Below the pieces are notes generated by a model. That model did not search any database. It worked only from the letters and a program-made list of their open reading frames with translations, and was not told the origin of the DNA. Of a stretch of DNA of 64,000 nt, positions 1 to 64,000 are shown piece by piece; positions within the stretch are counted from its first letter, which is position 1; each line of letters starts with the position of its first letter. The position numbers were made by a program, and so were the translations under genes. Source of the stretch: an uncultured Mycoplasmatota bacterium (GTDB lineage: Bacteria; Bacillota_I; Bacilli_A; RF39; UBA660); NCBI GenBank assembly GCA_900549285.1, contig URNW01000002.1:15450-79449 (forward strand), given 5' to 3'.

Positions 1-597
1 GATTGCTTTTAGTAAATCTTTAGGATCACGATAATTTTCAATAGAAATCCCTTTGTTTCGCATTAAATCTATAAACTCATAGATTGGAGGTTTATCTAAA
101 TTAGCCATTAGTTGATCATAATTTTCTTTAGAAATAGTGTTAATAACTTTATATTTATCCACAATAATTAGTTCTTCTGCTACACTCCAAATTGTTTTTA
201 TGTCATTTGTAAAAATAATAATTGTTTTATTATATTCACTTGTTAATTTTTTCCATAGTCTTTTAAAATATTCTAGTTCTTTTTGAGTTAGCTCCTTTTC
301 AAAATAATCAAATACTAAATATTCCTTATTTTCTATTAAAGCTTTAGCTAAAGATATTCTTTTTAGTTCCCCTACTGAGCATTCACTTGATTCTTTTGTT
401 AAAATACTATCATTTAACAATACCATTTTTAGTGATGAACTTGCTTTAGGGCTATCTAAATATTTTTCTGTTGTTCCTTTAAATTTGTAATCTCTTACAA
501 TACTTATATTATTATTATAAGTCGTGATATTGATATTTCCCATTAAACCATATATTCTTTTTATAGGTTTATTTTCAAAAATTGTGATTATTTCCAT
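1..597 (-). CDS. ABC-type ATPase-like protein, degenerate (C-terminus lies beyond window edge)
   Basis: The minus-strand frame is open to position 1. The ATG at 597..595 overlaps the stop of the upstream ORF (ATGGAAATAA). It has an ABC signature-like CSVGELKRISLAKAL and a Walker-B-like YLVFDYFE but no Walker A GxxGxGK[ST]. Confidence 0.45.
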   Translation of the reverse strand, partial: MEIITIFENKPIKRIYGLMGNINITTYNNNISIVRDYKFKGTTEKYLDSPKASSSLKMVLLNDSILTKESSECSVGELKRISLAKALIENKEYLVFDYFEKELTQKELEYFKRLWKKLTSEYNKTIIIFTNDIKTIWSVAEELIIVDKYKVINTISKENYDQLMANLDKPPIYEFIDLMRNKGISIENYRDPKDLLKAI

Positions 598-1190
598 AAA
601 TCTTCCACCAATTCTAAACTATCAAAATATGTTTTATCTACTAATTGATAATATTTTAAACTATTGGATAATTCTACTATAAATGGTAAGTTAAATCCTA
701 GTTTTTTTAATATTTTTTCTTCTTGTAACACAAGCTTACTCTTTCCTTCCATAATTACTTTTTCCTCATGAATCACTATTAAATAATCTAACCATAATGT
801 TTCTTCTATTTCCATGGTATAATTTATGATTCTTTTTTGATGTTCTTTTAGATATTTCATTACTTTTTCTTTGAAGTCTTTATTTAGATAAGTTAAAACA
901 TTGAAAAAAACAAATATTTGACTATTCATACTGATGGCAGATAAAATCTTTAATTTTAAATTATCAAATTCAGTTAAATCTTTTTTATTTTTTAGTTCTT
1001 CTTCTTTAAAGTAAGTATAGATATCATCAGAAATCTCTTCTAAATTATTAGATCTTTCTTTGGTTATAACAGCACAATTATTATTAATAAAATAAATGAT
1101 GTCTTGTGTATAATTGTAAGAATATGTATATAAAATAGTTGTATCTATATCATAAATTGTTTTGTTATTAAACTTAAATAATATATTCAT
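588..1190 (-). CDS. hypothetical protein, distant ECF/ABC ATPase-like C-terminal region, no nucleotide-binding motifs
   Basis: 200-aa ORF. The C-terminal half (VIHEEKVIMEGKSKLVL...LGFNLPFIVELSNSL) resembles the end of EcfA-type ATPases. Walker A, Walker B and the signature motif are absent. Confidence 0.35.
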   Translation of the reverse strand: MNILFKFNNKTIYDIDTTILYTYSYNYTQDIIYFINNNCAVITKERSNNLEEISDDIYTYFKEEELKNKKDLTEFDNLKLKILSAISMNSQIFVFFNVLTYLNKDFKEKVMKYLKEHQKRIINYTMEIEETLWLDYLIVIHEEKVIMEGKSKLVLQEEKILKKLGFNLPFIVELSNSLKYYQLVDKTYFDSLELVEDLWK

Positions 1191-1304
1191 AGTAACTTCA
1201 CCGCCTATATCATAACAGAATTTATTTCTTTTTTAAAGAGAAAATGTTGGATTGATAAATTTATATAAAATAAAAATGTTGATAAATTATATCTTACCAA
1301 CATT

Positions 1305-1517
1305 TTAGTTTTCTTCTTTATTTAATCCATACTTACGATTAAATTTTTCAATATTTCCAGTTTTCTTTACTTTTCCTTGAGCTCCTGTATAGAATGGATG
1401 ACATTCACTACAAATTTCAACTTGGATATTTTCCTTTGTTGAATGTGTTTTAAATGTTGCTCCACACGCACAAGTGATTGTTGCTTCTTTTGTTTCTGGA
1501 TGTATTCCTTTTTTCAT
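1305..1517 (-). CDS. rpmE: 50S ribosomal protein L31
   Basis: MKKGIHPE...[10 protein letters not shown] is the L31 hallmark. The start is moved to the ATG at 1517, which follows GGGAGG; the longer track ORF adds MAGGKK upstream. Confidence 0.95.
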
Positions 1518-1596
1518 TTTTTTACCTCCCGCCATATCAAAATTTTTGACATAGTAAATTCGTTTGTCTTTAGTATTATATCATATTTTTATAACT

Positions 1597-2268
1597 TTAC
1601 AATAGTTTTTTTATTTCTTCATATATTCTTTGATGTCCCATATAATTAATATAAAAGCTGTCTTTGTTTAAATAATACTCTTCCTTCATTAATATTTTGT
1701 TAATATCCACAAACAAAAAATCATTCGTTAATACTATATCTCTAATACTTGCATTTAGTTTTTCTATCGTTAGTAAATCATTTTTACCCCATGAATATAA
1801 ACTTATAATAATTACTTTATTTTGATTTAACATTTTTATTATACTTAATAATTCTTCTAAATCGTGTAAATACTCATTTTTTATTTGACTTGTAATTTTG
1901 GTATTCGCAAGTTCATCCATACCTATAGCAATCGTTAGAATGTCTGCTTGATTTATAGCTTGTTTTATTTCTATTTTTTTATTCTTAATCGTTATTGCTT
2001 TATTTTCTTTAATTTCATATATAAGTTCTTTTATTGTTTTTCCTTTATCTGCAAATTCATGAATATATGATTTTAATTCATGTTTATTTAAGTAATCTTC
2101 TTTTAAATAGTCATTATAACTATATCCTTCTATATTATATGGTGTCATTCCTAAAGATAAGCCATCTCCTAAAGCTACGAGTGTTATTTCATTCTTTTGA
2201 GTAAAAAAATAGATAATAACAGATAAAATGGTGCCTATTAGTACAAGCGCTATTATCTTCTTCTTCAT
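1597..2268 (-). CDS. SGNH/GDSL-like hydrolase with N-terminal membrane anchor
   Basis: N-terminal hydrophobic helix, a GDGLS block near the N-terminus and a C-terminal block ending in GH (YINYMGHQRIY), as in GDSL-family lipase/acylhydrolases. Confidence 0.6.
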   Translation of the reverse strand: MKKKIIALVLIGTILSVIIYFFTQKNEITLVALGDGLSLGMTPYNIEGYSYNDYLKEDYLNKHELKSYIHEFADKGKTIKELIYEIKENKAITIKNKKIEIKQAINQADILTIAIGMDELANTKITSQIKNEYLHDLEELLSIIKMLNQNKVIIISLYSWGKNDLLTIEKLNASIRDIVLTNDFLFVDINKILMKEEYYLNKDSFYINYMGHQRIYEEIKKLL

Positions 2269-2301
2269 TACATCACCTCAAAAAAAATATAGTACATTAT
2301 A

Positions 2302-3555
2302 CTATATTTCCTTAATTTCAATTTTAGCACCAACACTTGTTAGTTTTTTATCTATGTTTTCATATCCTCTTAAAATATGCTCTACATCATTAATTGTTGT
2401 TGTTCCTTCTGCTGTTAAACCTGCTAAAACTAAAGCTGCTCCTCCTCTTAAATCTGTTGCTATTACCTCACAGCCATGTAATTTGCTAGGTCCAATAATC
2501 ATGGAACTGCACCCTTTTACGGTAATATTGGCTCCCATTTTATTTAATGATGGAACATGACCCATTCTATTTTCCCAAATTGTTTCTTCAAAAAGAGATG
2601 TTCCATTTGTTTGAGTTAATAAAACACTCATAGGTTGACCTATATCCGTTGGGAACCCAGGATATACTAGTGTTTTTATATTAATTGGCTTTAATTCTTT
2701 TACTTTGCTTATCGTTATACTATCTTTATTGATGGTAATATCTGATCCCATTTCTTTCAGTTTTGTTGTTAATGCTTCTAGATGCTTCGGAATAATATTT
2801 TTTATACATAAATTTTTTCCTACTAATGCTCCTAAAATAATATATGTTCCTGCTTCAATACGATCAGGTAATACTGTTATTTTTCCACCTTTTAATTCTT
2901 TTACTCCATAAATGGTAATTTCTTCTGTACCAGATCCTTCTATTTTAGCTCCCATACTAATTAAATAATCCGCGATATTTTCTATTTCAGCTTCCTTGGC
3001 AGCATTATGAATCACAGTCTTTCCTTCTGCTAAAACACTAGCTAGCATTAAATTAATGGTTGCTCCTACACTTTGAAAACGCAAATAAATATCTGTTCCT
3101 ACTAATTTATCTGCTTTTAATATATATTTATTTTTCTCAATCGTTACTTGGGCTCCTAAAGCTTTAAACCCATCTAAATGAATATCAATTGGTCTTGCTC
3201 CTATATTACATCCACCTGGAATATACATTTCTACATATTTATCTCTTCCTAATAAAGCTCCCATAAAATAATAAGATGCTCTTAATTTTTTGGAATGTTC
3301 TTCATCTATTAAATTATTCTTTAAATTAGTTGTATCAATTGTTAATTGATCCTTTTTTAAAGTTACATTGCAATTTAATATTTCTAAAATATCAATTAAA
3401 GCATCTCGATCAGATATATTAGGAACATTGTCAATTATCGACACTCCATTTGCCAAAATAGAAGCTGGCAATAATGCTACTGCACTATTTTTTGCTCCTC
3501 CTATTTTAATATTTCCACTTAATATATGATTTCCTTCAATTATCATTTGTTTCAT
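2302..3555 (-). CDS. murA: UDP-N-acetylglucosamine 1-carboxyvinyltransferase
   Basis: 417 aa with IGGAKNSAVALLPASILA at the N-terminus and the active-site Cys context PGGCNIGARPID. Confidence 0.95.
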   Translation of the reverse strand: MKQMIIEGNHILSGNIKIGGAKNSAVALLPASILANGVSIIDNVPNISDRDALIDILEILNCNVTLKKDQLTIDTTNLKNNLIDEEHSKKLRASYYFMGALLGRDKYVEMYIPGGCNIGARPIDIHLDGFKALGAQVTIEKNKYILKADKLVGTDIYLRFQSVGATINLMLASVLAEGKTVIHNAAKEAEIENIADYLISMGAKIEGSGTEEITIYGVKELKGGKITVLPDRIEAGTYIILGALVGKNLCIKNIIPKHLEALTTKLKEMGSDITINKDSITISKVKELKPINIKTLVYPGFPTDIGQPMSVLLTQTNGTSLFEETIWENRMGHVPSLNKMGANITVKGCSSMIIGPSKLHGCEVIATDLRGGAALVLAGLTAEGTTTINDVEHILRGYENIDKKLTSVGAKIEIKEI

Positions 3556-3769
3556 TTTAACACACCCTTACTTTAAGATTTGTAATATAAATAGGCTATT
3601 ATACTATTTTTTATGTTTAATATTTTTTTTGGTGCATATTAAAAAGACTTTAATAAATTACCACTATTAATATATCGATTAATTTAGGCTTTGTCAAATA
3701 TTTTTAATTTTTTTATGTCTAATTTGAATAAATCTAAGGACTTTTATCTTAATTATATTAGGTGAGTTT

Positions 3770-4273
3770 ATGAAAAAAATGATTATTATTTTATTTTTTA
3801 TTAGTTGTTTATGTTTATTCTTTAAAGAGGATGATGAGATTATAATTCCTGATCAAGCAATTCGTTTTCGTGTTATTGCTAATAGTAATTCTCTAGAAGA
3901 TCAAACAAAGAAAATGATTGTTAAAGAGCAAGTAGAAAAGGAAATTTATAAATTAATTCAAGGTGCTCAAAATATTGGGGAAGTACGATCTCTTTTAAAA
4001 GATAATATGAGTGTTATTGAACAAATTGTAGACGAATATCAAGTTGCTTATCAAATTAATTATGGAGATAACTTTTTTCCTACAAAAAGTTATAAGGGTG
4101 TTCTTTATCAGGCAGGAAATTATGAATCTCTTGTTATTACTTTAGGCGAAGGTGCTGGTAAAAACTTTTGGTGTGTTTTATTTCCTCCTCTTTGTCTATT
4201 AGAAAATAGTGAAGAAGATATCAGTGATGTAGATTATCAGATATATGTTAAAAAATTAATTCAAGGGTTCTAA
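3770..4273 (+). CDS. spoIIR: stage II sporulation protein R
   Basis: Signal/anchor N-terminus, IRFRVIANSNSLEDQ and FWCVLFPPLC motifs typical of SpoIIR. Confidence 0.85.
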   Translation: MKKMIIILFFISCLCLFFKEDDEIIIPDQAIRFRVIANSNSLEDQTKKMIVKEQVEKEIYKLIQGAQNIGEVRSLLKDNMSVIEQIVDEYQVAYQINYGDNFFPTKSYKGVLYQAGNYESLVITLGEGAGKNFWCVLFPPLCLLENSEEDISDVDYQIYVKKLIQGF

Positions 4274-4315
4274 AAGCAAGATCTTTTAATAATATTTGTT
4301 AGGAGGTCTTTTTGA

Positions 4316-4849
4316 TTGAAAGAGTTTTTTAGTCTTCTTCTAATTGGGCTTGCTCTTTCTATGGACACTTTTTCCTTATCACTGGGAATTGGAATGTTTC
4401 ATGTGTCTAATAGAAAAGCTTGTAAATTAGCTTTTATTGTTGGAATTATGCATTTTATTATGCCTTTTTTAGGTATGATACTTGGGGAACAGTTGATACA
4501 AATATTTGAGATCAAATATGATATTTTATTAGGTTTTATTTTAATCATTATTGCAATACAAATGATTATTGATGTTATTCGTCATGAAGAAGAACAATTT
4601 AATTTATCACTTTTAGGAATGTTTGTTTTTGCATTAGGAGTTAGTTTAGATAGCTTTTCTTTAGGGATTGGATTAAAAGCGATCACTTCTAATATTTATA
4701 TAGCTATGTTTATATTTGCTATTTGTAGTGCTTCTTTTACTTATTTTGGTATTATAATTGGTAGATTTACTAATAAATTACTTGGGGTATATGCTAATAT
4801 TATAGGAGCTATTATTTTATTTATTTTAGGGTTTATTCATTTAATATAA
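4316..4849 (+). CDS. mntP: manganese efflux pump MntP
   Basis: Polytopic membrane protein with the duplicated MntP motif (LSMDTFSLSLGIG and SLDSFSLGIG). TTG start after AGGAGG. Confidence 0.85.
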   Translation: MKEFFSLLLIGLALSMDTFSLSLGIGMFHVSNRKACKLAFIVGIMHFIMPFLGMILGEQLIQIFEIKYDILLGFILIIIAIQMIIDVIRHEEEQFNLSLLGMFVFALGVSLDSFSLGIGLKAITSNIYIAMFIFAICSASFTYFGIIIGRFTNKLLGVYANIIGAIILFILGFIHLI

Positions 4850-4879
4850 CCTCACTTTTAAGGTGAGGTTATTTAGTTT

Positions 4880-6409
4880 TTAATTTATATTTTCTATTCT
4901 ATTAAATAGAATTTCAGGTTTATTTAATTTTAATTGTTCTTCTAACATTCCAAATTCACTGATACTTTCATAACTTGTATTTTTAGTATTTAATTGGTCT
5001 AATATTTTTTTGGAAGTACTTGGTATAAAAGGACTTAATAGAATTGCACAAATACGAATTGATTCTAAAAGATTATATAAAACAGTTGCTAATCTTTCTT
5101 TTTTATTTTCATCTTTAGCAAGAACCCATGGAGTTGTTTCATCAATGTATTTATTACATTTTCTTAAAACATCTATAATCTCTTCAATTGCTTCATTTAC
5201 CTTTAATTCATTCATTTTTTGCTCGACTATATCTTTTAAATTGGTTGTACTTGCTATTAAATTATAATCTATTTGTTCATTTATTTTAGGATTGCTTGTG
5301 ATTCCATCAAAATATTTATGAGTCATAGATATCGTTCTATTTACAAGATTTCCTAAAGTATTAGCTAAATCACTATTTGTTCTAGAAATTAAAGATTCTA
5401 TAGAGAAATTTCCATCATTTCCAAATGATACTTCTCTTAAAGCATAATATCTTACGGCATCTACTCCATAACTATTAATATATTCCCTTGGGTCTTTATA
5501 ATTTCCTAAACTCTTAGAAATTTTATCTCCACCTATTTTTAACCAACCATGGCCAAATACCTTTTTAGGAAGAGGAAGATTTAGTGCCATTAATAGACAT
5601 GGCCATATAATGGTATGAAATCTAATTATTTCTTTTCCTACTAAATGTAAATCCGCTGGCCAATATCGATTCATCTTTTCTTCTTCTTCAGGATATCCTA
5701 AGGTTGTAATATAGTTTGTTAGAGCATCTATCCATACATATATGACATGTTTAGGATCAAAATCTACTGGTATTCCCCATGTAAAACTAGTTCTTGAAAC
5801 ACATAAGTCTTCAAGTCCTGGATTAATAAAATTATTTAACATTTCATTCTTACGGGAAATTGGTTGGATAAAATCAGGATTTTCTTCATAAAATTTCACT
5901 AATTGATCTTGATATTTAGATAATTTAAAAAAATAAGCTTCTTCACTAACTAATTTTACCTCTCGTCCACAATCTGGGCATTTTCCATCTACTAATTGAG
6001 ATTCTGTCCAAAAAGATTCACAAGGAATACAATATAATCCTTCATAAGTTCCTTTATATATATCTCCTTGATCATATAGTTTTTTAAATATTTTTTGTAC
6101 TCTTCTTTCATGATCTTCATCCGTTGTTCTCATAAAATAATCATAAGAAATATCAAGTGATTTCCATAAATCTTTGGCATCTTCAATTATTTTATCTACA
6201 TATTCTTTTGGAGTTACTCCTGCTTCTTTCGCCTTTTTTTCAATTTTTTCGCCATGTTCATCTGTACCTGTTTGATAATAAACATCATAACCAGTTAATC
6301 TCTTATATCTAGCAATAGCATCTGCAATAATTGTTGTATAACAATGACCAATATGAAAATTCGCACTTGGATAATAAATAGGAGTTGTAATATAAAATTT
6401 TTCTTTCAT
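4880..6409 (-). CDS. metG: methionine--tRNA ligase (short form without C-terminal tRNA-binding domain)
   Basis: HIGH-type HIGHCYT, KMSKS-type KISKS and zinc knuckles CIPCE/CPDCG; 509 aa. Confidence 0.95.
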   Translation of the reverse strand: MKEKFYITTPIYYPSANFHIGHCYTTIIADAIARYKRLTGYDVYYQTGTDEHGEKIEKKAKEAGVTPKEYVDKIIEDAKDLWKSLDISYDYFMRTTDEDHERRVQKIFKKLYDQGDIYKGTYEGLYCIPCESFWTESQLVDGKCPDCGREVKLVSEEAYFFKLSKYQDQLVKFYEENPDFIQPISRKNEMLNNFINPGLEDLCVSRTSFTWGIPVDFDPKHVIYVWIDALTNYITTLGYPEEEEKMNRYWPADLHLVGKEIIRFHTIIWPCLLMALNLPLPKKVFGHGWLKIGGDKISKSLGNYKDPREYINSYGVDAVRYYALREVSFGNDGNFSIESLISRTNSDLANTLGNLVNRTISMTHKYFDGITSNPKINEQIDYNLIASTTNLKDIVEQKMNELKVNEAIEEIIDVLRKCNKYIDETTPWVLAKDENKKERLATVLYNLLESIRICAILLSPFIPSTSKKILDQLNTKNTSYESISEFGMLEEQLKLNKPEILFNRIENIN

Positions 6410-6424
6410 CTTTTTTCCTTCTTT

Positions 6425-7039
6425 CTATAAAATACTTTTTAATTCATATACATTTTTGATTGTTGGTATATCTTTTTCTTCTTTTTCAGTAATTAGATAA
6501 ACAGACATTCCTAGCTTTTTAGCAGGTAATATATCTATTAAATAATTATCACCAACCATTAAACATTCTTCTGGGAGATGGTCTCCCATGGCTTTTTTAA
6601 AAGCTTTAAAATTTGGTTTCATAGCTGTTTCACCACTTATTATTTCTTTAAAAAAGTTAGCTATTTTGGCTTTTTTTAGACGATTATATTGAGAAATATA
6701 AAACCAATTCGTTAGTATTACTAATTCATATTTTTTTTGTAAATAAGAAAGTGTTGATATTAATTTTTCGTCTACTTCACTCATGTTTCCTAAGTGTTTT
6801 AACCAGTGCTTTATGATAGAATTATCTACATTTTTTTTATATATTTGATTAAAATACTTTGTCATATTTTCTATACTTAATTGAGTTAAATTTTCTTGAT
6901 ATCCTTTTTTTAATTTAGAAAGTGTTTGATCTTCTAAAGTAATATGACACTCTTTTAAAGCTTTTCTAGCTGCTTCATCATATTCCTCTTTCCATGCAAT
7001 TAAAGTATTATCTAAGTCAAATATTATTCTTTTTAACAT
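6425..7039 (-). CDS. HAD-superfamily hydrolase
   Basis: FDLDNTL motif I and a GDN motif near the C-terminus. The start is moved to MLKRIIFDLDNT (7039) behind AAGGAGG, because the track's longer ORF runs into the T-box terminator. Confidence 0.75.
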   Translation of the reverse strand: MLKRIIFDLDNTLIAWKEEYDEAARKALKECHITLEDQTLSKLKKGYQENLTQLSIENMTKYFNQIYKKNVDNSIIKHWLKHLGNMSEVDEKLISTLSYLQKKYELVILTNWFYISQYNRLKKAKIANFFKEIISGETAMKPNFKAFKKAMGDHLPEECLMVGDNYLIDILPAKKLGMSVYLITEKEEKDIPTIKNVYELKSIL

Positions 7040-7059
7040 GCTAACCTCCTTTAAAACAA

Positions 7060-7265
7060 ATAAAAAACCATAAACTAAGGACGAGAAAACCCGCGGTACC
7101 ACCTTAATTCATGATTTTATTTCATGCTACTTTCTCTTTTAACGGTTGAGTTTCCGATTAAACTCCAGAGTCATCTTCCATACTATTTTATACTTATTTC
7201 CATCAACCATAAGCTTTCTATAATGAAAATAATATGTACTCATTCCTTCAACATTTAAGTGATTT
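7060..7265 (-). promoter_or_regulatory. T-box leader (probable Met specifier) controlling HAD-metG operon
   Basis: The minus strand reads AATTAAGGTGGTACCGCGGG (T-box core at 7091..7103) followed by a U-run (7062..7067). There is a stem-I-like GAATGAGTA. A candidate specifier AUG lies in GGAAGAUGAC (7172..7174). Confidence 0.75.
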
Positions 7266-7266
7266 C

Positions 7267-7296
7267 ATTATATTATATGCATCACTCTTATGTCAA
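7267..7296 (-). promoter_or_regulatory. sigma-A-like promoter for the T-box/HAD/metG transcript
   Basis: TTGACA (7296..7291) and TATAAT (7272..7267) with an 18-nt spacer on the minus strand. Confidence 0.5.
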
Positions 7297-7301
7297 GAAC
7301 T

Positions 7302-7817
7302 TTATATATCTAATTTGTGAGAAAAAATACTTGCTATTAATTTTCCTATTACTGGTTCTTCTTTTAAATTTGATTCACTATATAAAATGATTAGACCAAT
7401 ACTGTCATTTAAAGAAATAATTGGTACAAAGACAAAATTGCCTTCTAGTGTATATTCTCCTACTTTAAATGATATGTTTTCTTTTATTTTTATTTCTCTT
7501 TCTTCTATCATTTCTAAGTATTCATCAGAAATTTTATTTCCTATGATATTGATATTTAAACCTGCACTTGCTATTACTTTTTCACGGTCTGTTATTATTA
7601 TTTTATAATTAAAAGTATTATAAATAATTTCACATAAATTATTTGCCAAATCACTATTTGAAGTCATTCGACAATATTTTTTTAAGATGATATTATCACT
7701 TTCTGTAAATATCTCCATATTTTCGCCATCACGTATTCCTAAATTTCTTCTTATTTCTTTAGGTATTACGATTCTTCCTAACTCATCAATTCTTCTTACT
7801 ACCCCAGTAGATTTCAA
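7302..7817 (-). CDS. spoVT: stage V sporulation protein T (AbrB-family regulator)
   Basis: N-terminal SpoVT/AbrB swapped-hairpin motif GVVRRIDELGRIVIPKEIRR plus a ~120-aa GAF-like C-terminal domain. Sits next to mfd as in Bacillus. Confidence 0.85.
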   Translation of the reverse strand: MKSTGVVRRIDELGRIVIPKEIRRNLGIRDGENMEIFTESDNIILKKYCRMTSNSDLANNLCEIIYNTFNYKIIITDREKVIASAGLNINIIGNKISDEYLEMIEEREIKIKENISFKVGEYTLEGNFVFVPIISLNDSIGLIILYSESNLKEEPVIGKLIASIFSHKLDI

Positions 7818-7873
7818 ATTTTACAACTCCAATCTAATATTAATATTGGCTAGTTTAAAAAAATTATGCATTT

Positions 7874-7895
7874 GAAAAAGCTACTTTTTGGTAGC
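7874..7895 (-). terminator. intrinsic terminator upstream of spoVT
   Basis: The minus strand reads GCTACcaaaaaGTAGC followed by TTTTTC. Confidence 0.45.
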
Positions 7896-8082
7896 ATATC
7901 TTTTTCATTCTTTAATAACTTCTCTTAATATTTGGATTTTTTTAAAGTTATATGTATTAAATCGTCTATTATGTTTATAAGTATATGATTCTTAACTTAA
8001 ACTGAGTTTCTTGTTCTTTTCGTACTCATGATTATATCATTATTTAAATAGGAAAATATATTGCTAATCTTCATAATAAAAA

Positions 8083-8111
8083 TTGAAATTATTTATTATT
8101 TCATGTAAAAT
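8083..8111 (+). promoter_or_regulatory. sigma-A-like promoter of template cassette 1
   Basis: TTGAAA (8083..8088), a 17-nt spacer, then TAAAAT (8106..8111). The predicted start falls at the left inverted repeat (about 8118). Confidence 0.5.
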
Positions 8112-8117
8112 AAATTT

Positions 8118-8402
8118 AGGCTAATCTATTATTATAGGTATGTCTCCGTATAACTTCAACAACGGTAATGCTAACGTGTTCTATGTGAATTCGACTGGCA
8201 ACCTCAACAACAACAACGTGAATTGGACTGAACCAGGTGTGCGCCCAATATCCTTTTAAACTTACTATTTGGCTAAGGCTAAATAAAAAAGCATTAGGAT
8301 ACAAGATTAGCCATTGGGAAACCTAAATATTTGATATTGATATTTTAAATCTTGTATTTAGAATTAGAACAATATCTTTGAGAGAGAATTCTCTCTTTTT
8401 CT
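8118..8402 (+). ncRNA. DGR template-repeat-like non-coding cassette 1 (IR-L, TR1, conserved 3' structured element, terminator)
   Basis: Components in order: IR-L GGCTAATCT (8119..8127); TR1 (8140..8247); a conserved ~75-nt 3' block containing TGGCTAA (8270..8276) and AGATTAGCC (8304..8312); and the terminator AGAGAGAATTCTCTCT plus T-run (8381..8402). A paralogous unit lies at 8986..9279. Confidence 0.6.
8140..8247 (+). repeat. template-repeat-like copy TR1 (AAC/AAT-rich)
   Basis: 108 nt running ATGTCTCCGTATAAC...AACAACAACAAC...GGTGTGCGCCCA. Its ends are identical to the variable segment at 11746..11850. Differences from that segment fall mainly on TR1 adenines. Confidence 0.7.
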
Positions 8403-8525
8403 TTACATTGATTTTAAGAGATATTGGCTATTTACTTAAAACTTGGAGTTATATTCATTTTATTATATTTACTTGTAGTTATGGAGTTACAAATCTAAAG
8501 TATACACGTAAATTTTATATTATCT

Positions 8526-8551
8526 TTCAAAAAGGTCATCCACTGGATGAC
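8526..8551 (-). terminator. orphan intrinsic terminator-like hairpin
   Basis: The minus strand reads GTCATCCagtGGATGAC followed by CTTTTTG. No intact minus-strand gene lies upstream of it. Confidence 0.35.
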
Positions 8552-8613
8552 TAATTGATAAACCAGATAAAATAAATATTATCGCTTTAAACAGGTCAAC
8601 GATAACTACAGAT

Positions 8614-8945
8614 ATGAAAAATCCAATTATTATTCCTGTTAGTCATGAAATAATAAATGAACATGATTTAGAACTAAATATTCTTGCTAATCGTGATTTC
8701 TTCTTTTACTTATGTCAGTCATCAATATAAACTAGTAAAAGATAATCATAATTATTTTGTTGATATTTTACTATTTAATATTGAACTAAATTGTTATGTT
8801 GTAGTTGAATTAAAACTAAGAATTTTAAAGAAGCCCTTTTATAATTAAACAATTGGTATTATTATTTCTAAAGAAAGTGATCAGTTAATAGTTAATTTTG
8901 TCCGAAATGATATGATTATTCCATTAGATTATAAACTGATTAAAT
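8614..8945 (+). pseudogene. decayed DUF1016/YhcG-like PDDEXK nuclease fragment
   Basis: Translated pieces in shifting frames include EHDLELNILANRDFFFYL, HNYFVDILLFNIELNCYVVVELKLRILKK and IGIIISKESDQLIVNFVRNDMIIPLDYKL. These match the C-terminal half of YhcG-type nucleases. Stops and frameshifts are present and the N-terminal half is missing. Confidence 0.55.
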
Positions 8946-8950
8946 CTTTG

Positions 8951-8979
8951 TTGTAATTTTTTTATTATCATCTTATAAT
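8951..8979 (+). promoter_or_regulatory. sigma-A-like promoter of template cassette 2
   Basis: TTGTAA (8951..8956), a 17-nt spacer, then TATAAT (8974..8979). The predicted start falls at the left inverted repeat (about 8986). Confidence 0.55.
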
Positions 8980-8985
8980 AAGATT

Positions 8986-9279
8986 GGTTAATCTAATAAA
9001 TGAAGCATGATGTCTCCGTATAACGTTAACTCTAACGGTAATGCTAACGTGTTCAATGTGTGGTCGGATGGCAACCTCAACAACAACCGCGTGGATAACA
9101 CGAATGGTGTGCGCCCAATATCCTTTTAAACTTATTGTTTGGTTAAGGCTAAATAAAAAAGCATTAGGATACAAGATTAATCATTGGAATATATCCAAAA
9201 TAAATAATGTTGATGTTTTAAATCTTGCATTTAAAACTAATACAATATTAAAAAGTCTCATATTATTGAGGCTTTTTTG
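8986..9279 (+). ncRNA. DGR template-repeat-like non-coding cassette 2 (IR-L, TR2, conserved 3' structured element, terminator)
   Basis: Components in order: IR-L GGTTAATCT (8986..8994); TR2 (9010..9117); a conserved 3' block with TGGTTAA (9140..9146) and AGATTAATC (9174..9182); and the terminator AGTCTCAtattatTGAGGCT plus T-run (9254..9279). Confidence 0.6.
9010..9117 (+). repeat. template-repeat-like copy TR2 (AAC/AAT-rich)
   Basis: 108 nt running ATGTCTCCGTATAACGTTAAC...AACAACAACCGC...GGTGTGCGCCCA. It has the same 10-nt 5' end and 12-nt 3' end as TR1 and the variable segment. Confidence 0.7.
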
Positions 9280-9392
9280 CTAATTAGAATATAATAGTTT
9301 ATATATTGTAGTTTATACTATTAATAAAGATTAAACTACCATCAATAAATAACGATTATTTATTATGGGGTATGATATTAAAAAATACCTTA

Positions 9393-9848
9393 TTATTTAA
9401 GATATTTAGGATCATCCGTTTTACCTAAGAGGTAATCAGCAGATATGTTGTATTTTTTACATATATCATATAAAAATGGCGTTGCTATAATATTTTTACC
9501 TATTTCATAACCACTAATTGTTGATTTTGAATAATGTAAAATACCTGCTAAATCTGCTTGAGTTAAATTATATTTTTTACGTAATTCTTTTAAACGTATC
9601 CCAATTAATTTTTTATTTATTTCTAATCTATAATTAGAATAGTTTTTCATATTTGTAAAGCCAAATATATAATCTAGGGATATATTATAAAGATTAGATA
9701 GTGTATTTAAATGTTTAACAGGAATAATGGTCTCTCCTCGTTCATAATGACCATAGACATTTTTGTGTAAGTTTAAAAAAGTTGATATATCTTTTTGCGT
9801 AAATTTTTTTTCTTCTCTAGCATCTATTAATCTTTTCGTATAAAACAT
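9393..9848 (-). CDS. XRE-family transcriptional regulator with two HTH (Cro/C1-type) domains, copy 1
   Basis: Two HTH_3-like halves (FTQKDISTFLNL...ERGETIIP and LTQADLAGILHYSKSTISGYEIG). Start moved to MFYTKRL behind GGTGG. Paralog of 9984..10439. Confidence 0.8.
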   Translation of the reverse strand: MFYTKRLIDAREEKKFTQKDISTFLNLHKNVYGHYERGETIIPVKHLNTLSNLYNISLDYIFGFTNMKNYSNYRLEINKKLIGIRLKELRKKYNLTQADLAGILHYSKSTISGYEIGKNIIATPFLYDICKKYNISADYLLGKTDDPKYLK

Positions 9849-9921
9849 AAATACCACCATAGAAAAATTTTCTCAAAAGAAATAGAAAAAGTCAGAAATA
9901 AGACTTAATAGCGTTTTTGAT

Positions 9922-9950
9922 ATTGACTTTTAAACAGAACTCAACTATAA
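9922..9950 (+). promoter_or_regulatory. orphan duplicated promoter (copy of the target-gene promoter) firing antisense into the second XRE gene
   Basis: TTGACT (9922..9927), a 17-nt spacer, then TATAAT (9945..9950). It is preceded by the same TAAGACTTAATAGCGTTTTTG block seen upstream of 10512. Confidence 0.5.
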
Positions 9951-9983
9951 TGTATACATAATTGAAAATTCTTAACATAATAA

Positions 9984-10439
9984 TCACTTTCTAATATATT
10001 TAGGTTCATCTATTTTACCTAAGAGGTAGTCAGCAGATATATTGTATTTTCTGCATATATCATATAAAAAGGGTGTTGCAATTATCTTTGCCATTCTTTC
10101 ATAATCCCCAATAGTGGATTTACCAACATTTATGCTATCTGCTAATTCTTGCTGGGTTAAACCATATTCATTTCTTAGTTGCTTTAATCTTTCTCTTTGA
10201 AGTTCTTTACTAATAGTAGGAACAGCATTTTTATAATTAAGTACATCACAAAATTCAAAAACATAATCTAAAGATACATTGAAATAATTGCAAACATAAT
10301 TCAAATGTTTAATAGGAATAATAGTTTCTTCACGTTCATAATGTCCATAAACTTCATTTCCTAAACCTAATAACTTGGATATTTCTTTTTGTTTTAAATC
10401 ACATTTAGTTCTAATATCAATAAGTCTTTTCTTATACAT
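9984..10439 (-). CDS. XRE-family transcriptional regulator with two HTH domains, copy 2
   Basis: Same architecture as copy 1 (LKQKEISKLLGL...; LTQQELADSINVGKSTIGDYE), and the C-terminal ATPFLYDICxKYNISADYLLGK is shared. Start at MYKKRL behind GGTGG. Divergent from the target gene. Confidence 0.8.
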   Translation of the reverse strand: MYKKRLIDIRTKCDLKQKEISKLLGLGNEVYGHYEREETIIPIKHLNYVCNYFNVSLDYVFEFCDVLNYKNAVPTISKELQRERLKQLRNEYGLTQQELADSINVGKSTIGDYERMAKIIATPFLYDICRKYNISADYLLGKIDEPKYIRK

Positions 10440-10511
10440 TTTTACCACCATTTTAATTTTCTCAAAAACTTAAATTAAATGTACAATTAAGACTTAATAG
10501 CGTTTTTGTTG

Positions 10512-10540
10512 TTGACTTTATTATAACTATACTTTATACT
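10512..10540 (+). promoter_or_regulatory. sigma-A-like promoter of the variable surface-protein gene
   Basis: TTGACT (10512..10517), a 17-nt spacer, then TATACT (10535..10540), about 30 nt upstream of the ORF. Confidence 0.55.
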
Positions 10541-10569
10541 TAATATAGTTAAGGATTTTCAATTTTATA

Positions 10570-11922
10570 GTGAAAGAGGTTATAAAATTGAAGAAAGATG
10601 GAAGTATAGAATTTGAAACTATTAAATCTCATAAGAATAGATTATACTTTTTGTGTGGAATAGTCTGTGTAGTAGTACTTCTTGTTGTGTTTGTTATAAC
10701 TAGAAGTCATGCTAAGTACCGAACAACAGAATCTATTCCCTTAATAAATGGAACCATTAACTATATACCATATGATTTAAAAATGGTTGCTATGTATCAA
10801 GAAGAAAATGATGGTTATAAAAGTATAGATACAGTACCAACTAGTGGATATGCTTTAAATGAAGAGAAAAGCTATTGTGAAGTAAATGATACAAAAGATG
10901 AAAGCATATCTATGGAATATAAAGATGGAAAAGTATATATAGGAGTAAGTAAAAAAGGAACAAAATGTTACTTGTATTTTGATCAAGAACCAACGGCAAA
11001 AGATACAATATTAGCAAATAATTCTGTTAATAGTGGAACACCAAACTTTAGTCAGGTAGCAACAACGAATGAAGGAGTATATAAAACACAAGATGATTGG
11101 GGAGATAGTTATTACTTTAGAGGGGCTGTAGATAATAACTGGGTTAAATTTGCAGGATTCTATTGGCGAATTATTAGGATCAATGGAGATGGATCTATTA
11201 GATTAATCTATAATGGAACAAGTACAGCAACAACTGGAACAAGTACTCAAATACAAACAAGTACATTTAATAGTTCATATAATGACAATGCACATGTAGG
11301 ATATATGTATGGAAGTACAGGAGCAAATAGTTATGCAGCAACACATGCTAATACTAATAGTAGTACAATCAAAGGGGTATTAGATAATTGGTATCAGACT
11401 AATATAACAAATAAAGGATATGGAAATAAAGTAAGTACAGAAGCAGGATTTTGTGGAGATCGGGAACCAAGTACAAGTACATCAACAAGTAACGGTTCAG
11501 GAGGAACAGGGACAACAACTACATACTATGGCGGAAATATCAGATTAACAAATAGTACAAAATCTCCAATATTAAAATGTAAAAATAGCAGTGATTTATA
11601 TACGGTAAGCGGAAGTAGTAAAGGAAATAAAGCATTATCTAATCCAGTAGGATTAATAACCGCAGATGAAGTAGCTATGGCAGGAGGTGTGTGGGAAACA
11701 ACTAATCAAAGTTATTATCTATATACAGGACAGAATTATTGGCCCATGTCTCCGTCTAACTTTTTCGGCGGTTTTGCTCGCATGCTCTATGTGTCTTCGG
11801 ATGGCACCCTCAGCGTCGTCGGCGTGAATTACGCGCGAGGTGTGCGCCCAGTTATCAATTTACGGTCTGATATTACTATTTTATCTGGTGATGGTACTAG
11901 TTCTAATCCTTATGTTGTTTAA
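10570..11922 (+). CDS. membrane-anchored surface protein with C-terminal DGR-type variable region (putative DGR target)
   Basis: 450-aa ORF from a GTG at 10570; an alternative TTG at 10588 follows AAGAGG. It has an N-terminal TM helix, a conserved core (YYFRGAVDNNWVKFAGFYWRIIRINGDGSIRLIY) and a Ser/Thr/Gly linker. The C-terminal YW-x-SP...GVRPV module contains the GC-rich segment 11746..11850. Paralog of 49054..50349. Confidence 0.75.
   Translation: MKEVIKLKKDGSIEFETIKSHKNRLYFLCGIVCVVVLLVVFVITRSHAKYRTTESIPLINGTINYIPYDLKMVAMYQEENDGYKSIDTVPTSGYALNEEKSYCEVNDTKDESISMEYKDGKVYIGVSKKGTKCYLYFDQEPTAKDTILANNSVNSGTPNFSQVATTNEGVYKTQDDWGDSYYFRGAVDNNWVKFAGFYWRIIRINGDGSIRLIYNGTSTATTGTSTQIQTSTFNSSYNDNAHVGYMYGSTGANSYAATHANTNSSTIKGVLDNWYQTNITNKGYGNKVSTEAGFCGDREPSTSTSTSNGSGGTGTTTTYYGGNIRLTNSTKSPILKCKNSSDLYTVSGSSKGNKALSNPVGLITADEVAMAGGVWETTNQSYYLYTGQNYWPMSPSNFFGGFARMLYVSSDGTLSVVGVNYARGVRPVINLRSDITILSGDGTSSNPYVV
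11746..11850 (+). repeat. variable-repeat-like segment (VR) inside CDS 10570..11922
   Basis: 105 nt running ATGTCTCCGTCTAAC...GGTGTGCGCCCA, about 57% GC by hand count in an AT-rich gene. AAC/AAT codons of TR1/TR2 are replaced by TTC, GGC, TTT, CGC, TCT, ACC, AGC, GTC, GTC and GGC. The shared GC-rich 3' end GGTGTGCGCCCA is IMH-like. Confidence 0.7.
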
Positions 11923-11930
11923 GTAATTTA

Positions 11931-11962
11931 AAAAGCATCAAATTATTAGTTTGGTGCTTTTT
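11931..11962. terminator. bidirectional terminator between target gene and mfd
   Basis: AAAAGCATCA-11 nt-TGGTGCTTTT hairpin flanked by A/T runs. The right arm overlaps the last mfd codons. Confidence 0.5.
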
Positions 11963-14900
11963 CATTAGAATTATTTCCTGGGAAATAATCTTCTTTAATT
12001 AATTCTAAGATTGGAACGAAAGTATATAAAAAATGTTTATCTTCTGGTTTTAGCAAAAGTGTTAATTTAATTCTTTTATTTTGATAAGCAAATTTTATGT
12101 TAGGATTAATGTTATAACTTTCTAGAAATAGTTTATCTGCTTTTATATGGTTTGATAATTCTTCTGGTAATTCTAGTTCTACTAATCTTTCTGTTTGTGT
12201 TACTCTTGTAATATTTAGTGATTTTGCTAATTTTTCAAACCATTCTTCATACATGTAAATGATCATAGTTTCATCTACTTTTCCAAAACGATCTTCCAAT
12301 TCTTCTTTTACCTTTTTTAAGCTTTCTAAAGAATCAACTTCATTTATTTTTTGGTGAATTTCTATTTTTATTTCGTCATCAGTTGTATAATCGTCTGATA
12401 TATGGGTACTTACATCTACTAGTGATTCTTTTGTATCCTCTTCTGGTATTTCTTCACCTTTTAACCGACGCATTTCTTCATCAATCATTTGCATATATAG
12501 ATTAATACCTACTGAATCTACAAATCCAGCTTGTTCACTTCCTAATATATCTCCTGCACCACGGATTGCTAAATCTCGCATTGCAATTCGATATCCACTT
12601 CCTAATTCTGTAAATTCTTTTATGGCATCTAATCTTTTTATTGCTATATCATTTAACATTTTACTTTTATCATAAAGTAAATAAGCATAGGCTATTTTAT
12701 TACTTCTTCCAACTCTTCCTCTTATTTGATATAGTTGGGATAAACCAAAATGATCAGCATTATAGATAATTAATGTATTGGCATTAGGAATATCAATTCC
12801 TGTTTCTATAATTGTTGTACAAATTAAAATATCATATTTAAAGTCAATAAAGTCTTGCATTACATCTTCTAATTCTTCTTTTTTCATTCGACCATGAGCG
12901 CTTATAATTCTTGCTTCTGGTACTAACGCTTTTATATGACTTGTAATACTATCTAGCTTATCAATATTATTATAAAGTATGAATATTTGACCTTGTCTTG
13001 CTAGTTCTTTATAAATAGCATCTTTAATAATTAAATCATTTTCCGCTATAACATAAGTCTGGATTGGATAACGATTTACTGGTGGTGTATCAATAACAGA
13101 TAAATCTCTTAATCCTGACATAGCCATTTTTAAAGTTCTTGGTATTGGTGTTGCTGATAGAGTTAACACATTTACATCTGTTTTTAACTTCTTTATTTTT
13201 TCCTTATGAGTTACACCAAACCTTTGCTCTTCATCTACAATTAATAATCCTAATTTATTAAATTTTACATCATCACTTAATAATCTATGAGTACCAAAAA
13301 CAATGTCAATTGTTCCATTTTTTAAACCTTCTAATATCCTTTTTGTTTCTTTTGCAGAAGTAAAACGATTTAAGAGAGCTATTTCTATAGCGTAATCTTT
13401 AAAACGTTCTTTCGCTGATGAGTATTGTTGCTTTGATAAAATGGTTGTTGGACATAAGTAAAAAACTTGTTTATTATTTAAAACGGCTTTAAACATGGCT
13501 CTAAATGCTACTTCGGTTTTTCCAAATCCAACATCTCCACATAATAACCGATCCATAGGAACTTGATCTTTTAAGTCTTGATCTATTTCTTTTATCGCTT
13601 TGGATTGATCTTTTGTTGGAATATATTCAAAACTATTAGCAAAATCTCGTTCCATGTCATAAGATTTATAAGCATCCCCTTTTAAAGCTTTTCTTTCAGC
13701 ATATAGTTTTAACAATTCTTCGGATATATCTTTTATTTTCTTTTCTACTGCTCTTTTTGTTTTAGCCCATGTTGAAGAATTTAGCTTATTTATTTTAGGT
13801 TTTATTCCTTCTTTACTAGTGTATTTTAAGATTGTATTCATTTTTTCTACTGGTACATAAACTTTATCATTATCAGCATAAAGTATCTCAATATAATCTT
13901 TAGCTAATCCTTTTTTAGATAATGTTTTAATTCCGTTATATATTCCGATTCCATGAGCCATATGTACTACATAATCCCCTTTATTAAGAGAATTCAAATC
14001 TTTAATTTTATGACCAATTTTATATAGATTCCGATATTTTATTGTTTCTTTTTTTACTTGTTCAATATCATTTTCACTTATCACTACACATTTATCTATT
14101 ATAAATCCCTGAGACAAATATTTATTTTCAATCGTGATTGGTACAGTGATTAATTCTTTAATAATCTTAATTTGATTTTCTTTACTTAAATAAAAGAAAA
14201 TTTCATAACCCTTTTTATGCCAAATCTCTGTTTGCTCTTTTAATTTTTCAAAATCAGAATGAAAGTTTGGTATTTCTTTAGCATTAAAATCTAATATTTT
14301 AGAATGTTTGGATATATTTTCAATAAAATTTATATAAATATTTTCTTTTGGAGATATCTCATCTAAGCTAAACATGAAACGATAATCTTTTTCTAGTCCT
14401 TTAGCAATACGATATTCAAACATCTCTTCTTCTAACTTTTCATAATTAGCTTGGATTCTTGTTTCATCAATTGTTATTACAATTGCATTGGAAGCATAGT
14501 CTAATAAACTAGATTGATGATCAGATATTATTTCACTATTCGATATTAACCTAATTTCTTTTATTTCTTTTAAAGACATCTGGGTTTCTTCATCAAAATA
14601 TCTTATAGATTCTATTGTGTTACCAAAAAATTCTATTCTAATTGGATGTTCTTCTAAAGTTATAAAGATATCTACTACAAATCCCCTTACAGCATATTCA
14701 CCTGTGGTAGTTACTATTGTGTCTTTTTTATAATCTAATTTTTCTAATAATTCTAATAATTTTTCACGATTTATTTCATCTCCTTTTTTTAAGATGATAT
14801 TCATTTTTTCTTGAGTGTTTTTATCTGTTAAAAACTTTAAATAGCCCATTAAGTTAGTTACAATGATTCCTTGTGTTTTTTTTATATTTTCTAAAGTATC

Positions 14901-15173
14901 GATTCTAGTTGTTTTTAATTCGGGTGATATGGCTAAAGCTTGACTTGTTATAAAATCATCCATAGGAAACAAAAAGGTAGATTTTTCATAGTTTTTAATT
15001 CCTGAAAAAAATGTATTGGCTTCATATAATGTACTTAATAAGACTATAATATTTTGCTTTTTTTCTTGGAAAATTTTAGACACATAAAGATAAGCTAACT
15101 CATGTGTTAACCCTGTTATTGTTAAATTATTTTCATATTTAAAATATTTGTCTAAAAATTTCATGAAATTCAC
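11946..15173 (-). CDS. mfd: transcription-repair coupling factor
   Basis: 1075 aa with a CarD/RID region (GDYVVHMAHGIGIY) and SF2 helicase motifs GDVGFGKTEVA and DEEQRFG, plus a TRG-type C-terminal part. Confidence 0.95.
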   Translation of the reverse strand: MNFMKFLDKYFKYENNLTITGLTHELAYLYVSKIFQEKKQNIIVLLSTLYEANTFFSGIKNYEKSTFLFPMDDFITSQALAISPELKTTRIDTLENIKKTQGIIVTNLMGYLKFLTDKNTQEKMNIILKKGDEINREKLLELLEKLDYKKDTIVTTTGEYAVRGFVVDIFITLEEHPIRIEFFGNTIESIRYFDEETQMSLKEIKEIRLISNSEIISDHQSSLLDYASNAIVITIDETRIQANYEKLEEEMFEYRIAKGLEKDYRFMFSLDEISPKENIYINFIENISKHSKILDFNAKEIPNFHSDFEKLKEQTEIWHKKGYEIFFYLSKENQIKIIKELITVPITIENKYLSQGFIIDKCVVISENDIEQVKKETIKYRNLYKIGHKIKDLNSLNKGDYVVHMAHGIGIYNGIKTLSKKGLAKDYIEILYADNDKVYVPVEKMNTILKYTSKEGIKPKINKLNSSTWAKTKRAVEKKIKDISEELLKLYAERKALKGDAYKSYDMERDFANSFEYIPTKDQSKAIKEIDQDLKDQVPMDRLLCGDVGFGKTEVAFRAMFKAVLNNKQVFYLCPTTILSKQQYSSAKERFKDYAIEIALLNRFTSAKETKRILEGLKNGTIDIVFGTHRLLSDDVKFNKLGLLIVDEEQRFGVTHKEKIKKLKTDVNVLTLSATPIPRTLKMAMSGLRDLSVIDTPPVNRYPIQTYVIAENDLIIKDAIYKELARQGQIFILYNNIDKLDSITSHIKALVPEARIISAHGRMKKEELEDVMQDFIDFKYDILICTTIIETGIDIPNANTLIIYNADHFGLSQLYQIRGRVGRSNKIAYAYLLYDKSKMLNDIAIKRLDAIKEFTELGSGYRIAMRDLAIRGAGDILGSEQAGFVDSVGINLYMQMIDEEMRRLKGEEIPEEDTKESLVDVSTHISDDYTTDDEIKIEIHQKINEVDSLESLKKVKEELEDRFGKVDETMIIYMYEEWFEKLAKSLNITRVTQTERLVELELPEELSNHIKADKLFLESYNINPNIKFAYQNKRIKLTLLLKPEDKHFLYTFVPILELIKEDYFPGNNSNEKAPN

Positions 15174-15178
15174 CTTAT

Positions 15179-15742
15179 TTAAACATTATTATTTTTGCGG
15201 TTAAATTTATTCATTGTTTTATCTATACCATTTGCTACAAAAGAAGAAATGATTTCCTGAAATGTAGGGTATAAATTTTTTAAGATATCTAATTCCGAAG
15301 AACTAAATTTTCCTAGTACATAGTTTTTTGTGTCTATTTGTTTATTATTAGATATTCCAACTTTTAAACGGGCAAAGTTTGAGGTACCAAGATTATTAAT
15401 AATTGATTTAATCCCATTATGACCACCACTACTACTATTTGTTTTTAAACGGTATTTGCCAATTTCTAAATCTAAATCATCTTGAATAATTAGAATATCT
15501 TCTAATTTTAATTTATAAAATTGAAAAAAAGGAACTATGGCATCTCCTGATAAATTCATATAAGTTAATGGTTTTACTAACAAAATTTTTTCATTTTGAA
15601 TATTTAATTCTGTATATAAAGAGTGCCATTTTTCTTTCCATACACAATCTTTAGCTAAAGAGTCAATTACCATATAACCAATATTATGTCTTGTATTTTC
15701 ATATTCTTTTCCAGGATTACCTAATCCTACTATTAATTTCAT
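15179..15742 (-). CDS. pth: peptidyl-tRNA hydrolase
   Basis: MKLIVGLGNPGKEYENTRHNIG is the canonical Pth N-terminus; 187 aa. Confidence 0.95.
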   Translation of the reverse strand: MKLIVGLGNPGKEYENTRHNIGYMVIDSLAKDCVWKEKWHSLYTELNIQNEKILLVKPLTYMNLSGDAIVPFFQFYKLKLEDILIIQDDLDLEIGKYRLKTNSSSGGHNGIKSIINNLGTSNFARLKVGISNNKQIDTKNYVLGKFSSSELDILKNLYPTFQEIISSFVANGIDKTMNKFNRKNNNV

Positions 15743-16169
15743 TTTTACCTCCTTTTATGCTACATCTTTGATTTAAATATGTTGCTATTTGTTCTAAATT
15801 ATCAAAAATTATTCCACCATTATTTCTAACTATATCTTTTACATAATTAAGACTTTCTAACTGATGTTTGTCAAATTTTTGACCATTAAAATCATTTAAA
15901 ACACAAAAAATTACTTTATGTGGCTCTTTATTACTATAATCCACAACAGAAGCAATGGAACAAAATCCTTTTTGCTCTGGAGTAATAACATAAAGCAAAT
16001 AATCACAAGTTTTTAATATTTCAAGCTTGTTCTTTTTTTCCTCTTCATTATATTTCCATTCTCCTTTTGAAAGTAAAGGGTTTCTATAAAATATCTCTTT
16101 TCTTAACATTGGAATTAATATATCTCTCCAATTACTATTCCCACATGTTCCACCTAAATTTATTTTCAA
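15717..16169 (-). CDS. nucleoside 2-deoxyribosyltransferase-like (Rossmann-like) protein
   Basis: 150 aa. The pattern INLGGTCGNSNWRD...CDYLLYVITPEQKGFCSIASV...KVIF resembles the Nuc_deoxyrib_tr-like fold. The 3' end overlaps the pth start by 26 nt. Confidence 0.3.
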   Translation of the reverse strand: MKINLGGTCGNSNWRDILIPMLRKEIFYRNPLLSKGEWKYNEEEKKNKLEILKTCDYLLYVITPEQKGFCSIASVVDYSNKEPHKVIFCVLNDFNGQKFDKHQLESLNYVKDIVRNNGGIIFDNLEQIATYLNQRCSIKGGKNEINSRIR

Positions 16170-16170
16170 A

Positions 16171-16878
16171 CTACTTCACTTCCTTAAATATATTTTGATA
16201 TGTTTTAGTATTTCTATTAATAGTTATTGCTTTTATTTTTGTTCCTATCAAAGAATTTTTTACCATTTTTATTAATACCATTTGTGATTGTTCCTCTATA
16301 TTGGAGTAGACAAATGTTATTTTTTTAGGATGAAGATTATATTTATTTGCTAATATTATTATTTCCTCTAACCGTTCTGGGCGGTGAACTAAATAAAATT
16401 TACCATTATCTTTTAGTAAAAATTTTACTACTTTAAATATTTCTTCTAAAGTAATTGTTAGTTCATGTCTAGCTATGGCTTTTATTTCTGATGTATTAAT
16501 CAAAGAATCTTTTTGATATTTAAAAAATGGAGGATTACATGTAATAATATCAAAATTATTTTCTGGGAAATAATTTTTTAATTCTTTGACATTACAATTT
16601 AACATATGAATATTATTTAACTGATTTATTTTAATACTTTCAACAGCTAAATTATAAATTTCTTTTTGAATTTCTACTCCTGTTATATTTATGTTATATT
16701 TTTTTCCAATTATTAAGGGTAATGGCGCATTTCCACTGCATAAATCTAATAAGTTTTTATCTTTTTTAGTGATTTCGACATATTCACTTAATAGTAAGGA
16801 ATCTAAGGAGAATTTAAAATAACTATTATTCTGAACAATTTTTAGACCATAATCATATAAATCATTTATGACTTGCAT
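16171..16878 (-). CDS. SAM-dependent methyltransferase, YabB/TrmN6-like (tRNA m6A37 type)
   Basis: DLCSGNAPL SAM-binding loop and an NPPF motif (CNPPFFKY). Its position after ricT matches Bacillus yabB. Confidence 0.7.
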   Translation of the reverse strand: MQVINDLYDYGLKIVQNNSYFKFSLDSLLLSEYVEITKKDKNLLDLCSGNAPLPLIIGKKYNINITGVEIQKEIYNLAVESIKINQLNNIHMLNCNVKELKNYFPENNFDIITCNPPFFKYQKDSLINTSEIKAIARHELTITLEEIFKVVKFLLKDNGKFYLVHRPERLEEIIILANKYNLHPKKITFVYSNIEEQSQMVLIKMVKNSLIGTKIKAITINRNTKTYQNIFKEVK

Positions 16879-17663
16879 TATTTTTCACCTAAAAAAATAT
16901 CATATTTTTCATTATCAATTAATACTTTATAAGCACGATTTAAAATATCTACATTTACTACTGTACCCGTTCCATATTCTGTTGAAACAGTTTCTCCGAT
17001 ACTAGGTAATCCTGCATTACAACGTGTATATTCTTGATCTTCATAAGTTAAGCAACACAAAAGCCTTCCACATAATCCATTAATTTTAGACGGATTTAAA
17101 GCTAAGCCTTGATTCTTTGCCATATTCATAGATACAGAATCTATATGATTAAGAAAGTTAGCACAACATATTTTTTGACCACATGTTCCTACGCCACCTA
17201 TTTCCCTAGCTTTATCTCTAGCTCCTATTTGTCGTAATTCAATCCTAGTACGATAAATAGATGCTAGTCTTTTGGCTAATTCTCTAAAGTCAATTCTTTC
17301 GTCAGCTAGAAAGTTAAAAATTAATTGTTTGCGATCAAAAGTATAACTGGCATTAATCATTTTCATATCTAAATTTAGTTCTTTTACAATTTCTCGGCAA
17401 TGTTTTAATGCTTGATCTGCATCCTTTAAATTTTTTAAATATTCTTCATAATCTTTTTTAGTTGAAATTCTAAGTATATCCTTTAATTCTTCAACGTTTT
17501 TTATATTTTCATTATTAATATAACTTACTATTTTGCCAAATTGAAGTCCTTTTTCAGTTTCAGTAATGACAGTAACGTTAATTGGACAACGAGTTTTACT
17601 TTTAAAGTTATATATTTTGCCGTTATCTTTAAAATTTACACCATATATGTAGTATTTATCCAT
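16878..17663 (-). CDS. ricT: PSP1-domain stage 0 sporulation protein RicT/YaaT
   Basis: PSP1 C-terminal Cys cluster (GVGTCGQKICCANF...LCGRLLCCLTYE). Lies downstream of holB. Confidence 0.85.
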   Translation of the reverse strand: MDKYYIYGVNFKDNGKIYNFKSKTRCPINVTVITETEKGLQFGKIVSYINNENIKNVEELKDILRISTKKDYEEYLKNLKDADQALKHCREIVKELNLDMKMINASYTFDRKQLIFNFLADERIDFRELAKRLASIYRTRIELRQIGARDKAREIGGVGTCGQKICCANFLNHIDSVSMNMAKNQGLALNPSKINGLCGRLLCCLTYEDQEYTRCNAGLPSIGETVSTEYGTGTVVNVDILNRAYKVLIDNEKYDIFLGEK

Positions 17664-17664
17664 T

Positions 17665-18525
17665 TTACTTCCTCATTTCTAAAACAAATTTATCTAATAA
17701 TAACTCTATATTTACATTATAACTCAATTCTTGAAGAATTTTGGAAACAATATTTAATTTTGAAAAAATTTCTTCTTTTTGATTATCGTTTTCAAAGTTG
17801 TCTATTAATTCGTTATTATATGGCTTACTTAGTGATTTTAAAAATATATTATAATATATTTCAAATATAATTTTAAACATAGTTTCTATTTCTGTTCTTT
17901 CTTTATATTTGCTTAAAATAAGTTCTTTATTATTGATAAAATTATTTGACTCTATTTGCTTTAAATATTCTTGTATTAGAGTTTTATAATTATTTAACTC
18001 ATTTTCAGATATATTTAATTTCTCTAGTAAATTGTCATTTTCATAATTTACTACAATTATCTGGCATCTACTTTTTATTGTAGGTATTATTACATCTTTA
18101 TTATTTGTAATAAAAAAACCTAATATGCCTGCTGTTGGTTCTTCGACAAATTTTAACATAGCATTTGCACTACTACTATTTAATTTTTCAGCATTTTTTA
18201 TAATATAAACATTATATTTGCTATATATGGGTTTGGTTTCAAATGATAACTTTAATGTTTCTATTTGGTTCTTTTTTATACTTGCTCCTTCAGGTTCTAT
18301 GGTTATTATACTTGGTAAATTATCTTTTGTAATTAGGTTACATAAATTACAACTTTGACAATGTTCTTTATATTCATTAGGGCAATTGATGGCTTTTATT
18401 AATTTTTTTAGATCATCTAATAATCTAGTAGAGTTATTTGTTTCAATTAAATAAGCGTGAGCAAGTTTTTTCTCACGATATTGATTATAAATTTCTGATA
18501 GATTATTATTAAACAATGAAATCAC
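17665..18525 (-). CDS. holB: DNA polymerase III subunit delta prime
   Basis: AAA+-like fold without an intact Walker A, a Cys module (CPNEYKEHCQSCNLC) and SRCQII. Synteny holB-ricT. Confidence 0.8.
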   Translation of the reverse strand: MISLFNNNLSEIYNQYREKKLAHAYLIETNNSTRLLDDLKKLIKAINCPNEYKEHCQSCNLCNLITKDNLPSIITIEPEGASIKKNQIETLKLSFETKPIYSKYNVYIIKNAEKLNSSSANAMLKFVEEPTAGILGFFITNNKDVIIPTIKSRCQIIVVNYENDNLLEKLNISENELNNYKTLIQEYLKQIESNNFINNKELILSKYKERTEIETMFKIIFEIYYNIFLKSLSKPYNNELIDNFENDNQKEEIFSKLNIVSKILQELSYNVNIELLLDKFVLEMRK

Positions 18526-18529
18526 ATCC

Positions 18530-18724
18530 TTAAATTAGTAAATATACTACTACTAATCCTAGTATTCCTGGGGATCCTAATAAAGTTACAAGAACAATTG
18601 TGATTATATTTATCGGTATAAATATATTTATTCCTGATAAAATTAAATTTAGGCCATATAACATTACAAACGCAAAACATAATTTACTGAGGATTTTAAG
18701 GATTTTCTTTTTCATTTTCATCAC
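18530..18724 (-). CDS. bofA: pro-sigma-K processing inhibitor BofA
   Basis: Small two-TM protein. IFIPINIITIVLVTLLGSPGILGLVVVYLLI matches the BofA C-terminus (PINLVT...GILGIPG). Lies downstream of recR as in Bacillus. Confidence 0.75.
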   Translation of the reverse strand: MMKMKKKILKILSKLCFAFVMLYGLNLILSGINIFIPINIITIVLVTLLGSPGILGLVVVYLLI

Positions 18725-18752
18725 AGTAAATTATATGTTTATATATATTTTT

Positions 18753-19355
18753 TTATTCTGATATTTTTTTTCGATCTTCCAGTGCTTTTTCTAAAGTAAC
18801 ATTATCTAAATAGTCAATTTCCGCTCCAATTGGTATTCCATATGATAATCTAGATATCGTTACTTTTTTATTTTCTAATATTTTTTTAATATACAGTGTG
18901 GTTGCTTCTCCTTCCACTGTTGGTTTTAGTGCTAAAATTAGCTCGGGATTATCTAATTTTTCAATTCTAGATAACAAAGAAGATAAATTAATATCTTCAG
19001 GACCTATATCATCCATAGGTGATATTAAACCATTTAATACATGATATGTACCTTGAAAAGTTCCTGTTTTCTCAAATGAAAATATACTTTTATAATCTTC
19101 AATTACACATATCACATTTTTATTTCGATTTTCATCACTACAGATATTGCAAATTTCTTGGTCTGTTAAATGTCCACAGATAGAACATCTAGTAAGATTT
19201 TTTTTAGCTTCTATCATTGCTTTACTAAAGTCATTTACTTCTTCTTCACTAAATTCCAATGTTGCTATTGCTAATCTTTCAGCACTTTTTTCTCCTATTC
19301 CTGGTAATTTTTGATAATGGTTAATTAATATTTCTAAGTCTTTAGGATAGTTCAT
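18753..19355 (-). CDS. recR: recombination protein RecR
   Basis: HhH N-terminus (LPGIGEKSAERLA), C4 zinc finger (CSICGHL...CNICSD) and a Toprim domain. Confidence 0.95.
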   Translation of the reverse strand: MNYPKDLEILINHYQKLPGIGEKSAERLAIATLEFSEEEVNDFSKAMIEAKKNLTRCSICGHLTDQEICNICSDENRNKNVICVIEDYKSIFSFEKTGTFQGTYHVLNGLISPMDDIGPEDINLSSLLSRIEKLDNPELILALKPTVEGEATTLYIKKILENKKVTISRLSYGIPIGAEIDYLDNVTLEKALEDRKKISE

Positions 19356-19654
19356 TAGAATAAGCCATTAAATGATGAGCCATAAGCTCCCATTTTATCT
19401 TCTACTTCTTTATCGATTTTCTTTACAGCATCATTTATAGCTATTTTTATCATATCTTCTAGCATTTCTTTATCATCATTTTCAATTATTCCATCAAAAA
19501 TTACTTTTACTTTTTCTACTTCTTTTTTACCATTCATTTCAACTTTTATCCATTCTGATGTACCTTCAAATGTTGTATTATCAATTTCTTCTTTCTTTTT
19601 AGTAATTTCTTTTTGCATTTTTTGGGCTTGAGCCATTAAATTTTGAATATTCAT
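19355..19654 (-). CDS. ybaB: nucleoid-associated protein YbaB/EbfC
   Basis: 99 aa with MAQAQKMQKE at the N-terminus. Sits in the dnaX-ybaB-recR synteny. Confidence 0.9.
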   Translation of the reverse strand: MNIQNLMAQAQKMQKEITKKKEEIDNTTFEGTSEWIKVEMNGKKEVEKVKVIFDGIIENDDKEMLEDMIKIAINDAVKKIDKEVEDKMGAYGSSFNGLF

Positions 19655-19669
19655 TTTTTTCCTTCTTTC

Positions 19670-21277
19670 TTATTCTATTTCTATTTTTTCTTTATCAAAT
19701 ATATCATAAGCGATTTTTTCAATATTATCAACATTATTTTCGCTTTCTTTTTCAATTATTGGTTCTTCTATATAATGATATTCTACTTTATTTTTTAAAT
19801 TAGTAATATATCTTTCTTTTTCTTCATTCCAATAGATTTCTGTTAAAGTAATAAACTTATAGTTAGTTTGAAATTTATGATTATATAGTGTTTCTAGTTC
19901 TATTAATTTTGTATTAATTAAATTTGCTGTTCCTTCTAGTTTACTTGTTAAAATGGCAATTTGATCACTTGCTGTTACGACATTACAATCTATTATTAAA
20001 TTTAATAGATTCTTATCTTCTAGGGTTGATATAAATTCTATCCAATTAGTTTTTACTTGTTGTAAATACTCTTTTTTGGCATTAACAAAGCAATTATTTA
20101 CTCTTATTTTAGGTAACTCAGAGTTTGTTTTAATAGGTGAAATTATTTCCTGGGAAATAATTGGTTCTTCTTTTGGTTTTTCTTCATCTATTTTTTTAGT
20201 TATATGAGTTTCTTGGGAAATAATATTATTTTCTATTGCAGGTGTTGCAATTGTTGAATTAAAATACTTTAATAATGTTATTTCAATCAGTAAATAAGGA
20301 TCTATACTCATATTCACATAGTTAGAAATATCTGCTAGAGAAAAGGCTAATTCTTTTAACTTTTCATATGGTAATCCTTTATAATTATAATCTTTCTTTG
20401 AGTTTAAGGCTTCTTCTTCGATTTTTTCTAATAATTTTTTTATCAATAATTTATAGTCAATTGCTAGTTCTTTTAATTTTTTCATAGTATTATCAAAGTT
20501 ATCCACATCATTTTTTAAAATTAAAGCATATAAATCATTAATTTGTTTTTTAGATACGGAACCAAAGTGCTCAATAACATCATTGATCGTTATTTTACTT
20601 GTATTACTTGAAAGCTGATCTAATATACTTAAAGCATCTCTCATTCCACCATCACTAATATAGGCTATCTCTTCTAAAGCTTCTTCTTCGATTTTTATAT
20701 TTTCGTTTTTTGTTACATATTCCAATCTTTTTATGATATCTTTTATTGAGATTTTATGAAAATCAAAACGCTGACATCTAGATAATATAGTAATTGGAAC
20801 AGCTTCAATATTTGTTGTTGCAAGAATAAAAACTACATGTTTTGGAGGTTCTTCTAAAGTAAGCAAGAGAGCATTAAAAGCACTAGTACTAAGCATGTGA
20901 ACTTCATCAATTATATATACTTTATATTTTGAGTAAGCGGGAGCCAATTTAATATTATTTATGATTTCTCTTATTTCATCCACACCATTATTAGAAGCTG
21001 CATCTATTTCAATAATATCTGCATTTTCTTTAAATGTTCGACAACTTTCACATTCGTTACATGGGCCATTTTCTGTAGGATTTAAGCAATTGATTGCTTT
21101 AGCAAATACTTTAGCTGTACTTGTTTTTCCTGTTCCTCTTGGACCAGAAAATATATACGCATGTGATATTTTATTCATTTTGATGGCATTTTTTAATATT
21201 GAAATCATATATTCTTGACCAATAATACTTGAAAAATCATCAGGTCTATATTTTCGATATAATACTTTATAATCCAT
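19670..21277 (-). CDS. dnaX: DNA polymerase III subunit gamma/tau
   Basis: Walker A GPRGTGKTS, zinc module CNECESC, DEVHML and SRCQRFDF. Confidence 0.95.
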   Translation of the reverse strand: MDYKVLYRKYRPDDFSSIIGQEYMISILKNAIKMNKISHAYIFSGPRGTGKTSTAKVFAKAINCLNPTENGPCNECESCRTFKENADIIEIDAASNNGVDEIREIINNIKLAPAYSKYKVYIIDEVHMLSTSAFNALLLTLEEPPKHVVFILATTNIEAVPITILSRCQRFDFHKISIKDIIKRLEYVTKNENIKIEEEALEEIAYISDGGMRDALSILDQLSSNTSKITINDVIEHFGSVSKKQINDLYALILKNDVDNFDNTMKKLKELAIDYKLLIKKLLEKIEEEALNSKKDYNYKGLPYEKLKELAFSLADISNYVNMSIDPYLLIEITLLKYFNSTIATPAIENNIISQETHITKKIDEEKPKEEPIISQEIISPIKTNSELPKIRVNNCFVNAKKEYLQQVKTNWIEFISTLEDKNLLNLIIDCNVVTASDQIAILTSKLEGTANLINTKLIELETLYNHKFQTNYKFITLTEIYWNEEKERYITNLKNKVEYHYIEEPIIEKESENNVDNIEKIAYDIFDKEKIEIE

Positions 21278-21299
21278 AATTCCACCCCGTTTAATTATA

Positions 21300-21734
21300 T
21301 CATATTCCCCTTTTATTGTCTCTTTTCTTTTTAAAAAAGTTATTTAAAACTTTAACGTACTTTTGTTCGTTTTTTGTGTTATTTAATTTATTAAAAATTG
21401 TTTTATTATATTCCTTTTTAGTTTCTGGTTTATTTAAAAGATAGTATACATTTCTAATTCTTGATTGTTTAATTATATTTTCACAAATACTACATGGTTT
21501 TAAGGTTACATATAGATCACAATCAAATAACCGCCAATCTTTTAATTTTTTAGTTGCTTTATTTATTGCTATTATTTCTGCATGTCCTAAAATGCTATTC
21601 TTTTTATTTCTATTATTATAAGCTTTTACTAAAATCTTATTATTTTTGACTATTATGGCACTAATTGGAACTTCATCTTTTTTACTAGCTTTTATAGCTA
21701 ATTTTATTAAAATATCAATATATTTTTGTTGCAT
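21300..21734 (-). CDS. tadA: tRNA-specific adenosine deaminase
   Basis: CDA zinc motifs HAE and PCSIC. Start moved to MQQKYIDIL (21734), since the longer track ORF overlaps the SRP RNA. Confidence 0.85.
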   Translation of the reverse strand: MQQKYIDILIKLAIKASKKDEVPISAIIVKNNKILVKAYNNRNKKNSILGHAEIIAINKATKKLKDWRLFDCDLYVTLKPCSICENIIKQSRIRNVYYLLNKPETKKEYNKTIFNKLNNTKNEQKYVKVLNNFFKKKRDNKRGI

Positions 21735-21753
21735 ATCATCACCCAATAAAAAA

Positions 21754-21824
21754 GTGCACACAAATAGGGATTGATGTGGCTGCTACTTTCCAGTCCTGAC
21801 CAGTTTACAATATATCTGTTGCAC
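21754..21824 (-). ncRNA. ffs: small SRP RNA (4.5S/scRNA type)
   Basis: The minus strand reads GUGCAACAGAUA...CUGGUCAGGACUGGAAAGUAGCAGCCACA...UAUUUGUGUGCAC followed by a U-run. This matches the conserved domain IV (GGUCAGGuCCGGAAGGAAGCAGCCA), and the terminal arms pair. Confidence 0.7.
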
Positions 21825-21864
21825 ATATATAATTTACCATAATTTTATTTAAAATGCAAGTATA

Positions 21865-22262
21865 TGTTTCACGTGAAACTATATTTTCTTTATTTTTTTA
21901 ATGTTTCACGTGAAACATTATGTTAGTAACTTATTTTTTATATTTATAAAACTTATAATATGTTGTTTTAATAGAGTAAAATACAATTTTGCTTTATTAG
22001 ATATTAAATATTTCAACACTTATATTTTTTTATTTTACAAAGCAATCTTTTGGAGAATTTATTTTGTATAAGTATATTTATTTTTAAATACTTTATAAAT
22101 TTTTAGTTTTATTTGTAAAAAGTTTTTAAGTAGAGGATATATGTTTCACGTGAAACATTGTGGATAACTATATATATTAAAATTATTTTCTTACCATTTT
22201 TATTATTTATAGTTTCACGTGAAACATTTTTATTTTTCCCTATTATTTTACAGTTATCCACA
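21865..22262. promoter_or_regulatory. cluster of four parS (Spo0J/ParB) sites with two perfect DnaA boxes
   Basis: parS sites: TGTTTCACGTGAAACt at 21865..21880; TGTTTCACGTGAAACA at 21902..21917 and at 22142..22157; aGTTTCACGTGAAACA at 22211..22226. DnaA boxes: TGTGGATAA at 22159..22167 and TTATCCACA at 22254..22262. Confidence 0.75.
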
Positions 22263-22340
22263 ATTATTTTTATATTTAAAAAAAAGTAAAATTGATCATA
22301 AAAAAACTGTAATTTATTCATGATTACAGTTTAATTAGAT

Positions 22341-24794
22341 CTATTCTTCATTTGTTTCTTTTTCAGCTTCATTTTCTTCTGTTGGTTCTTCTTCTTTTTC
22401 TACTAAGCTAAAAGTTGTAACAAATTGATCATCTTTTAAATTAATTAATCTTACTCCTTGAGTAACTCTTCCTAAGGTATTAATTTGATCTAAAGTCATA
22501 CGCATTGTAGTTCCAGTATTTGTCATAATAACCAATTCTTTATTTTCATCTACTACTTTAACAGAAGCAATATTACCATTTTTATCAGTAATATTCAAAG
22601 CTTTAACACCTTTACTTCCTCGGCTTGTTTCTCTAAAATCGCTTACTAATGTCTTTTTTCCATATCCTTTAACAGTTACCAACAATATTTTATCATCTTC
22701 ATTTACTACTTCTGCACAAATACATTTACTTCCATCTAAATTAATTCCTTTTACTCCACTTGCGGTTCTTCCCATTGCTCTTATTTTATCTTCTTTAAAT
22801 TTAACCATTCTACCAGTTTCACTACCTAAAAGAATATAATTATTTCCATTTGTTCGTTTTACCGCGATTAACTCATCATTGTCTTTTAGATTAATACAGA
22901 TTTTTCCAGACGTACGTATGTTTGCAAACTCTTCAATGGCTGTTTTCTTTACTAATCCATCTTTTGTTACAAATAATAAGTATTTAGTATCATCCTTAGA
23001 AGATATTCCTAGAATAGAGCTTATTGTTTCATCTTTTTCAAGTGGTAATAAATTAATTACTGGCAATCCTTTTGATTGACGATTAAATTCAGGTATTTCG
23101 TAGCCTTTGATACGGTATACTTTACCTTTATTTGTAAAGAACATAACATAATCATGAGAAGAGATATTAATTATATTTTCGACAAAATCTTCATCATTTG
23201 TTGTCATACCTTTAATACCCATTCCGCCACGTTTTTGAGCTTTAAATGTATCAGATGTTGTTCTTTTAATATAACCCTTATTTGTCATAGCTATTAGTAC
23301 ATTTTCCTCTGGTATTAAAGATTCATCTTCTATATATTCAATCGCAGTCATATCAATATCGGTACGGCGTTTATCGCCATATTTTTCTTTTATTTCTAGT
23401 AATTCATCTTTTATTATACTTAGAACTTTTTCTTCTGATGATAAAATTGATCGTAACTCATCAATTAGTTTCAACAATTCATTTAATTCTTCTTCAATTT
23501 TTTCTCTTTCTAAGCCTGTTAATCTTCTTAGGCGCATTTCTAAAATTGCTTCGGCTTGAATATCACTTAAATTAAAGTTATTCATTAATCCCGCTTTTGC
23601 TTCTTCATCAGATTGTGAGCCCCTGATTAACTTTATTACAGCATCAATATGATCTAGGGCTATTTTTAAGCCTTCTAAAATGTGTACTCGCTTTTCTGCT
23701 TTATCCAAATCAAATTGAGTTCTTCTTATAATAACTTCTTTTTGATAATCGATATACTTAGATATAATGTCTTTTAATCCTAATGTTTTTGGAACCCCAT
23801 TATCAAGCATTAAGAAAATGATACCATAGGTTGTTTGAAAAGCGGTGTGTTTATATAATTTATTTAATATTACACTTGCATTTGCGTCTTTTTTTAAGCT
23901 GATGGTAATTTTAATTCCTTCTTTTAAATCAGAATGGTAATCTGTTATTCCCTCTAATACTTTATTGTGTACTAATTCTGCTACTTTGTTTTTTAACTCT
24001 AAAGTGTTTACACCATAAGGAACTTCCTCAACTATGATATATTGACGACCATTTTTTTCTTCAATATGGGCTCTACTTCTAATAGTGATTGTTCCTCGAC
24101 CTGTTTCATAAGCTTTCTTGATTCCACTATTTCCTAGGATAAGGGCTCCTGTTGGAAAATCGGGGCCTTTAATATACTGCATTAATCCTGCTACATCTAT
24201 ATCAGGATTATCAATATAAGCTACACAACCATCTATTACTTCACCTAGATTGTGAGGAGGAATATTAGTTGCCATACCAACCGCTATTCCCATTGTTCCA
24301 TTTACTAACAAATTTGGAAACCTTGATGGTAAAACTTCTGGTTCTTTGGTTGTTTCATCATAATTTGGAATAAAGTTTACAGTATTTTTATTAATATCTC
24401 TTAATAATTCCATAGATATTTTAGGCAATTTTGCTTCGGTATAACGATAGGCAGCGGCTCTATAGCCATCAATATTACCAAAATTTCCATGACCATCTAC
24501 TAACATATAACGGTAATTAAAATCTTGGGCCATTCGAACCATTGCTTCATAGATACTTGAGTCTCCGTGTGGGTGATATTTACCCATTACATCACCGACA
24601 ATAGTTGCAGACTTACGATATTGTTTATCTGGTGTCAAACCATTTTGAAGCATATCATATAAAATACGACGGTGAACTGGTTTTAGGCCATCTCTTAAAT
24701 CTGGCAATGCCCGTGAAACAATTACACTCATGGAATATTCCAAAAAGGAATTTTTAATTTCTGTTACAATATTATTTTGTTCTAATCTATCCAT
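22341..24794 (-). CDS. gyrA: DNA gyrase subunit A
   Basis: 817 aa with the [21 protein letters not shown], the active-site Tyr context [10 protein letters not shown] and a beta-pinwheel C-terminal domain. Confidence 0.97.
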
Positions 24795-24805
24795 ACAAAA
24801 CCTCC

Positions 24806-26719
24806 TTAATAATCTAAGTTCTTAGCATATAAAGCATTGGCGGCAATAAACTCACGACGTGGTTCTACTTCTTCTCCCATTAGTTTAGAGAATATCTCAT
24901 CTGCCGCTATAGCGTCATCTACTGTTATTTGTCTTAAAATTCTTTTATTTATATCCATGGTTGTTTCATTTAATTCTTCAGCATCCATTTCTCCTAAACC
25001 TTTCATACGAGCTATCTCATATTTTGTAGATGGTGATAATGTTGCTAAGTATTCATCTCTTTCAGCTTCATTTAATACGTATTTTATCGTTTTTCCATGC
25101 TTTATAACGAATAATGGAGGTTGGGCTGCATAAACATGTCCTGCTTCTACAATTGGCTTAAAGAAGCGATAAAAAAGGGTTAAAAGTAGAACTCTAATAT
25201 GGGATCCGTCTACATCAGCATCTGTCATAATAATAATTTTATGATATCTTAATTTATCTAAATTAAAATCATCCCCAATACCTGTTCCAAAAGCCGTGAT
25301 AATTGTTCTTATTTCTTCATTTGATAAAGCACGATCTAAACGAGCTTTTTCTACATTTAATATTTTACCTCTTAATGGAAGAATGGCTTGAGTTAAGCTA
25401 TCTCTTCCTTTAATAGCTGATCCTCCTGCTGAATCTCCCTCTACTAAAAATATTTCGCTTACACTAGCATCTTTGCTTTTACAATCTACAAGTTTTCCAA
25501 AGAAATTTGTTACTTCCAAATCTCCTTTTCTTCTTGTCATTTCACGGGCTTTTTTAGCAGCGATTCTAGCACGAGATGCTGTCATACATTTTTCAATTAT
25601 TGTTTTAGCTACACTTGGATTTTCCATTAAAAAGCGTTCAAATCCTTCACTAAAAACATCATTTGCTATTTTTCTTACTTCACTATTTCCTAATTTTGTT
25701 TTAGTTTGTCCTTCAAATTGAGGGTCAGGATGCTTACAAGAAATAATCATAGCAAGTCCTTCACGACAATCATCTCCTGTTAGTGAATCATCATTATCTT
25801 TTAACATTTTATTATTTCTAGCATAATTATTAATAATTTTTGTTAAAGCAAACTTAACACCGTCTTCGTGTGTTCCGCCTTCATAAGTATTTATATTATT
25901 GGTAAAAGAATATAAACTGGAATTATAAGAATCATTATATTGCATAGCTACTTCAATATTTACGCCATTTTCTTCTCCTTCTACATATATTATTTCATCA
26001 TGTAGAGGTTGTTTATTTTTATTTAACATTGCTACATATTCAATAATTCCTCCATTGTAGCAGAATGTAGCTGTTTTACCATCTCCACGTTCATCAATTA
26101 ATATAATTCTTAATCCCTTATTTAAAAAGGCTAGTTCTCTTAAACGATTTTCTAAAGTTTCATAACTGTATTCTGTTGTTTCTTTAAATATTGTTGGATC
26201 GGCTTTAAAAGTTACTGTTGTTCCTGTACGTTCTGTTGCACATTTTTCAGTTACTTTCATTGGAGCTACAGGATGTCCGCCATTCTCAAAACGTTGGTAA
26301 TGAACTTCACCTTCCCTGTAAACTCTAACTTCTAGCCAGCTTGATAAGGCATTAACGACACTTGCTCCAACGCCATGAAGACCACCACTAACTTTATAGC
26401 CTCCACCGCCAAATTTACCACCTGCATGTAAAACAGTAAAAATAGTTTCTATCGTTGATAAACCTGTTTTAGCATTGATTCCAACGGGCATTCCACGTCC
26501 ATCATCTTTTACAGAAACAGAATTATCTTTGTGAATTACTACTTCAATATCATCACAAAATCCTGCTAAAGCTTCATCTACAGCATTATCCACTATTTCC
26601 CATACTAAATGGTGTAATCCTTTTTCACTAGTTGATCCTATATACATTCCTGGACGTTTTCTTACTGCTTCTAGTCCTTCTAATACCTGTATATCACTAT
26701 CTGAATATTCATTTTGCAT
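24806..26719 (-). CDS. gyrB: DNA gyrase subunit B
   Basis: GHKL ATPase ([16 protein letters not shown]), Toprim EGDSAGG and the [10 protein letters not shown] motif. Confidence 0.97.
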
Positions 26720-26721
26720 AT

Positions 26722-27810
26722 TTACTCCTCCTCTACTTTGCCATCAATCACATGAAAAATTTTTGATGTTTCTAATAATTTTTTATCAACATTCGATATT
26801 TCAGTAGTTGTTATGAATGTTTGTAAATCGGTATCAATTAAATTTAAAATATTATTTATTTTCTCTCGATCTAATTCACTAAATAAATCATCTAGAATTA
26901 AAATAGGTTTTTTATGTAATTTAATTTCAATATTTTTGATTTCTGCTAATTTAAAAGAAATAATACTATTTTTTTGTTCACCAACTGATGAAAATTCTTT
27001 TACAACTTCTTCATTAATTTTAAATTCTAGATCATCATGTTGAATTCCAAATAAAGTTTTACCTAAAAATATTTCTCGGGAAATATTTTTTTTAAACATC
27101 TTCATTATTTCTTCTTTGTTTTTTCCTTTAAATTCACTTTTATAAAGGACTTTTAATGAGCCTTTATGGGTGATCTTATAATAAATATCGCTAATATAAG
27201 AATTTATATTGTTGATAAAGTCCTCTCTTATCCACATTATTTTTAATCCAACATCTACTAATTGTTCTGTTAAAATATTTAGAAATGGGGTTTCTAGCTT
27301 TTTCTTTTTACTTAAAGCTTTTAAATAAGCATTTCTTTGTTTTAATATCTTATTATAATTCGTTAATAATTGAAGATATTCACTATTTATACCCGATATT
27401 TCAATATTTAACATTTTTCTTCTTGTACTTGGAGTATCTTTAATCAATTTTAAATCATCTGGATTAAATAAGATTATATTTACCCTCGTAATATAATCGC
27501 TTATTTTGGTTATTTGATTATTATCAATTTTAATTCTTTTACCAGCATTACTTATAATAATTTTGTAATTATTTAAAATTGAATCCTTTATTCTTCCTTC
27601 TATTTTAGCTATATTTTTTCCTCTTTTTATAACTATATCTTCATTATTAGAGCGAAATGTTTTAGTTACTCCTAACATATATATTGCTTCTATTATATTA
27701 GTTTTTCCCATCCCATTTTTTCCATATAGCATATTCATTTTTGAAGAAAAATTTAATTCTAAACTTTCATAATTACGGAAATTTAATAATTTTAAACTAC
27801 TGATTTGCAT
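26722..27810 (-). CDS. recF: DNA replication and repair protein RecF
   Basis: Walker [10 protein letters not shown], an SMC-like signature and Walker B ILILDD. Confidence 0.95.
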
Positions 27811-27900
27811 TTTTTAGCTCCTACTTTGCTGATATATAAAAATTAGTGGTATAATCGTACTCCTATACCTATTAATATTATATCATAAAAAAAGACCTTT

Positions 27901-28353
27901 TTAAAGGTATTTTTTATATTTTCGGCTTCTTAAAGATGATTCTAAACGAGTTGCTCTTAGTACTTGTTTATCAAAATTTGTATAACATAGATCTAACTCT
28001 AATTTTTGATCATTTTTAAACATTATTACTACTCTATTTGAAGAATTTATATAGTATTTTAAAATATTATCTAAGACAAACCATTTACAATTAGGATTTT
28101 TATTAGAAAGAGTAGGAACGAGAATTATTCGTTTCATTTCGTCTATTATTATTGGAGGTTTATAGCTGGCTCCTATTAAATAAGAACTTCCCTTTCTTCT
28201 TCCTTCTAAAGTTGATCCATTTAATATACAGTTATGCTCTATTATTTGGATTATTTTTTCTTCTATAATAAAGTCTTTTTCCCATTCTAGTACTCTTGTT
28301 TTTTTATCAATCGGTAAAAGTGCTAATGTTTTTTCAGTAATAATATACGGCAT
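27901..28353 (-). CDS. ComK-family competence transcription factor-like protein
   Basis: Alignable by eye to B. subtilis ComK: TLALLPID; CILNGSTLEGRRKGSSYLIGASYKPPIIIDEMKRIILVPTLSNKNPNCKWF; FDKQVLRATRLESSL. Confidence 0.6.
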   Translation of the reverse strand: MPYIITEKTLALLPIDKKTRVLEWEKDFIIEEKIIQIIEHNCILNGSTLEGRRKGSSYLIGASYKPPIIIDEMKRIILVPTLSNKNPNCKWFVLDNILKYYINSSNRVVIMFKNDQKLELDLCYTNFDKQVLRATRLESSLRSRKYKKYL

Positions 28354-28433
28354 CCAAATGCCCCCTTTCTTATAACTATACTTTAGTTATATCATATAAA
28401 AAGGAGCATTTTTGTCGAACCGTGTCAATCCAT

Positions 28434-29552
28434 TTAGTAAGTTTTTATAGGTAAAATTAGTTGGATTAATGATTCATCTGTTAAAGATTTAATAATTAAT
28501 GGTTTTACATCACTGTTTAACAATAAAAGAATTTCTTCTTCTTGTAATGTTTTAATAGCTTCTAACATATATTTTGAAGAAAATGATATTTCTAGGTGTT
28601 CTTTATTATTTGTTTCTACTGTTAATTGTTCTTCTACTTTTCCAATTTCTGAAGCATAAGAATTTATAACCATTTTGGTATTATCTAAAGACATTTTGAC
28701 AATATTTTTATCTTTTCCCTGAGTCAGTAGAGCTGCTCTATCTATAGCATCATTAAATTCTCTTTTATTTACTTTAATAATATAGCTAAATTCACTAGGT
28801 ATTAAGTTAGATGTATTAGGATAACTTCCACTTAGTAAATTTGTTTGAAAATTAATATTTTTATATTTAAATAAGGCTTTATTATTAAATATATGGATTT
28901 CTATATCACTATCATCCATAATAATTTTTTCTAATTCCATAATGTTTTTACCAGGAATGACAATTTCAACATCTTTTTCTACTTCTTGAGTTAATTTAAT
29001 ATTCTTTTTGGCTAAACGATAAGAATCAGTTGCAACAGTCTCTAATACATCTTTTGCAAATTTAAAGTTTACTCCTGTTAAAATTGGTCTTAATTCTTGA
29101 TTTGATATTGCAAAAACAGTTTGATTAATAATAGTTTTAAATTCTTCTCCATTAATAACAATTGGGTCTTTATTTTCTTCTAGTTTTACATCTGGATAAT
29201 CATTAATATCTAAACAATTAAGATTATATTGATTGTTTTCTGTGTAAATTTTAATTTTTAAGCCATCTATTACTTCAAAGTTTATTAAATCACTTGGCAT
29301 TTTTCTTACAATGTCTAAGATATATTTACTTTGAATGATTATTCCTCCTACACTACTTATTTGTTTAATATCTTTAGATTCTATTAAAACCTTAATTGTT
29401 AATTCAGAATCACTTGCTGTTAGATAAAGTCCTGTATTTGTTAATTCAAATTTTATTCCATTTAAAACGGGTATTACATTTTTAGTTGATATTGCTCTTA
29501 TTACATTATTTAATCCTTCTAATATTACATTTTTTTCAATTGTGAATTTCAT
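28434..29552 (-). CDS. dnaN: DNA polymerase III subunit beta
   Basis: 372-aa sliding-clamp three-domain protein immediately downstream of dnaA. Confidence 0.95.
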   Translation of the reverse strand: MKFTIEKNVILEGLNNVIRAISTKNVIPVLNGIKFELTNTGLYLTASDSELTIKVLIESKDIKQISSVGGIIIQSKYILDIVRKMPSDLINFEVIDGLKIKIYTENNQYNLNCLDINDYPDVKLEENKDPIVINGEEFKTIINQTVFAISNQELRPILTGVNFKFAKDVLETVATDSYRLAKKNIKLTQEVEKDVEIVIPGKNIMELEKIIMDDSDIEIHIFNNKALFKYKNINFQTNLLSGSYPNTSNLIPSEFSYIIKVNKREFNDAIDRAALLTQGKDKNIVKMSLDNTKMVINSYASEIGKVEEQLTVETNNKEHLEISFSSKYMLEAIKTLQEEEILLLLNSDVKPLIIKSLTDESLIQLILPIKTY

Positions 29553-29696
29553 ATTTATTCCTTCTTTCTAATTTATTATTATTTATTATAGTGTTAATAA
29601 TGTTTATAACTTATTTTTTCCTTTATTATAAAGTCTTTTTTTATTATTTTTAATGTTTATAACTGATCTTTTATTCACAACTAGGTCACAAGTTAT
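29553..29696. promoter_or_regulatory. dnaA-dnaN intergenic origin segment (degenerate DnaA boxes, AT-rich candidate unwinding region)
   Basis: Two copies of TAATGTTTATAAC (reverse complement TTATAAACA, two mismatches to TTATCCACA), plus TTATTCACA near 29677, in an extremely AT-rich spacer. Confidence 0.45.
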
Positions 29697-31043
29697 TTAC
29701 AATTTAGCTTTAATCTCTTTTATCGCTCGTTCTAGTTCGTGATTTGTTAATAATTCTTGTTCAATTTTATCACAAGCAAATATTACTGTTGAATGATCTC
29801 TACCTCCAAATTCTAATCCTATTCTTGGGAATGTTTCATCTGTTTCCATTCGACATAAATACATGGCCAGTTGTCTTGGATGGGCAACTTTATTACTTCG
29901 TTTCTTTCCTTTTAGATCATCTACTGTTATATTATAGTGATCAGCGACAGCTTTTTGTATTTTAGTTATATTATTATTAGAATAGATATTTTTATTAACA
30001 AAGTCTTTTAATGCTTCGCATGTGAACTCTAAATCAATTGTTTTTGGGACAATCATTGCAGTGTAAGCCATTAATCGATTAACTGCTCCTTCTAAAAAAC
30101 GTATGTCATTTTGACAAGCATTAGCAATATATTCAATACTTTCTTCTTTTATTAAGTTTGCAATACTTGTATTTTCAATCTTTTTCCTTATAATTCGACA
30201 TCTTAAATCGAAATCTGGAGGATATATATCAACTGGTAGTCCCCACATAAATCGCGATCTTAATCTTTCTTCAAGAATTTTTAAGTCTTCTGGAGAACGA
30301 TCACTACTAATTATGATTTGTTTATTTGATTGATGAAGATAATTAAAGGTGTTAAAGAATTCTTGTTGGGTTTTTTCCGCTCCAACTAGATACTGGATAT
30401 CATCAATTATTAGTACATCAACATTTCGATATTTATTTTTAAAATCGTTGGCATATTCAACAGTATTTTTAGCATTATCGGGATTGGCAATGTTTGTATA
30501 TTCAGTCATGAATTCATCACATGTACAATATAAGACTCTGCGATTGGAATTAGCAACAATGAAATTGCCTATAGCATGCATCAAATGTGTTTTTCCTAGA
30601 CCACTTTTTCCATAGATGAACAATGGATTGTGAATTCTTCCTGGAGCTTCTGCAACTGCCATAGCTGCTACTTTAGCAAGTCTGTTTGTATCTCCTACGA
30701 CAAAGTTATCAAAATTGAGATTAGGATTTAAATTTGTTTCAAAGTTGTTGTTGATAACTTCATTGTTATTAACAACTTCTTCTTGTGTTTCTTTTATATC
30801 ACTTTCTAAGATGAATTCTATATCGTAAGTATTATTTGTAATATTGGTTAAGGTTTTATCAATTAAAGAATAGTAGTTATCTCCTAGCATCTTTTTGTGT
30901 ATTTCCATAGGGACTTTAAAGGTGATTTTATCATCTGTTAGATTGGTGATTTCTAAATCGTTAAACCATGCATGAAAGGATGCTGGATTTATTTCTTTAT
31001 ATATGCTATCTAAAAATTGTTTTAATAGTGTTTCTTTTCCCAA
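29697..31043 (-). CDS. dnaA: chromosomal replication initiator protein DnaA
   Basis: Walker A GKSGLGKTHLMHAIG, Walker B LIIDDIQ and a C-terminal DNA-binding helix region (GGRDHSTV). Confidence 0.97.
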   Translation of the reverse strand: MGKETLLKQFLDSIYKEINPASFHAWFNDLEITNLTDDKITFKVPMEIHKKMLGDNYYSLIDKTLTNITNNTYDIEFILESDIKETQEEVVNNNEVINNNFETNLNPNLNFDNFVVGDTNRLAKVAAMAVAEAPGRIHNPLFIYGKSGLGKTHLMHAIGNFIVANSNRRVLYCTCDEFMTEYTNIANPDNAKNTVEYANDFKNKYRNVDVLIIDDIQYLVGAEKTQQEFFNTFNYLHQSNKQIIISSDRSPEDLKILEERLRSRFMWGLPVDIYPPDFDLRCRIIRKKIENTSIANLIKEESIEYIANACQNDIRFLEGAVNRLMAYTAMIVPKTIDLEFTCEALKDFVNKNIYSNNNITKIQKAVADHYNITVDDLKGKKRSNKVAHPRQLAMYLCRMETDETFPRIGLEFGGRDHSTVIFACDKIEQELLTNHELERAIKEIKAKL

Positions 31044-31130
31044 CTAAACCTCACCCCACAGTCTGGACTTTTAACACAATAATTGTATCGCATTTTTTTT
31101 AGAATTTAAAGTCTAAAATCATAAAATTTT

Positions 31131-31381
31131 TTATCCACATGTTATTCACACGTTTTGTCTCTTATAATACCTTACTTTAGAATATTTATCAACACTATCA
31201 ACAAATTTTTTATTAAAAATATTTTTTATACACAATTGATATTTTTTTAATTATTGTTAATAGTGTGGATAACTTTTATTTTTGATACACGAGATTAGGT
31301 TGATACTAGGATTTCTAAAATATTTGATATGTGGATAACTTTCAGGTTATACACATTTTAATTATAAAACTCTGTGGATAA
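31131..31381. promoter_or_regulatory. oriC DnaA-box cluster upstream of dnaA
   Basis: Perfect boxes: TTATCCACA at 31131..31139; TGTGGATAA at 31264..31272, 31330..31338 and 31373..31381. One-mismatch boxes: 31142..31150 (TTATTCACA), 31186..31194 (TTATCAACA), 31226..31234 and 31347..31355 (TTATACACA). Confidence 0.85.
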
Positions 31382-31474
31382 AAAAAGAATTAATTTTGAT
31401 TAAAAAAAATAAATAGTGAATAAAAAGTGAATAATTTTAATTTTTATGAAAACCTACTATTTTATGGAAAAAAC

Positions 31475-31503
31475 TTGACTTCACTCTAATAAAATATTAT
31501 AAT
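31475..31503 (+). promoter_or_regulatory. sigma-A promoter of rpmH-rnpA
   Basis: TTGACT (31475..31480), a 17-nt spacer, then TATAAT (31498..31503). Confidence 0.6.
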
Positions 31504-31536
31504 TAAACCACTTGAGTTTTTAAGGAGGTGTCGTAT

Positions 31537-31659
31537 ATGAAAAGTACATTTCAACCTAATAATCGTAAGAAAGCAAAAAAACATGGATTCTTTGCTAGAA
31601 AAGAGTCTAGTATTTTAAAGAATAGACGTAAAAAAGGTCGTAAAGTTTTATCTAAGTAG
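31537..31659 (+). CDS. rpmH: 50S ribosomal protein L34
   Basis: Too short for the ORF track (40 aa): [22 protein letters not shown]...[11 protein letters not shown] behind AAGGAGG. A hairpin CCACTttctttctAGTGG plus T-run follows. Confidence 0.9.
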
Positions 31660-31713
31660 CCACTTTCTTTCTAGTGGTATTTTTTTTCTTTGATGAATTT
31701 AGGAAGTGAATTT

Positions 31714-32055
31714 ATGAAAAAATATGAAGTTGTTAAGAAAAATATGGATTTTAATGATATAATTAATACGGGATGTTGTTTGAAATCAAATTTTTATAAT
31801 ATATATTATAAGGATGTAAATTCAAGTTATCCTAAATTTGGTATTGCTGTTAGTAAAAAATTTGGTAATGCCGTAGAAAGAAATAAAGCAAAAAGACAAG
31901 TTAGATGTTTGATTGATCAAAATAAGAAAGTATTTCCAAATTCTAAAAATTATATTATAATGGTTAGGAAGAGAGTAAAAGATTTGTCTTATGCAAAAAT
32001 GGAACAGGAATTTGTTTTGTTATTACAGAAAGGATTTTTAAATGAAAAAAATTAA
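31714..32055 (+). CDS. rnpA: ribonuclease P protein component
   Basis: FGIAVSKKFGNAVERNKAKRQVR is the RNase P protein motif. Start taken at MKKYEVV behind GGAAGTGA. Confidence 0.9.
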   Translation: MKKYEVVKKNMDFNDIINTGCCLKSNFYNIYYKDVNSSYPKFGIAVSKKFGNAVERNKAKRQVRCLIDQNKKVFPNSKNYIIMVRKRVKDLSYAKMEQEFVLLLQKGFLNEKN

Positions 32056-33052
32056 AATTGGAATTTTAATATTGTTAGTATTTTCTTTAACTGCTTGTGG
32101 AAATAGTAATTATATTTTGGAAGATAATACTCCTGTTGAGTATAAAAAAACAGGTCAGATTCTGCAAAAGGATATTTTATGTAAGCCAGAAGATAAAGAG
32201 TTAGATGAGCTATATAGTGAGTATAAGGATCAAACTAAAATTCATTATGATGATTTGCCTTTATGTTCAGATTTTAGTTTATCTAGTAATAAAGCAGATG
32301 GTATTTGGGAAGGTATTTTTGTTAAACCTTTAGCATTTTTAATTTTAAAACTTGGTTATTTAATTAATAGTTTTGGTTTATCAGTTATTTTAATTGGTCT
32401 TGCTATTCGTTTAATTTTAATGCCAATTTCTGCTAAATCTATGAAACAATCAAATAATATGAAAAAAGCTCAACCTGAAATAGCTAGAATAGAAAAAAAA
32501 TATGCTAATAGAAAAGATAATGAATCTATGCTTCAAAAATCACAAGAGATGATGCTTGTTTATAAAAAGTATAATATTAGCCCTTTTGGTAGTTGTTTAT
32601 TAGCATTTATTCAACTTCCTTTATTCTTCGCTTTTTTGCAAGCTATTAATAGAACTCCTGCTATTTTTGAAGATACCTTTTTAGGTCTTACTTTGGGTCA
32701 AACACCAATGGTTGGTTTATTTGAATATCATCAATGGGCTTATTTAATTATTATTGTTTTAATTATTTTAACAACTTATTTGTCTTTTAAAAATTCTATG
32801 TCTACTACTCAGACTGGAAATCAAGATATGGAAAGACAAATGCAATTTATGTTTAAATTTATGATTATTATGATTTCTGTTGCGTCTTTATATTTATCAA
32901 CCGCTATTGCTTTATATTGGATTGCGACAAATGGTTTTGTTGTCCTTCAAAATTTATTTTTAAGAAAAATGAATGAAAGAGAAGAAAATAAAGATAAAAT
33001 TATAATTCCAAATAAAGAAAAAAAGAGGATAGATAAAAAGAAAGGAAAATAA
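32042..33052 (+). CDS. yidC: membrane protein insertase YidC/SpoIIIJ (lipoprotein form)
   Basis: Lipobox LTAC, a YidC/Oxa1 core with five TM segments and a basic C-terminal tail. Confidence 0.9.
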   Translation: MKKIKIGILILLVFSLTACGNSNYILEDNTPVEYKKTGQILQKDILCKPEDKELDELYSEYKDQTKIHYDDLPLCSDFSLSSNKADGIWEGIFVKPLAFLILKLGYLINSFGLSVILIGLAIRLILMPISAKSMKQSNNMKKAQPEIARIEKKYANRKDNESMLQKSQEMMLVYKKYNISPFGSCLLAFIQLPLFFAFLQAINRTPAIFEDTFLGLTLGQTPMVGLFEYHQWAYLIIIVLIILTTYLSFKNSMSTTQTGNQDMERQMQFMFKFMIIMISVASLYLSTAIALYWIATNGFVVLQNLFLRKMNEREENKDKIIIPNKEKKRIDKKKGK

Positions 33053-33054
33053 TC

Positions 33055-33663
33055 ATGAATGTAGTAAAAGAAGTAGCAAAAACAAAAGAAGAAGCTTTAA
33101 AACAAGTTTTAATCAAATTAAATGCGAATGAAGATGAAGTAGCTTATTCTTTTCATGAAATTAAAGGTGGACTTTTTAAAGGTGTTACTTATGAATGTAG
33201 GGGATTTTTAAAATTAGAAATTGTTGCAGATGTTCAAGAATTTTTAATGAAAATTTTAAAAGGTATGAATTTAGATGTTTCTTTTGAGGTTAATACAAAA
33301 GATGGTGTTACAACAATTAAAATGTATTCTTCTAATAATCCTATTATTATTGGTAAGAATGGGCAAAATTTAGAAGCATTAACAGTTATTGTTAGACAAT
33401 ACATAAGGAATTTAACGGAGAATGGTCCTAAAATTATTTTAGATGTTGAAGATTACAAAGATAGACAATTAAAAAGATTAGAACGTCTTGCTTGGAACTT
33501 AGCTAAAGATGTGGTAAGGACAAAAACGGATATTGAAATGGATAATATGAATTCTTATGAGAGAAGAGTTGTTCATAATGTGCTTGCTAATTTTAGAGGA
33601 GTTAAAACTGAAAGTATCGGAGAAGAACCTAATAGACATGTTGTGATTAAATATGATAATTAG
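33055..33663 (+). CDS. jag: RNA-binding protein Jag/KhpB (KH + R3H)
   Basis: Jag_N, KH (IIGKNGQNLEAL) and R3H (SYERRVVHNVL) domains, downstream of yidC. Confidence 0.9.
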   Translation: MNVVKEVAKTKEEALKQVLIKLNANEDEVAYSFHEIKGGLFKGVTYECRGFLKLEIVADVQEFLMKILKGMNLDVSFEVNTKDGVTTIKMYSSNNPIIIGKNGQNLEALTVIVRQYIRNLTENGPKIILDVEDYKDRQLKRLERLAWNLAKDVVRTKTDIEMDNMNSYERRVVHNVLANFRGVKTESIGEEPNRHVVIKYDN

Positions 33664-33766
33664 TGCTTAAAAAGCACTTTTTTTATGTATTTTAAAAAGA
33701 TTTTTTTAGTTAAGAAAAATAACGTATTTTAGGAACTATCATACAATACTTTAGAGGAGGATGTTT

Positions 33767-35131
33767 ATGGCTAAAAAGGTTGTTATCGATCCTGGTCATG
33801 GAGGAGAAGATCCTGGAACAAGTGCTAATGGTATTGTAGAAAAAGATTATACTTTAAAGATAAGTGAGTATATGGCTAATCGATTATCAGATTTGGGAAT
33901 TCAAACCGCTTTAACTAGAGATAGTGATGTAACTTTAGATTCTACTAATCGTCCTAAAAAAGCTCAAAGTTTGTTTGGGACGGGTAATGATGTTATTTTA
34001 GTTTCTAATCATATTAATGCTGGTGGTGGAGATGGAGCGGAAATTATTTATGCTTTGAGAAATAGTGATAATTTATCTTCTAAGATAGCCCAAGAATTTA
34101 TTAAATCTGGACAAAATGTGCGGAAATATTATCAAAGGAGACTTCCTAGTAATTCTAGTAAAGATTATTATTATATATTAAGAGAAACACCAAATAATGA
34201 ATCTATTATTGTAGAATATGGATTTGCTGATTCAACTGGGGATGATGTAGATCAAATTAAAAATAATTGGCAAGATTTAGCGGAAGCTGTAGTTCGTGCT
34301 TTAGCGGATTATATCGGAGTTAGTTATATTCCACCTGAAGGTGCAGAAGAAATTTATTATACTGTAAAAAAGGAAGATACTTTATATGGAATTGCTAAAC
34401 AATTTGGTATTAGTGTAGATGAACTTAAAATAAGCAATTATCTAACTAATAATACTTTACGTGTTGGACAAACACTTGTTATACCTAAAATAGAAGAGTC
34501 TGATAGTACTTATGAAAATAAATATATTGTAAAAAAAGGAGATACTCTTTATAGTATTGCTAAAAGATATGGTATGACAGTAGATGAACTTAAAGATTTA
34601 AACCATATTACTAATGATATTCTCTCCATTGGTCAAGAATTAATTATTACTGATGAAAATACAAATCCATTAGATACCTATACTGTGAAATCTGGTGATA
34701 CATTATATAGTATTGCCAATCGATTTGGACTTACAGTAGATGAAATAAAACAGCTGAACCATTTAACTAGTGATATTTTATCTGTAGGACAAGTTTTAAA
34801 TATTAGTAATAATAATGATTCTTCTAGTGATTCTGATCCTATTTATATTGTTAAGAAAGGTGATTCATTATATAGTATAGCACGTAAATTTGGAATTACG
34901 GTGGATGATTTGATGAAGACTAATGGAAAAACTTCTAATTTAATTTCTATTGGCGAATCTTTAGTGATTCCTCTACATTCTAATACTCATAAAAGAACAT
35001 ATGAAGTACAAACAAATGATAGTTTATGGAAGATAGCTCAAGCTTATGGAACAAGTGTAAATGCGATTAAAAAAGCTAATGGATTAACTAGTGATTTACT
35101 TTCTATAGGGCAAGTTTTAGTAATACCTTAA
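33767..35131 (+). CDS. N-acetylmuramoyl-L-alanine amidase (Amidase_3) with five LysM repeats
   Basis: VIDPGHGGEDPGT amidase_3 N-terminus, then five repeats of the Y-x-V-K-x-GDTLY-x-IA type. Start at MAKKVV behind GGAGG. Confidence 0.85.
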   Translation: MAKKVVIDPGHGGEDPGTSANGIVEKDYTLKISEYMANRLSDLGIQTALTRDSDVTLDSTNRPKKAQSLFGTGNDVILVSNHINAGGGDGAEIIYALRNSDNLSSKIAQEFIKSGQNVRKYYQRRLPSNSSKDYYYILRETPNNESIIVEYGFADSTGDDVDQIKNNWQDLAEAVVRALADYIGVSYIPPEGAEEIYYTVKKEDTLYGIAKQFGISVDELKISNYLTNNTLRVGQTLVIPKIEESDSTYENKYIVKKGDTLYSIAKRYGMTVDELKDLNHITNDILSIGQELIITDENTNPLDTYTVKSGDTLYSIANRFGLTVDEIKQLNHLTSDILSVGQVLNISNNNDSSSDSDPIYIVKKGDSLYSIARKFGITVDDLMKTNGKTSNLISIGESLVIPLHSNTHKRTYEVQTNDSLWKIAQAYGTSVNAIKKANGLTSDLLSIGQVLVIP

Positions 35132-35184
35132 AAAATAACTTTTTATTAAGTTATTTTTTTGATATAATTTTTAAGGTGAAGTAT

Positions 35185-35643
35185 ATGAAAATTAGAGGAT
35201 TTGAAATAGCAAAAGGTTATGAAGATAAGGATATTCATTTGCCAGTTAGAAAAACAAAATATTCGGCTGCTTATGATGTTGAAGCTGCAGAAGATGTGGT
35301 TATTCCAATTTTTAAACCTGGAACTAAGCCTACATTAATTCCTACGGGATTAAAGGCTTATTGTCTTGAAGATGAATATTATATTCTTATTAGTCGTAGC
35401 AGTGGACCCAAGAAGGGACTTTTAATGAGTAATGGAATAGGTATTATTGATTGTGATTATTATGAAAATGAAGGAAATGATGGACATTTTTATTTTCAAT
35501 ATTATAATGTATCAGATCATGAAATTGTTATTCATAAGGGTGATGTTATTGGTCAGGTAATATTTCAAAAGTATTTATTAGTTGATCATGATCATAGTGA
35601 AAATATTCGTATTGGTGGTTTTGGTTCTACAGATAAAAAATAG
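35185..35643 (+). CDS. dut: dUTP diphosphatase
   Basis: Trimeric dUTPase motifs (SAAYDV, GIGIIDCDY, RIGGFGST). Start at MKIRGF behind AAGGTGA. Confidence 0.85.
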   Translation: MKIRGFEIAKGYEDKDIHLPVRKTKYSAAYDVEAAEDVVIPIFKPGTKPTLIPTGLKAYCLEDEYYILISRSSGPKKGLLMSNGIGIIDCDYYENEGNDGHFYFQYYNVSDHEIVIHKGDVIGQVIFQKYLLVDHDHSENIRIGGFGSTDKK

Positions 35644-35666
35644 AAGAGCTCAAATAAGTTCTTCTT

Positions 35667-36089
35667 TTAATATAACTCATTACATTCTCCACTTTTGGGG
35701 CGATAAAAGCAGTGGTTTTTATATTTACCAGCTAGTGGTTGATCATACCAAGTACTGGTGCAATTTTTATTGTTTCCTGGTGCATAAAACCATAAAGAAT
35801 GTGTAGCTGGATAGTAATACTCTCCTTTTAAAGTACGTTTGGCTAAATTTTTTTCTTCAGTTGTTGATGAAGCATAAAAAAGAGATGAGTTTGTTCCAAC
35901 AAATTGGTTTGGCTGGTATATGGCATCTTCAATTGAATTAATATTTTTAAATGTATAACAATCAGCAATAACACGATTTACTACTACATTTCCAACCATT
36001 AACATTCCTAGATTTCCTTCTGTTTGTGCTTCAGCACGCATAATTCTAGCTAAAAGGTCTAATTCTTTATTGGTATAATTTATTAACAT
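35667..36089 (-). CDS. cwlJ: spore cortex-lytic enzyme CwlJ-like (Hydrolase_2)
   Basis: Alignable throughout to B. subtilis CwlJ: LLARIMRAEAQTEGNLGMLMVGNVVVNRV...IYQPNQF...WYDQPLAGKYKNHCFY. Confidence 0.85.
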   Translation of the reverse strand: MLINYTNKELDLLARIMRAEAQTEGNLGMLMVGNVVVNRVIADCYTFKNINSIEDAIYQPNQFVGTNSSLFYASSTTEEKNLAKRTLKGEYYYPATHSLWFYAPGNNKNCTSTWYDQPLAGKYKNHCFYRPKSGECNELY

Positions 36090-36174
36090 ATAAGATCACC
36101 TAATTTATTATATGAAAATACTAGTAAATTGTAATAATTTATGATATAATTCTTTTATATATTGATTTAATTTT

Positions 36175-36248
36175 AGGGGATTAGTTAAATGGTATAATAG
36201 GAGTCTCCAAAACTTTAGTTGGGAGTTCGATTCTCTCATCCCCTGCCA
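36175..36248 (+). tRNA. trnW: tRNA-Trp (anticodon CCA)
   Basis: 74-nt cloverleaf: acceptor AGGGGAT/ATCCCCT, anticodon arm GGAGT-CTCCAAA-ACTTT, T arm GGGAG-TTCGATT-CTCTC and an encoded 3' GCCA. Confidence 0.9.
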
Positions 36249-36349
36249 GATGTGGATAATCTCCAAAAATATGGAGTAAACATATATAAAAGCACGGAAA
36301 ACGTAGAGTTTATCCGTGTTTTAGTTTGCTTGTAAATTTGGAGGTAAAA

Positions 36350-36529
36350 ATGATAAAAAATTATGTAGAATTAAAAAGAAACGAAAAGTTTGAGAAAAAA
36401 ATTAGAATTGCTTGTGATTTTCATAGTGCAAAATATGAGTTTACGCAAGGAAGAATATTAAATGTAGATAAAGTAAATGTGAGTTTTATAGAACCACATA
36501 GATTTTTAATAAAATTAAATGGTAAATAG
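36350..36529 (+). CDS. hypothetical small protein
   Basis: ORF with the start moved to MIKNYVELK behind GGAGG. No recognisable motif. Confidence 0.35.
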   Translation: MIKNYVELKRNEKFEKKIRIACDFHSAKYEFTQGRILNVDKVNVSFIEPHRFLIKLNGK

Positions 36530-36692
36530 ATATTGGGATTATATCTTAAAGAAGATATTGCATTTAATTCTCAAAAATTAGAAGTGTCTTTATATCCTTA
36601 GTTCTTGCTCGTATATTGTAAAATCGTCGATTTTATGCTAAAATAAAGATGTATAAAAATAATGAAAGTATTTGTGAAAAGCGGTGAAATTT

Positions 36693-37229
36693 ATGAATGA
36701 AATAGATAAAAAAAGTTTAGAAAATGCCAAAAAATTATTTTCAAGTGGAGATATTAACCACATTGAAATTGGAACAACAAAAGGATTACAACAAATTCAT
36801 AAATATTTATTTGATGGTTTGTATGATTTTGCTGGTAAAATTAGAAAAGAAAATATTTCTAAAGGTAATTTTAGATTTGGTAATTCTCTTTATTTAAAAG
36901 AAATGCTAAAGAAAATTGAAACAATGAGTGAAAAAACTTTAAATGAAATCATAGATAAGTATGTTGAAATGAATATCGCTCATCCATTTTTAGAGGGAAA
37001 TGGTAGAAGTACAAGAATTTGGTTAGATTTAATATTAAAGAAAAATTTAAATAAAATTGTCAATTGGGAAAATATAGATAAAAAACTTTATTTACAAGCT
37101 ATGGAAAGAAGTCCAGTTAACACATTAGAAATTAAAACTTTAATAGAAAATAATTTAACAGATGATCTGAGTTTAGAAAGCGTTTTTAAAGGGATTGAAA
37201 CATCTTACTACTATGAAACTAATGATTAA
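36693..37229 (+). CDS. Fic-domain protein (AMPylase family), short single-domain type
   Basis: Fic motif [12 protein letters not shown]. About 178 aa. The C-terminal TSYYYET resembles a class III inhibitory helix (S/T)xxxE(G/N), with T at the last position. Confidence 0.8.
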
Positions 37230-37542
37230 AAATTATAAAACAAAAAGTTTGTAATCTTTTAAGTCATGGTGTTATAATGTAAATAAACTCCTAATATTGA
37301 AGTTTTTAATATAAAGTGAGAAAGCTTGAAAGAATAGCTATTTATAGTTTAGTAAAAGTAGATGAAAATCTTAATATTAGTTAAACCTCTTATGTAATTT
37401 GCAACTATTATTTTATAAAATGTGAAATGTAAAAAATATTTGATTATTTGGTTAAATATTTTATTATATCGAGAAAAGCTATAAATTAGTAGTTAATAAT
37501 ATTTATAGAATATGTATTAAAACTAAAATTGGAGTAGTGGTT

Positions 37543-38139
37543 ATGAGTAGGGAAGAATTTTTAACTAAATATTGGAGATATTATTTAAATATTGAAAATA
37601 GCGTTATTGATTTAGAAAAGTATATTACTTTTGATAAAAGAAATTATTCTTGCTTTTCTGATGAATTTATTAAAGTAATTCAAGTCATTTGTTCAGAAAT
37701 AGATGTAATAGCAAAACTAATAACTTCCAAAGATAATATGGATGGGTATAAGAAATTTTTAATAAATGATGATAAATATAACAAAATAAAAGAAAGCAAA
37801 ACAGAACTACAATTTCATAAGGCAATAGTACTATCACCATTTGAATTTATAGATCTAGTTGCAGGATTGAATTGGTGGGGAGATTATAATAAAATTAAAC
37901 ACAATAGACAAAAGGATGATAATTTTACTAAGGCGAACTTGTATAATGTGTTAACATCTCTAGCTGCACTATATTTTTTAGAATGTTTTTACTATCACAA
38001 TAACTATTTTGATGCTGAAAATAGAAATAATGATTCTATGCCTAGACCAAAATCAAAATTGTTTAATTCAATTAGTAATATTAAAGATAATGTTGTTGAA
38101 AGCCTAGAAGGTATTGTATATGCTGAATGGGATGATTAA
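37543..38139 (+). CDS. hypothetical protein, possible HEPN-like helical domain
   Basis: All-helical-looking 198 aa with WWGDYNKIKHNR followed by an ALYFLE helix. The assignment is speculative. Confidence 0.3.
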   Translation: MSREEFLTKYWRYYLNIENSVIDLEKYITFDKRNYSCFSDEFIKVIQVICSEIDVIAKLITSKDNMDGYKKFLINDDKYNKIKESKTELQFHKAIVLSPFEFIDLVAGLNWWGDYNKIKHNRQKDDNFTKANLYNVLTSLAALYFLECFYYHNNYFDAENRNNDSMPRPKSKLFNSISNIKDNVVESLEGIVYAEWDD

Positions 38140-38446
38140 TTGTGAAAAAACTTTATTGAAATAAAATTATAATTTTGGTAAGTATAACTAAAAATTTGGA
38201 CACTTTTCAAGAGTGATATCTTTTGATATTATTGTAGAATTTAAGAAAATAAGTATATATCTGTATGAATGTTGTAATTTGTAAGATGTTTAAGAAGAAT
38301 TTAAAAAATTTATAAGAATATCATTATGTAAATAAAATTAATGATATTTTTTTTATATAAAGAAATTTTATTTTAAATTATATTTTTAATTACTGTGTCT
38401 TTCGTAATGTTTAAAAATAAAAAGAGGAAATTTCATAGTATTTCCT

Positions 38447-39550
38447 CTAATTTGTTAACGTAATTTTAAGTTCTTTTTCTTTACCATCTCTAATAATAGT
38501 AAGTTTCATTTCATCTCCTACTTTATGCTTATATAAATAATATCTTAAATAAGCATTAGATGCTATATCATTGCCATCAACTTTAATGATTATATCTCCT
38601 ACTTTTAATCCTGCTTCTTTGGCTGGACTGTTTTCCTCAAAGTCAGTTACAATTACACCACTGGTTACATTTGCTTTTCTTATTATTTCATAGTATTCTC
38701 TTGACATATATGCATTGCTTACATCTAGCATATATACGCCTAAAGTAGGTCTTTCTACTGTTTTGCCACTGATTAATTGTTCAGCATAATTAATAGCTGT
38801 TTCAATTGGTATAGCAAATCCCATTCCTTCAATTGCTTCGTTTGCTAGTTTAATTGATGTGATTCCAATTACTTCTCCATTGGCATTAGAAAGTGGACCT
38901 CCACTATTTCCATTATTAATTGCTGCATCTGTTTGAAGAGTATTTACAATCATTGGTGTTTTAGTATTTCCACTGGTTAATTCTACTTCTACTAAACGAT
39001 CTTTTCCACTTACAATTCCTCTTGTTACACTCCAAGAATAAGCACTATCAATCGGAGCTCCAATAGCAAATACTGTATCTCCTAGTTTTGCATCTTCACT
39101 GCTACCTATTTCCGCAACAGAAATAATATATTCTTCATCAACAGATAATACGGCAATATCTGAGTAGACATCACTTCCGACAATTTCAGCTTTTACTACT
39201 TGTTCATTTGTGAATTTAACATAAACATCATCTGCACTATCAATTACGTGATTATTTGTTAAAATATAAGCTTTTTTGTTTTCAGTTTTATATACAAAAC
39301 CTGTTCCTGATGAGTAGGCTTTTCCCTCTATATAAGTGTTTACAACTACTACGGAATCATATACCTTTTCAACTGCATCTGCTATTCCTTCATCCGTTAT
39401 TGTAACATCTTTTTCTACTTTAGTAATTGTCTCACCAATTACATTCGGAAAAAAGTAGAAGATTCCATAAAGGGTTAGCATTCCTAATAAAAATACGATT
39501 ATTAATATTATTCCATTTCTTAATGTTGTGTTTTTTTTCTTTTCAACCAT
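38447..39550 (-). CDS. HtrA/DegP-family serine protease with PDZ domain, membrane anchored
   Basis: N-terminal TM; catalytic His (TNNHVI), Asp (DIAVL) and Ser (GNSGGPL); C-terminal PDZ. Confidence 0.85.
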   Translation of the reverse strand: MVEKKKNTTLRNGIILIIVFLLGMLTLYGIFYFFPNVIGETITKVEKDVTITDEGIADAVEKVYDSVVVVNTYIEGKAYSSGTGFVYKTENKKAYILTNNHVIDSADDVYVKFTNEQVVKAEIVGSDVYSDIAVLSVDEEYIISVAEIGSSEDAKLGDTVFAIGAPIDSAYSWSVTRGIVSGKDRLVEVELTSGNTKTPMIVNTLQTDAAINNGNSGGPLSNANGEVIGITSIKLANEAIEGMGFAIPIETAINYAEQLISGKTVERPTLGVYMLDVSNAYMSREYYEIIRKANVTSGVIVTDFEENSPAKEAGLKVGDIIIKVDGNDIASNAYLRYYLYKHKVGDEMKLTIIRDGKEKELKITLTN

Positions 39551-39551
39551 T

Positions 39552-40481
39552 TTAATCCATCCTTACTATATCTTTATAATTTTTGGGAAATCCCATTCGA
39601 TCTAATACTTTATCTATATTTATTGTGTGAAGTCTTCCTGATAAATAATCAATTTCATAAGATATTTCATTTAACATATTATGAAAATTATCATTTCTAA
39701 GTAGTCTTTTTAGAATAATTATTAAAGCAAATAAATCATTAATACCATATATATATTCTCCATTTGTTTTCGGAATATTTAATAAATTATGATATTTTGT
39801 AATAGGAATCTCTTTTTGGGTTTTATGCTCGTAACATATGTCTTCATGTGCACATAAATTACGGTAATTTGCAATAATTGGTAAATATATTAGCAAACTT
39901 TCTACATCAACATGAAATAAATTTGCAATTTGTTCTTGATCTTCTGGTTTTAAGATTGTATATAGTTCACCAACTATTCCAAATGATAGAACTTTTACAA
40001 CAACCCATAAAGGAATATAGCCATAGTTGCTTTGATAATGCTTTGTTGCAGTATGTTCTCTGCCATTTACAATGATTTGTCTTTTTACTTTTTTTACTAA
40101 ATCTTGTACTTGTCTTGTTCTTTTGGGATCTGTTGTAAAATTGTTAGGATTTAAATATTTTTTTTCTTTAAATCCATATTTTCGGGATAACTCATATGAA
40201 AGTATACTTTTTATGTTATTTTCTAAAATTAAAATATTTTTAAATAAAATATTTCTTAGTTGTCTATCAAAATAAAATAAAGCGTATATTTCTCTAAAGT
40301 TAGTTCCATTTATAAAAGTTTTGTCTTTGCTAGATTTATAAAATAAATAACGATAACCATTTAGAAAAAAATAATTTTCTCTTAAAAGAATGTTCTTGGT
40401 GTATTCTTCATCATCAATAATTAAATTTTTGTTGCGAAGAATCTTTATTTGTTCATCTAGTGTTTTAAATATTTTTTCCAT
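39552..40481 (-). CDS. Abi_2 (AbiD/AbiF-like) abortive-infection family protein, HEPN-type
   Basis: Abi_2-like N-terminus (QIKILRNKNLIIDDEE...ENYFFLNGY) and Rx4H motif NYRNLCAHED. The stop lies 1 nt from the htrA-like start. Start at MEKIFK behind AGGTGA. Confidence 0.7.
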   Translation of the reverse strand: MEKIFKTLDEQIKILRNKNLIIDDEEYTKNILLRENYFFLNGYRYLFYKSSKDKTFINGTNFREIYALFYFDRQLRNILFKNILILENNIKSILSYELSRKYGFKEKKYLNPNNFTTDPKRTRQVQDLVKKVKRQIIVNGREHTATKHYQSNYGYIPLWVVVKVLSFGIVGELYTILKPEDQEQIANLFHVDVESLLIYLPIIANYRNLCAHEDICYEHKTQKEIPITKYHNLLNIPKTNGEYIYGINDLFALIIILKRLLRNDNFHNMLNEISYEIDYLSGRLHTINIDKVLDRMGFPKNYKDIVRMD

Positions 40482-40615
40482 ATGATTCACCTATTATAAA
40501 TTATATCACAAAGAACAACTATATTGTAAAAAAAAAACTTGTTACTAATGTTAATATTTCGTGAAAATTTGGTGAAGTTTAGTTTTTGTGTTATAATTAA
40601 TTCAGGGGAGATGCT

Positions 40616-41560
40616 ATGCCTGCTACATATACTCATCATCTTTTTACAAAAGATGTTTATAAATCTTTAGATATTCAGATCCAAAATAAACTGGATTATA
40701 ATTTATTTTTACTTTTTGGAAAGAGTTTTGATGCTTTATTCTTTTATAAAAGTCATTTAGGTTCTTTTGCTCATCAAAATCATGCTAATTTATATTTTCA
40801 AAATATTATAAAGTATATAAGACAGTATCAATTAAATCAAAATCCTCAAGTATTAGCCTATTTATATGGTTCAATATGTCATTATGTTTTAGATAGTACG
40901 GTTCATCCTTTTATTTATTACTATGGAGGAAAGTATGACAAAAATGATAAGAAAGCAAAGAAATATTTAGGAAAACATGATTATATAGAAAGTATGATTG
41001 ATGCTATTTTAGCTAAGGAAAGAATGATGAAGCCTATTTATAAGTGCCATATTGGAAAAGATATTTTTCCTCGTCTTACTTTTTCTAGTGATTTGAAGAA
41101 GATAATTGACTTTGTTTATGATGATACTTTTAAAGTAAAATCAGGTAGTAAAATTTATATTAGAAGCTATAAAAATTATCGTTTTATTTTTAAACATGGT
41201 ATGCTTTCTAGGTGGGGAATCAAAAAGTTATTTTATATTTTAATTGATTGGTTTCATTTTTTACCTATAAAATTGCAAAATTTTTGCTATTATATTCCTA
41301 AATTAGATGTTCAAGTGTTAAATTTAGACCATAAAAAATGGGTTTATCCTGTTGATAAAAAAATTAGTTATCATTATTCTTTTTATGATTTATATGATGT
41401 AGCTATTGTAAAAGCTATAAAGTTAATTACGTTACTAGATCAATCTATTGATAAGGATGAAAAAACGATTCGCAAAGCTTTAAAAGAAGTTGGCAATCTT
41501 CATTATGGAACTGGAGTAAATGAAAATAGGTCGGTTACTATGAAATATTTTGCTAATTAA
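40616..41560 (+). CDS. zinc-dependent phospholipase C-like family protein
   Basis: MPATYTHHLF N-terminus and His-rich blocks (FAHQNH, HYVLDSTVHPF, KHDYIES). Confidence 0.45.
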   Translation: MPATYTHHLFTKDVYKSLDIQIQNKLDYNLFLLFGKSFDALFFYKSHLGSFAHQNHANLYFQNIIKYIRQYQLNQNPQVLAYLYGSICHYVLDSTVHPFIYYYGGKYDKNDKKAKKYLGKHDYIESMIDAILAKERMMKPIYKCHIGKDIFPRLTFSSDLKKIIDFVYDDTFKVKSGSKIYIRSYKNYRFIFKHGMLSRWGIKKLFYILIDWFHFLPIKLQNFCYYIPKLDVQVLNLDHKKWVYPVDKKISYHYSFYDLYDVAIVKAIKLITLLDQSIDKDEKTIRKALKEVGNLHYGTGVNENRSVTMKYFAN

Positions 41561-42206
41561 AGTAATTTATGATGGCATCTTTTATTAGAGATGCTATTTT
41601 TTGTTGATATTCTTCTGTAACTAATTTCTTTTTTTCTTCATTATTTGATAAGAAACCACATTCAATTAATACTCCTGGTATAGTAAGTTTATTATACATG
41701 TATGTTTTTTTAGGAATTTCTTTAATTTGCCTATTCGTGTTTAATTTGTTGTTTAAAGTTGTTTGGATCATAGTAGCTAAATTTTTTGTTTCTTCTTTCG
41801 CATAAAATATTTGGGGACCGTAATAAGCATCATTGGTTAAATAATTTAAATGAATAGATAAATAAATTGTTGCTTTACTATTATTAATTAACTTAATTCG
41901 ATTATCAAAATCACTTTTTTTACGCCATCTTGCATTTGGTTTGGATAAATCATAGTCGTCATCTCTCGTCATTATAACTGTAGCTCCTGATTGGGATAGT
42001 TCAATTTCTAAGGCTTTACTAATTTTCAGGTTAATATCTTTTTCATAAATAGATTCACTAATAGTTCCTGGATCTTTTCCGCCATGTCCTGGATCTATAA
42101 TAATTATCTTCCCACTTAAAGGCATCAACGCATTTACTTTAGTGTTGATAAAAAGTGCAGATAAAAGAAGAAGTATTAATGTTAATATTTTTATTTTTGT
42201 TTTCAT
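41553..42206 (-). CDS. cwlD: germination-specific N-acetylmuramoyl-L-alanine amidase CwlD
   Basis: Signal/anchor plus amidase_3 (IIIDPGHGGKDPG...SIHLN...ECGFLSN). Its size is typical of CwlD. Confidence 0.8.
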   Translation of the reverse strand: MKTKIKILTLILLLLSALFINTKVNALMPLSGKIIIIDPGHGGKDPGTISESIYEKDINLKISKALEIELSQSGATVIMTRDDDYDLSKPNARWRKKSDFDNRIKLINNSKATIYLSIHLNYLTNDAYYGPQIFYAKEETKNLATMIQTTLNNKLNTNRQIKEIPKKTYMYNKLTIPGVLIECGFLSNNEEKKKLVTEEYQQKIASLIKDAIINYFN

Positions 42207-42230
42207 ATTAAATTATATAATAAAATAGCT

Positions 42231-43229
42231 TTAGCTATTCTTTAAAATTTGATTTATTTCACTTTCATTTCTTTTGTTGTATCCAATTAGTATTTTTTCG
42301 CTTTTATTACTTACTATTGTCATTATTTCTTTTAAAGTAGAATCAGTTTTTCTCGATAATCCGTCTGTTGCTACAATGTTATATTTTTTACCAGTATTAT
42401 CCATTACAAATATTTGTTTTGATGTAGTGATTCCATATTGTTTTGTTTTGTATTCATAAATCCAAATTAAATTATTTTGATTTATTATTTTTAATGTTTT
42501 ATTGAAACTTATGATATAGTTTTTAGTAAGTATTAAATGAAGTGTTTCATAATATTTTGTATTTTTATCATTTATTTCTTTTTCTAGTGTTTGCATTTCT
42601 TTTTCAGTTAATGTTGCTAATACTTTTTTATTTTTAATCATTTTTATTAGATATAAGACTAAGAATGCACATGCGATAGCAAAAGGTATTATACTAAGAT
42701 AAAAAAATGCTGAGTGCTCTTTTGTTAATGAAACGTTTGTTAGATATACTTCTCCAAAATAACTATTAAAATCTTTTATTTCTATTGTATCCTCTTCATC
42801 TAATCCTTTATTATATACTTTTATGGCTATATCTTTTAAAGAACTAGAAATAGCTGCTGTCGTTCCATAAATGGTTATTGGCTTTTCTTCTATATTTTCT
42901 TTATTTAGTTTAGCATATATTTCATCACTTAGATAAGCAATATAATAGTAATTTCCGTCAAATACAATATAAAAAGCACTATGATCTTCATTTTGATATT
43001 TAGCAATAGAATATGGGGCTTTTACAATTTTTAAATAGGCATTTATATTTTCTTCATTATTTTTATTTTCAATTATATCATTTAAGTAGTAGTATTGATA
43101 ATTTTTCTCATTATTTTCATAAATACCATAGCCAATAAATAATAATCCTAATGATATAAAAATTAAAGTTATATATATATAATTATTTATTTTTTTTAAT
43201 TCTTTTTTTAAAAGGTTATTTTTTTTCAT
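42231..43229 (-). CDS. hypothetical membrane protein (two TM segments)
   Basis: ORF with the start moved to MKKNNLL behind AAAGGAG. TM helices lie near residues 15-40 and 175-200. No motif recognised. Confidence 0.4.
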   Translation of the reverse strand: MKKNNLLKKELKKINNYIYITLIFISLGLLFIGYGIYENNEKNYQYYYLNDIIENKNNEENINAYLKIVKAPYSIAKYQNEDHSAFYIVFDGNYYYIAYLSDEIYAKLNKENIEEKPITIYGTTAAISSSLKDIAIKVYNKGLDEEDTIEIKDFNSYFGEVYLTNVSLTKEHSAFFYLSIIPFAIACAFLVLYLIKMIKNKKVLATLTEKEMQTLEKEINDKNTKYYETLHLILTKNYIISFNKTLKIINQNNLIWIYEYKTKQYGITTSKQIFVMDNTGKKYNIVATDGLSRKTDSTLKEIMTIVSNKSEKILIGYNKRNESEINQILKNS

Positions 43230-43397
43230 ATATTTTCTCCTTTTTATGATATATATTATCATATATTTGAATATTTGACAAATACAGCTTTAAAAGGAAT
43301 TTTTAAGATTGATTTCTAATATAAAAATATGCTAAAATTATATCGGATATAATTATGTTATATATAACATGAGATTTTAAAAATGAAAGGAGATCTT

Positions 43398-43655
43398 ATG
43401 TTATATATTAAAGAAACAAGGGGCGATATTTTTAAAGTTATTGGTGCTAATGTAAGATACTACCGAGGATTATACAATTTAAATCATCCAAATGAAAGAA
43501 TTTCTCAAGCAAAGATTGCTCATATGTGTAATGTTTCAACTGGTTTAATTGGTTCTTTGGAAACAGGAAAAGTTCAAGGAATTAGTATACCTGTATTATG
43601 GAATATTTCTCAAATTCTTGGTGTTAGTATTGATAAATTTTTTGAAGAACGCTAG
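43398..43655 (+). CDS. XRE-family HTH transcriptional regulator
   Basis: Single HTH_3-like domain (ISQAKIAHMCNVSTGLIGSLETG). Start at MLYIKE behind AAAGGAG. Confidence 0.65.
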   Translation: MLYIKETRGDIFKVIGANVRYYRGLYNLNHPNERISQAKIAHMCNVSTGLIGSLETGKVQGISIPVLWNISQILGVSIDKFFEER

Positions 43656-43672
43656 CCTTAAAAAAACAGGTA

Positions 43673-43981
43673 CTATTTCGTATCTGTTTTTCTTATAATG
43701 ATTTCATCATCTTTTGTATATAAAAATTTTTCTTTAGCATATCTTTCTACATAATCAGGGTCTTTTAATTTTTGTACTTCTGCTTTTAGGGCTTCTTCTG
43801 TATCGAGTAATTCTTCATATGAAGTTTGTAAAATTGTGATTTTTTGGTTGTTTTTCATTATTTTTAACCAATCTGGAAAAATATTGATACATGTAAAACC
43901 AATTATAAAAATAAAAGATAATATAAAGAGTGTTAATCTTCTTTTTTCTTTTTTTGTTACTTTATGTTTTATTTTGATCAC
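43673..43981 (-). CDS. divIC: septum formation initiator DivIC/FtsB family
   Basis: N-terminal TM plus coiled coil and KLKDPDYVERYAKEKF. Sits in the yabP-yabQ-divIC synteny. Confidence 0.8.
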   Translation of the reverse strand: MIKIKHKVTKKEKRRLTLFILSFIFIIGFTCINIFPDWLKIMKNNQKITILQTSYEELLDTEEALKAEVQKLKDPDYVERYAKEKFLYTKDDEIIIRKTDTK

Positions 43982-44318
43982 CCCTATTTTTTATAGTATA
44001 CCATTTCTTTTTTATTTTTTCAATAAAACAGCGATATTTTACATTTTTTAACATTCTTTTTGTTACTTTTAAGTTAGTAATAAATCCTAAAATGATCATA
44101 ATGAAAAAGTATATATGAAAAATACCATTATTTATTTTGTATATTAAAATAATATAAATTAATTGAATATTATACATGAATAGAATCGTAATTAGACTTC
44201 GATAAAATCTTTTTTTATTTTGAATAATGATATTGTTTAATTTATATAAATAATAGAAAATAAATCCATATAGGTATGATATACTTAAAGTGATAATTTG
44301 GAGGGTAGATGTCATCAT
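43962..44318 (-). CDS. yabQ: spore cortex biosynthesis protein YabQ
   Basis: Small polytopic membrane protein between yabP and divIC, with overlapping stops and starts. Confidence 0.6.
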   Translation of the reverse strand: MMTSTLQIITLSISYLYGFIFYYLYKLNNIIIQNKKRFYRSLITILFMYNIQLIYIILIYKINNGIFHIYFFIMIILGFITNLKVTKRMLKNVKYRCFIEKIKKKWYTIKNRGDQNKT

Positions 44319-44602
44319 TTAAAAAGTTTAGAAATAATGCTTTCTTCTTTTGTTTTTTCTTTATTATCTAGATAATTAAAACCATTTATTTTTCCCTTTA
44401 TTTTTACATTGCCATCATGAGTATCTAATTTCATAATTTCTAGGTTTGATCCTTTAATTAATATTACTCCCATATTACTTTCTAATAAAAATTCTTCACT
44501 ATCAAAACTAGTGATTTTTTTAATTCCTGTTAAAGATATTTCTCTTCTATCAACTAATTTTAATTCATGTGATCCAAATTCGATAACATTTGCATTTTCC
44601 AT
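44315..44602 (-). CDS. yabP: sporulation protein YabP
   Basis: HELKLVDRREISLTGIKKITSFDSEEF is the YabP hallmark. Start at MENANV behind AAGGAG. Confidence 0.85.
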   Translation of the reverse strand: MENANVIEFGSHELKLVDRREISLTGIKKITSFDSEEFLLESNMGVILIKGSNLEIMKLDTHDGNVKIKGKINGFNYLDNKEKTKEESIISKLFK

Positions 44603-44675
44603 AAACAATCTCCTTTTAATATAAGTTTATGTATTATTAGATGGAAATATGAAAAAAAACTTGGATTTCCAAGTT

Positions 44676-44933
44676 TTATTCTGCTTCATTGTATGCTTTT
44701 AATATTGCATCTTCAAATAATTTACGTACATCTGGGTTAATTGGATGAGCTATATCTCTATATCCACCAGTAGCCGTTTTTCTACTAGGCATAGCTATAA
44801 ATAAGCCATTGTCTCCTTCAATTATTCTGATGTCGTGAACAGCAAAAGAATCATCTAATAGTACAGATGCTATTCCTTTCATTCTTGAGCCTTCTTTTTC
44901 GATCTTGCGAACGTTTACTGATGTAATTTGCAT
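44676..44933 (-). CDS. spoVG: septation/sporulation regulator SpoVG
   Basis: MQITSVNVRKI...FAVHDIRIIEGDNGLFIAMPSRK is near-canonical SpoVG. Confidence 0.95.
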   Translation of the reverse strand: MQITSVNVRKIEKEGSRMKGIASVLLDDSFAVHDIRIIEGDNGLFIAMPSRKTATGGYRDIAHPINPDVRKLFEDAILKAYNEAE

Positions 44934-45004
44934 AAATATTCTTCCCTCCTAAGTTTTTCAACTTATCTATATTTTATAGCAAAATCTTAGAACTTGCAAG
45001 TGTT

Positions 45005-45217
45005 TTACATATATTTTATTTTAATATCTCTTGTTATGATGTCGCGGTAAGTAAAACTTTTCTCTTGATTGTTTTCTATAATCGTAAATAAATTAGGATA
45101 AACAGCATGTATTTTTCCAGTATAACTGCTAGTCTTTCCACGCATGCCATATACTTTTATTTCTACTATTTTTCCTAAATTTTCCTTTATTTGTTTTTTT
45201 ATTTCATTTATGTTCAA
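45005..45217 (-). CDS. veg: Veg protein
   Basis: 70 aa with IKKQIKENLGKIVEIK...GKIHAVYPNLFTI, which aligns with B. subtilis Veg. Sits in the yabG-veg synteny. Confidence 0.85.
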   Translation of the reverse strand: MNINEIKKQIKENLGKIVEIKVYGMRGKTSSYTGKIHAVYPNLFTIIENNQEKSFTYRDIITRDIKIKYM

Positions 45218-45219
45218 AT

Positions 45220-46005
45220 TTATCCTCCTTCTCTTGGATAACCTACATACATGAGACCATTACATTTTATACCGCCTATACCATTATGACCATATTTTGT
45301 CTTGTTTAATAAATTTAACAAATTGATTTCTTTACTTCTTTCTGTTAGGGCAAGAGTGGTAGCAATAATAGCAGGATCTAAGGCATGAATATTTATTCTT
45401 TTGGGACTGGATGCAAAATTAGCACCAGATTTAATTAATTCTTCATAATTACTTTGACAAGCTCCTGCAATAATAATTAGCTTTTCATGGGAAGATTCAT
45501 AGTTTCTAGCCATTTTTACGGCTTTAATAAAATTCCCTGAGTTTTTATAATTTTTAATATCATCTATTCTTCCTTTTTTGCTATAAAAAGCATCATGACC
45601 AGTAATAACGACAATATCAGGTTTAAATTCTTTTAATAGTGGTAGAATTGCTTCATAAATGTGATTTTCGCTTATTTTTCTTCCTATTGCTAATACGCCT
45701 TTTTTTTTATAAAATTTTAAACATTTTTCTAAATAATCTTTATCTCCATCTATATGTAGGATTTTAGCAGGTAAATAAAAGTATTCACTTCTTTCTTCTG
45801 GAATTATGGGTGTAGTAATTTCATCTATTAAATCTACGGTATCTTTCTTTAAAAATTTTACTAGATCTTCTTCGGGACTATCAGCATATAGTCTTACTTC
45901 AATTCCTTTTAAATAGTATATATTATCTTTTATATTTGTTATTTTAAATACAGTATCATGGTTATAGCTTTTTCTGGTTACAAGATCTCCTCGTTTTAAT
46001 CTCAT
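45220..46005 (-). CDS. yabG: sporulation-specific protease YabG
   Basis: YabG peptidase U57 pattern (LHIDGD...VVITGHDA...GACQSNYE). Sits in the rsmA-yabG-veg synteny. Confidence 0.8.
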   Translation of the reverse strand: MRLKRGDLVTRKSYNHDTVFKITNIKDNIYYLKGIEVRLYADSPEEDLVKFLKKDTVDLIDEITTPIIPEERSEYFYLPAKILHIDGDKDYLEKCLKFYKKKGVLAIGRKISENHIYEAILPLLKEFKPDIVVITGHDAFYSKKGRIDDIKNYKNSGNFIKAVKMARNYESSHEKLIIIAGACQSNYEELIKSGANFASSPKRINIHALDPAIIATTLALTERSKEINLLNLLNKTKYGHNGIGGIKCNGLMYVGYPREGG

Positions 46006-46062
46006 AAGTTTCACCACTTCATTTTATGCTTTTTTAATTATTTTATGTGTATAGAAAAAGAG

Positions 46063-46842
46063 TTAAGATAGAATATTGGCTATTTGTTCAAATATTTCTA
46101 AACTTAACTCTTCTGCTCGAACATTTTCTTCTAAGTGATTTTTTTCTAAAACTTTTTTAATCTTAGACCAATCATACTCTTTTAAGTTGTTTTTTAAAGT
46201 CTTTCTTTTCATTTTAAAAGAATCATTTATTAATTTAAAAAATAATTTTTCATTTTTAATATTTAAAGTTTCTTTTTTCCTTTCAAATTTTACTACACTG
46301 CTATCTACGTTGGGAATAGGATAAAAAGAGGTGCGCCTTACATCAAATAAATTAGTTATATTAAAATAATAGTTTAAATAAACAGTTAGAGAACCATATG
46401 CTTTGGATTTTGGTTTGGCACTAAAGCGTTCTGCTACTTCTTTTTGAACTAAGAGGGTTATACTTTTTATTTTGGTTAAATTTAAAAGATGTTTTATAAT
46501 AGGGGTTGTTATGTAATAAGGTATGTTTGCAATAACATAAATATTTTGGTAATCAAAATTGGTTCCATCTTCATAAATATCAGCTGTTAAAAAGTCTTTG
46601 AATATGACTTTTGTTTTTTCATTTTCATATGCTTTTAGTATTTCTTTCATTCTTAAATCGATTTCATAGCATATTAAAAAACTATTTTTAGCTTGTAAGT
46701 ATTTGGTTAAAGCACCTGTTCCTGGACCTATTTCAATAATTAAATCCTCTTCATTTGTTTTTATTGAATCAGCAATTTTTTTTAAAATATTTTCATCTTT
46801 TAAAAAGTTTTGTCCTAAGCTTTTTTTGGCTTTTATATTCAT
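46063..46842 (-). CDS. rsmA: 16S rRNA (adenine1518/1519-N6)-dimethyltransferase
   Basis: KSLGQNFL, the EIGPGTGALT SAM loop and NIPYYITTPI. Confidence 0.95.
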   Translation of the reverse strand: MNIKAKKSLGQNFLKDENILKKIADSIKTNEEDLIIEIGPGTGALTKYLQAKNSFLICYEIDLRMKEILKAYENEKTKVIFKDFLTADIYEDGTNFDYQNIYVIANIPYYITTPIIKHLLNLTKIKSITLLVQKEVAERFSAKPKSKAYGSLTVYLNYYFNITNLFDVRRTSFYPIPNVDSSVVKFERKKETLNIKNEKLFFKLINDSFKMKRKTLKNNLKEYDWSKIKKVLEKNHLEENVRAEELSLEIFEQIANILS

Positions 46843-46869
46843 ATTATCCCTCAATCTAAAGAGGATGGG

Positions 46870-47439
46870 TTATTTTTCCCATCCAAATCTTAATACATCA
46901 TAAGTAATACTACTTCGACCAATATATCTTGATGCATAATCTTCACTTGGTGTTAATAGATCTATATCATTTCCTAAAACGCCACGATCTAATACAATAG
47001 CAATTACTGGTTCTTCACTAATTTTCTTACTTTCAAATCGAATGATACTTCCGCATGGTAAGTTTGAGGAAGAAGCTACGATATGAACTTCACCATAGGT
47101 ATTATCTATGTATGTGTCTGTTCCATCTCTTACATCAACTCCACCACATGCTAATTTACCACTACATAAAGGGCAATCTGCACCATATCCAGTTAGATCT
47201 CCTGTATAGCTGTCTAAAGATCCCCATAAATATGTTTGAAGAGCTTCTTCATTTTTTCTTGCTTCCTCTTCTTTATTAATATATATAGCCATAGTTGATA
47301 GATCAATACTTTTATTAATATTTTCATTGGTACTATATGTTTCCATTTTGGAAGTAGAAGCATGTATTCCAAATAAAACTAATAATATAATACTTATTTT
47401 AATTGTATAATTTAAGTAAAATTTACTTTTACTTAGCAT
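46870..47439 (-). CDS. secreted 3D-domain (RlpA-like double-psi beta-barrel) protein, YabE-like position
   Basis: Signal peptide. The C-terminal block GYGADCPLCSG...VASSSNLPCGSIIRF...VLDRGVLGNDIDLL resembles a 3D domain. Confidence 0.5.
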   Translation of the reverse strand: MLSKSKFYLNYTIKISIILLVLFGIHASTSKMETYSTNENINKSIDLSTMAIYINKEEEARKNEEALQTYLWGSLDSYTGDLTGYGADCPLCSGKLACGGVDVRDGTDTYIDNTYGEVHIVASSSNLPCGSIIRFESKKISEEPVIAIVLDRGVLGNDIDLLTPSEDYASRYIGRSSITYDVLRFGWEK

Positions 47440-47482
47440 TCTTCTTCACCTCATTGGTAAATTAATCATATCATAAAATATC

Positions 47483-48232
47483 TTAAATGTCAAAAATTCG
47501 TTTAATATTTTGATTGGTAATTCTTGTTAGTTCTTCTATATTAATTTCTTTTAAATTACATATAAATTGGGCTATATCATAAATTCTTGCTGGTTCATTT
47601 TTCTTTCCACGATATGGCTCGGGAGTTAAATAAGGGCTATCAGTTTCTAATATAATATTTTCTAAAGGAATTTCTTTTATGATTTCTTTTAATTTAGAAT
47701 TTTTAAAGGTAATTACTCCATTTATTCCTAATAAATAACCCATTTTTATATAAATTTGGGCTGTTTCTAGTGAGCCAGAAAATGAATGAATAACCCCTTT
47801 TATTTTGAATTTTTTTAAAGTATTTATAGTGTCTTGTGTTGCATCTCTAGAGTGAATTATGACTGGTAAGTGATAAGTTTCGGCTAGTTTTAATTCATTT
47901 TCTAATAATTTTATTTGATCTTCTTTATTTTCTTTTGTATAGTGGTAATCTAGTCCGATTTCTCCAATAGCAATTACTTTGGGATTAGATAAATTATTTT
48001 CAATAAATTTTAAATCTGATTTACTATATTCTTCTACTTTTTCTGGATGTATTCCTAAAGCACAGTACATATCATTATAATTTTCGGCTAATTTTAAAAC
48101 TTCTTTATTACTAGTTGTATCGCATCCATTATTGATAAAGCGATTTACATGATTTTCTTTTGCGTTTTTGATAGTTTCATCTATGTTCTCATAGTATTCC
48201 TTATAAATATGACAATGTGTATCTGTAAACAT
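47483..48232 (-). CDS. tatD: TatD-family metal-dependent hydrolase/DNase
   Basis: FTDTHCH, EIGLDYHY, IHSRDA and ETDSPYL motifs. Confidence 0.9.
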   Translation of the reverse strand: MFTDTHCHIYKEYYENIDETIKNAKENHVNRFINNGCDTTSNKEVLKLAENYNDMYCALGIHPEKVEEYSKSDLKFIENNLSNPKVIAIGEIGLDYHYTKENKEDQIKLLENELKLAETYHLPVIIHSRDATQDTINTLKKFKIKGVIHSFSGSLETAQIYIKMGYLLGINGVITFKNSKLKEIIKEIPLENIILETDSPYLTPEPYRGKKNEPARIYDIAQFICNLKEINIEELTRITNQNIKRIFDI

Positions 48233-48349
48233 ATAATCACCAAATCAATTATATAAGATTTTATGATTTAAGTAAAGTTTAAGTCTACTTAGCTTTATTT
48301 TCATTGATTTTTTTTATTGATTTGTTACAATTATGTTGGGTGATAAGAT

Positions 48350-48799
48350 TTGAAAATTTATATCGGTAGTGATCACAGAGGGGTAGATTTAAAAGAAAAG
48401 ATTATTAAGTACTTAAAAGAAAATGAACTAGATATAGAGGATATTGGTATACCTAATACTTCTATGGATGATTATCCTGTATTTGCTTTTTTATTAGGAG
48501 AAAAGGTTCGAGACAATAAGGGCTCTTTAGGAATTTTAATTTGTGGGTCAGGTGTAGGTATGAGTATCGCTGCTAATAAAGTGAAAGGGATTCGCTGTGT
48601 TAGAGCCGTTAGTGTTGATGATGCTTTTCAAGGAAAGAATCATAATGGAGCTAATGTGATTGCACTTGGTAGTGATGTAACAACTGATTTTAATCAAGTA
48701 AGAGAGATCATTGATACTTTTATTACTACAAAGGCACCTTGTGAAGAAAGACATTTAAAAAGAGTGCAAGCTATAAGAATGTATGAGGATGAACATTAA
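48350..48799 (+). CDS. rpiB: ribose-5-phosphate isomerase B
   Basis: IGSDHRG and ICGSGVGMSIAANK motifs. TTG start behind GGTGA. Confidence 0.9.
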   Translation: MKIYIGSDHRGVDLKEKIIKYLKENELDIEDIGIPNTSMDDYPVFAFLLGEKVRDNKGSLGILICGSGVGMSIAANKVKGIRCVRAVSVDDAFQGKNHNGANVIALGSDVTTDFNQVREIIDTFITTKAPCEERHLKRVQAIRMYEDEH

Positions 48800-48981
48800 T
48801 GGGAATGGATATTTATCTATATGTATTTTTTACTTTATTTTCTATTTTTATTTTAAATGGAATAAATTGGGAGATGTTTATGAAAAGTGGAAAAGTAATA
48901 GAAGCTAAGTTACTGGTTTTAACTTTAAGTTTTGCACTTTCTTATTTACTTACTAATTTTGTTCTAGCTTTTATTAATTAG
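48799..48981 (+). CDS. small two-TM membrane protein (DUF1146/YwzB-like)
   Basis: 60-aa hydrophobic ORF whose start overlaps the rpiB stop. The family assignment is tentative. Confidence 0.4.
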   Translation: MGMDIYLYVFFTLFSIFILNGINWEMFMKSGKVIEAKLLVLTLSFALSYLLTNFVLAFIN

Positions 48982-48990
48982 CAGTATTTA

Positions 48991-49045
48991 CAGGCAAACA
49001 AAAAGGAGCATTTGCTCCTCTAAAGTTTGTCTGTTTTTGTTTTTG
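48991..49045. terminator. bidirectional terminator between convergent genes
   Basis: CAGGCAAAC...GGAGCatttGCTCC...GTTTGTCTG nested hairpin with T-runs on both strands. Confidence 0.55.
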
Positions 49046-49053
49046 AAAAAAAA

Positions 49054-50349
49054 TTAAATTTCGTATGGTGTTGAAGCTGATCCATTTCCTGATTTTATTG
49101 CTACATTACTTGAGATGTTGATAACTGGACGGACACCAATTGTGCCATTAATGTAGATTTCTAACGAGCTACTTTCAGATACATAAAACATGTAAGCAAT
49201 ACTTGATTTCGTAGACAGACAAGCTGGAGACAAGGTCCAATAATCTTTACTTGTATATAGATAATAACTTTGATTAGTTTGTCCATATACTCCTCCAGCA
49301 AAAGCTACTTCATCTGCTGTTATTAATCCTACTGGATTAGATAATGCTTTATTTCCTTTACTACTTTCACTTACTGTATATAAATCACTACTATTCTTAC
49401 ATTTTAATGTTGGAGATTTTGTATTATTTACTAATCTGATATATCCTCCGTAGTATGTTTCTGTTGTTCCTGTTCCTCCTGTGCCATTACTTGTTGATGA
49501 ACTTGTACTTGGCTCCCGATCACCACAAAATCCTGCTTCTGTACTTACTTTACTTCCATGCCCTTTATTTGCTATATTAGTTTGATACCAACTATCTAAT
49601 ACGCCTTTGATTGTACTACTGCTTCCAAGTCCATGAACTTGATAATTTGTGTACATATATCCTACATACATGTTATTATTGTAAGAATTATTAAATACAC
49701 TTGTACTTATTTGTGTGTTTGTTCCAGTTGTAGCTGTACTTGTTCCATTATAGATTAATCTAATAGATCCATCTCCATTAATTCTGATAATCCTCCAGTA
49801 GTATCCTGCAAATTTTACCCAGTTATTAGTTACTGCCCCTCTAAAGTAATAACTATCTCCCCAGTCATCCTCTGCTTTATATACTCCATCATTCGTTGTT
49901 GCTACGCTTGCAAAATTTGGATTTTCACTATTGATTTGATTATCTCTCTTGATAGCATCTGCTAATAATATTTTTTGTTCATCAAAATACAAATAACATT
50001 TTGTCCCTTTCTTAGTCATTGGTGTTACAGTTAAAGTTTTGCTTTCACTATCATAACTTAACTTAATATTATTATCTTTTTCATTATTTATTGTACAATA
50101 AGATTCACTCGTTAACTCATAATTTCCATCAGGTAAAGTATCGACTTCTCTTCCATCTACTTTTATTGCTACTATATTTAAATCAGCTAAACTATAATTA
50201 ATGGTTCCATTCACAAGTGGGATAGACTCTGTATTTTTAAATTTTGCTCTAGTAAAAGTTAAAATAATTGCACTAATAATCGCTACTAATACCACAGCTA
50301 TTACAATATTTCTTGTTAAATGGCTTTTCTTTAAAGTTTCTATTTCCAT
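49054..50349 (-). CDS. membrane-anchored surface protein, undiversified paralog of 10570..11922
   Basis: Same architecture and a highly similar core (YYFRGAVTNNWVKFAGYYWRIIRINGDGSIRLIYNGTSTATTGT). The C-terminal module YWTLSPACLSTKSSIAYMFYVSESSSLEIYINGTIGVRPVINI is AT-rich with no TR-like flanks. Start at MEIETLKK behind GAGGGAAAGG. Confidence 0.75.
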   Translation of the reverse strand: MEIETLKKSHLTRNIVIAVVLVAIISAIILTFTRAKFKNTESIPLVNGTINYSLADLNIVAIKVDGREVDTLPDGNYELTSESYCTINNEKDNNIKLSYDSESKTLTVTPMTKKGTKCYLYFDEQKILLADAIKRDNQINSENPNFASVATTNDGVYKAEDDWGDSYYFRGAVTNNWVKFAGYYWRIIRINGDGSIRLIYNGTSTATTGTNTQISTSVFNNSYNNNMYVGYMYTNYQVHGLGSSSTIKGVLDSWYQTNIANKGHGSKVSTEAGFCGDREPSTSSSTSNGTGGTGTTETYYGGYIRLVNNTKSPTLKCKNSSDLYTVSESSKGNKALSNPVGLITADEVAFAGGVYGQTNQSYYLYTSKDYWTLSPACLSTKSSIAYMFYVSESSSLEIYINGTIGVRPVINISSNVAIKSGNGSASTPYEI

Positions 50350-50798
50350 CCTTTCCCTCTTTTCTTGTGAATCATAACATACTTTTAGACTTATTACATG
50401 CAATTCGACAAAATTTTTCAAAACTTGTCAATATTATTATCGTATAATTATCTATGTTATATTTCTAGTATACATTATTATTGAGTATTAATCAACAATA
50501 ATGTTACTATTTTGGTATTTGAATTATTTTTAAATAAAAATATAAAGTTTACTAATCCTATTGATTTGATAGATGAAATATTATTAAAGGTTAACGGAAA
50601 GCTATCGATTTTACTAATGAAATTAATTAAATTAGCCATTTGCTTTTTTTCTTTCTTTTTTATATAGTGATGTTAGAAAGGAAGGAAAAGAAATGTTATG
50701 AATTATTTATTACATTAGAGAAATGATAAAATATTGAATAAATTTTCTATTATGTATGATTTGAAAAATTAAGTTTTTATTATGGGGAGGGTTATAAG

Positions 50799-51743
50799 AT
50801 GAAAAATGAAATAATTATTTTTGAAAATCAAAGTGTTAAATTAGAGGTAAATATAAAGGATGAGACTGTGTGGTTAAATAGGCAAGAATTAGCTATGTTA
50901 TTTGATAGAGATATTAAAACTATTGGTAAGCATATTAATAATGCTTTAAATGAAGAATTAAAAGATATTCCAACTGTCGCAAAATTTGCGATAGTTCAAA
51001 AAGAAGGATCAAGAGAAGTAACTAGAAAAGTTGAATATTATAATTTAGATATGATATTGAGTGTTGGATATAGAGTTAAATCAGATAAAGGCATTATTTT
51101 TAGAAGATGGGCAAATAATGTTTTAAAAGATTACATGATTAAGGGTTATGCAATTAATGAGAAAAGATTAGAATGTTTAGAAAAGACAGTTAAATTAATA
51201 GAGATTGCAAATAGAATTGATGAGAAGTTAGATAATAGTGATGCAAAAGAAATCTTAAAGGTGATAGGTACTTATTCTAAAGCTTTAGACTTATTAGATA
51301 ATTATGATCATAAAGTTTTATCTAAACCTAAAGGAAATAATAGTGATAGTAAGATTAAATATGAAGATTGTTTAGATATTATTAATAAATTGAGATTTAA
51401 TGAGGAAAGTAATTTATTTGCTTTAGAAAGAAATAAAGGATTAGAGGGAATAATAGGAAATATTTATCAAACATTTGATGGTAAATATGTATATGAAAGT
51501 ATTGAAGAGAAAGCTGCAAATTTTTTATATATGATTGTCAAGAATCATGTGTTTATTGATGGTAATAAAAGAATTGCTGCTACTTTGTTTATTTATTTTT
51601 TAAATTATTATCAAATTTTATATAAAGATCATAATCAAGTTATTGATAATAATACTTTAGTAGCTTTGACTTTACTTATTGCTGAATCTAATCCTAAAGA
51701 AAAGGAAATTATTATTGATTTAGTTATGAATTTTTTGAATTAA
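50799..51743 (+). CDS. RhuM-family protein fused to Fic/Doc (death-on-curing-like) domain
   Basis: N-terminal RhuM pattern (VWLNRQELAMLFDRDIKTIGKHI...YYNLDMILSVGYRVKSDKGIIFRRWAN). The C-terminus carries the Doc-type motif HVFIDGNKRIA. Confidence 0.75.
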   Translation: MKNEIIIFENQSVKLEVNIKDETVWLNRQELAMLFDRDIKTIGKHINNALNEELKDIPTVAKFAIVQKEGSREVTRKVEYYNLDMILSVGYRVKSDKGIIFRRWANNVLKDYMIKGYAINEKRLECLEKTVKLIEIANRIDEKLDNSDAKEILKVIGTYSKALDLLDNYDHKVLSKPKGNNSDSKIKYEDCLDIINKLRFNEESNLFALERNKGLEGIIGNIYQTFDGKYVYESIEEKAANFLYMIVKNHVFIDGNKRIAATLFIYFLNYYQILYKDHNQVIDNNTLVALTLLIAESNPKEKEIIIDLVMNFLN

Positions 51744-51764
51744 TGGATTGAAAATAAAAAAACT

Positions 51765-52490
51765 TTATGTTTCAATGAACATAAAGCGATCAAAATTATT
51801 ATAATCTTTTTCAATTATTATGTTAGCTTTTGGATAAGTGCTTAAAGCTATTTTTTTTATTTCGTCTCCTAAAGTTGCACCGATTTCAAAGATAATAATT
51901 CCTTTTTTATTTAGTAAGTGAGGAGCTATTTCAATTATTTTTTTATAAAATTCTAAGCCATTTTCTTTAGCATATAAAGCAATAGACGGTTCATATTTTG
52001 TTTCAGGGGAGGTGTATTCATTTTCTTTTACATAGGGAGGATTAGATATAATAAAATCATATTTTCCTTTTAATTTATCATTTAAAATATCCTTTTTGAA
52101 AAAGAAAACATCAACAGTATTTTCTAAAGCATTTTTTTTAGCTATTTTTAAAGCTGGCTTACTAATATCACAGGCATCTATTTTTATATCCAGATTTTTT
52201 TTTAAAGCGATTGCTATTGCTCCACTTCCTGTACATAAATCAATTCCTGTTTTTATATTTTTCTTTTTTAATAACTTAATTGCTTTTTCAACTAAATATT
52301 CTGTTTCATATCTAGGAATTAAAACATTTTCATCTACAAAAATTTTACAATTATAAAAATCTACATATCCAATTAAGTATTGAATTGGATAATTTCTTTT
52401 TAACTTTTCTTTGGCTTCTTTAATATTTCCTTTATAACTCTCTAATAATTCTTTTAATTCAGCTGTGCCGATTTTATTCAAAAGATTCAC
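51765..52490 (-). CDS. prmC: release factor glutamine methyltransferase
   Basis: DLCTGSGAIA SAM loop and NPPY (ISNPPYV). Overlaps the prfA stop. Confidence 0.9.
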   Translation of the reverse strand: MNLLNKIGTAELKELLESYKGNIKEAKEKLKRNYPIQYLIGYVDFYNCKIFVDENVLIPRYETEYLVEKAIKLLKKKNIKTGIDLCTGSGAIAIALKKNLDIKIDACDISKPALKIAKKNALENTVDVFFFKKDILNDKLKGKYDFIISNPPYVKENEYTSPETKYEPSIALYAKENGLEFYKKIIEIAPHLLNKKGIIIFEIGATLGDEIKKIALSTYPKANIIIEKDYNNFDRFMFIET

Positions 52491-53538
52491 CTGCTAATTT
52501 AAGTCTTAAATCTTCTGTTTGAAGAGCTTCAATAATTGGTTCTAATTCACCATCCATTACTCTATCTAGACTCATGATAGAAAAATTTATGCGGTGATCT
52601 GTTACACGATTTTGAGGATAATTATATGTTCTTATTTTTTCACTTCTATCTCCTGATCCAATTTTACTTTTTCGCTCATTTCCTAATTCTTTTTCTTCTT
52701 TTTGACGAATTTCATCTTGAATTTTAATTTTTAATAATTCCATTGCTCTATCTCGGTTGCGTAATTGGCTACGTTCTGTTTGACAAGTTACAACAACGCC
52801 TGTTGGAATATGTGTGAGTCTTACTGCTGAGTTTGCAGTATTAACTGATTGTCCACCTGCTCCACTAGAGTGATAAACATCCATTTTAATATCACTTTCT
52901 TTGATGTCTATATTTGTAGTTTCTACTTCTGGCATTACTAAAACGGTAGCAGTTGAAGTATGTACTCTTCCTTGTGTTTCTGTTACTGGTACTCTTTGAA
53001 CACGGTGAGAACCACTTTCATATTTTAGCTTTTTATAAACATTTTCCCCTTTAATTAATATTTCTACTTGAGAGTAGCCACCACTTGTTCCTTCTACACT
53101 ATGTAATTCTTCAATTTTCCATCCGTTTTTTTCTGCATAATAAGAATACATGCGGTATAAGTCTCCTGCAAAAATGTTGGCTTCATCTCCTCCAGCAGCC
53201 CCTCTAATTTCCATAATGATATTTTTTCCATCATATTCATCTTTTGGAACTAGTAATATTTCTAATTCCTTGGTTATTTTTTCTAGTTTCTCTTTTAATG
53301 CATCTAGTTCTTCTTTAGCTACTTCTTTTAATTCTTCATCTTTCATTAAAATTTTAGCATCTTCTATTTCTTTTAATGTATTTTTGTATTCATCATATTT
53401 TTTTACAGTTTCTTCTAAATCACTAGATTCTTTTGATAATGCTCTAATTTTGTTATAATCATTCATATTTTCAGGATTTGTTAAATCACGTTGTAATTCA
53501 TTATATTTATTTACAATTGCATCTAGTCTTTCAAACAT
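52474..53538 (-). CDS. prfA: peptide chain release factor 1
   Basis: GGQ motif (SGAGGQSVN) and the RF1-type PVT tripeptide. Start moved to MFERLDAI. Confidence 0.95.
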   Translation of the reverse strand: MFERLDAIVNKYNELQRDLTNPENMNDYNKIRALSKESSDLEETVKKYDEYKNTLKEIEDAKILMKDEELKEVAKEELDALKEKLEKITKELEILLVPKDEYDGKNIIMEIRGAAGGDEANIFAGDLYRMYSYYAEKNGWKIEELHSVEGTSGGYSQVEILIKGENVYKKLKYESGSHRVQRVPVTETQGRVHTSTATVLVMPEVETTNIDIKESDIKMDVYHSSGAGGQSVNTANSAVRLTHIPTGVVVTCQTERSQLRNRDRAMELLKIKIQDEIRQKEEKELGNERKSKIGSGDRSEKIRTYNYPQNRVTDHRINFSIMSLDRVMDGELEPIIEALQTEDLRLKLAGESFE

Positions 53539-53592
53539 TAAAATCTTTCCTTTCTTTCCTATTATATCAATAAATAAAGAGAAAAACAAACA

Positions 53593-54039
53593 TTAACTGT
53601 TTGCTTCATCTTCATCTACATCAATTACTACTAAATCTTCTAAATCATCATCAGGTAGATCATCATCTGTATCTGTATCATAAAAGATATCCTTTTCACT
53701 TTCTTCTTCCATTATATCTTCTTCATTTATTTCATCATTTTCATTTAGAAGTGGCTCATCATCATCTTCATCATCAACAATTACTTTAGGATTATGAAGT
53801 TCTTTTAAATCCCAATAGCCATCTTCTAACATAATAAATCTTTTATTGGTTGTTAAAAGTTCAAAAAAGTCTGCTATTTTTTCTTCAAAAATATGGTCAG
53901 GTAATTCTAAAGCATTACATACTTTTTGAAACAATTCATTAATTTTCATTTTTTGCTTTTCTTCACTTAAAATGATGTAAGCAATGTCGTCGTAATTCAT
54001 GGTTTCGAGTTCTTCTTTTGGTATATCTTTTAATTTCAT
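53593..54039 (-). CDS. rpoE: DNA-directed RNA polymerase subunit delta
   Basis: HARE-HTH-like N-terminal domain plus a long Asp/Glu-rich tail, as in Firmicute RpoE. Confidence 0.85.
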   Translation of the reverse strand: MKLKDIPKEELETMNYDDIAYIILSEEKQKMKINELFQKVCNALELPDHIFEEKIADFFELLTTNKRFIMLEDGYWDLKELHNPKVIVDDEDDDEPLLNENDEINEEDIMEEESEKDIFYDTDTDDDLPDDDLEDLVVIDVDEDEANS

Positions 54040-54140
54040 AAATATCTCCTTCGTTCGTAAACATTATATGACTCAACTTCTTATATGTGATTAAGTCTTT
54101 GTAATTGTAATATGGATTATATTATTTGTCAATTCTTAAT

Positions 54141-55886
54141 TTACATTTTTTCAGGAATATTTATACCTAATATTTTTAATAGGTATTGATTGTTATCAAA
54201 AATTAGTTTTGTTAAGGCTAGCCATGAAGATCTTGTTTCTAAATTTTTCTCTGTTAGTATTTTATTTTCTGCATAAAAATTATTATATAGATTCGTTATT
54301 TTATATAAATATTCACATATTTCATTTAATGAACAATTTTCATAACTTCTTTTAATAATTTTCTTTAAGTCTAACATAGTTATGATAATTTTTCTTTCAG
54401 TTTCTGTTTTTAGACTTATTATATTTTTATAATCAATATTAGCTTCTTTGGCTTTCTTTAACAATGAATTCATTCTTACACATGAATATAATAAATAAGT
54501 TCCTGTTTTTCCATTTAGATCAGTAAATTTTTCGATATCAAAATTGTAATCCGTTGTTCTAAATGGAAGCAGGTCAGCATATTTAATTGCCGCGGTAGCA
54601 ATTGTTTTAGCAATTTCTTGTCTATTTTCAGTAATATTTTCCATTAATCTTTTTTTGCACTCTTCTGTTACACTTTCTAAAAGGTTTGATAGAGGCATTA
54701 CTCCTCCATCTCTTGTTTTAAAAGGCTTGCCATCAGGTCCATTCATGGTACCAAAGCCATTAAAGATTAACTTTGTTTTTTCATTTATCATTTTACTTTT
54801 ATAAGCCGCTCTAAATACTTGAGTGAAGTGTAAGTCTTGACGTTTATCTACTATGTACCATATTTCATCTGGATTAAATTTTTTCATTCTTTCCCAAATA
54901 GCTGCTAAATCTGTTGCTTCATATGATACGGCTTTATTACTTTTTACTAAAATTAAAGGTGGCATTTCTAATTTATCTTGTTCTTCTTTTATATCAATTA
55001 CTTCTGCTCCATTACTTTTAGTAATTATATTTTGACTATATAAGTAATTGAAAAGTTCATCCATGTATTCAAAATTATCAGATTCGCCTTCCCATAAATC
55101 AAAATCTACATTTAAGTCTTGATAAATGCTTTTTATTTCATTCACACTTATTTTTACAATTTTTTTCCATAAAGCATAATATCCTTTTTGTTTGTTTTGA
55201 AGCTCTAAATTAATTTTTCTTGCTTCTTCCATAATTTCTTCATTTTCTTTGGCCTTTATTGTTGCTGTTGGATAAAGTTCTATTAAATCTTCATTTGTTA
55301 AATTGAAATCTACCTCTTCTCCATCATAATCTTCTTTAAAGTAGGCTAAGTCGGGATATCTTGTTTTAATTTCAAGGATTACCATTCCCATAGGTCTACC
55401 CCAATCCCCTAAATGAATATCACTAATTGTAGTTGCACCAACACTTTTACAAAGATTATTTAGTGCTTGGCCTATGTTTGCACTTCTTAGATGACCTACG
55501 TGAAGTACTTTGGCAACATTTGGACCGCCATAATCTAGAAATATTGTTTTTTTAATTCCTAAATTATAATTTGAAGTAATATTTTCTAAAGAATTATTCG
55601 CAAAGTTTATTAAAAATTCATCACTTAATTTTATGTTTATAAATCCTGGTGGGGCTACATTTATTTCTTTAAATTCTTTAAAATCTTTTAGTAATAGTAC
55701 TATTTTATTTGCAATATTTATAGGATTATCATGATATATTTTAGCTAATTTCATAGCATCATTATATTGGTAATCACTTAAATCAGGTCTATTAGATGGA
55801 TTTAATGTTACTTCTTCTATTGGATAATTATTATCTTGTAAAATCTTTTTTATTTTTTTTTCTAGATCATGTATAGTATAATTCAT
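54141..55886 (-). CDS. argS: arginine--tRNA ligase
   Basis: 581 aa with HVGHLRS (HIGH-type) and a DALR-type anticodon-binding C-terminus. Confidence 0.93.
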   Translation of the reverse strand: MNYTIHDLEKKIKKILQDNNYPIEEVTLNPSNRPDLSDYQYNDAMKLAKIYHDNPINIANKIVLLLKDFKEFKEINVAPPGFINIKLSDEFLINFANNSLENITSNYNLGIKKTIFLDYGGPNVAKVLHVGHLRSANIGQALNNLCKSVGATTISDIHLGDWGRPMGMVILEIKTRYPDLAYFKEDYDGEEVDFNLTNEDLIELYPTATIKAKENEEIMEEARKINLELQNKQKGYYALWKKIVKISVNEIKSIYQDLNVDFDLWEGESDNFEYMDELFNYLYSQNIITKSNGAEVIDIKEEQDKLEMPPLILVKSNKAVSYEATDLAAIWERMKKFNPDEIWYIVDKRQDLHFTQVFRAAYKSKMINEKTKLIFNGFGTMNGPDGKPFKTRDGGVMPLSNLLESVTEECKKRLMENITENRQEIAKTIATAAIKYADLLPFRTTDYNFDIEKFTDLNGKTGTYLLYSCVRMNSLLKKAKEANIDYKNIISLKTETERKIIITMLDLKKIIKRSYENCSLNEICEYLYKITNLYNNFYAENKILTEKNLETRSSWLALTKLIFDNNQYLLKILGINIPEKM

Positions 55887-56227
55887 GATAAATCACTCAT
55901 TTCTATTTCTATTTTTAAGGTTTTTTCTTGACTTTCTAAACGATACTCTATTGTTATTTTATTATCTTTATTTTGAAAGTTATGTTTTTGGATGGGGATT
56001 TCTAATCTATGATTTAATTCTTTTAAAGTTAATATGGCTTTTTCTTTTTTTATGTTTAAAATGCTTTCTAAGTTTTCTTTTTCTAATGAATGGTCATTTA
56101 TGTCTATCTTAAATGAATCTGTTTCATTTTCATAAGTTAATATATTATCTTTAAAAGTTCCAAGTAAATTTTCTTTAAATAATAAAATTTCTTCTTCATA
56201 AGTATTTATTATTAGTTCTTTGTTCAT
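55883..56227 (-). CDS. DUF1934 (YwiB-like) protein
   Basis: 114-aa beta-rich ORF overlapping the argS start, as with the ywiB-argS pair in Bacillus. Confidence 0.6.
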   Translation of the reverse strand: MNKELIINTYEEEILLFKENLLGTFKDNILTYENETDSFKIDINDHSLEKENLESILNIKKEKAILTLKELNHRLEIPIQKHNFQNKDNKITIEYRLESQEKTLKIEIEMSDLS

Positions 56228-56321
56228 ACAATCACCAATTCCTATTCATTATACTAAAAATGAGGTAAAAATACAAATAAATTTTTCTTTTTTTAGCATA
56301 ATAAAATTGGGTGAATACGAC

Positions 56322-58274
56322 ATGCGAGTATTACGTTTCTGTTTTAAAATCTGTTTCTTTTTATTTCTTTCTTTTATAGTAATTATGATTGGCTTATATT
56401 TGTATGCTTATTTAAGCCCTAAATTAGAACTTAGAACAGCTGGACAATATTATATATATGATGGGAATGATGAGCTTGTTTATCAGGGGTCAAGTACTAG
56501 TGAGTGGGTTAGTTTGGAGGATATTAACTATAATTTAATAAATGCAGTTATTAGTGTGGAAGATAAAAATTTTTATCAACATCATGGGTTTGATTATTTA
56601 AGAATTGCTAGAGCTATGTATCTCAATATTAAAAATGGTAAGATTACGCAAGGAGCTTCTACGATTTCTCAACAGTATGTTAAAAATATTTTTTTAGATT
56701 TTAGTACTACTTGGAGTAGAAAGATAAAAGAAGCATTTTTAACGTTAGAATTAGAAGTCCATTATACAAAAGATGAAATATTAGAAGGATATTTAAATAC
56801 GATTAATTATGGGCAAGGTAATTTTGGTATAGGAAACGCTAGTCGATATTACTTTAATAAAGATCCTATTGATTTAACACTAGAAGAATCACTTATTTTA
56901 GCAGGGATTCCTAATAGTCCAGAAAATTATAATCCTGTTGCAAATTATGATTTGGCGATTAAAAGAGCTCTGATTGTTGCTCAAAGTATGGTTTTAAATG
57001 GTTATTTATCTCAAGAAGAATATGATTCTTTATTTCAAGATGAAATTTCCATTTATGGTAAATCATCTTTAGAAAATTTAGATATGCTTATGTATTATCA
57101 AGATGCTGTTATTGAAGAATTAAAAAGTATTCATACAATACCAGAAGAGTTATTACAAGCAGGAGGAATTAAAATATATACTTATCTAGATTTAGATGCT
57201 CAAAAAGACTTAGAAGAAAATATTCTTTCTTATTTATCAAATAGTGATTTACAGTCTGCAAGTGTTGTAATTGATCCTGATACAGGTGGGGTTATTGCTT
57301 TATCAGGAGGTGTAAGTTATGCGGAAAGTCAATATAATCGTGCAACACAAGCGAAAAGACAAGTTGGAAGTACTATGAAACCATTTTTGTATTATGGAGC
57401 TTTAGAAGAGGGAATGACTTCGGCTTCTACTTTTAATAGTCAATATACAACATTTACTCTAAGTAATGGAGATATTTATTCACCAAAGAATTATGGTTCT
57501 ATTTATGCTAATAAAGAAATTACTATGGCGGAGGCAATTGCAGTATCAGATAATGTTTATGCAGTTAAGACAAATATGTTTTTAGGAGCTTCAAAGTTAG
57601 TTGAAACTGCAAGTAAAGTAGGGATAGAAGCTCAATTAGAGCCCGTTGCTTCTCTTGCTTTAGGAACGAAAGAGATGAGTGTGTTGGATCTGGCTCGTGG
57701 GTATACTACTTTTGCAACAGGTGGATATAAAGAAGATATTGGCTTTATTAGAAAAATAGTAGATAGTGAAGGAAATATCTTATATGAAAAAGAAGAAGCT
57801 AAAGAATTGGTCTTAAATATGAATTATAATTATATTTTAACAGAAATGCTTACAGGAACAACTAATAGTCGCTTTAAAGATTATGCAAATCCTACCGCTC
57901 TAACGATTGCTTCTAAATTATCAAGAAAGTATGCTATAAAAACAGGGACAACGGATACAGATTTTTGGATTGCAGGTTATAATCCCGATATTGTTATGGT
58001 AACTTGGGTAGGAATGGATGATAATAGTCCTCTAAGTGCTAGTGATTCTTATATTTCAAAAAATATATGGGCTGAAACAGTTGAAGATATTTTAGCTGAT
58101 ACCGAAGAACATTGGTATGAGACGCCTTTAAATGTTGTTGGTGTTGTTTTAGATGCTGTAAGTGGTATTCCTACCAATGATACCTCAAAAGCTACTTTAT
58201 ATTATTTTGTTAAAGGAACTGAGGACGTGATCCAAACGGAGTATGTCTCTAAAGAGGAAGAAATAGAAGAATAA
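56322..58274 (+). CDS. class A penicillin-binding protein (glycosyltransferase + transpeptidase)
   Basis: GT51 motifs (EDKNFYQHHGFD, GASTISQQ), the transpeptidase STMKP and KTGTT. Start moved to MRVLRF before the TM helix. Confidence 0.9.
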   Translation: MRVLRFCFKICFFLFLSFIVIMIGLYLYAYLSPKLELRTAGQYYIYDGNDELVYQGSSTSEWVSLEDINYNLINAVISVEDKNFYQHHGFDYLRIARAMYLNIKNGKITQGASTISQQYVKNIFLDFSTTWSRKIKEAFLTLELEVHYTKDEILEGYLNTINYGQGNFGIGNASRYYFNKDPIDLTLEESLILAGIPNSPENYNPVANYDLAIKRALIVAQSMVLNGYLSQEEYDSLFQDEISIYGKSSLENLDMLMYYQDAVIEELKSIHTIPEELLQAGGIKIYTYLDLDAQKDLEENILSYLSNSDLQSASVVIDPDTGGVIALSGGVSYAESQYNRATQAKRQVGSTMKPFLYYGALEEGMTSASTFNSQYTTFTLSNGDIYSPKNYGSIYANKEITMAEAIAVSDNVYAVKTNMFLGASKLVETASKVGIEAQLEPVASLALGTKEMSVLDLARGYTTFATGGYKEDIGFIRKIVDSEGNILYEKEEAKELVLNMNYNYILTEMLTGTTNSRFKDYANPTALTIASKLSRKYAIKTGTTDTDFWIAGYNPDIVMVTWVGMDDNSPLSASDSYISKNIWAETVEDILADTEEHWYETPLNVVGVVLDAVSGIPTNDTSKATLYYFVKGTEDVIQTEYVSKEEEIEE

Positions 58275-58305
58275 AAAATGTTGGTAACTTTTTGGTTATC
58301 AACAT

Positions 58306-59808
58306 TTATTTTTGAATGAATAGTGATGGGGTATTAGACATTTCATCTGGTAAAGCAATATTCATATATTCTAGTATTGTTGGTGCCACGTTTGTTAGAT
58401 CACCACTTTTTTTAAGTTCTACATTTAAATCAGTTATGATAAATGGTACTTTACTTGTTGTATGAGTGGTTACTGGATTTCCAAATTCATCTAACATAAT
58501 ATCGGCGTTTCCATGATCGGCTAAAATAATCATTGTATAAAAATTATCTTCAGCTACTTCAAATAATCTTTCTAGGCAAACATCTACAGTTGTTACTGCT
58601 TTTATGGTAGCTTCTAAATTTCCTGTATGACCTACCATATCAGGGTTTGCTAGATTCATAAAAATAAAGTCGGTATCTTTTTCCATGGCTTGAATTGCTT
58701 TTTTGGTAACTTCAATTGCACTCATTTCAGGTTTTAAATCGTAGGTTTCAACTTTAGGTGATGGTATTAGAATTTTTTCACATTTGGCTAGTTTTCCGTT
58801 ATACATGCCATCAAAGAAATAAGTAACATGTGCATATTTTTCTGTTTCAGCGATTCTTGCTTGGGTAAGACCTAAAGAACTTAAATATATTCCTAAAGGA
58901 TTGGTTACGTTGATATCTTCAAGAAAATTGTTTGTTTTAATATCTTTATCTAAAGGAAAAAAACTATAAACTTTTAGGTTTTGATACTGATAAGTTGGAA
59001 ACTCTTCAAAGTTATCTTTAGTAAATGCTCTTAATATTTGTTTCCCACGATCACTTCGATAATTCATCCATAAGATCATATCATCATCTTTAATTGTTTC
59101 ATTTGGTTCAATTATTAAAGGATATAAAAATTCATCTGTTTGGTCTTTTTTATATAAAGTTAAAATACCATCTGTTGCACTTTTGGCTTTAATTCCGATT
59201 CCTTTTGTAAGTAAGTCATAATAGATTTTTGTACGATCATAATTGTTATCTCGATCCATAGCATAGTATCTTCCACAAATACTTATAATATTGGCATTTT
59301 TATCATCCTTTATTTTTTCTTCTAATTCTTGAACAAAATTAATTGCTGCATTTACCTTGGTATCTCTTCCATCTGTAATTAAGTGGAAGTTAATCTTTTT
59401 AGCATTATTTTCTTTTAATATTTCATATACATTTAAAAAGTGTTCTAGGTTGGAATGAACTTTTCCATTACTATATAAGCCAATTATATGTACTGTTTTA
59501 CTTTTTGCTTCCTCTAAAAATTCATTAAATAGTAGATTGTCTTTGTTTATAGTTTTTAAGAATTCCGTTATTCTAGGTCCATGTTGCATTATTTTTCTTC
59601 CTGCACCAATAGTCATATGCCCTATTTCACTATTTCCAAATTCTCCTTCATTTAAACCTACATATTCTTCAGACGCATAAAGAGTTGTATGGGGATATGT
59701 ATTCCATAGCTTATCAAAATTTTTAGTATCAGCCATTTTAATTGCATTTCCATACTCTTCTTCTCGATAACCAAAACCATCAAGAATTACTGTTAATATT
59801 TTTTGCAT
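58306..59808 (-). CDS. gpmI: 2,3-bisphosphoglycerate-independent phosphoglycerate mutase
   Basis: 500 aa with GNSEIGHMTIGAGR and ADHGNA motifs. Confidence 0.93.
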   Translation of the reverse strand: MQKILTVILDGFGYREEEYGNAIKMADTKNFDKLWNTYPHTTLYASEEYVGLNEGEFGNSEIGHMTIGAGRKIMQHGPRITEFLKTINKDNLLFNEFLEEAKSKTVHIIGLYSNGKVHSNLEHFLNVYEILKENNAKKINFHLITDGRDTKVNAAINFVQELEEKIKDDKNANIISICGRYYAMDRDNNYDRTKIYYDLLTKGIGIKAKSATDGILTLYKKDQTDEFLYPLIIEPNETIKDDDMILWMNYRSDRGKQILRAFTKDNFEEFPTYQYQNLKVYSFFPLDKDIKTNNFLEDINVTNPLGIYLSSLGLTQARIAETEKYAHVTYFFDGMYNGKLAKCEKILIPSPKVETYDLKPEMSAIEVTKKAIQAMEKDTDFIFMNLANPDMVGHTGNLEATIKAVTTVDVCLERLFEVAEDNFYTMIILADHGNADIMLDEFGNPVTTHTTSKVPFIITDLNVELKKSGDLTNVAPTILEYMNIALPDEMSNTPSLFIQK

Positions 59809-59862
59809 ATATTCACCTTTTTCAGATTAATCATATCATAAATTTTCAAAAAAAACAATTTT

Positions 59863-59891
59863 ACAAATAAAAAAGGGATTGTACTCCCTTT
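59863..59891 (-). terminator. intrinsic terminator after spo0A
   Basis: The minus strand reads AAGGGAgtacaaTCCCTT followed by TTTTATTTG. Confidence 0.6.
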
Positions 59892-60663
59892 AGACTTGTA
59901 ATAATTTCTTGTCATAGCGTAAGCGATCGGCAATTGTTGCAATAAATTCAGAATTTGTTGGTTTGGCTCTTTCAAAGGCTACACTATTGCCAAATATTTC
60001 TTCCATTAAATCATAATCGCCTCTATTCCAACTAACTTCTATTGCATGACGAATGGCTCTTTCTACCCGTGATGCTGTCGTTGAAAATCTTATCGCTACT
60101 TCTGGATATATTTCTTTGGTGATTCCACCATAACTATCGTTATTTTTATAAAATAAGAATACACTTTCTCTTATATAGTTGTAACCTTTGATATGGCTTG
60201 GTATTCCTAATTGGTGTAATATTTTACTAATTGCTACATGTAGTTCTCTTTCTTTATCATTTAATTCCACAGCTTTTAAATTTTCCCTTTTGGCTATTTC
60301 AATAATTCTTGTTTCTAAAGCTAACATGCTGAATGGTTTTAGCATGTAATAGCTAACTCCGTAATTATTTGTCATATTAATGGTGTATTCTTTTTTATAA
60401 CTTGTCAAAATAATTACTTTTTTCTTGATATTTTCTTGTTTCATTCGTTCTAAAATGGTTAGACCATCTATTTCAGGGAGGATGATATCCATACAAATAA
60501 TATCATATTCATTTTTGTGGTTTATGATGTAATCTAAAGCATCTTTCCCATTATTAATTACTTTTACTACTTCGATTACTGCGTGACTACTAAATTGCTT
60601 TTCGATTTTAGCAGTAATATTTTTGTTGTCATCTACTACTAAAACTCTTGTTAAATTTTCCAT
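59890..60663 (-). CDS. spo0A: sporulation master regulator Spo0A
   Basis: REC domain (VLVVDDN...DIILPEIDG) plus the Spo0A C-terminal domain (ITKEIYPEVAIRFSTTASRVERAIRHAIEVSWNRG). Start at MENLTR behind AAGGAG. Confidence 0.95.
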   Translation of the reverse strand: MENLTRVLVVDDNKNITAKIEKQFSSHAVIEVVKVINNGKDALDYIINHKNEYDIICMDIILPEIDGLTILERMKQENIKKKVIILTSYKKEYTINMTNNYGVSYYMLKPFSMLALETRIIEIAKRENLKAVELNDKERELHVAISKILHQLGIPSHIKGYNYIRESVFLFYKNNDSYGGITKEIYPEVAIRFSTTASRVERAIRHAIEVSWNRGDYDLMEEIFGNSVAFERAKPTNSEFIATIADRLRYDKKLLQV

Positions 60664-60765
60664 TTTGATCTCCTTCAATTAGTTATTATTTACTACACGC
60701 AAAATCATTATATCACATAAGTTGACAACTTACCAGTAAATCTTTTGTCTAGTTATGTAAAGTTT

Positions 60766-60782
60766 TGTCGACGCCTGTCGAA
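60766..60782. promoter_or_regulatory. tandem 0A-box-like sites upstream of spo0A
   Basis: TGTCGAC (60766..60772) and TGTCGAA (60776..60782), 10 bp apart. The consensus 0A box is TGTCGAA. Confidence 0.5.
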
Positions 60783-60796
60783 AAAAATAACAACTG

Positions 60797-61522
60797 TTAT
60801 TTTGCTGCTATTTTTTTAATAATTATTGGGATATTTTCGGGGTTTAATATAGAGGAACAAATAATAAATCCATCTAATCCATCTAGTTTTGATAAACTGT
60901 TTATGTTATCAGTATTTACATTTCCACCAAAAATAACTTGAGCATTTATTTGATAATAATCTTGAATTAATTTTTTTATAAATATGATGATGGATCTTAT
61001 TTTTAAAATGTCATAGGTGGTATTGTTTCCTATTAAATATGTTGGTTCATAGGCAATTATAATATTTTTTAATTCTCCGTTATTTAATTTATTAAAAATT
61101 CTTGCAATTTGTTTTTCTAGTATTTGATATTCTACTTTTCTTTCTTTTTCTTCTTTGGTTTCCCCAATGCAATAAATTACTTTGATGTTATGGTTTAAAG
61201 CACTTTTTATTTTTTCTAATATTTCATATTCTGTTTCTTTATAGTATTTTCTTCTTTCGTAGTGTCCTATAATGGCATATGATACATTTAGGCTTTTTAA
61301 TTGATTTATTTTGATATCTCCTGTCAAATTTAAAGATTCGTTTAAGGATAAATCTTGAACAGCTAGCTTTATGTTGTCATTTTTAAATAAGGGTAAATAT
61401 ATATTACTCGGAGCTAAAATTAAATTTATGTTCTCTTCTTTTATTTTGATAAAATATTCTTTATATTTTATCATTTCTTCATATGTTTGATAGGATTTTA
61501 AATTACATATCAAGTATTTCAA
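60797..61522 (-). CDS. tpiA: triosephosphate isomerase, divergent phosphate-binding loops
   Basis: The catalytic Lys (CNLK), His (IGHYERR) and Glu (AYEP) contexts are present. Loops 6-8 read PTYLIGNN, FGGN and ICSSIL instead of PxWAIGTG, YGGS and VGGASL. Overlaps the pgk end by 20 nt. Confidence 0.7.
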   Translation of the reverse strand: MKYLICNLKSYQTYEEMIKYKEYFIKIKEENINLILAPSNIYLPLFKNDNIKLAVQDLSLNESLNLTGDIKINQLKSLNVSYAIIGHYERRKYYKETEYEILEKIKSALNHNIKVIYCIGETKEEKERKVEYQILEKQIARIFNKLNNGELKNIIIAYEPTYLIGNNTTYDILKIRSIIIFIKKLIQDYYQINAQVIFGGNVNTDNINSLSKLDGLDGFIICSSILNPENIPIIIKKIAAK

Positions 61523-62711
61523 TATTATCTTCCTCCATAATAGCTTCTATTCCTGGTAATGTTTTATTTGCAATATATTCTAAAGTAGCTCCTCCACCGC
61601 TAGAAATGTTGGGAAATATATTTTTAAATCCTAAGGTATTTACTGAGGCTACAGTATCTCCTCCCCCTATTATAACGTGTTCTTTCTTTTCTTTTAAATG
61701 ATTTAATATTTCTATCGTACCATTAGCAAATTCTTTTTCTTCATAAATTCCCATTGTTCCATTCATAAATATGGTATTGCTATTATTAATAATGGTACTA
61801 TATTTATTAATTGTTTTGACTCCAATATCTTTAATAATATCATTTGTATCAATTTTATTAATATTTTTCATTGTGGGAATTTCACTATATGTAGTTGTTG
61901 TAATAGCATCCAATGGTAAGGCAAATTTTTCTTTATAATTTAACATTAATTTTTGGAGTTCTTTTATAATTTCAGGATTTTCTGTTTTTAAAGATTCTCC
62001 TGTTTTTAAGCCTAAAGCATTTAAAAATGAATTAGCAATTCCTCCACTTACTAATAAGTGCTCACATTTTGGAAGCAGAGAGTTTATGATTTTTAGTTTA
62101 TCATCTACTTTTGCTCCTCCCATGATTACAGTAAAAGGTCTTTTGGGATCCATCACTATTTTATCTAACATATTTTTTTCTTTTTCTACTTGAAAGCCTA
62201 AACAACTTGGTAAATATTTAGGAATTCCTGTAACCGTTGTATGATTTCGGTGGGCAACAGCAAAGGCATCAAAGACAAAAACTTCTCCTAAAGCTGCAAT
62301 TTTTTTGGCTACTTCTTCATTTAAAGTGCTTTCTAAATTATTTGGAACATCTAAAAATCTGGTATTTTCTAAAAGGAGTATTTCTTTACTTTGTAAGTTT
62401 AAAGCTATATTTTTAGTTTCCTCTGATAATATATCATTAGCAAATTTTATGGGCATATTTAATAATCTCTCTAAACAATTTTTTACAACTATGAGTGAGT
62501 TGTTTTTTTTATCTTCTTCTTTTTTAACTCTGCCTAAATGACTTAAAATAATAATTTTACAGTTTTTACTTAATAAATAGTTGATTGTTTCTAAACTTTT
62601 TATTATTTTACTTTCGTCTGTAATATTTCCCGCGGTAATTGGTACATTAAAATCACATCTTAATATTACCCTTAAATGATCAACATACATATTTTTTAAT
62701 AGTTTTTTCAT
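61503..62711 (-). CDS. pgk: phosphoglycerate kinase
   Basis: 402 aa with RCDFNVP at the N-terminus and IIGGGDTVA and SSGGGATLE motifs. Confidence 0.93.
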   Translation of the reverse strand: MKKLLKNMYVDHLRVILRCDFNVPITAGNITDESKIIKSLETINYLLSKNCKIIILSHLGRVKKEEDKKNNSLIVVKNCLERLLNMPIKFANDILSEETKNIALNLQSKEILLLENTRFLDVPNNLESTLNEEVAKKIAALGEVFVFDAFAVAHRNHTTVTGIPKYLPSCLGFQVEKEKNMLDKIVMDPKRPFTVIMGGAKVDDKLKIINSLLPKCEHLLVSGGIANSFLNALGLKTGESLKTENPEIIKELQKLMLNYKEKFALPLDAITTTTYSEIPTMKNINKIDTNDIIKDIGVKTINKYSTIINNSNTIFMNGTMGIYEEKEFANGTIEILNHLKEKKEHVIIGGGDTVASVNTLGFKNIFPNISSGGGATLEYIANKTLPGIEAIMEEDNIEILDM

Positions 62712-62839
62712 GTTATCCCTCTTTATCTATTAATATTATTATACCTTAAAATAACTTCTTTTTACAATAGATTACTTGATGATTTTTTTGTATAAATATT
62801 TTATTTTTGATCTTCATATAATTAAATAAAGGAGAATCT

Positions 62840-63796
62840 ATGAATAGAATATTAGTTTTTATAGTAATTTTATTAGTACCTATAGTAATTATGAGTGAAA
62901 ATATTTCAAAAGAAAGAGTAGAAGATGAGTACGAAAATCATATTTCTTTAGAAATTCCTGTTAGTAGTGAAGAGACTAAATCGCAAGATAAAGAATTACA
63001 GGTGATGCTCAGTGATAAAAGCGATAAGAGTGAAGCTTTTAGTATGGATTTAGAAGATTATGTAATTGGTGTTGTAGCAGGTGAGATGCCCGCCTCTTTT
63101 AGTGTAGAAGCTTTGAAAGCTCAAGCTGTTGCTTCTAGAACCTTTGCTCTTTATAAAATGAATAGTAATCAAAATTATGTACTTAGTACTACTATTAATG
63201 ATCAGGTTTATCTAACAAAAGAAGACATGCAAAAAAAATGGGGTGATGATTATGAGTATTATTATAATCGAGTTAAAAAAGCTGTAGAAGATACAAGTGG
63301 AGAAGTATTAACTTACCAAGGAAATTTAGCTAGTACTTATTATTTTGCTATATCTAATGGGTATACAGATGATGCTTTAGTTGTTTTTCAGGAAGATCGA
63401 GATTATTTGGTTAGTGTAGATTCATCTTGGGATAAAAATTATCAATCTTATACTTCCTTATATACTATGGATAAAAATGAATTTTGTAATAAGTTAGAGA
63501 TTAGTTGTGAAAATATACAAATTTCTCAAGTAAAGAGAGCTGATAACCATTATGTTCGAGAAATTACAATTAATGATAAAACTTTTACAGGAATTCAAGT
63601 TTTTCAAACATTAAATTTAAAATCAACAGATTTTACTATTACAGTTAATAATGATACAGTTGATATTTTGACTTTAGGATTTGGACATGGTGTTGGAATG
63701 AGTCAATATGGGGCTCAGGGAATGGCAAATGAAGGGTATACGTATGAAGAAATTTTAACTCATTATTATCAAAATACAAAAGTTATGAAATTATAA
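62840..63796 (+). CDS. spoIID: stage II sporulation protein D
   Basis: SpoIID/LytB domain with EALKAQAVASRTFAL and GHGVGMSQYGAQGMA. Confidence 0.9.
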   Translation: MNRILVFIVILLVPIVIMSENISKERVEDEYENHISLEIPVSSEETKSQDKELQVMLSDKSDKSEAFSMDLEDYVIGVVAGEMPASFSVEALKAQAVASRTFALYKMNSNQNYVLSTTINDQVYLTKEDMQKKWGDDYEYYYNRVKKAVEDTSGEVLTYQGNLASTYYFAISNGYTDDALVVFQEDRDYLVSVDSSWDKNYQSYTSLYTMDKNEFCNKLEISCENIQISQVKRADNHYVREITINDKTFTGIQVFQTLNLKSTDFTITVNNDTVDILTLGFGHGVGMSQYGAQGMANEGYTYEEILTHYYQNTKVMKL

Positions 63797-63848
63797 GTAT
63801 AAATTTAGAAAACTTGATCACCTTAATAGTAGGAAAGGTGATTTAGTT

Positions 63849-64000
63849 TGAAGCATAGAAAATTAAAAGGGTATGTTTTACCTACACTGTATGTTATAGT
63901 TTTAATTGTTATTTTTGGAGCAGTTAGTTTAGTTAGTAGTCTTATGCATGTAAATCCTAACTATTTATATTCTGTAGATGTTTTAAAGGATGTTAGTACA
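63849..64000 (+). CDS. hypothetical membrane-anchored protein (N-terminal fragment, continues past window)
   Basis: TTG start behind AAAGGTGA. Reads LKHRKLKGYVLPTLYVIVLIVIFGAVSLV, a TM helix. The frame is open to the window end. Confidence 0.3.

What the first reader, a model, noticed from the sequence alone, without database searches (positions are those of the whole stretch)
8083..11922. DGR-like hypervariation locus with two template cassettes, one target gene and no reverse transcriptase in the window
A 105-nt segment at the C-terminus of CDS 10570..11922 (11746..11850, ATGTCTCCGT...GGTGTGCGCCCA) recurs twice upstream in the same orientation. Those 108-nt non-coding copies (8140..8247 and 9010..9117) share its first 10 nt and its last 12 GC-rich nt exactly. 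The upstream copies are packed with AAC/AAT codons, including runs of AAC AAC AAC AAC. In the gene those codons read TTC, GGC, TTT, CGC, TCT, ACC, AGC, GTC, GTC and GGC. Over the first 28 aligned codons against copy 1, I count 24 nucleotide differences by hand, and 20 of them fall on adenines of the upstream copy. Four features match the established DGR signature (TR -> VR): adenine-restricted template-to-target divergence, an Asn-codon-rich template, a VR at the extreme C-terminus of a surface protein, and a GC-rich 3' boundary like an IMH. However, no ORF in this 64 kb shows RT motifs (no YxDD-type box) and there is no Avd-like gene. The templates are duplicated and are separated from the target by two regulators. 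The shared flanks of 10-12 nt look too short for RecA-driven cassette conversion, so a retro-mechanism supplied in trans seems more likely. The alternatives are a fossil element or an unknown mechanism.
Basis: partly seen in the sequence, partly recalled or inferred. Interest (0 to 1): 0.9.

Follow-up and report, generated by a model that had tools for sequence, protein, structure and literature searches.

The report
Stand-alone DGR template RNA genes
A small-genome gut bacterium carries two promoter-to-terminator RNA genes that look like templates of a diversity-generating retroelement, next to a surface-protein gene whose tip was once rewritten from such a template, but no reverse transcriptase lies anywhere near and the rewritten tip no longer varies between strains.

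Summary
The segment 11746..11850 in CDS 10570..11922 recurs at 8140..8247 and 9010..9117. Against copy 1 there are 27 differences, 22 of them at template adenines (p = 3e-10). All AAC/AAT codons became NNC/NNT, which is the DGR signature.

The interpretation needs correcting:
- Neither copy is the exact template: they show 5 and 10 non-adenine mismatches plus indels. A variant from related genomes fits better (22 A, 4 non-A, no gaps).
- Each copy is a compact RNA gene: promoter, TR, a ~130-nt structured domain with strong covariation and no Rfam match, then a terminator.
- I found 85 such cassettes in 58 loci from about 20 related gut Bacilli MAG species, several per genome. None is next to a reverse transcriptase.
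- Targets are many scattered paralogs with a DUF6273 (C-type-lectin-like) fold.
- Across the family, variability sits at TR Asn positions. Within each of 13 lineages the VR is fixed across hundreds of contigs. The rare changes are recombinational allele swaps.

Best reading: a DGR variant with a dispersed library of template genes unlinked to the RT, now quiescent or rarely active. I could not locate the RT.

The parts
8083..8111 (+). Promoter-like site of cassette 1 (TTGAAA-17-TAAAAT), about 29 nt upstream of TR1
   Evidence: Promoter-like matches are not above chance in this AT-rich DNA, but both cassettes have one at the same offset. The orthologous cassettes L025/L036 keep a near-identical TGGTATAAT and leader.
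8140..8247 (+). Template-repeat-like segment 1 (TR1), non-coding. It reads MSPYNFNNGNANVFYVNSTGNLNNNNVNWTEPGVRP.
   Evidence: 31% A. Against the VR: 22 of 27 mismatches at A, with 5 non-A mismatches and a 3-nt length difference.
8248..8379 (+). Conserved structured RNA domain directly 3' of TR1. P1 (AUAUCC / GGAUAU) encloses hairpin P2. Then come single-stranded CAAGAUUA, hairpin P3 and the long hairpin P4.
   Evidence: 30 predicted pairs, 20 with compensatory changes, 96.8% paired against 84% in shuffles and 36-43% when slid. nhmmer E = 1.5e-39. No Rfam family at E <= 1.
8380..8403 (+). Intrinsic-terminator-like hairpin plus T run that ends cassette 1
   Evidence: 6 terminator-like sites found against 0.8 expected. 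An equivalent hairpin plus T run follows most cassettes in other genomes.
8515..8947 (+). Decayed yhcG (DUF1016 / PD-(D/E)XK nuclease) pseudogene between the two cassettes
   Evidence: tblastn with the intact L021 YhcG matches residues 133-302 at 65-70% identity, with in-frame stops, a frameshift and a deletion. Intact yhcG genes flank cassettes in 16 of 58 loci.
8951..8979 (+). Promoter-like site of cassette 2 (TTGTAA-17-TATAAT), about 31 nt upstream of TR2
9010..9117 (+). Template-repeat-like segment 2 (TR2). It reads MSPYNVNSNGNANVFNVWSDGNLNNNRVDNTNGVRP.
   Evidence: Against the VR: 18 of 28 mismatches at A, 10 non-A, and 3 gap columns.
9118..9249 (+). Structured RNA domain of cassette 2
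   Evidence: nhmmer E = 2.9e-37
9255..9278 (+). Terminator-like hairpin (GTCTCA..TGAGGC) plus T run of cassette 2
   Evidence: Read from the sequence. It has too few G-C pairs to pass the scan.
9393..9860 (-). XRE-family regulator with two HTH domains (155 aa)
   Evidence: It is 59% identical to its neighbour.
9984..10451 (-). Second two-HTH XRE-family regulator, transcribed divergently from the target gene
   Evidence: Most of the paralogous target genes examined elsewhere have such a regulator just upstream and divergent.
10570..11922 (+). Target gene: a membrane-anchored surface protein. Most database copies start at 10588 (444 aa). The C-terminal part has a DUF6273 / C-type-lectin-like fold.
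   Evidence: No Pfam hit for this copy. Some homologs hit PF19789. The model has pLDDT 82 and its top BFVD matches are DUF6273 proteins (E = 2.7e-5).
11746..11850 (+). Variable-region-like segment (VR): 57% G+C, 12% A. It reads MSPSNFFGGFARMLYVSSDGTLSVVGVNYARGVRP.
   Evidence: It is invariant in all 16 members of the 90% cluster. The best template found is a TR variant from another MAG (L029: 22 A, 4 non-A, 0 gaps).
11930..11962 (+). Terminator hairpin of the target gene. It is the only inverted repeat downstream of the VR and begins 80 nt after the VR ends.
49054..50421 (-). Second paralog of the target (455 aa, 60% identical). Its VR-equivalent at 49126..49233 has decayed: 38% G+C, 3' boundary GGTGTCCGTCCA, and many non-A differences from every TR.

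Best explanation
The two upstream copies are stand-alone template-RNA genes of a DGR-type system. Each is a transcription unit of about 290 nt (inferred from the sequence): a promoter, a short leader, an Asn-codon-rich template repeat, a conserved structured RNA domain of about 130 nt that starts at the last TR base, and an intrinsic terminator.

The lineage is a group of sporulating gut Bacilli of about 26% G+C, labelled 'Mycoplasma sp. CAG:776' or 'uncultured Bacilli'. It keeps several such genes per genome as a library of template variants. The variants hard-code different non-Asn residues, such as Trp, at different positions. The lineage also keeps many scattered paralogous target genes, most of those examined with a divergent two-HTH regulator.

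Shown:
- The VR of the window's gene, and those of its relatives, differ from TRs of this family almost only at template adenines.
- Family-wide variability sits on the TR Asn codons.

Inferred:
- An adenine-error-prone reverse transcriptase copies a TR RNA.
- The structured domain recruits that enzyme and perhaps primes it, as the spacer RNA does in the Bordetella phage DGR.
- The cDNA replaces the VR between the shared ATGTCTCCGT and GGTGTGCGCCCA boundaries.

The RT is not linked to any cassette or target I could see, so it must act in trans from elsewhere. The window's VR was written from a TR variant that is neither of the two cassettes beside it. Today the system is quiescent or fires very rarely. 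VRs are fixed within lineages and change mainly by homologous recombination between alleles and paralogs.
For: Adenine specificity:
- 22 of 27 mismatches (TR1) and 18 of 28 (TR2) fall at template A, and every AAC/AAT became NNC/NNT.
- For VRs from other loci, the best TR-VR pairs give 14/3, 17/3, 22/4 and 17/5 A/non-A mismatches without gaps.
- Across 16 distinct 35-residue VRs, entropy is 2.72 bits at the 12 TR-Asn positions against 1.06 bits at the 23 others (p = 4.5e-5).

RNA gene anatomy:
- A conserved 3' domain is present in 30 aligned cassettes.
- The consensus structure has 30 pairs, 20 with compensatory changes. In the controls, 0 of 500 shuffles reached the observed values, and slid structures were 36-43% paired against 96.8%.
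- Promoter-like and terminator-like sites lie at matching positions in both cassettes.

Present-day selection on the cassettes:
- In the syntenic cassettes L025 and L036, the promoter, leader and P1/P2 core are 95-100% identical, while the neighbouring gene is 85% identical at the nucleotide level.
- P4 keeps its pairing through double changes.

Library and spread:
- 85 cassettes in 58 loci from about 20 MAG species, up to 3 per 8-kb locus.

Target fold:
- The model matches DUF6273 proteins. PMC10743442 describes DUF6273 as C-type-lectin-like and as a DGR target.

RT unlinked:
- No RT or Avd in 712 kb comprising the window and the loci fetched up to that point.
- Motif scans of all cassette loci were negative.
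- No RVT Pfam family appears within about 6-10 kb of the 8 paralog loci examined or of either window edge.

Precedent for trans action and for RT-less loci.
Against: - No RT was found, so the central enzyme is inferred.
- No TR-VR pair in any locus is free of non-adenine mismatches. This is unusual for a recently active DGR.
- VRs are static. Thirteen 90% clusters (about 190 distinct proteins, together seen on more than 1000 contigs) each keep essentially one VR.
- Where one locus carries two different VRs in near-identical strains, the swapped tract runs about 70 nt past the TR-homologous end. That points to recombination, not homing.
- There is no hairpin just downstream of the VR like the one the Bordetella element needs.
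- TR bodies turn over faster than their flanks (83% against 93% identity). A plain template model does not predict this.
- Metagenome assemblies report consensus sequence, so low-frequency VR variants would be invisible.
Confidence: 0.62

Rival explanations
1. Fossil DGR. The lineage lost its RT. The VRs are frozen records of old homing events, and the cassettes are leftovers that no longer serve as templates. They either decay slowly or have been co-opted for something else.
For: - VRs are invariant within all 13 lineages examined.
- There is no RT near any of 58 cassette loci or 8 target loci.
- Every TR-VR pair has non-A mismatches.
- The second paralog in the window has an ameliorated VR at 38% G+C.
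- Some cassettes are degenerate. For example, the L060 cassette has GATGTGTGCCCA at its boundary.
- Treponema denticola isolates with leftover targets after DGR loss are a precedent.
Against: - The cassette promoter, leader and RNA core are more conserved between species than the adjacent coding gene, and helices are kept by compensatory changes in orthologous cassettes.
- TRs stay rich in AAC in a genome where nothing else would maintain that.
- The VR and TR ends remain G+C-rich in a 26% G+C genome.
- At most about a tenth of any single genome was inspected (my estimate), so loss of the RT is not shown.
Confidence: 0.22
2. RT-independent cassette recombination. The upstream copies would be silent donor cassettes, as in pilS/pilE or vls, that convert the expressed gene by homologous or nuclease-assisted recombination. 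The neighbouring PD-(D/E)XK nucleases might take part.
For: - Whole-VR allele swaps occur between near-identical backbones, and one swapped tract extends beyond the TR-homologous region.
- Identical VR sequence is seen on different paralog backbones (P0128, P0042).
- TR bodies are mosaic and turn over faster than their flanks.
- yhcG or PDDEXK_2 nuclease genes lie beside many cassettes and some targets.
Against: - Conversion from these cassettes would copy the AAC runs verbatim. Instead the VRs are adenine-depleted, with the third codon base kept. No recombination mechanism explains that.
- The observed swaps are between VRs, not from cassettes.
- The yhcG copy in the window is a pseudogene while the cassettes are intact.
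- P0042 comes from a 3-kb contig at 0.75x coverage and may be a chimeric assembly.
Confidence: 0.05
3. Chance similarity, or decayed 3' fragments of paralogous genes.
For: - The family has many paralogs.
- A pseudogene of a different family lies between the copies.
Against: - The boundary motifs are far above chance.
- There is no upstream coding remnant: the open frame is only 2-5 codons before each copy.
- The 3' flank is a conserved structured RNA, not the gene's 3' end.
Confidence: 0.01

Closest known systems
Canonical diversity-generating retroelement (Bordetella phage BPP-1: mtd-avd-TR-brt)
   Same: - A TR to VR relation with adenine-specific substitutions at AAC codons.
- The VR lies at the C-terminal tip of a ligand-binding fold.
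- The 3' boundary is G+C-rich and shared by TR and VR.
- A structured RNA lies directly 3' of the TR. In BPP-1 this is the spacer, the Rfam RT-10 motif.
   Different: - No brt or avd homolog is adjacent; in BPP-1 they flank the TR.
- There are many TRs per genome, each with its own promoter and terminator.
- The RNA domain matches no Rfam family.
- No hairpin follows the VR.
- There is no current VR hypervariation.
Chromosomal DGRs with remote targets (for example Treponema denticola), and T. denticola isolates with leftover targets
   Same: - Multiple paralogous surface-protein targets are scattered around the chromosome and would be acted on in trans.
- Some genomes keep targets without the core element.
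   Different: - There, one TR sits beside the RT and the remote elements are VRs.
- Here the remote, multiplied elements are the TRs themselves, and none is beside an RT.
Incomplete DGR loci of Thiohalocapsa PB-PSB1 (PMC10907252)
   Same: Loci that lack an RT and/or a TR are proposed to be diversified in trans by components encoded elsewhere in the genome.
   Different: - In PB-PSB1, intact RT-containing DGRs are known in the same genome, and some remote VRs match a TR at all non-A sites.
- Here no RT is known and no perfect TR-VR match was found.
- Here the RT-less TR genes are the rule across a whole clade.
DGRs of gut phages that target DUF6273 proteins (tentaclins; Faecalibacterium prophages)
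   Same: The target domain type is the same: DUF6273, which resembles a C-type lectin domain.
   Different: - Those are compact phage cassettes with an RT.
- This family is chromosomal. It gave no tblastn hit in GenBank phages, and its TR/VR is absent from IMG/VR.
Silent-cassette antigenic variation (Neisseria pilE/pilS, Borrelia vlsE; from my own knowledge)
   Same: - Several non-expressed cassettes lie near or far from an expressed surface-protein gene.
- There is evidence of recombinational swapping of the variable segment.
   Different: Donor cassette sequence is not copied verbatim. The differences are adenine-specific, and the cassettes are RNA genes with a terminator.

Membership tests
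Diversity-generating retroelement (DGR) | A TR/VR pair whose differences fall overwhelmingly at adenines of the TR | tested here: met
   22/27 (TR1) and 18/28 (TR2) at A, p = 3e-10 and 6e-7. The reverse direction is not significant. Other loci give 14/3 and 17/3 A/non-A.
Diversity-generating retroelement (DGR) | The cognate TR matches the VR at (nearly) all non-adenine positions | tested here: not met
   The window cassettes show 5 and 10 non-A mismatches plus 3-nt indels. The best TR found anywhere still has 4. No adjacent pair in any locus is clean. The true cognate may be an unseen cassette.
Diversity-generating retroelement (DGR) | A DGR-clade reverse transcriptase encoded next to the TR | tested here: not met
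   None in the window, in 10 kb on either side, or in the 58 cassette loci. Whole genomes could not be scanned.
Diversity-generating retroelement (DGR) | An accessory gene (avd or HRDC type) in the cassette | tested here: inconclusive
   tblastn with Bordetella Avd gave nothing (best E = 0.47). Avd proteins are too divergent for this to count as a real exclusion.
Diversity-generating retroelement (DGR) | The VR is displayed at the C-terminus of a C-type-lectin-like (or Ig-like) ligand-binding fold | tested here: met
   The VR ends 24 codons before the stop. The model (pLDDT 82) matches DUF6273 proteins in BFVD (E = 2.7e-5, probability 1.0). DUF6273 is reported as C-type-lectin-like. PDB matches to CTLDs are only weak (E > 2).
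Diversity-generating retroelement (DGR) | A G+C-rich IMH at the 3' end of the VR, with a slightly different IMH* at the TR | tested here: inconclusive
   A 12-nt G+C-rich boundary is identical in VR and TRs. The sequences diverge immediately after it (GTTATC against ATATCC). Which part gives directionality cannot be told from sequence alone.
Diversity-generating retroelement (DGR) | A hairpin/cruciform just downstream of the VR, required for homing in the Bordetella element (PMC3240598, listed; the requirement is from my own knowledge) | tested here: not met
   The only inverted repeat is the gene's terminator, 80 nt downstream.
Diversity-generating retroelement (DGR) | VR hypervariation among strains or within populations | tested here: not met
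   One VR per lineage in 13 clusters. Read-level data were not available.
Diversity-generating retroelement (DGR) | Across homologs, variable positions coincide with TR adenine-containing (Asn) codons | tested here: met
   Entropy 2.72 against 1.06 bits, Mann-Whitney p = 4.5e-5, Spearman 0.68.
Silent-cassette gene conversion (pilS/vls type) | Segments of donor cassettes appear unchanged in the expression locus | tested here: not met
   The AAC runs of the cassettes are never found in the VRs, and differences are adenine-specific.
Retron | A structured ncRNA (msr-msd) directly adjacent to its own RT gene | tested here: not met
   No RT is adjacent, and no retron or RT-associated Rfam motif matches.

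The most novel reading that the evidence does not exclude
A whole clade of gut Bacilli has separated the DGR template from the enzyme. It maintains a dispersed, selected library of autonomous TR-RNA genes with a new structured RT-recruitment domain. The reverse transcriptase would not be part of the resident locus at all. It would be supplied only occasionally by a mobile element or phage, or by an RT outside the DGR clade. That would explain why VRs are rewritten in rare bursts and then stay fixed.
Probability: 0.2. Interest if true: 0.85.

Novelty: new variant of a known kind. Interest (0 to 1): 0.62.

Why it matters
DGR surveys anchor on the RT gene and look for a TR nearby (for example DGRscan constrains its search with RT hits), so a system whose templates are never next to the RT would probably be missed. 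If the reading is right, four things follow:
- DGR templates can exist as independent, multiplied RNA genes that form a library. Each template fixes a different scaffold of non-Asn residues.
- There is a new conserved RNA domain, with no Rfam match, attached to the 3' end of a TR. It is a direct candidate for the RT-binding or priming element and can be tested in vitro.
- It gives a natural case for asking how TR RNA and RT find each other in trans, and how often a chromosomal DGR fires in the gut.
- The static VRs, which are shuffled by recombination, show that DGR-made diversity can persist as a small set of alleles long after the mutagenic event.

Tried and rejected
Ways I tried to find the RT:
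- A six-frame YxDD scan of the window and of every cassette and target locus found only housekeeping look-alikes.
- tblastn with Brt and Avd against 712 kb gave nothing.
- Gene lists with Pfam families for 8 target-paralog loci and for both window edges show no RVT family.
- I took DGR RTs from low-G+C IMG/VR phages and searched the protein database with their profile. All 120 listed hits look like the query phage RTs (346-378 aa, mostly on contigs of phage size). None shares a longest-contig length with any target protein. This was a long shot and it failed.

Phage origin:
- The TR with its flank, the RNA core and the TR/VR pattern are all absent from IMG/VR.
- The target family gave no tblastn hit in GenBank phages.
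- Two IMG/VR contigs encode distant homologs, with no RT in the fetched parts.

Other checks:
- Rfam gave no hit.
- A PDB sequence profile search gave no hit.
- Foldseek against the PDB gave only weak CTLD matches.
- A search for a clean cognate TR among adjacent cassettes found none.
- P0042, a 586-aa protein with the identical VR, looked like evidence for VR copying. It comes from a 0.75x-coverage 3-kb contig and may be chimeric.
- The 586-aa gene beyond the left edge of the window is not a paralog.
- The supplements of the Wu et al. survey were not available.

Full report
**1. The observation**

The segment 11746..11850 lies inside CDS 10570..11922. It recurs in the same orientation at 8140..8247 and 9010..9117. 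The copies share ATGTCTCCGT at the 5' end and GGTGTGCGCCCA at the 3' end exactly. Each motif occurs only at these three places in 64 kb, against 0.09 and 0.01 expected by chance.

- Copy 1 against the gene segment: 27 mismatches, 22 at adenines of the upstream copy (Fisher p = 3e-10).
- Copy 2 against the gene segment: 28 mismatches, 18 at adenines (p = 6e-7).
- With the gene segment treated as the template, there is no adenine bias.

**2. What the upstream copies are**

They are not gene fragments. The open frame before each copy is only 2-5 codons long. About 150 nt after each copy is conserved between the two and unrelated to the gene's 3' end.

A pattern scan of one genome per species found 32 loci in MAGs labelled 'uncultured Bacilli', 'uncultured Mycoplasma sp.', 'Mycoplasmatota' or 'Mycoplasma sp. 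CAG:776'. They come from human, rabbit, chicken and other guts. About 30 of the matches are non-coding, Asn-codon-rich segments of 102-123 nt, all followed by the same 3' element. A metagenome scan for the element added 31 more loci. In all, a looser pattern finds 85 cassettes in 58 non-redundant loci, up to three per locus and several per genome.

The 3' element has a consensus structure of 30 base pairs, 20 of which show compensatory changes. The controls support it:
- 96.8% of cells are paired, against 84% in shuffles.
- 0 of 500 shuffles reach the observed covariation.
- Structures slid by 1-3 columns are only 36-43% paired.

The structure runs as follows. Helix P1 (AUAUCC / GGAUAU) begins at the first base after the TR and encloses hairpin P2. 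An almost invariant single-stranded CAAGAUUA follows. Next comes a short hairpin P3, which I read by eye; its sequence varies but pairing is kept. A long hairpin P4 ends the domain. A hairpin plus T run follows in most cassettes.

Both window cassettes have a sigma-70-like site 29-31 nt upstream. No Rfam family matches at E <= 1, including the RT-associated motifs of Weinberg et al.. Each cassette therefore looks like a small RNA gene: promoter, leader, TR, structured domain, terminator.

**3. Are the cassettes still under selection?**

The cassettes in L025 and L036 are orthologous by synteny; both lie just after a cation-efflux gene. That gene is 85% identical at the nucleotide level between the two. 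The cassette's promoter and leader are almost identical, and the first 66 nt of the RNA domain are about 95% identical. P4 has changed from AUAUUG..CAAUAU to AUGCUG..CAGCAU, which keeps the pairing. This argues for purifying selection on the RNA after the two species split. In the window, a yhcG nuclease gene between the cassettes has decayed to a pseudogene while both cassettes are intact.

**4. The target**

The gene encodes a membrane-anchored protein of 444-450 aa with no Pfam hit of its own. It belongs to a very large family: more than 7,900 hits among the 8,000 candidates scored. Some members hit PF19789 (DUF6273).

An AlphaFold model (mean pLDDT 82, above 90 for residues 150-450) finds DUF6273 proteins of gut phages as its best matches in BFVD (E = 2.7e-5). 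Against the PDB it finds only weak C-type-lectin hits. DUF6273 has been described as C-type-lectin-like and as a DGR target.

Each genome has many paralogs scattered among housekeeping genes, most of those examined with a divergent two-HTH XRE regulator upstream. The window itself holds a second paralog at 49054..50421 (-). Its VR-equivalent is 38% G+C and far from any TR, so it is a decayed VR.

**5. Did adenine mutagenesis shape the family?**

Yes. Among 16 distinct VRs of 35 residues, positional entropy is 2.72 bits at the 12 positions where TRs encode Asn, and 1.06 bits at the other 23 (p = 4.5e-5).

I matched every VR for which I had DNA against all 64 distinct TRs. The best pairs have 14/3, 17/3, 22/4 and 17/5 adenine/non-adenine mismatches and no gaps. 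For the window's VR, the best template is a TR variant seen in another MAG (L029...NFNGSNANVFRVNSNGNLNNNNVNNTRG): 22 A mismatches, 4 non-A and no gaps. That beats either cassette in the window.

The two neighbouring cassettes are therefore not the templates of this VR. The cognate is a third variant that I did not see in this genome.

**6. Is it active now?**

I found no sign of it.
- The 16 distinct proteins of the target's 90% cluster all carry the same VR, except one recombinant. They differ elsewhere, and one of them is seen on 90 contigs.
- Twelve further clusters behave the same way: one VR each, with rare single-residue changes or wholesale replacement by a VR known from another allele or paralog.
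- At one locus (S10 operon, PDDEXK_2, target), two strains that are 100% identical over the roughly 1.45 kb of aligned sequence before the VR, apart from one short cluster of differences, carry quite different VRs. The replaced tract starts at the VR's 5' boundary but runs about 70 nt past the TR-homologous end. That fits homologous recombination, not retrohoming.

Assemblies give consensus sequence, so rare variants would be missed. Even so, an active DGR should give different dominant VRs in different samples.

**7. The reverse transcriptase**

None is in the window or in the 10 kb beyond either edge. None is in the 58 cassette loci, and no RVT Pfam family appears around 8 target-paralog loci. 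If one cassette per genome sat beside the RT, as in ordinary DGRs, I estimate that several of the 85 should have shown it. None did.

The TR/VR family and its RNA domain are absent from IMG/VR. A profile of low-G+C phage DGR RTs recovered only RTs like the queries, and none shares a contig-length fingerprint with the targets.

I estimate that I saw at most about a tenth of any one genome. An RT elsewhere on the chromosome is therefore not excluded, and it is the simplest expectation.

**8. Other features**

- Cassettes whose 3' flanks are about 99% identical can have TR bodies only 76-90% identical. Over 34 such pairs, TR identity averages 83% and flank identity 93%. TR bodies look mosaic and differ in which positions are hard-coded as Trp, Asp, Ser and so on. 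The library seems to be reshuffled.
- yhcG (DUF1016 / PD-(D/E)XK) genes lie beside cassettes in 16 of 58 loci, at a median distance of 215 nt. I cannot tell whether this is functional or just a shared insertion site.

**9. Verdict**

The DGR-type origin of the VR is well supported. The anatomy is not that of a standard DGR. The templates are autonomous, multiplied RNA genes with a new structured domain. They are unlinked to any RT and mostly unlinked to targets. The VRs are currently static.

Precedents exist for trans action, for multiple TRs and for RT-less remnants. In the papers I searched I found no description of a clade-wide library of stand-alone TR genes. I file it as a new variant of a known kind. 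The main open point is where the RT is, or whether there is one at all.

Noticed in passing
window 49054..50421 (-), VR-equivalent 49126..49233: A second paralog of the target gene (455 aa, 60% identical to the first). Its variable segment has drifted to 38% G+C and its 3' boundary is mutated (GGTGTCCGTCCA). It lacks the usual divergent HTH regulator: the 380 nt upstream are non-coding, and the next gene (50799..51743) looks like a RhuM/Fic-DOC protein by eye.
   Followed up: partly
window 8515..8947 (+): A pseudogene of a yhcG / DUF1016 PD-(D/E)XK nuclease lies between the two cassettes. Intact copies flank cassettes in 16 of 58 loci in related genomes, often as repeated [cassette][yhcG] units (L021, L027).
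   Followed up: partly
window 9393..10451 (-) and upstream regions around 9899 and 10490: Two tandem two-HTH XRE regulators, 59% identical. Their upstream regions are duplicated too (AAGACTTAATAGCGTTTTTG..TTGACTTT), which suggests a tandem duplication of the regulator together with its promoter.
   Followed up: no
L170 and L171, target gene and about 70 nt after its VR: The same chromosomal locus in two almost identical strains carries two unrelated VR alleles. The exchanged tract extends beyond the TR-homologous region, so VR alleles move by homologous recombination. A PDDEXK_2 (Rpn-like) nuclease gene sits directly upstream of this target.
   Followed up: partly
L058/L059/L073, L047/L068 and others: Many cassettes begin with TAA or TAG or TTG in place of the ATG codon of the VR frame (*SPYN.., LSPYN..). 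This confirms that the TR is not translated and that the 5' homology starts at TCTCCG.
   Followed up: no
L004, L011, L045 and five other loci: Cassettes often lie next to type IV pilin-like genes (N-terminal KKGFTLIELL) and genes for proteins with similar class III-like signal peptides. P0079 has a weak N-terminal match to the camelysin/TasA-type family. The targets may belong to a surface-fibre or pseudopilus system.
   Followed up: no
window 36684..40490 and 50799..51743: A cluster of conflict-type genes: a likely Fic protein by eye (36684..37229), an unknown 200-aa ORF (37537..38139), an Abi_2 protein by Pfam (39555..40490), and a likely RhuM plus Fic/DOC protein by eye (50799..51743).
   Followed up: no
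window 22341..31043 (-): By eye from the translations, this is the chromosome origin region: dnaA, dnaN, recF, gyrB, gyrA, with rnpA, yidC and jag on the other side. Sporulation genes are present (SpoVT by Pfam; Spore_II_R, Spo0A_C and SpoIID by Pfam; yabG by eye). So the 'Mycoplasma' label of its relatives is a misnomer for a sporulating Bacilli lineage with about 26% G+C.
   Followed up: no
L166 19172..20957 and L167 19105..20369 (about 9 kb beyond the right edge of the window): Strain-specific mobile DNA starts after secA. One strain has a phage-type integrase there, and another has KilA-N and Y1 transposase genes. I could not read further, so an RT-bearing element there is possible but unseen.
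   Followed up: no
L153 (IMG/VR contig of 362 kb, 27% G+C), 5826..7380: A very large low-G+C viral contig carries a compact DGR: a 63-nt TR with 8 of 8 mismatches at A, an RT of 321 aa, and small target ORFs on both sides. It is unrelated to the window's family.
   Followed up: no

Follow-up and report, generated by a model that had tools for sequence, protein, structure and literature searches.

The stretch of DNA analysed here (64,000 nucleotides; the window) carries two similar units on its forward strand, each of which begins with a sigma-A-type promoter and a left repeat of 9-10 nt, continues with an A-rich template repeat (TR) and a conserved spacer (about 130 nt) and ends in an intrinsic terminator. 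The remnant of a nuclease gene lies between both units, and two regulator genes and a target gene of a diversity-generating retroelement (DGR) follow at higher coordinates. All coordinates that an earlier note on this DNA had given matched the sequence. The features, with RNA elements named P1 to P5, are as follows.

8083-8111, +: unit 1 promoter, TTGAAA-17-TAAAAT (promoter scan); predicted transcription start within about 2 nt of 8118
8118-8127, +: unit 1 P1 5' strand, AGGCUAAUCU, with the left repeat GGCTAATCT at 8119-8127 (folds, pair counts); upstream strand of a cPRT-Stop-like duplex
8140-8248, +: TR1, the A/AAC-rich template repeat of unit 1 (alignment, AAC bias)
8249-8254, +: unit 1 P2 5' strand, UAUCCU (RNAalifold, compensatory variants); template side of the putative template:primer duplex
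8266-8285, +: unit 1 P3 hairpin, UAUUUGGC-UAAG-GCUAAAUA (pair counts), with the local element TGGCTAA at 8270-8276; position of the Avd-binding stem-loop
8296-8301, +: unit 1 P2 3' strand, AGGAUA (RNAalifold, pair counts)
8302-8303, +: unit 1 2-nt linker, CA, between the 3' strands of P2 and P1
8304-8313, +: unit 1 P1 3' strand, AGAUUAGCCA, with the 3' partner AGATTAGCC at 8304-8312 (pair counts)
8316-8329, +: unit 1 P4 short stem-loop, GG-GAAA-CC, then a near-invariant UAAAUA (covariation); compare the stem-loop and A-minor adenosines of BPP-1 Sp71-81
8333-8376, +: unit 1 P5 long interrupted stem-loop (double changes in 13 of 15 pairs, helices 6-7); position of the RT-binding element
8380-8402, +: unit 1 intrinsic terminator, hairpin and T-run (scan, dG -7.8)
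8684-8848, +: remnant of a YhcG/DUF1016 PDDEXK nuclease gene (Pfam YhcG_C, E 1.3e-11)
8951-8979, +: unit 2 promoter, TTGTAA-17-TATAAT (promoter scan)
8985-8994, +: unit 2 P1 5' strand, UGGUUAAUCU, with the left repeat GGTTAATCT at 8986-8994 (folds, pair counts)
9010-9118, +: TR2 (alignment)
9119-9124, +: unit 2 P2 5' strand, UAUCCU (RNAalifold, pair counts)
9135-9156, +: unit 2 P3 hairpin (fold, pair counts), with the local element TGGTTAA at 9140-9146
9166-9171, +: unit 2 P2 3' strand, AGGAUA (RNAalifold, pair counts)
9174-9183, +: unit 2 P1 3' strand, AGAUUAAUCA, with the 3' partner AGATTAATC at 9174-9182 (pair counts)
9185-9202, +: unit 2 P4 stem-loop, UGGA-AUAUA-UCCA, then AAAUA (fold)
9206-9249, +: unit 2 P5 long stem-loop (fold, pair counts)
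9250-9279, +: unit 2 intrinsic terminator, hairpin and T-run (fold, dG -8.9)
9393-9860 and 9984-10451 (together 9393-10451), -: two paralogous double-HTH_3 (RstR-like) regulator genes, divergent from the target gene
10588-11922, +: DGR target gene, 444 aa, TTG start, N-terminal TM helix
11746-11857, +: variable repeat (VR), 3' end of the target gene, matched by TR1 and TR2 and encoding residues ~387-423 of 444

Alignment of both units revealed a mean column identity of 84% overall, with 94% identity over the 82 nt of the block that follows the TR and 80% over the next 54 nt. When TR1 was compared with the VR over 85 nt, 20 mismatches fell on adenines of the TR and 4 on other bases. For this VR, the best full-length template type came from another species and showed 20 mismatches at adenines and 5 at other bases over 105 nt of ungapped alignment. 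Adenine-specific changes are a hallmark of DGR RTs and are not known from retron RTs. In an alignment of 88 target homologues the hypervariable residues coincided with TR codons that contain A, and the scaffold residues were invariant. In addition, the in-frame AAC:AAT ratio was 366:216 in the TRs compared to 37:341 in the genes of the window, a six-fold enrichment of AAC. Judged by these comparisons, the TR/VR relationship is real. By the same alignments, TR1 and TR2 both fall short of a clean template for the adjacent VR, as 4-10 mismatches at bases other than A were counted and the 3' third fits only TR2-like sequences. A second target paralogue (49054-50421) was rejected as a VR for TR1 or TR2, with 33 non-A mismatches to the best TR.

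About 70 homologous units were found in 18 genomes of uncultured low-GC Bacilli, with 1-12 units per genome and up to 4 in tandem. They are scattered or form small arrays, often beside a target gene and an HTH regulator, and each has a different TR. Intact copies of the YhcG gene adjoin units at three other loci (L046, L029, L128), and the remnant between the two units of the window, to go by its sequence, marks a duplicated YhcG-unit module. For structural work 55 distinct units of this collection were used.

The earlier note had described the units as autonomous, running from promoter to terminator. Promoter-like hexamers alone do not exceed chance in DNA of 26.5% GC, where 46 were found and 35.9 ± 6.2 expected. 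Across the homologous units, which occur in varied genomic contexts, a perfect TATAAT was present in 39 of 55 and a match of at least 5/6 in 48 of 55, and in 45 of 55 the distance from the end of the -10 hexamer to the downstream GG of the left repeat is 6-7 nt. A terminator hairpin was detected in 40 of the 55 units, and the sequences of these hairpins are unrelated to one another. In the window, a simple terminator scan detected the terminator of unit 1 and missed that of unit 2 (9250-9279). The conserved position of the -10 box and the independent terminators support the earlier description, in that the template RNAs would be autonomous genes with a predicted promoter and terminator of their own.

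MFE and centroid folds of both units contained a long-range closing stem, with folding z-scores of -2.96 and -2.84, and none of 200 shuffled sequences folded as well. Using the 55 distinct units, RNAalifold predicted P1-P5 unguided, with double changes in 22 of 44 pairs. In this structure the 5' end pairs with the spacer over 10 bp (P1) and the TR is looped out, and the 3' end of the TR pairs with the AGGAUA of the spacer (P2), 2 nt upstream of P1 on the spacer strand. The tetraloop hairpin P3 is situated between both P2 strands, and P4 with its UAAAUA and P5 come after P1. When the named structure was applied to the 55 units, 97.3% of it was paired, compared to 91.5% in shuffles (0/500 as high) and 31-47% when it was slid along the sequences; shuffle counts of this kind are not probabilities, because the unit sequences are related.

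For the TR-bracketing repeats, the earlier note had proposed a pairing maintained by compensatory changes between the two units. Unit 1 and unit 2 differ in P1 at two pairs, by a true double change from C-G to U-A and by a change from G-C to G-U, which by itself is weak evidence, coming from two sequences. At family level the proposal is supported. The C-G/U-A pair is UA in 39, UG in 10 and CG in 6 units and never C-A, and the 10-bp helix P1 is 98.2% paired in the 55 units compared to 93.9% in shuffles, with 0/500 shuffles as high and 12-49% in slid controls. Covariation in P1 rests on 3-4 outer pairs; its six inner pairs and most of P2 are invariant, partly since the search word used to retrieve the units covered them. 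In P2, compensatory double changes occur at three positions (UAUCUU/AAGAUA, UACCCU/AGGGUA and UAUUCU/AGAAUA), and some of these variants come from units that were retrieved without the search word. Similarly, one pair of P3 is UA in 35, CG in 11 and AU in 7 units, and another is GC in 40 and AU in 13. An alternative local pairing of AGATTAGCC with TGGCTAA, also put forward in the earlier note, was rejected (TGGCTAA/TTAGCCA), as it was 84.2% paired in the units and 84.2% in shuffles; TGGCTAA is part of a covarying hairpin of its own. A search of positions 7000-12500 with Rfam covariance models at E ≤ 1 left the units unmatched and gave a T-box leader (7074-7260) as its sole match.

The structure of the DGR RNA of Bordetella phage BPP-1, which comprises the 3' end of avd, the TR and a 140-nt Spacer, has been solved in complex with bRT-Avd (Handa et al., bioRxiv 10.1101/2023.10.23.563531), and putative counterparts of its cPRT Stop duplex have been predicted in 207 of 278 DGRs. 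In BPP-1, activity was not rescued when the complementarity of this duplex was restored. The units resemble this RNA in having a duplex between an upstream segment and the spacer (cPRT Stop in BPP-1, the bracketing repeat P1 here), then a 2-nt linker and a template:primer duplex between the 3' end of the TR and the spacer that ends in A. They further share a hairpin with a tetraloop where the spacer begins, which binds Avd in BPP-1 and corresponds to P3, then a short stem-loop with unpaired adenosines after it, a single-stranded stretch and a long interrupted stem-loop. Spacer lengths are also similar (about 130-150 nt in the units, 140 nt in BPP-1). In contrast to BPP-1, where the last part of the avd coding sequence supplies the upstream strand, this strand is the transcript's own 5' end in the units, which have their own predicted promoter and terminator and no flanking avd or brt. 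There is no sequence similarity between the units and the BPP-1 DGR RNA, and the function of the units is putative. The cis-acting elements of a DGR RNA were found by covariation on the 55 units and in 12 variant units, and the roles of the proteins are assigned by analogy. The earlier note was right to compare the units with the TR-spacer RNA from which DGR cDNA synthesis is primed, and the match extends to the architecture of the whole spacer. As an RNA feature the bracketing duplex is not new but the known cPRT Stop duplex of DGRs, and the genome organisation is the unusual part.

As the earlier note had stated, the units are unlinked to an RT, both in the 64-kb window and in every related locus that could be read. 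In the window, no DGR RT was detected by a YxDD regular expression (which would miss YSDD-type motifs) or by tblastn with three DGR RTs, and no Avd by tblastn with two Avd sequences, the latter being a weak negative as Avd is divergent. In about 65 related loci (about 680 kb), tblastn with three DGR RTs and two Avds likewise detected neither protein. A Clostridium phage RT used as query in a homology search retrieved Lachnospiraceae-type RTs only. When metagenomes were scanned with an AT-biased back-translation of IGNLTSQxFAN, 67 loci were obtained, all from CPR, DPANN or phage or unrelated. The same pattern gave 17 loci in viral contigs, all unrelated. Of the metagenome loci, L088 is an archaeon and L064 a canonical DGR that is unrelated. 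Viral contigs scanned for two spacer 19-mers gave 0 matches, and unit 1 had no blastn match among phage records. In eight gene contexts, around the window target and its homologues and, in two cases, around YhcG genes, the only RT seen was a retron RT.

This RT (Ec107-like; PADLOC E 7e-122) is encoded at one of about 65 related loci (L128). Its presence, and the fact that inverted repeats flank a template, could be taken to mean that a retron RT uses the units as retron-like ncRNAs, the bracketing repeats serving as a1/a2. The analogy to a1/a2, drawn in the earlier note, holds for topology, as retron msr-msd ncRNAs are also structured, with inverted repeats that close off a template and with priming from a 2'-OH (putative in the units). 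Beyond topology it fails. Retron a2 is the 3' terminus of its RNA, whereas in the units only the 5' strand is terminal and the 3' partner is internal, with P4, P5 and the terminator following and about 90 nt of conserved structure beyond it. Retrons also employ an RT of a different clade and have no adenine mutagenesis and no VR, whereas the templates of the units have cognate VRs with adenine-specific changes. Moreover, in L128 the RT and the nearest unit are 6.6 kb apart, with parAB, mscS and other genes in between, and an Rfam match is absent. That the units serve a retron RT is therefore very improbable.

Another explanation would be an ordinary DGR whose RT lies just beyond the examined stretches, the units being extra TRs of a conventional cassette and the RT-linked unit, with a variant spacer, having been missed by the search word. 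Retrieval was incomplete, since 12 of about 70 units lack the exact spacer 19-mer used as search word and were found only inside fetched loci; the loci were limited to 8 kb, and DGRs with at least two TRs and with remote targets are on record. However, none of the about 70 units has an RT in its readable flanks (up to 10 kb; up to 55 kb in the window), nearly all finish in their own terminator and do not run into a gene, and a single RT-linked unit would still leave 8-11 unlinked ones per genome. We consider this explanation improbable.

Chromosomal DGRs that act in trans on remote targets have been described for Treponema denticola, Thiohalocapsa PB-PSB1 and 'Lineage 4' DGRs (Wu et al., 2018). 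As in the present case, many paralogous targets are dispersed in the chromosome and the components need not be adjacent or co-transcribed. In those systems, however, the TR remains beside the RT and it is only the targets that lie far away, whereas here the templates are dispersed, multiplied (up to 12) and, as predicted, individually transcribed. Cassettes with more than one TR per system, as in this lineage, are known from surveys (for example, Stenotrophomonas sp. SKA14 with two TRs; the MetaCSST survey); these were detected with RT/TR models, and the surveys did not treat their TR RNAs as transcription units in their own right. Literature searches on stand-alone, orphan or multiple TRs in nature, or on this lineage, yielded nothing relevant, and no description of such a copy number and independence of an RT was found in the literature searched.

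The exact target protein, including its VR, occurs on about 90 metagenome contigs, and no VR variation was seen within the three 90%-identity clusters examined; there was no sign of ongoing diversification in this material. With an invariant VR that matches both local TRs imperfectly, current activity is unproven. These data would also fit a lineage that has lost its DGR RT and whose TR units and VRs are decaying leftovers without function; target genes that remain after loss of the core DGR are documented in Treponema. RT and Avd are missing from the window and from the about 680 kb of related loci, the adjacent VR has non-A mismatches to both local TRs, and damage is visible in L008, which has a unit with a broken P2 and a frameshifted TR, and in L007, whose middle unit has no TR. 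Decay is difficult to reconcile with helices that stay paired by compensatory changes across 18 species-level genomes, with perfect -10 boxes at a fixed distance in 39 of 55 units, or with the six-fold AAC enrichment in TRs that runs against the codon bias of the genome although TRs are untranslated. Together, these three features indicate continuing purifying selection, and we judge that the units are unlikely to be relics.

Our preferred interpretation, which we consider likely, is that each unit is a stand-alone DGR RNA gene, consisting of a TR and its cis-acting spacer, and that these genes form a genomic template library served by an enzyme acting in trans. The sigma-A promoter is placed such that transcription should begin with the first strand of P1, and in the predicted RNA about 110 nt of AAC-rich TR are followed by about 130 nt of spacer and the intrinsic terminator. 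By analogy with the bRT-Avd:RNA complex of BPP-1, a postulated DGR RT and Avd, encoded elsewhere, would bind this RNA, Avd at P3 and the RT at P5 and the single strand before it. The 2'-OH for priming would be that of the final A in AGGAUA, the putative priming nucleotides being A8301 in unit 1, by comparison with Sp A56 and the 2-nt linker of BPP-1, and A9171 in unit 2. The TR would then be copied, with misincorporation at adenines, from A8248, which from the same analogy is the presumed first templated base of TR1, or from A9118. Synthesis of cDNA would halt at P1, and the cDNA would replace the homologous VR in one of many paralogous target genes.

A more tentative extension, which we regard as possible though doubtful, is a distributed DGR in which one RT-Avd acting in trans serves up to a dozen independently promoted template-RNA genes, and the template gene that is transcribed decides which surface-protein paralogue is rewritten. 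The double-HTH regulators, located between unit and target in several loci, could control this choice, and templates, in YhcG-unit modules and tandem arrays, could be duplicated, shuffled and lost in the manner of cassettes. In its extreme version, these genomes may have no DGR RT at all and their template genes may use an RT that a phage or other mobile element brings in.

In DGR catalogues the RT is found first and repeats are then sought around it; templates and targets far from an RT would therefore be invisible to them. The target homologues in gut metagenomes number more than 7,800, so that catalogues may overlook a sizeable class of hypermutation targets among gut Bacilli. The about 70 natural variants of a complete DGR RNA, with different TRs on the same scaffold, constitute a ready covariation data set that bears on elements seen in the cryo-EM structure of BPP-1, namely the stop duplex, the primer duplex with its 2-nt linker and the A-rich stretch after a short hairpin. 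There is also a parallel to engineering, where many programmable templates would be expressed from separate transcription units for one enzyme, and nature appears to be ahead of engineers' attempts. This significance for detection, mechanism and engineering is conditional on the RT being found and on activity being demonstrated.

When the target protein was examined for a C-type-lectin or Ig fold that would display the VR, Pfam gave only a sub-threshold match to DUF6273 and a PDB profile search returned no relative; the AlphaFold model of its C-terminal 240 aa had a mean pLDDT of 49.7, too low to use. The arrangement of HTH genes on the minus strand and the target gene on the plus strand also occurs in L002, L005, L029, L128, L130 and L133 and is conserved across the family.

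The template repeats (TRs) of both units in the window are homologous to the variable repeat (VR) at the end of a target gene (10588-11922), which occupies the last ~110 nt of its coding part (11746-11857).

Features of the window
7074-7260, minus strand: T-box leader upstream of the HAD hydrolase/methionyl-tRNA synthetase operon (Rfam RF00230, 106.5 bits, E 1.4e-23)
8140-8248 (unit 1) and 9010-9118 (unit 2), plus strand: template parts, homologous to the target-gene copy 11746-11857
8684-8848, onward to ~8945, plus strand: YhcG/DUF1016 PDDEXK nuclease pseudogene, in the 550 nt between units 1 and 2
9393-9860 and 9984-10451, minus strand: pair of paralogues (76% identical), both encoding two HTH_3 domains (RstR-like) and running divergently to the target gene
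49054-50421, minus strand: second target-protein paralogue, C-terminal scaffold kept (...GVRPVINI)

Over 85 nt, the unit 1 template (TR1) differs from the gene copy at 20 template adenines and at 4 other positions. In 88 protein homologues, invariant scaffold residues are interspersed with highly variable ones, and the variable residues are those under A-containing template codons. The AAC share of in-frame AAC/AAT codons is 63% in templates versus 10% in window genes. Judged from sequence, these three features are signatures of a diversity-generating retroelement (DGR), and because of them we consider both units to carry DGR templates. The TR/VR homology stops at A8248 (TR ...GCGCCCAA, VR ...GCGCCCAG). 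TR1 fits the VR in its first 85 nt only, and TR2 requires a gap and disagrees at ~10 non-A positions. At full length, the VR agrees best with a template type that other species carry upstream of dedA (105 nt, gapless, 20 A and 5 non-A mismatches), and since this type fits better than TR1 or TR2, the cognate template of the VR probably lies elsewhere in the genome, with TR1 and TR2 probably serving other paralogues. No known template matches the second paralogue, for which the best TR leaves 33 non-A mismatches; a RhuM/Fic gene (50799-51743) adjoins it.

Unit 1 and unit 2 share 84% mean column identity, rising to 94% over 82 nt in the post-template block. A 19-nt word from this conserved block retrieved 48 related stretches from 18 species-level genomes, together with one chance match in Lutispora, and none from viral contigs. 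A spacer HMM found 76 copies with duplicates counted, 2 of them in the window, and 55 distinct units were aligned. Individual genomes hold at least 9 (Mycoplasma sp. CAG:776), 12 (CAMMXG01), 6 (JAGHGS01) or 5 (CALVQH01) units; some stand alone, others form tandem arrays or alternate with other genes. The array at locus L023 diverges most within the family (GGGTTAATCT / AGATTAATCC); a target gene immediately precedes it and the ribosomal protein S10 operon follows. At locus L007, the middle one of three units (1073-1192) lacks the TR, with ATGTCTCCGT joined straight to TAAACTTA, and consists of promoter and spacer scaffold. Some units carry a GC-rich, hairpin-forming insertion of 15-25 nt (e.g. 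GACCTGTCAAGCGCCCAACAGGC) at the extreme TR 3' end, just 5' of the template:primer duplex.

Units at related loci
L023, 1673-2843: four template units, head-to-tail tandem, ~345-nt spacing
L009, 5750-6049; L043, 2239-2542; L028, 1045-1339; L033, 6932-7229 and 4602-4892: units with the GC-rich TR-3'-end insertion

When each window unit was folded alone, a long-range stem appeared in both minimum free energy and centroid structures, with z-scores near -2.9. RNAalifold, unguided, predicted five helices from the 55 units.

Elements of the RNA (unit 1; unit 2)
8118-8127; 8985-8994: 5' strand of bracketing helix P1
8249-8254; 9119-9124: 5' strand of P2, the helix of TR 3' end and spacer
8266-8285; 9135-9156: spacer stem-loop P3
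8296-8301; 9166-9171: 3' strand of P2, last base A8301 / A9171
8302-8303; 9172-9173: linker CA
8304-8313; 9174-9183: 3' strand of P1
8316-8329; 9185-9202: spacer stem-loop P4 and UAAAUA
8333-8376; 9206-9249: spacer stem-loop P5

In this structure 97.3% of cells were paired, compared to 91.5% in shuffled and 31-47% in slid controls, and 22 pairs were changed on both sides versus 11.3 in shuffles; none of 500 shuffles attained any observed pairing measure. The earlier note, whose coordinates all proved correct against the sequence, had proposed that inverted repeats with compensatory changes bracket the TR, and P1 bears this out: its 10 bp are 98.2% paired versus 93.9% in shuffles (0/500 as high). 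The third pair is UA in 39 units, UG in 10 and CG in 6, never C-A, and the outermost is UA (27), AU (15), GC (2), GU (1) or UG (1), being unpaired in 9. The search word does not cover these variable positions, so retrieval did not fix them. P2 comprises six pairs between the template 3' end and spacer AGGAUA, and three of its positions show double changes that compensate each other: UAUCUU/AAGAUA occurs at loci L002 and L042, UACCCU/AGGGUA in two units of L029 and UAUUCU/AGAAUA at L037; the units behind the last two cases lack the search word. P3 covaries strongly, with one pair being UA35/CG11/AU7 and another GC40/AU13. The alternative also put forward in the note, in which the 3' element pairs locally with TGGCTAA, was rejected, its paired fraction being 84.2% in units and shuffles alike; TGGCTAA forms the 5' arm and loop of P3.

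In the BPP-1 ribonucleoprotein, the spacer makes two adjacent duplexes, of which the first, with the TR 3' end, terminates at the priming adenosine Sp A56, and the second, starting 2 nt further and pairing with a segment upstream of the TR, is the 'cPRT Stop', the end point of cDNA synthesis (10.1101/2023.10.23.563531). An Avd-binding tetraloop hairpin lies at the spacer 5' end, a 2-bp stem-loop and then unpaired adenosines in A-minor contacts follow the stop duplex, and there are a single-stranded stretch of 13 nt around the RT thumb and a long interrupted RT-binding stem-loop; Handa et al. predicted putative stop duplexes in 207 of 278 DGRs (10.1101/2023.10.23.563531). The window units present this set of elements in an identical order, and because of this recurrence their bracketing repeat is, by analogy, a DGR-RNA stop duplex; the protein partner of each element would likewise follow BPP-1. 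In a BPP-1-like register A8248 would be the first templated base, coinciding with the end of TR/VR homology. The RNA fold is an already known DGR feature. In the second unit of locus L031 (minus strand, ~2555-2685), otherwise intact, the putative priming adenosine is replaced by G (GGATGCAAGATTA).

Promoter-like hexamers in the window alone were not above chance, and the support for autonomous promoters comes from family comparison. The -10 hexamer equals TATAAT in 39/55 units and agrees with it at five or more of six positions in 48/55, and its end is 6-7 nt upstream of the P1 GG in 45/55 despite locus-to-locus differences in upstream DNA. Terminator hairpins, unrelated in sequence, were found in 40/55 units. 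This conservation is consistent with the promoter-to-terminator layout claimed previously.

The units were also said to be unlinked to a reverse transcriptase (RT), and indeed no DGR RT or Avd came up in the window, whether with a YxDD regular expression or with tblastn using DGR RTs and Avd as queries; tblastn was also negative in ~680 kb of lineage DNA. A retron-type RT is not expected to be detected by either search. A protein-family scan covered window ORFs up to about 15 kb, and a back-translated RT motif matched only unrelated organisms in metagenome and viral collections. A sole RT was seen, at locus L128, flanked by an AbgT transporter gene and ychF.

L128, 19112-20074, plus strand: retron Ec107-like reverse transcriptase (PADLOC E 7e-122; NCBIfam retron St85 family, below cut-off)

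It is an enzyme of retron Ec107 type rather than a DGR RT, and parAB and other genes separate it from a four-unit array 6.6 kb away. Repeats are sought only around an RT in the standard DGR discovery pipeline, which therefore would not report an RT-less template arrangement. The observation of the earlier note is confirmed and its main interpretation supported, and the new aspect would be the organisation, a dispersed multi-copy library of template RNAs, predicted to be independently transcribed, with no RT in cis, of which the searchable literature yielded no description.

The exact target protein occurs on ~90 contigs, VR variation was absent from its 90% cluster and from two other clusters, and present-day DGR activity is unproven. 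If the units were relics, compensatory changes, conserved promoters and an AAC bias sustained across 18 species would not be expected, and these argue against such a reading.

Units alternate with YhcG/DUF1016 PDDEXK genes at loci L046/L128 and L029, and intact YhcG paralogues lie directly upstream of units there and at L027. These genes match PDC-S02, a candidate defence family in PADLOC, and many homologues reside on very short contigs, as is typical of repeated or mobile DNA. Given the YhcG remnant in the 550-nt gap, we attribute the unit pair of the window to duplication of a module of YhcG gene plus unit.

The window is chromosomal DNA (GC 26.5%) of an uncultured low-GC bacterium belonging to the Bacilli; entries for its close relatives bear the names 'Mycoplasma sp. 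CAG:776', 'uncultured Bacilli bacterium' and Candidatus Caccenecus. The genes for MetRS and HAD hydrolase (behind the T-box leader) and an SpoVT/AbrB regulator precede unit 1, the YhcG remnant and unit 2, followed by the two double-HTH genes (minus), a 444-aa membrane-anchored protein (plus) and Mfd. The order unit, HTH (minus), target (plus) also exists in another species (L002), and the divergent HTH/target pair is a general arrangement, present at all target loci inspected whether or not they hold a template unit. On an IMG/VR contig (L129; 34% GC), the last 240 residues of the target protein have a 55%-identical counterpart in a 687-aa phage tail-region protein (7506-9569), with RT, Avd and template unit all absent nearby. 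Downstream of units at loci L013, L020 and L027 are genes of GGTCCAGTA-type triplet repeats (on the opposite strand, collagen-like Gly-Pro-Val runs). An ORF of the window (33761-35131) contains four tandem ~160-nt repeats (34353-34908, plus strand), whose translation YTVKKGDTLYGIAKQFG... resembles LysM domains.

Follow-up and report, generated by a model that had tools for sequence, protein, structure and literature searches.

The 64,000-nt stretch of DNA analysed here (the window), from an uncultured Mycoplasmatota bacterium, carries a target gene whose variable region (VR) resembles two A-rich template repeats, TR1 and TR2, lying upstream of it (Table 1), and the question that this locus raises is where the VR came from if neither template was its donor. 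A first-pass annotation had read the VR as a mosaic and had proposed that it came from a third, unseen template or represents a fossil state. As set out below, we find the multi-template architecture without a nearby reverse transcriptase (RT) more interesting than the mosaic that led us to it.

The target protein has a membrane helix at its N-terminus followed by a large beta-rich ectodomain, and its DUF6273-like C-terminal end holds the VR. In the target itself the DUF6273 match is below threshold (profile positions 126–171/172 align with residues 383–432, E 0.03), whereas homologs match above threshold (1e-7 and 2e-6). An AlphaFold model (pLDDT 84.6) compared with BFVD using Foldseek retrieved phage DUF6273 and receptor-binding proteins (probability 1.0 for phage DUF6273), and a fold search of the PDB with the same model gave no significant match. 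DUF6273 is among the domains already described as targets of diversity-generating retroelements (DGRs; PMC11792537; PMC10743442), and the VR sits where DGR targets carry it, at the C-terminal end of a C-type-lectin-like domain. The protein has at least 7930 homologs; for the 450-aa product itself no exact match was found, because gene callers choose another start codon. As for a phage origin, the template-tail and VR patterns were not found in viral contigs, and blastn and tblastn searches against phage genomes gave no match.

The two XRE-family copies beside the target are 76% identical (repeat D1), and an XRE-type protein stands head-to-head with almost every target paralog examined (L145, L153, L157, L158, L159, L161); these proteins are presumably regulators. 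A target paralog elsewhere in the window, with the same sequence as the allele fixed in cluster 9, is an undiversified family member, judging from the composition of its VR-equivalent stretch.

Table 1. Features of the locus, in window coordinates.
Feature	Position	Strand	Remarks
Predicted TR1 RNA gene	8083..8397	+	promoter/terminator scan, tail profile match, covariation
TR1, 108 nt	8140..8247	+	31% A; 9 AAC codons; outside any ORF
Predicted TR2 RNA gene	8951..9280	+	promoter/terminator scan, tail profile match, covariation
TR2, 108 nt	9010..9117	+	28% A; 9 AAC codons
XRE-family double helix-turn-helix protein, 155 aa	9393..9860	-	Pfam HTH_3 and HTH_19
Second XRE-family paralog, 155 aa	9984..10451	-	directly upstream of target gene and divergent from it
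Target gene (VR carrier)	10570..11922	+	ORF, 450 aa; alternative start at 10588 gives 444 aa
VR, 105 nt	11746..11850	+	target codons 393–427; G+C-rich, adenine-poor (12% A)
Target paralog, 455 aa	49054..50421	-	VR-equivalent stretch A+T-rich, without template-type composition (alignment; LSPACLSTKSSIAYMFYVSESSSLEIYINGTIGVRP)

The VR and its two neighbouring templates

Within the window, repeats with the common ends ATGTCTCCG...GGTGTGCGCCCA start at 8140, 9010 and 11746 only, as the first-pass annotation had placed them. Aligned by codon, TR1 and the VR differ at 22 of 32 template adenines and 8 of 73 non-adenines (Fisher 5.6e-9), and TR2 and the VR at 18 of 28 adenines and 11 of 77 non-adenines (Fisher 1.5e-6), with one codon indel in each pairing. 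The adenine bias is significant for both pairs, with 73% (TR1) and 62% (TR2) of the VR substitutions falling at template adenines, and the non-adenine mismatches and codon indels bear out the claim that neither resident template is the exact donor. No resident TR–VR pair has its mismatches almost confined to template adenines.

The description of the mosaic also stood in its main lines: the VR, 3 nt shorter than either template, has the spacing of TR1 in its 5′ part and of TR2 in its 3′ part, and its atg and ctc (gtg and ttc in the templates) are explained by neither. Some details needed correction. Between tac gcg cga and aac acg aat there are five differences, four of them at adenines, rather than six, and tat at codon 15, taken as a sign of TR1, does not discriminate, since aat to tat is an allowed adenine change from TR2. 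Codon 6 (ttt) is itself mixed, its first base being compatible with TR1 only and its third with TR2 only. The shared G+C-rich 3′ boundary GGTGTGCGCCCA is the same in all templates and VRs, and directly past it the templates read AATATCC whereas the VRs read AGTWATMAAT; no hairpin was found immediately 3′ of the VR.

Template RNA genes and the search for a donor and an enzyme

Each of the two templates lies within what appears to be an RNA gene of its own. The TR1 gene opens with a promoter-like TTGAAA-17-TAAAAT (8083–8111) and a leader (GGCTAATCT, 8119–8127), after which come the template, a structured tail (8236–8379; profile match E 3e-40) and a terminator hairpin (8380–8397), while the TR2 gene has a promoter-like TTGTAA-17-TATAAT (8951–8979), a leader (GGTTAATCT, 8986–8994), the template, a structured tail (9106–9249) and a weak hairpin with a T run at about 9249–9280. 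Covariation across 48 cassettes gives a conserved fold of six helices and 42 pairs in which 97.4% of cells are paired, against 37–43% in a slid-partner control, and 30 of the 42 pairs show compensatory changes, a figure equalled in 0 of 500 shuffles. Helix 1 pairs the leader with the tail and encloses the template, and helix 2 begins directly after the template; in the predicted transcript the template would thus lie, as in DGRs, inside a structured RNA and have its 3′ end presented by that structure. These alignments show the genes to be under purifying selection, and no Rfam family fits the RNA. The template RNAs are compact, at about 280 nt.

The template-tail profile recovers only the TR1 and TR2 copies in the window, but a third template gene is present on another contig of the same genome (L158, 8760–9040). 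The genome holds at least this one further template gene, but L158 is ruled out as the donor: against the VR it has 18 mismatches at non-adenines and gaps totalling 12 nt. The three templates and four VRs of the source genome yielded no clean pair. A perfect donor may lie beyond the roughly 200 kb of the species covered here. In relatives, template arrays reach up to three copies, and template numbers per genome are lower bounds, the genome-collection scan having demanded an ATG at the repeat start. A strict donor pattern (A allowed at non-A bases, plus AATAT) had no match in a metagenome collection, a negative that is weak because the collection appears to lack the source species; the template-tail pattern, exact in the window's templates, found there only relatives of 80–94% identity.

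Such misfit is no peculiarity of this locus. Of 95 such VRs from about 30 genomes of related gut Bacilli, none had a perfect donor among the 57 templates sampled, and mosaic mismatch is the rule across the family. Family-wide, 51% of bases are changed at 19 template A columns, as against 3.6% at 21 invariant non-A columns, which is a 14-fold enrichment of differences at template adenines, where all three other bases appear. Compared with the consensus of the 48 templates, the VR has three non-A mismatches and no indel (for the neighbours, 5–11 and an indel), and the 105-nt template that had been predicted, spaced like TR1 in its 5′ part and ending in aac acg nnn, proved to be the family's majority class, with L044 and L086 as examples of its architecture. 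The atg and ctc fall in columns invariant across all 27 templates of a first set; two or more deviations at invariant non-A columns occur in 15 of the 95 VRs, and these two non-adenine oddities are inside the family background rate. Between TR1 and TR2 alone the adenine bias is not significant (p 0.10 and 0.67), but among the 48 templates it is present and, together with a TR1 swap in a close strain (see below), it lends substance to the earlier hint that the templates themselves have been rewritten.

Adjacency of template and VR, moreover, does not imply pairing. The VRs closest to TR2 in sequence lie in other genomes (L089, Mycoplasma sp. CAG:776; three non-adenine mismatches, no gap), and VRs of TR1 type or TR2 type were absent from 270 family proteins (best 120 of at least 7930 homologs). 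A near-perfect pair from the MAG CANRIB, the L026 VR and the L094 template (16 A changes, one non-A), is found on different contigs, and template and VR therefore pair in trans.

A YxDD scan detected no RT in the 64-kb window, and none was detected within 10 kb past either of its ends. Motif scans, together with phmmer --max queried with BPP-1 Brt, were likewise negative over about 200 kb of the source species, the extent of its DNA examined, and over 1.4 Mb from related loci. Around the templates, neither RT nor Avd was found within the 8 kb upstream or the 52 kb downstream, nor beside about 60 templates in relatives; across the 1.4 Mb surveyed, phmmer --max with BPP-1 Avd gave nothing below E 0.4, a single-sequence query being weak for so small and divergent a protein. 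When Brt was used as a protein query, all matches were Brt-like proteins, none leading to the source lineage.

Invariance, recombination and the history of the VR

The VR does not vary in the population. More than 100 independent contigs share one and the same VR (consensus assemblies, which hide minority variants), among them five independent assemblies that are near-clonal (99.95–100% identity) and sample a short time, and the contigs of 13 full-length protein variants (one allele on 90 contigs plus 12 minor variants). The VRs of nine other ortholog groups are invariant save where a whole paralog segment has been swapped in, and no hypervariability of the VR between populations was seen in consensus assemblies. 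Rare VR variants consist of another paralog's VR plus its flanks; in the source species, gene conversion has replaced residues 369–409 in P0248 and has given P0360 the VR of another paralog. Template cassettes recombine as well: in a strain 99.8% identical to ours (L116), TR1 and its leader are swapped, and the next 1683 nt contain four differing sites. Recombination was observed only from VR to VR and from cassette to cassette, and variation arises from recombination among paralogs and among template cassettes. Of the two possibilities first proposed, a third template or a fossil, an invariant VR, the lack of a clean pair and a recombined TR1 favour the fossil.

We lean towards the view that the VR is a frozen relic of retrohoming in trans, for which a consensus-like template served as donor, and that cassette recombination later uncoupled the two. 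In the order of events that we infer, adenine-mutagenic retrohoming of DGR type would have written the VR from another member of the multi-copy family of free-standing template RNA genes, acting in trans, and this donor would have been consensus-like, of the 105-nt class, and neither TR1 nor TR2. Rewriting would then have ceased, and the frozen VR may have gained ordinary point changes at two or three places (atg, ctc and the last base of cga), while template cassettes and target paralogs were presumably reshuffled continually by homologous recombination, so that no template in the present genome would fit the VR. The RT that wrote it would be encoded elsewhere or have since been lost and, because no RT or Avd was found, the retrohoming step itself would be read from its footprint only. 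That the template RNAs are conserved and covary speaks for a system still at work over evolutionary time, which is awkward for a purely dead relic.

A more tentative reading is that this lineage of low-G+C gut Bacilli has a distributed, many-to-many DGR, in which free-standing structured template RNA genes, single or in tandem arrays, would be used in trans by a distant or only occasionally supplied RT to write into about a dozen DUF6273 surface-protein paralogs with one homing boundary in common. Here the templates would themselves be adenine-diversified, whether through mis-homing into template genes or through back-conversion from VRs, and with such an evolving template repertoire non-matching mosaic VRs would be normal.

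That the VR is a chimera of TR1 and TR2 seems unlikely. Such a chimera might arise by full-length retrohoming from TR1 followed by retrohoming of the 3′ part only from TR2, by an RT that switches template between the two RNAs, or by DNA gene conversion between paralogous VRs written by different templates, and the species does provide direct examples of conversion between paralog VRs (P0248, P0360). Ten of the 17 informative sites in the VR fit TR1 only and seven TR2 only, with two further sites matching neither, and a break placed where it fits best, between codons 29 and 30 of the alignment, divides a 5′ block that is TR1-like at 9 of 11 informative sites from a 3′ block that is TR2-like at 5 of 6. 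This block pattern, however, is marginal (Fisher 0.035) and not significant after correction (permutation p 0.08). Extra switches would be required for the TR2-type sites at codons 6 and 20, three non-adenine sites match neither template, and ttt at codon 6 together with gat at codon 19 recurs in another VR of the genome, one for which TR1 and TR2 give no explanation either; a single consensus-like donor, as in the frozen-relic reading, accounts for the pattern in fewer steps.

We consider it improbable, too, that the system is live at this VR, with a further genomic template that fits all of its non-adenines and still rewrites it while TR1 and TR2 serve remote targets. Trans pairing (L026/L094), the better fit of TR2 to VRs on relatives' other scaffolds than to its own neighbour, a third template gene on a separate contig, arrays of up to three in relatives and the purifying selection on the template RNAs would all suit such a system, but more than 100 contigs carry the VR unchanged, the third template is not the donor, clean pairs are lacking both in the genome and among the 95 VRs and 57 templates, and atg and ctc stand at columns invariant throughout the first template set; the strict donor search, weakly informative as it is, was likewise negative. 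Very improbable is a history with no retroelement at all, in which the A-rich cassettes would act as silent donors of DNA in the style of pilS or vls and the adenine pattern a product of composition or selection: absence of an RT from the 1.4 Mb surveyed and frequent recombination among family members would agree with it, but recombination cannot yield a 14-fold concentration of changes at adenines to all three other bases, the cassettes have promoter-like and terminator-like sites and a covarying RNA fold around the repeat, AAC-rich templates with DUF6273 C-terminal VRs are DGR hallmarks, and no VR equals a cassette segment.

Implications and comparison with known systems

In itself, a TR–VR mismatch is unremarkable: leftover targets and VRs that lack a perfect template are already documented. 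What is unusual is that the DGR templates here form a conserved, multi-copy set of independent RNA genes, distant from any RT found, and such free-standing templates occur across many genera of common gut bacteria, where DGR finders that start at an RT and a nearby template would miss or mis-pair them. If the RT is found, these short RNAs would offer a natural test bed for template recognition in trans by a DGR enzyme; if no RT exists, conserved template RNAs without an enzyme need explanation. Recombination of templates and targets can also erase TR–VR correspondence, which calls for caution when activity is called from sequence matches.

Like the DGR of phage BPP-1 (mtd VR, avd, TR, spacer RNA, brt), the system described here has an A-rich, AAC-laden non-coding template, a C-terminal VR that differs from it mostly at adenines, a common G+C-rich 3′ end (GGTGTGCGCCCA) where homology stops, and a template placed within a predicted structured RNA, with a 3′ domain that forms its pairing beside the template end. 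In BPP-1, however, all parts lie within 3 kb, whereas our templates have no RT or Avd nearby, form several independent genes per genome with their own promoter-like and terminator-like sites (some in tandem arrays), match the VR imperfectly and face a VR that is invariant at present and has no hairpin directly after it. In Neisseria pilE/pilS and Borrelia vlsE, recombination between copies moves segments and gives mosaic variable regions, and our family is similarly multi-copy, with rearrangements and segments recombined between copies. Unlike those silent copies, our cassettes are predicted to be transcribed as structured RNAs and differ from the target in an adenine-specific manner, a difference that points to reverse transcription rather than DNA copying.

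Closer parallels come from chromosomal DGRs. Treponema denticola has scattered targets served in trans by a single RT-adjacent template per system, and isolates that lack RT and TR retain leftover VRs with mostly adenine differences (PMC4891356; remote DGR targets are also covered in PMC5758913). Our system is likewise chromosomal, with many scattered targets and apparent action in trans, but here it is the templates that persist, as a conserved multi-gene RNA family with no RT in sight. Thiohalocapsa PB-PSB1 carries seven complete DGR loci, each with its own RT, whose targets are conflict-system sensors; some of its VRs use the template of another locus, some have no perfect match and some targets are invariable (PMC10907252). 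Several templates per genome, use in trans, unmatched VRs and invariable targets are all features shared with our genomes, in which, by contrast, the targets are DUF6273 surface proteins rather than sensors and no complete RT loci were seen. Finally, Faecalibacterium prophage DGR targets (PMC11792537) and tentaclins (PMC10743442) are DUF6273 proteins with the VR at the C-terminal end of the domain; they belong to the same C-type-lectin-like class as our target, and phage proteins of this kind are the best structural matches of its model, but they are phage tail proteins, whereas the targets described here are cellular, membrane-anchored paralogs encoded beside housekeeping genes.

Template RNA genes and their adenine signature

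The window (26.5% G+C) comes from a spore-forming low-G+C bacterium and covers its replication origin region (dnaA, dnaN, gyrB, gyrA). The G+C-rich islands in the window are three copies of one repeat with the common ends ATGTCTCCG...GGTGTGCGCCCA: a variable region (VR) near the end of the target gene and two template repeats, TR1 and TR2 (Table). The templates are 28–31% adenine, and the ~140 nt directly 3′ of each are conserved between the two copies. In bacterial assemblies sampled at one genome per species, the pattern of two conserved ends recurs at more than 114 places, several per genome, with all matches in gut ‘uncultured Bacilli’, Mycoplasma sp. CAG:776 or Candidatus Caccenecus. These copies split cleanly into two classes: adenine-poor copies (n = 95) at the end of ORFs of ~300–650 aa, followed by AGTAATAAATCTGAA, and adenine-rich copies outside ORFs, followed by AATATCCTTTTAAAC (n = 27, or 57 under looser criteria). 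At the 19 columns where at least 80% of templates have A, 51% of VR cells are changed (G 400, T 335, C 185), and at the 21 columns with a single non-A base common to all templates, 3.6% are. This adenine bias is the signature of a diversity-generating retroelement (DGR) at family scale.

Features of the window and their positions
Feature	Position (strand)	Description
TR1	8140–8247	108 nt; outside any ORF; nine AAC codons
TR2	9010–9117	108 nt; outside any ORF; nine AAC codons
Template RNA genes	8083–8397 and 8951–9280	
Nuclease gene remnant	8684–8848 (+)	54 codons, between the template genes; YhcG-type PD-(D/E)XK (Pfam YhcG_C, E 1e-11)
XRE-family genes	9393–9860 (−), 9984–10451 (−)	Tandem duplication including the upstream region (repeats D1, D4, D13)
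Target gene	10570–11922 (+)	450-aa ORF
VR	11746–11850	105 nt, 12% adenine; 24 codons before the end of the target ORF
Target paralog	49054–50421 (−)	

Templates lie within self-contained RNA genes of ~280 nt, each with its own putative promoter and terminator, and across 48 distinct cassettes the alignable unit comprises a −10 box, the leader GGYTAATCT, the template, a covarying tail of ~140 nt and the terminator. For these cassettes, RNAalifold together with a direct count of pairs gives a fold of six helices and 42 pairs, in which 97.4% of cells are paired (37–43% when partners are slid) and 30 of the 42 pairs show compensatory changes, a level reached in none of 500 shuffles. Helix 1, formed between the leader and AGATTARYC of the tail, encloses the template, and helix 2 pairs AATATCC, directly 3′ of the template, with GGATA of the tail; no Rfam family matches these RNAs. 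Relatives carry tandem arrays of two or three cassettes (L056 5959–6861, L068 3370–4878, L088 4409–6313), and in two relatives (L025, L081) ORFs adjoining template genes downstream start with prepilin-type signal sequences (MNKKGFTLIELL, MRQGFALLETMIV). In the window, the nuclease remnant suggests that the spacer between the template genes is decayed coding sequence.

Target protein and neighbouring genes

The target protein has at least 7930 homologs. Its VR part aligns with Pfam DUF6273 over the final 45 positions of the profile, a match that falls short of the threshold in this protein and passes it in homologs. Published DGR targets include this C-type-lectin-like domain, in which the VR occupies the C-terminal end (PMC11792537, PMC10743442). 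An AlphaFold model of the target (pLDDT 84.6) matches phage DUF6273 and receptor-binding proteins in BFVD with probability 1.0, and nothing significant in the PDB. An XRE-family protein with two helix-turn-helix domains, which may be a dedicated regulator of target or template genes, lies head-to-head with nearly every target paralog (L145, L153, L157, L158, L159, L161).

Two target paralogs are inverted on either side of dnaA in the window; in MAG GCA_938010595.1 the locus of another paralog supplies the N-terminus and upstream context to which the window target is joined (L140); and in two assemblies of paralog P0328 (L161 and L162) everything upstream of the XRE gene differs. Target paralogs seem to mediate chromosome rearrangements, although assembly chimeras are possible. 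A 98.5% identical strain (L134 1085–2428) retains the first ~140 target residues unchanged, with the other 300 drawn from a different paralog whose C-terminus is A+T-rich and undiversified.

Donor and history of the variable region

Neither resident template yields the VR cleanly. In codon alignment, TR1 to VR involves changes at 22 of 32 adenines and 8 of 73 other bases (Fisher test of adenine vs other bases, p = 5.6e-9), and TR2 to VR at 18 of 28 and 11 of 77 (p = 1.5e-6), each with an indel of one codon, as the VR lacks both the extra 5′-proximal codon of TR2 and the extra 3′-proximal codon of TR1. The pairwise adenine test proposed in the first-pass annotation is therefore significant for both pairs and clean for neither, and that annotation described the VR correctly apart from small counts: four differences at the 3′ end do fall at TR2 adenines, but the total there is five, and tat at codon 15, read as a TR1 marker, does not discriminate the templates. 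Ten of 17 discriminating sites are compatible with TR1 only and seven with TR2 only. Two further sites (atg, ctc) match neither; these had been singled out as oddities, but as 15 of the 95 VRs have at least two deviations at invariant non-A columns, the two in the window VR lie within the family background.

An unseen third template of 105 nt had been proposed as donor. The window contains none, but the clone is also present in JGI sample 3300029700 (99.995–100% identity to the window), in which a further contig bears a third template gene (L158 8760–9040) adjoining an XRE gene and a target paralog. This 117-nt template is excluded as donor by 18 non-adenine mismatches and 12 nt of gaps against the window VR; against the VR beside it (11170–11290) there are 20 non-adenine mismatches. 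Its third codon has changed from CCG to TTG, it has only four AAC codons, helix 2 carries a compensated change (ATATCT with AAGATA), and the neighbouring VR has AGTGTACGTCC instead of the GGTGTGCGCCC boundary; the pair looks like one that is decaying with its RNA fold kept. No pair is clean in the full matrix of three templates and four VRs of this genome, where TR1 with the window VR is best, and none of the 95 family VRs has a perfect donor among the 57 templates. The predicted intermediate template is of the commonest type. The majority consensus of 48 templates belongs to the 105-nt class, has TTT at codon 6 and ends in AAC ACG nnT at the 3′ side; by direct reading, the VR differs from it at only three non-adenine positions (atg, ctc and the last base of cga), without an indel. 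Relatives' templates L044 and L086 likewise combine TR1-like 5′ spacing with an AAC ACG NNN 3′ end, and the VR of paralog P0173 in the same genome is of the same length class as the window VR and also has ttt at codon 6 and gat at codon 19.

Template and VR need not be neighbours. A near-perfect pair on different contigs of one MAG (L026/L094; 16 adenine changes and one other) shows that trans pairing is real. TR2 is a better match to VRs located on other scaffolds in relatives (3–4 non-adenine mismatches, no gap) than to the VR beside it; adjacency does not imply pairing.

The VR itself appears frozen. It is identical in five independent assemblies of the clone; among proteins clustered with it at 90% identity the main allele was seen on 90 contigs, and in twelve further full-length variants every difference lies outside the VR. 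In the single exception, P0248, aa 369–409 are replaced, and because this includes 24 residues upstream of the VR the change is a paralog gene conversion rather than retrohoming. In nine other ortholog groups strains differ at scattered sites with the VR fixed, and where a divergent VR does occur, which is rare, it duplicates exactly the VR of another paralog, usually together with the flanks of that VR. Templates, too, turn over by recombination: over 8248–9930, strain L116 and the window differ at 4 of 1683 positions (99.8% identical), but over 8072–8247 there are 21 differences inside TR1 and 24 in the leader and promoter. The breakpoint lies at the conserved 3′ end of the template; on its 5′ side, TR1, leader and promoter are replaced by another cassette type (110 nt) resembling the VR of paralog P0355. 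Among the 48 templates, 23% of cells deviate in columns whose consensus is adenine vs 8.9% in other columns (Mann–Whitney 4e-7), with the replacement spectrum of VRs (G > T > C). Any of three processes would fit this pattern: a relaxation of constraint on the variable codons, conversion of templates back from VRs, or mis-homing into template genes.

The most economical reading is that the VR is a relic and TR1 and TR2 its non-cognate family members: a consensus-like template would have written the VR in trans, the VR would then have become fixed and acquired two or three point changes, and recombination among cassettes and paralogs would have removed or altered the donor. It is possible that the VR is instead a true TR1/TR2 chimera, as a best single break between aligned codons 29 and 30 might indicate (Fisher 0.035), but this is marginal, the block pattern is not significant (permutation 0.08) and more events are needed. 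A perfect donor still existing elsewhere is possible but disfavoured, given the frozen VR and the lack of a clean pair in this genome. A DNA-only cassette mechanism explains neither the adenine specificity nor the RNA fold.

Relation to known retroelements

Motif scans and phmmer --max with the BPP-1 reverse transcriptase Brt and accessory protein Avd (from AY029185) detected neither protein in the window, in the 10 kb flanking it on either side, in ~200 kb from this species or in 1.4 Mb altogether, a total that takes in the surroundings of ~60 templates and ~100 VRs. As these are loci rather than whole genomes, the enzyme may be remote, and is not in cis anywhere in that 1.4 Mb. Viral and phage collections yielded neither the repeats nor the target protein.

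Remote targets and trans action of DGRs are known (PMC5758913), as are leftover VRs in Treponema strains without a DGR core (PMC4891356) and, in a multi-DGR genome, VRs that lack a perfect match (PMC10907252). Our full-text literature search found no account of template-RNA genes that are free-standing, multi-copy and conserved in structure, none of which adjoins a reverse transcriptase. By its adenine signature this template-RNA gene family may belong with the DGRs, although no reverse transcriptase was detected in the loci scanned.
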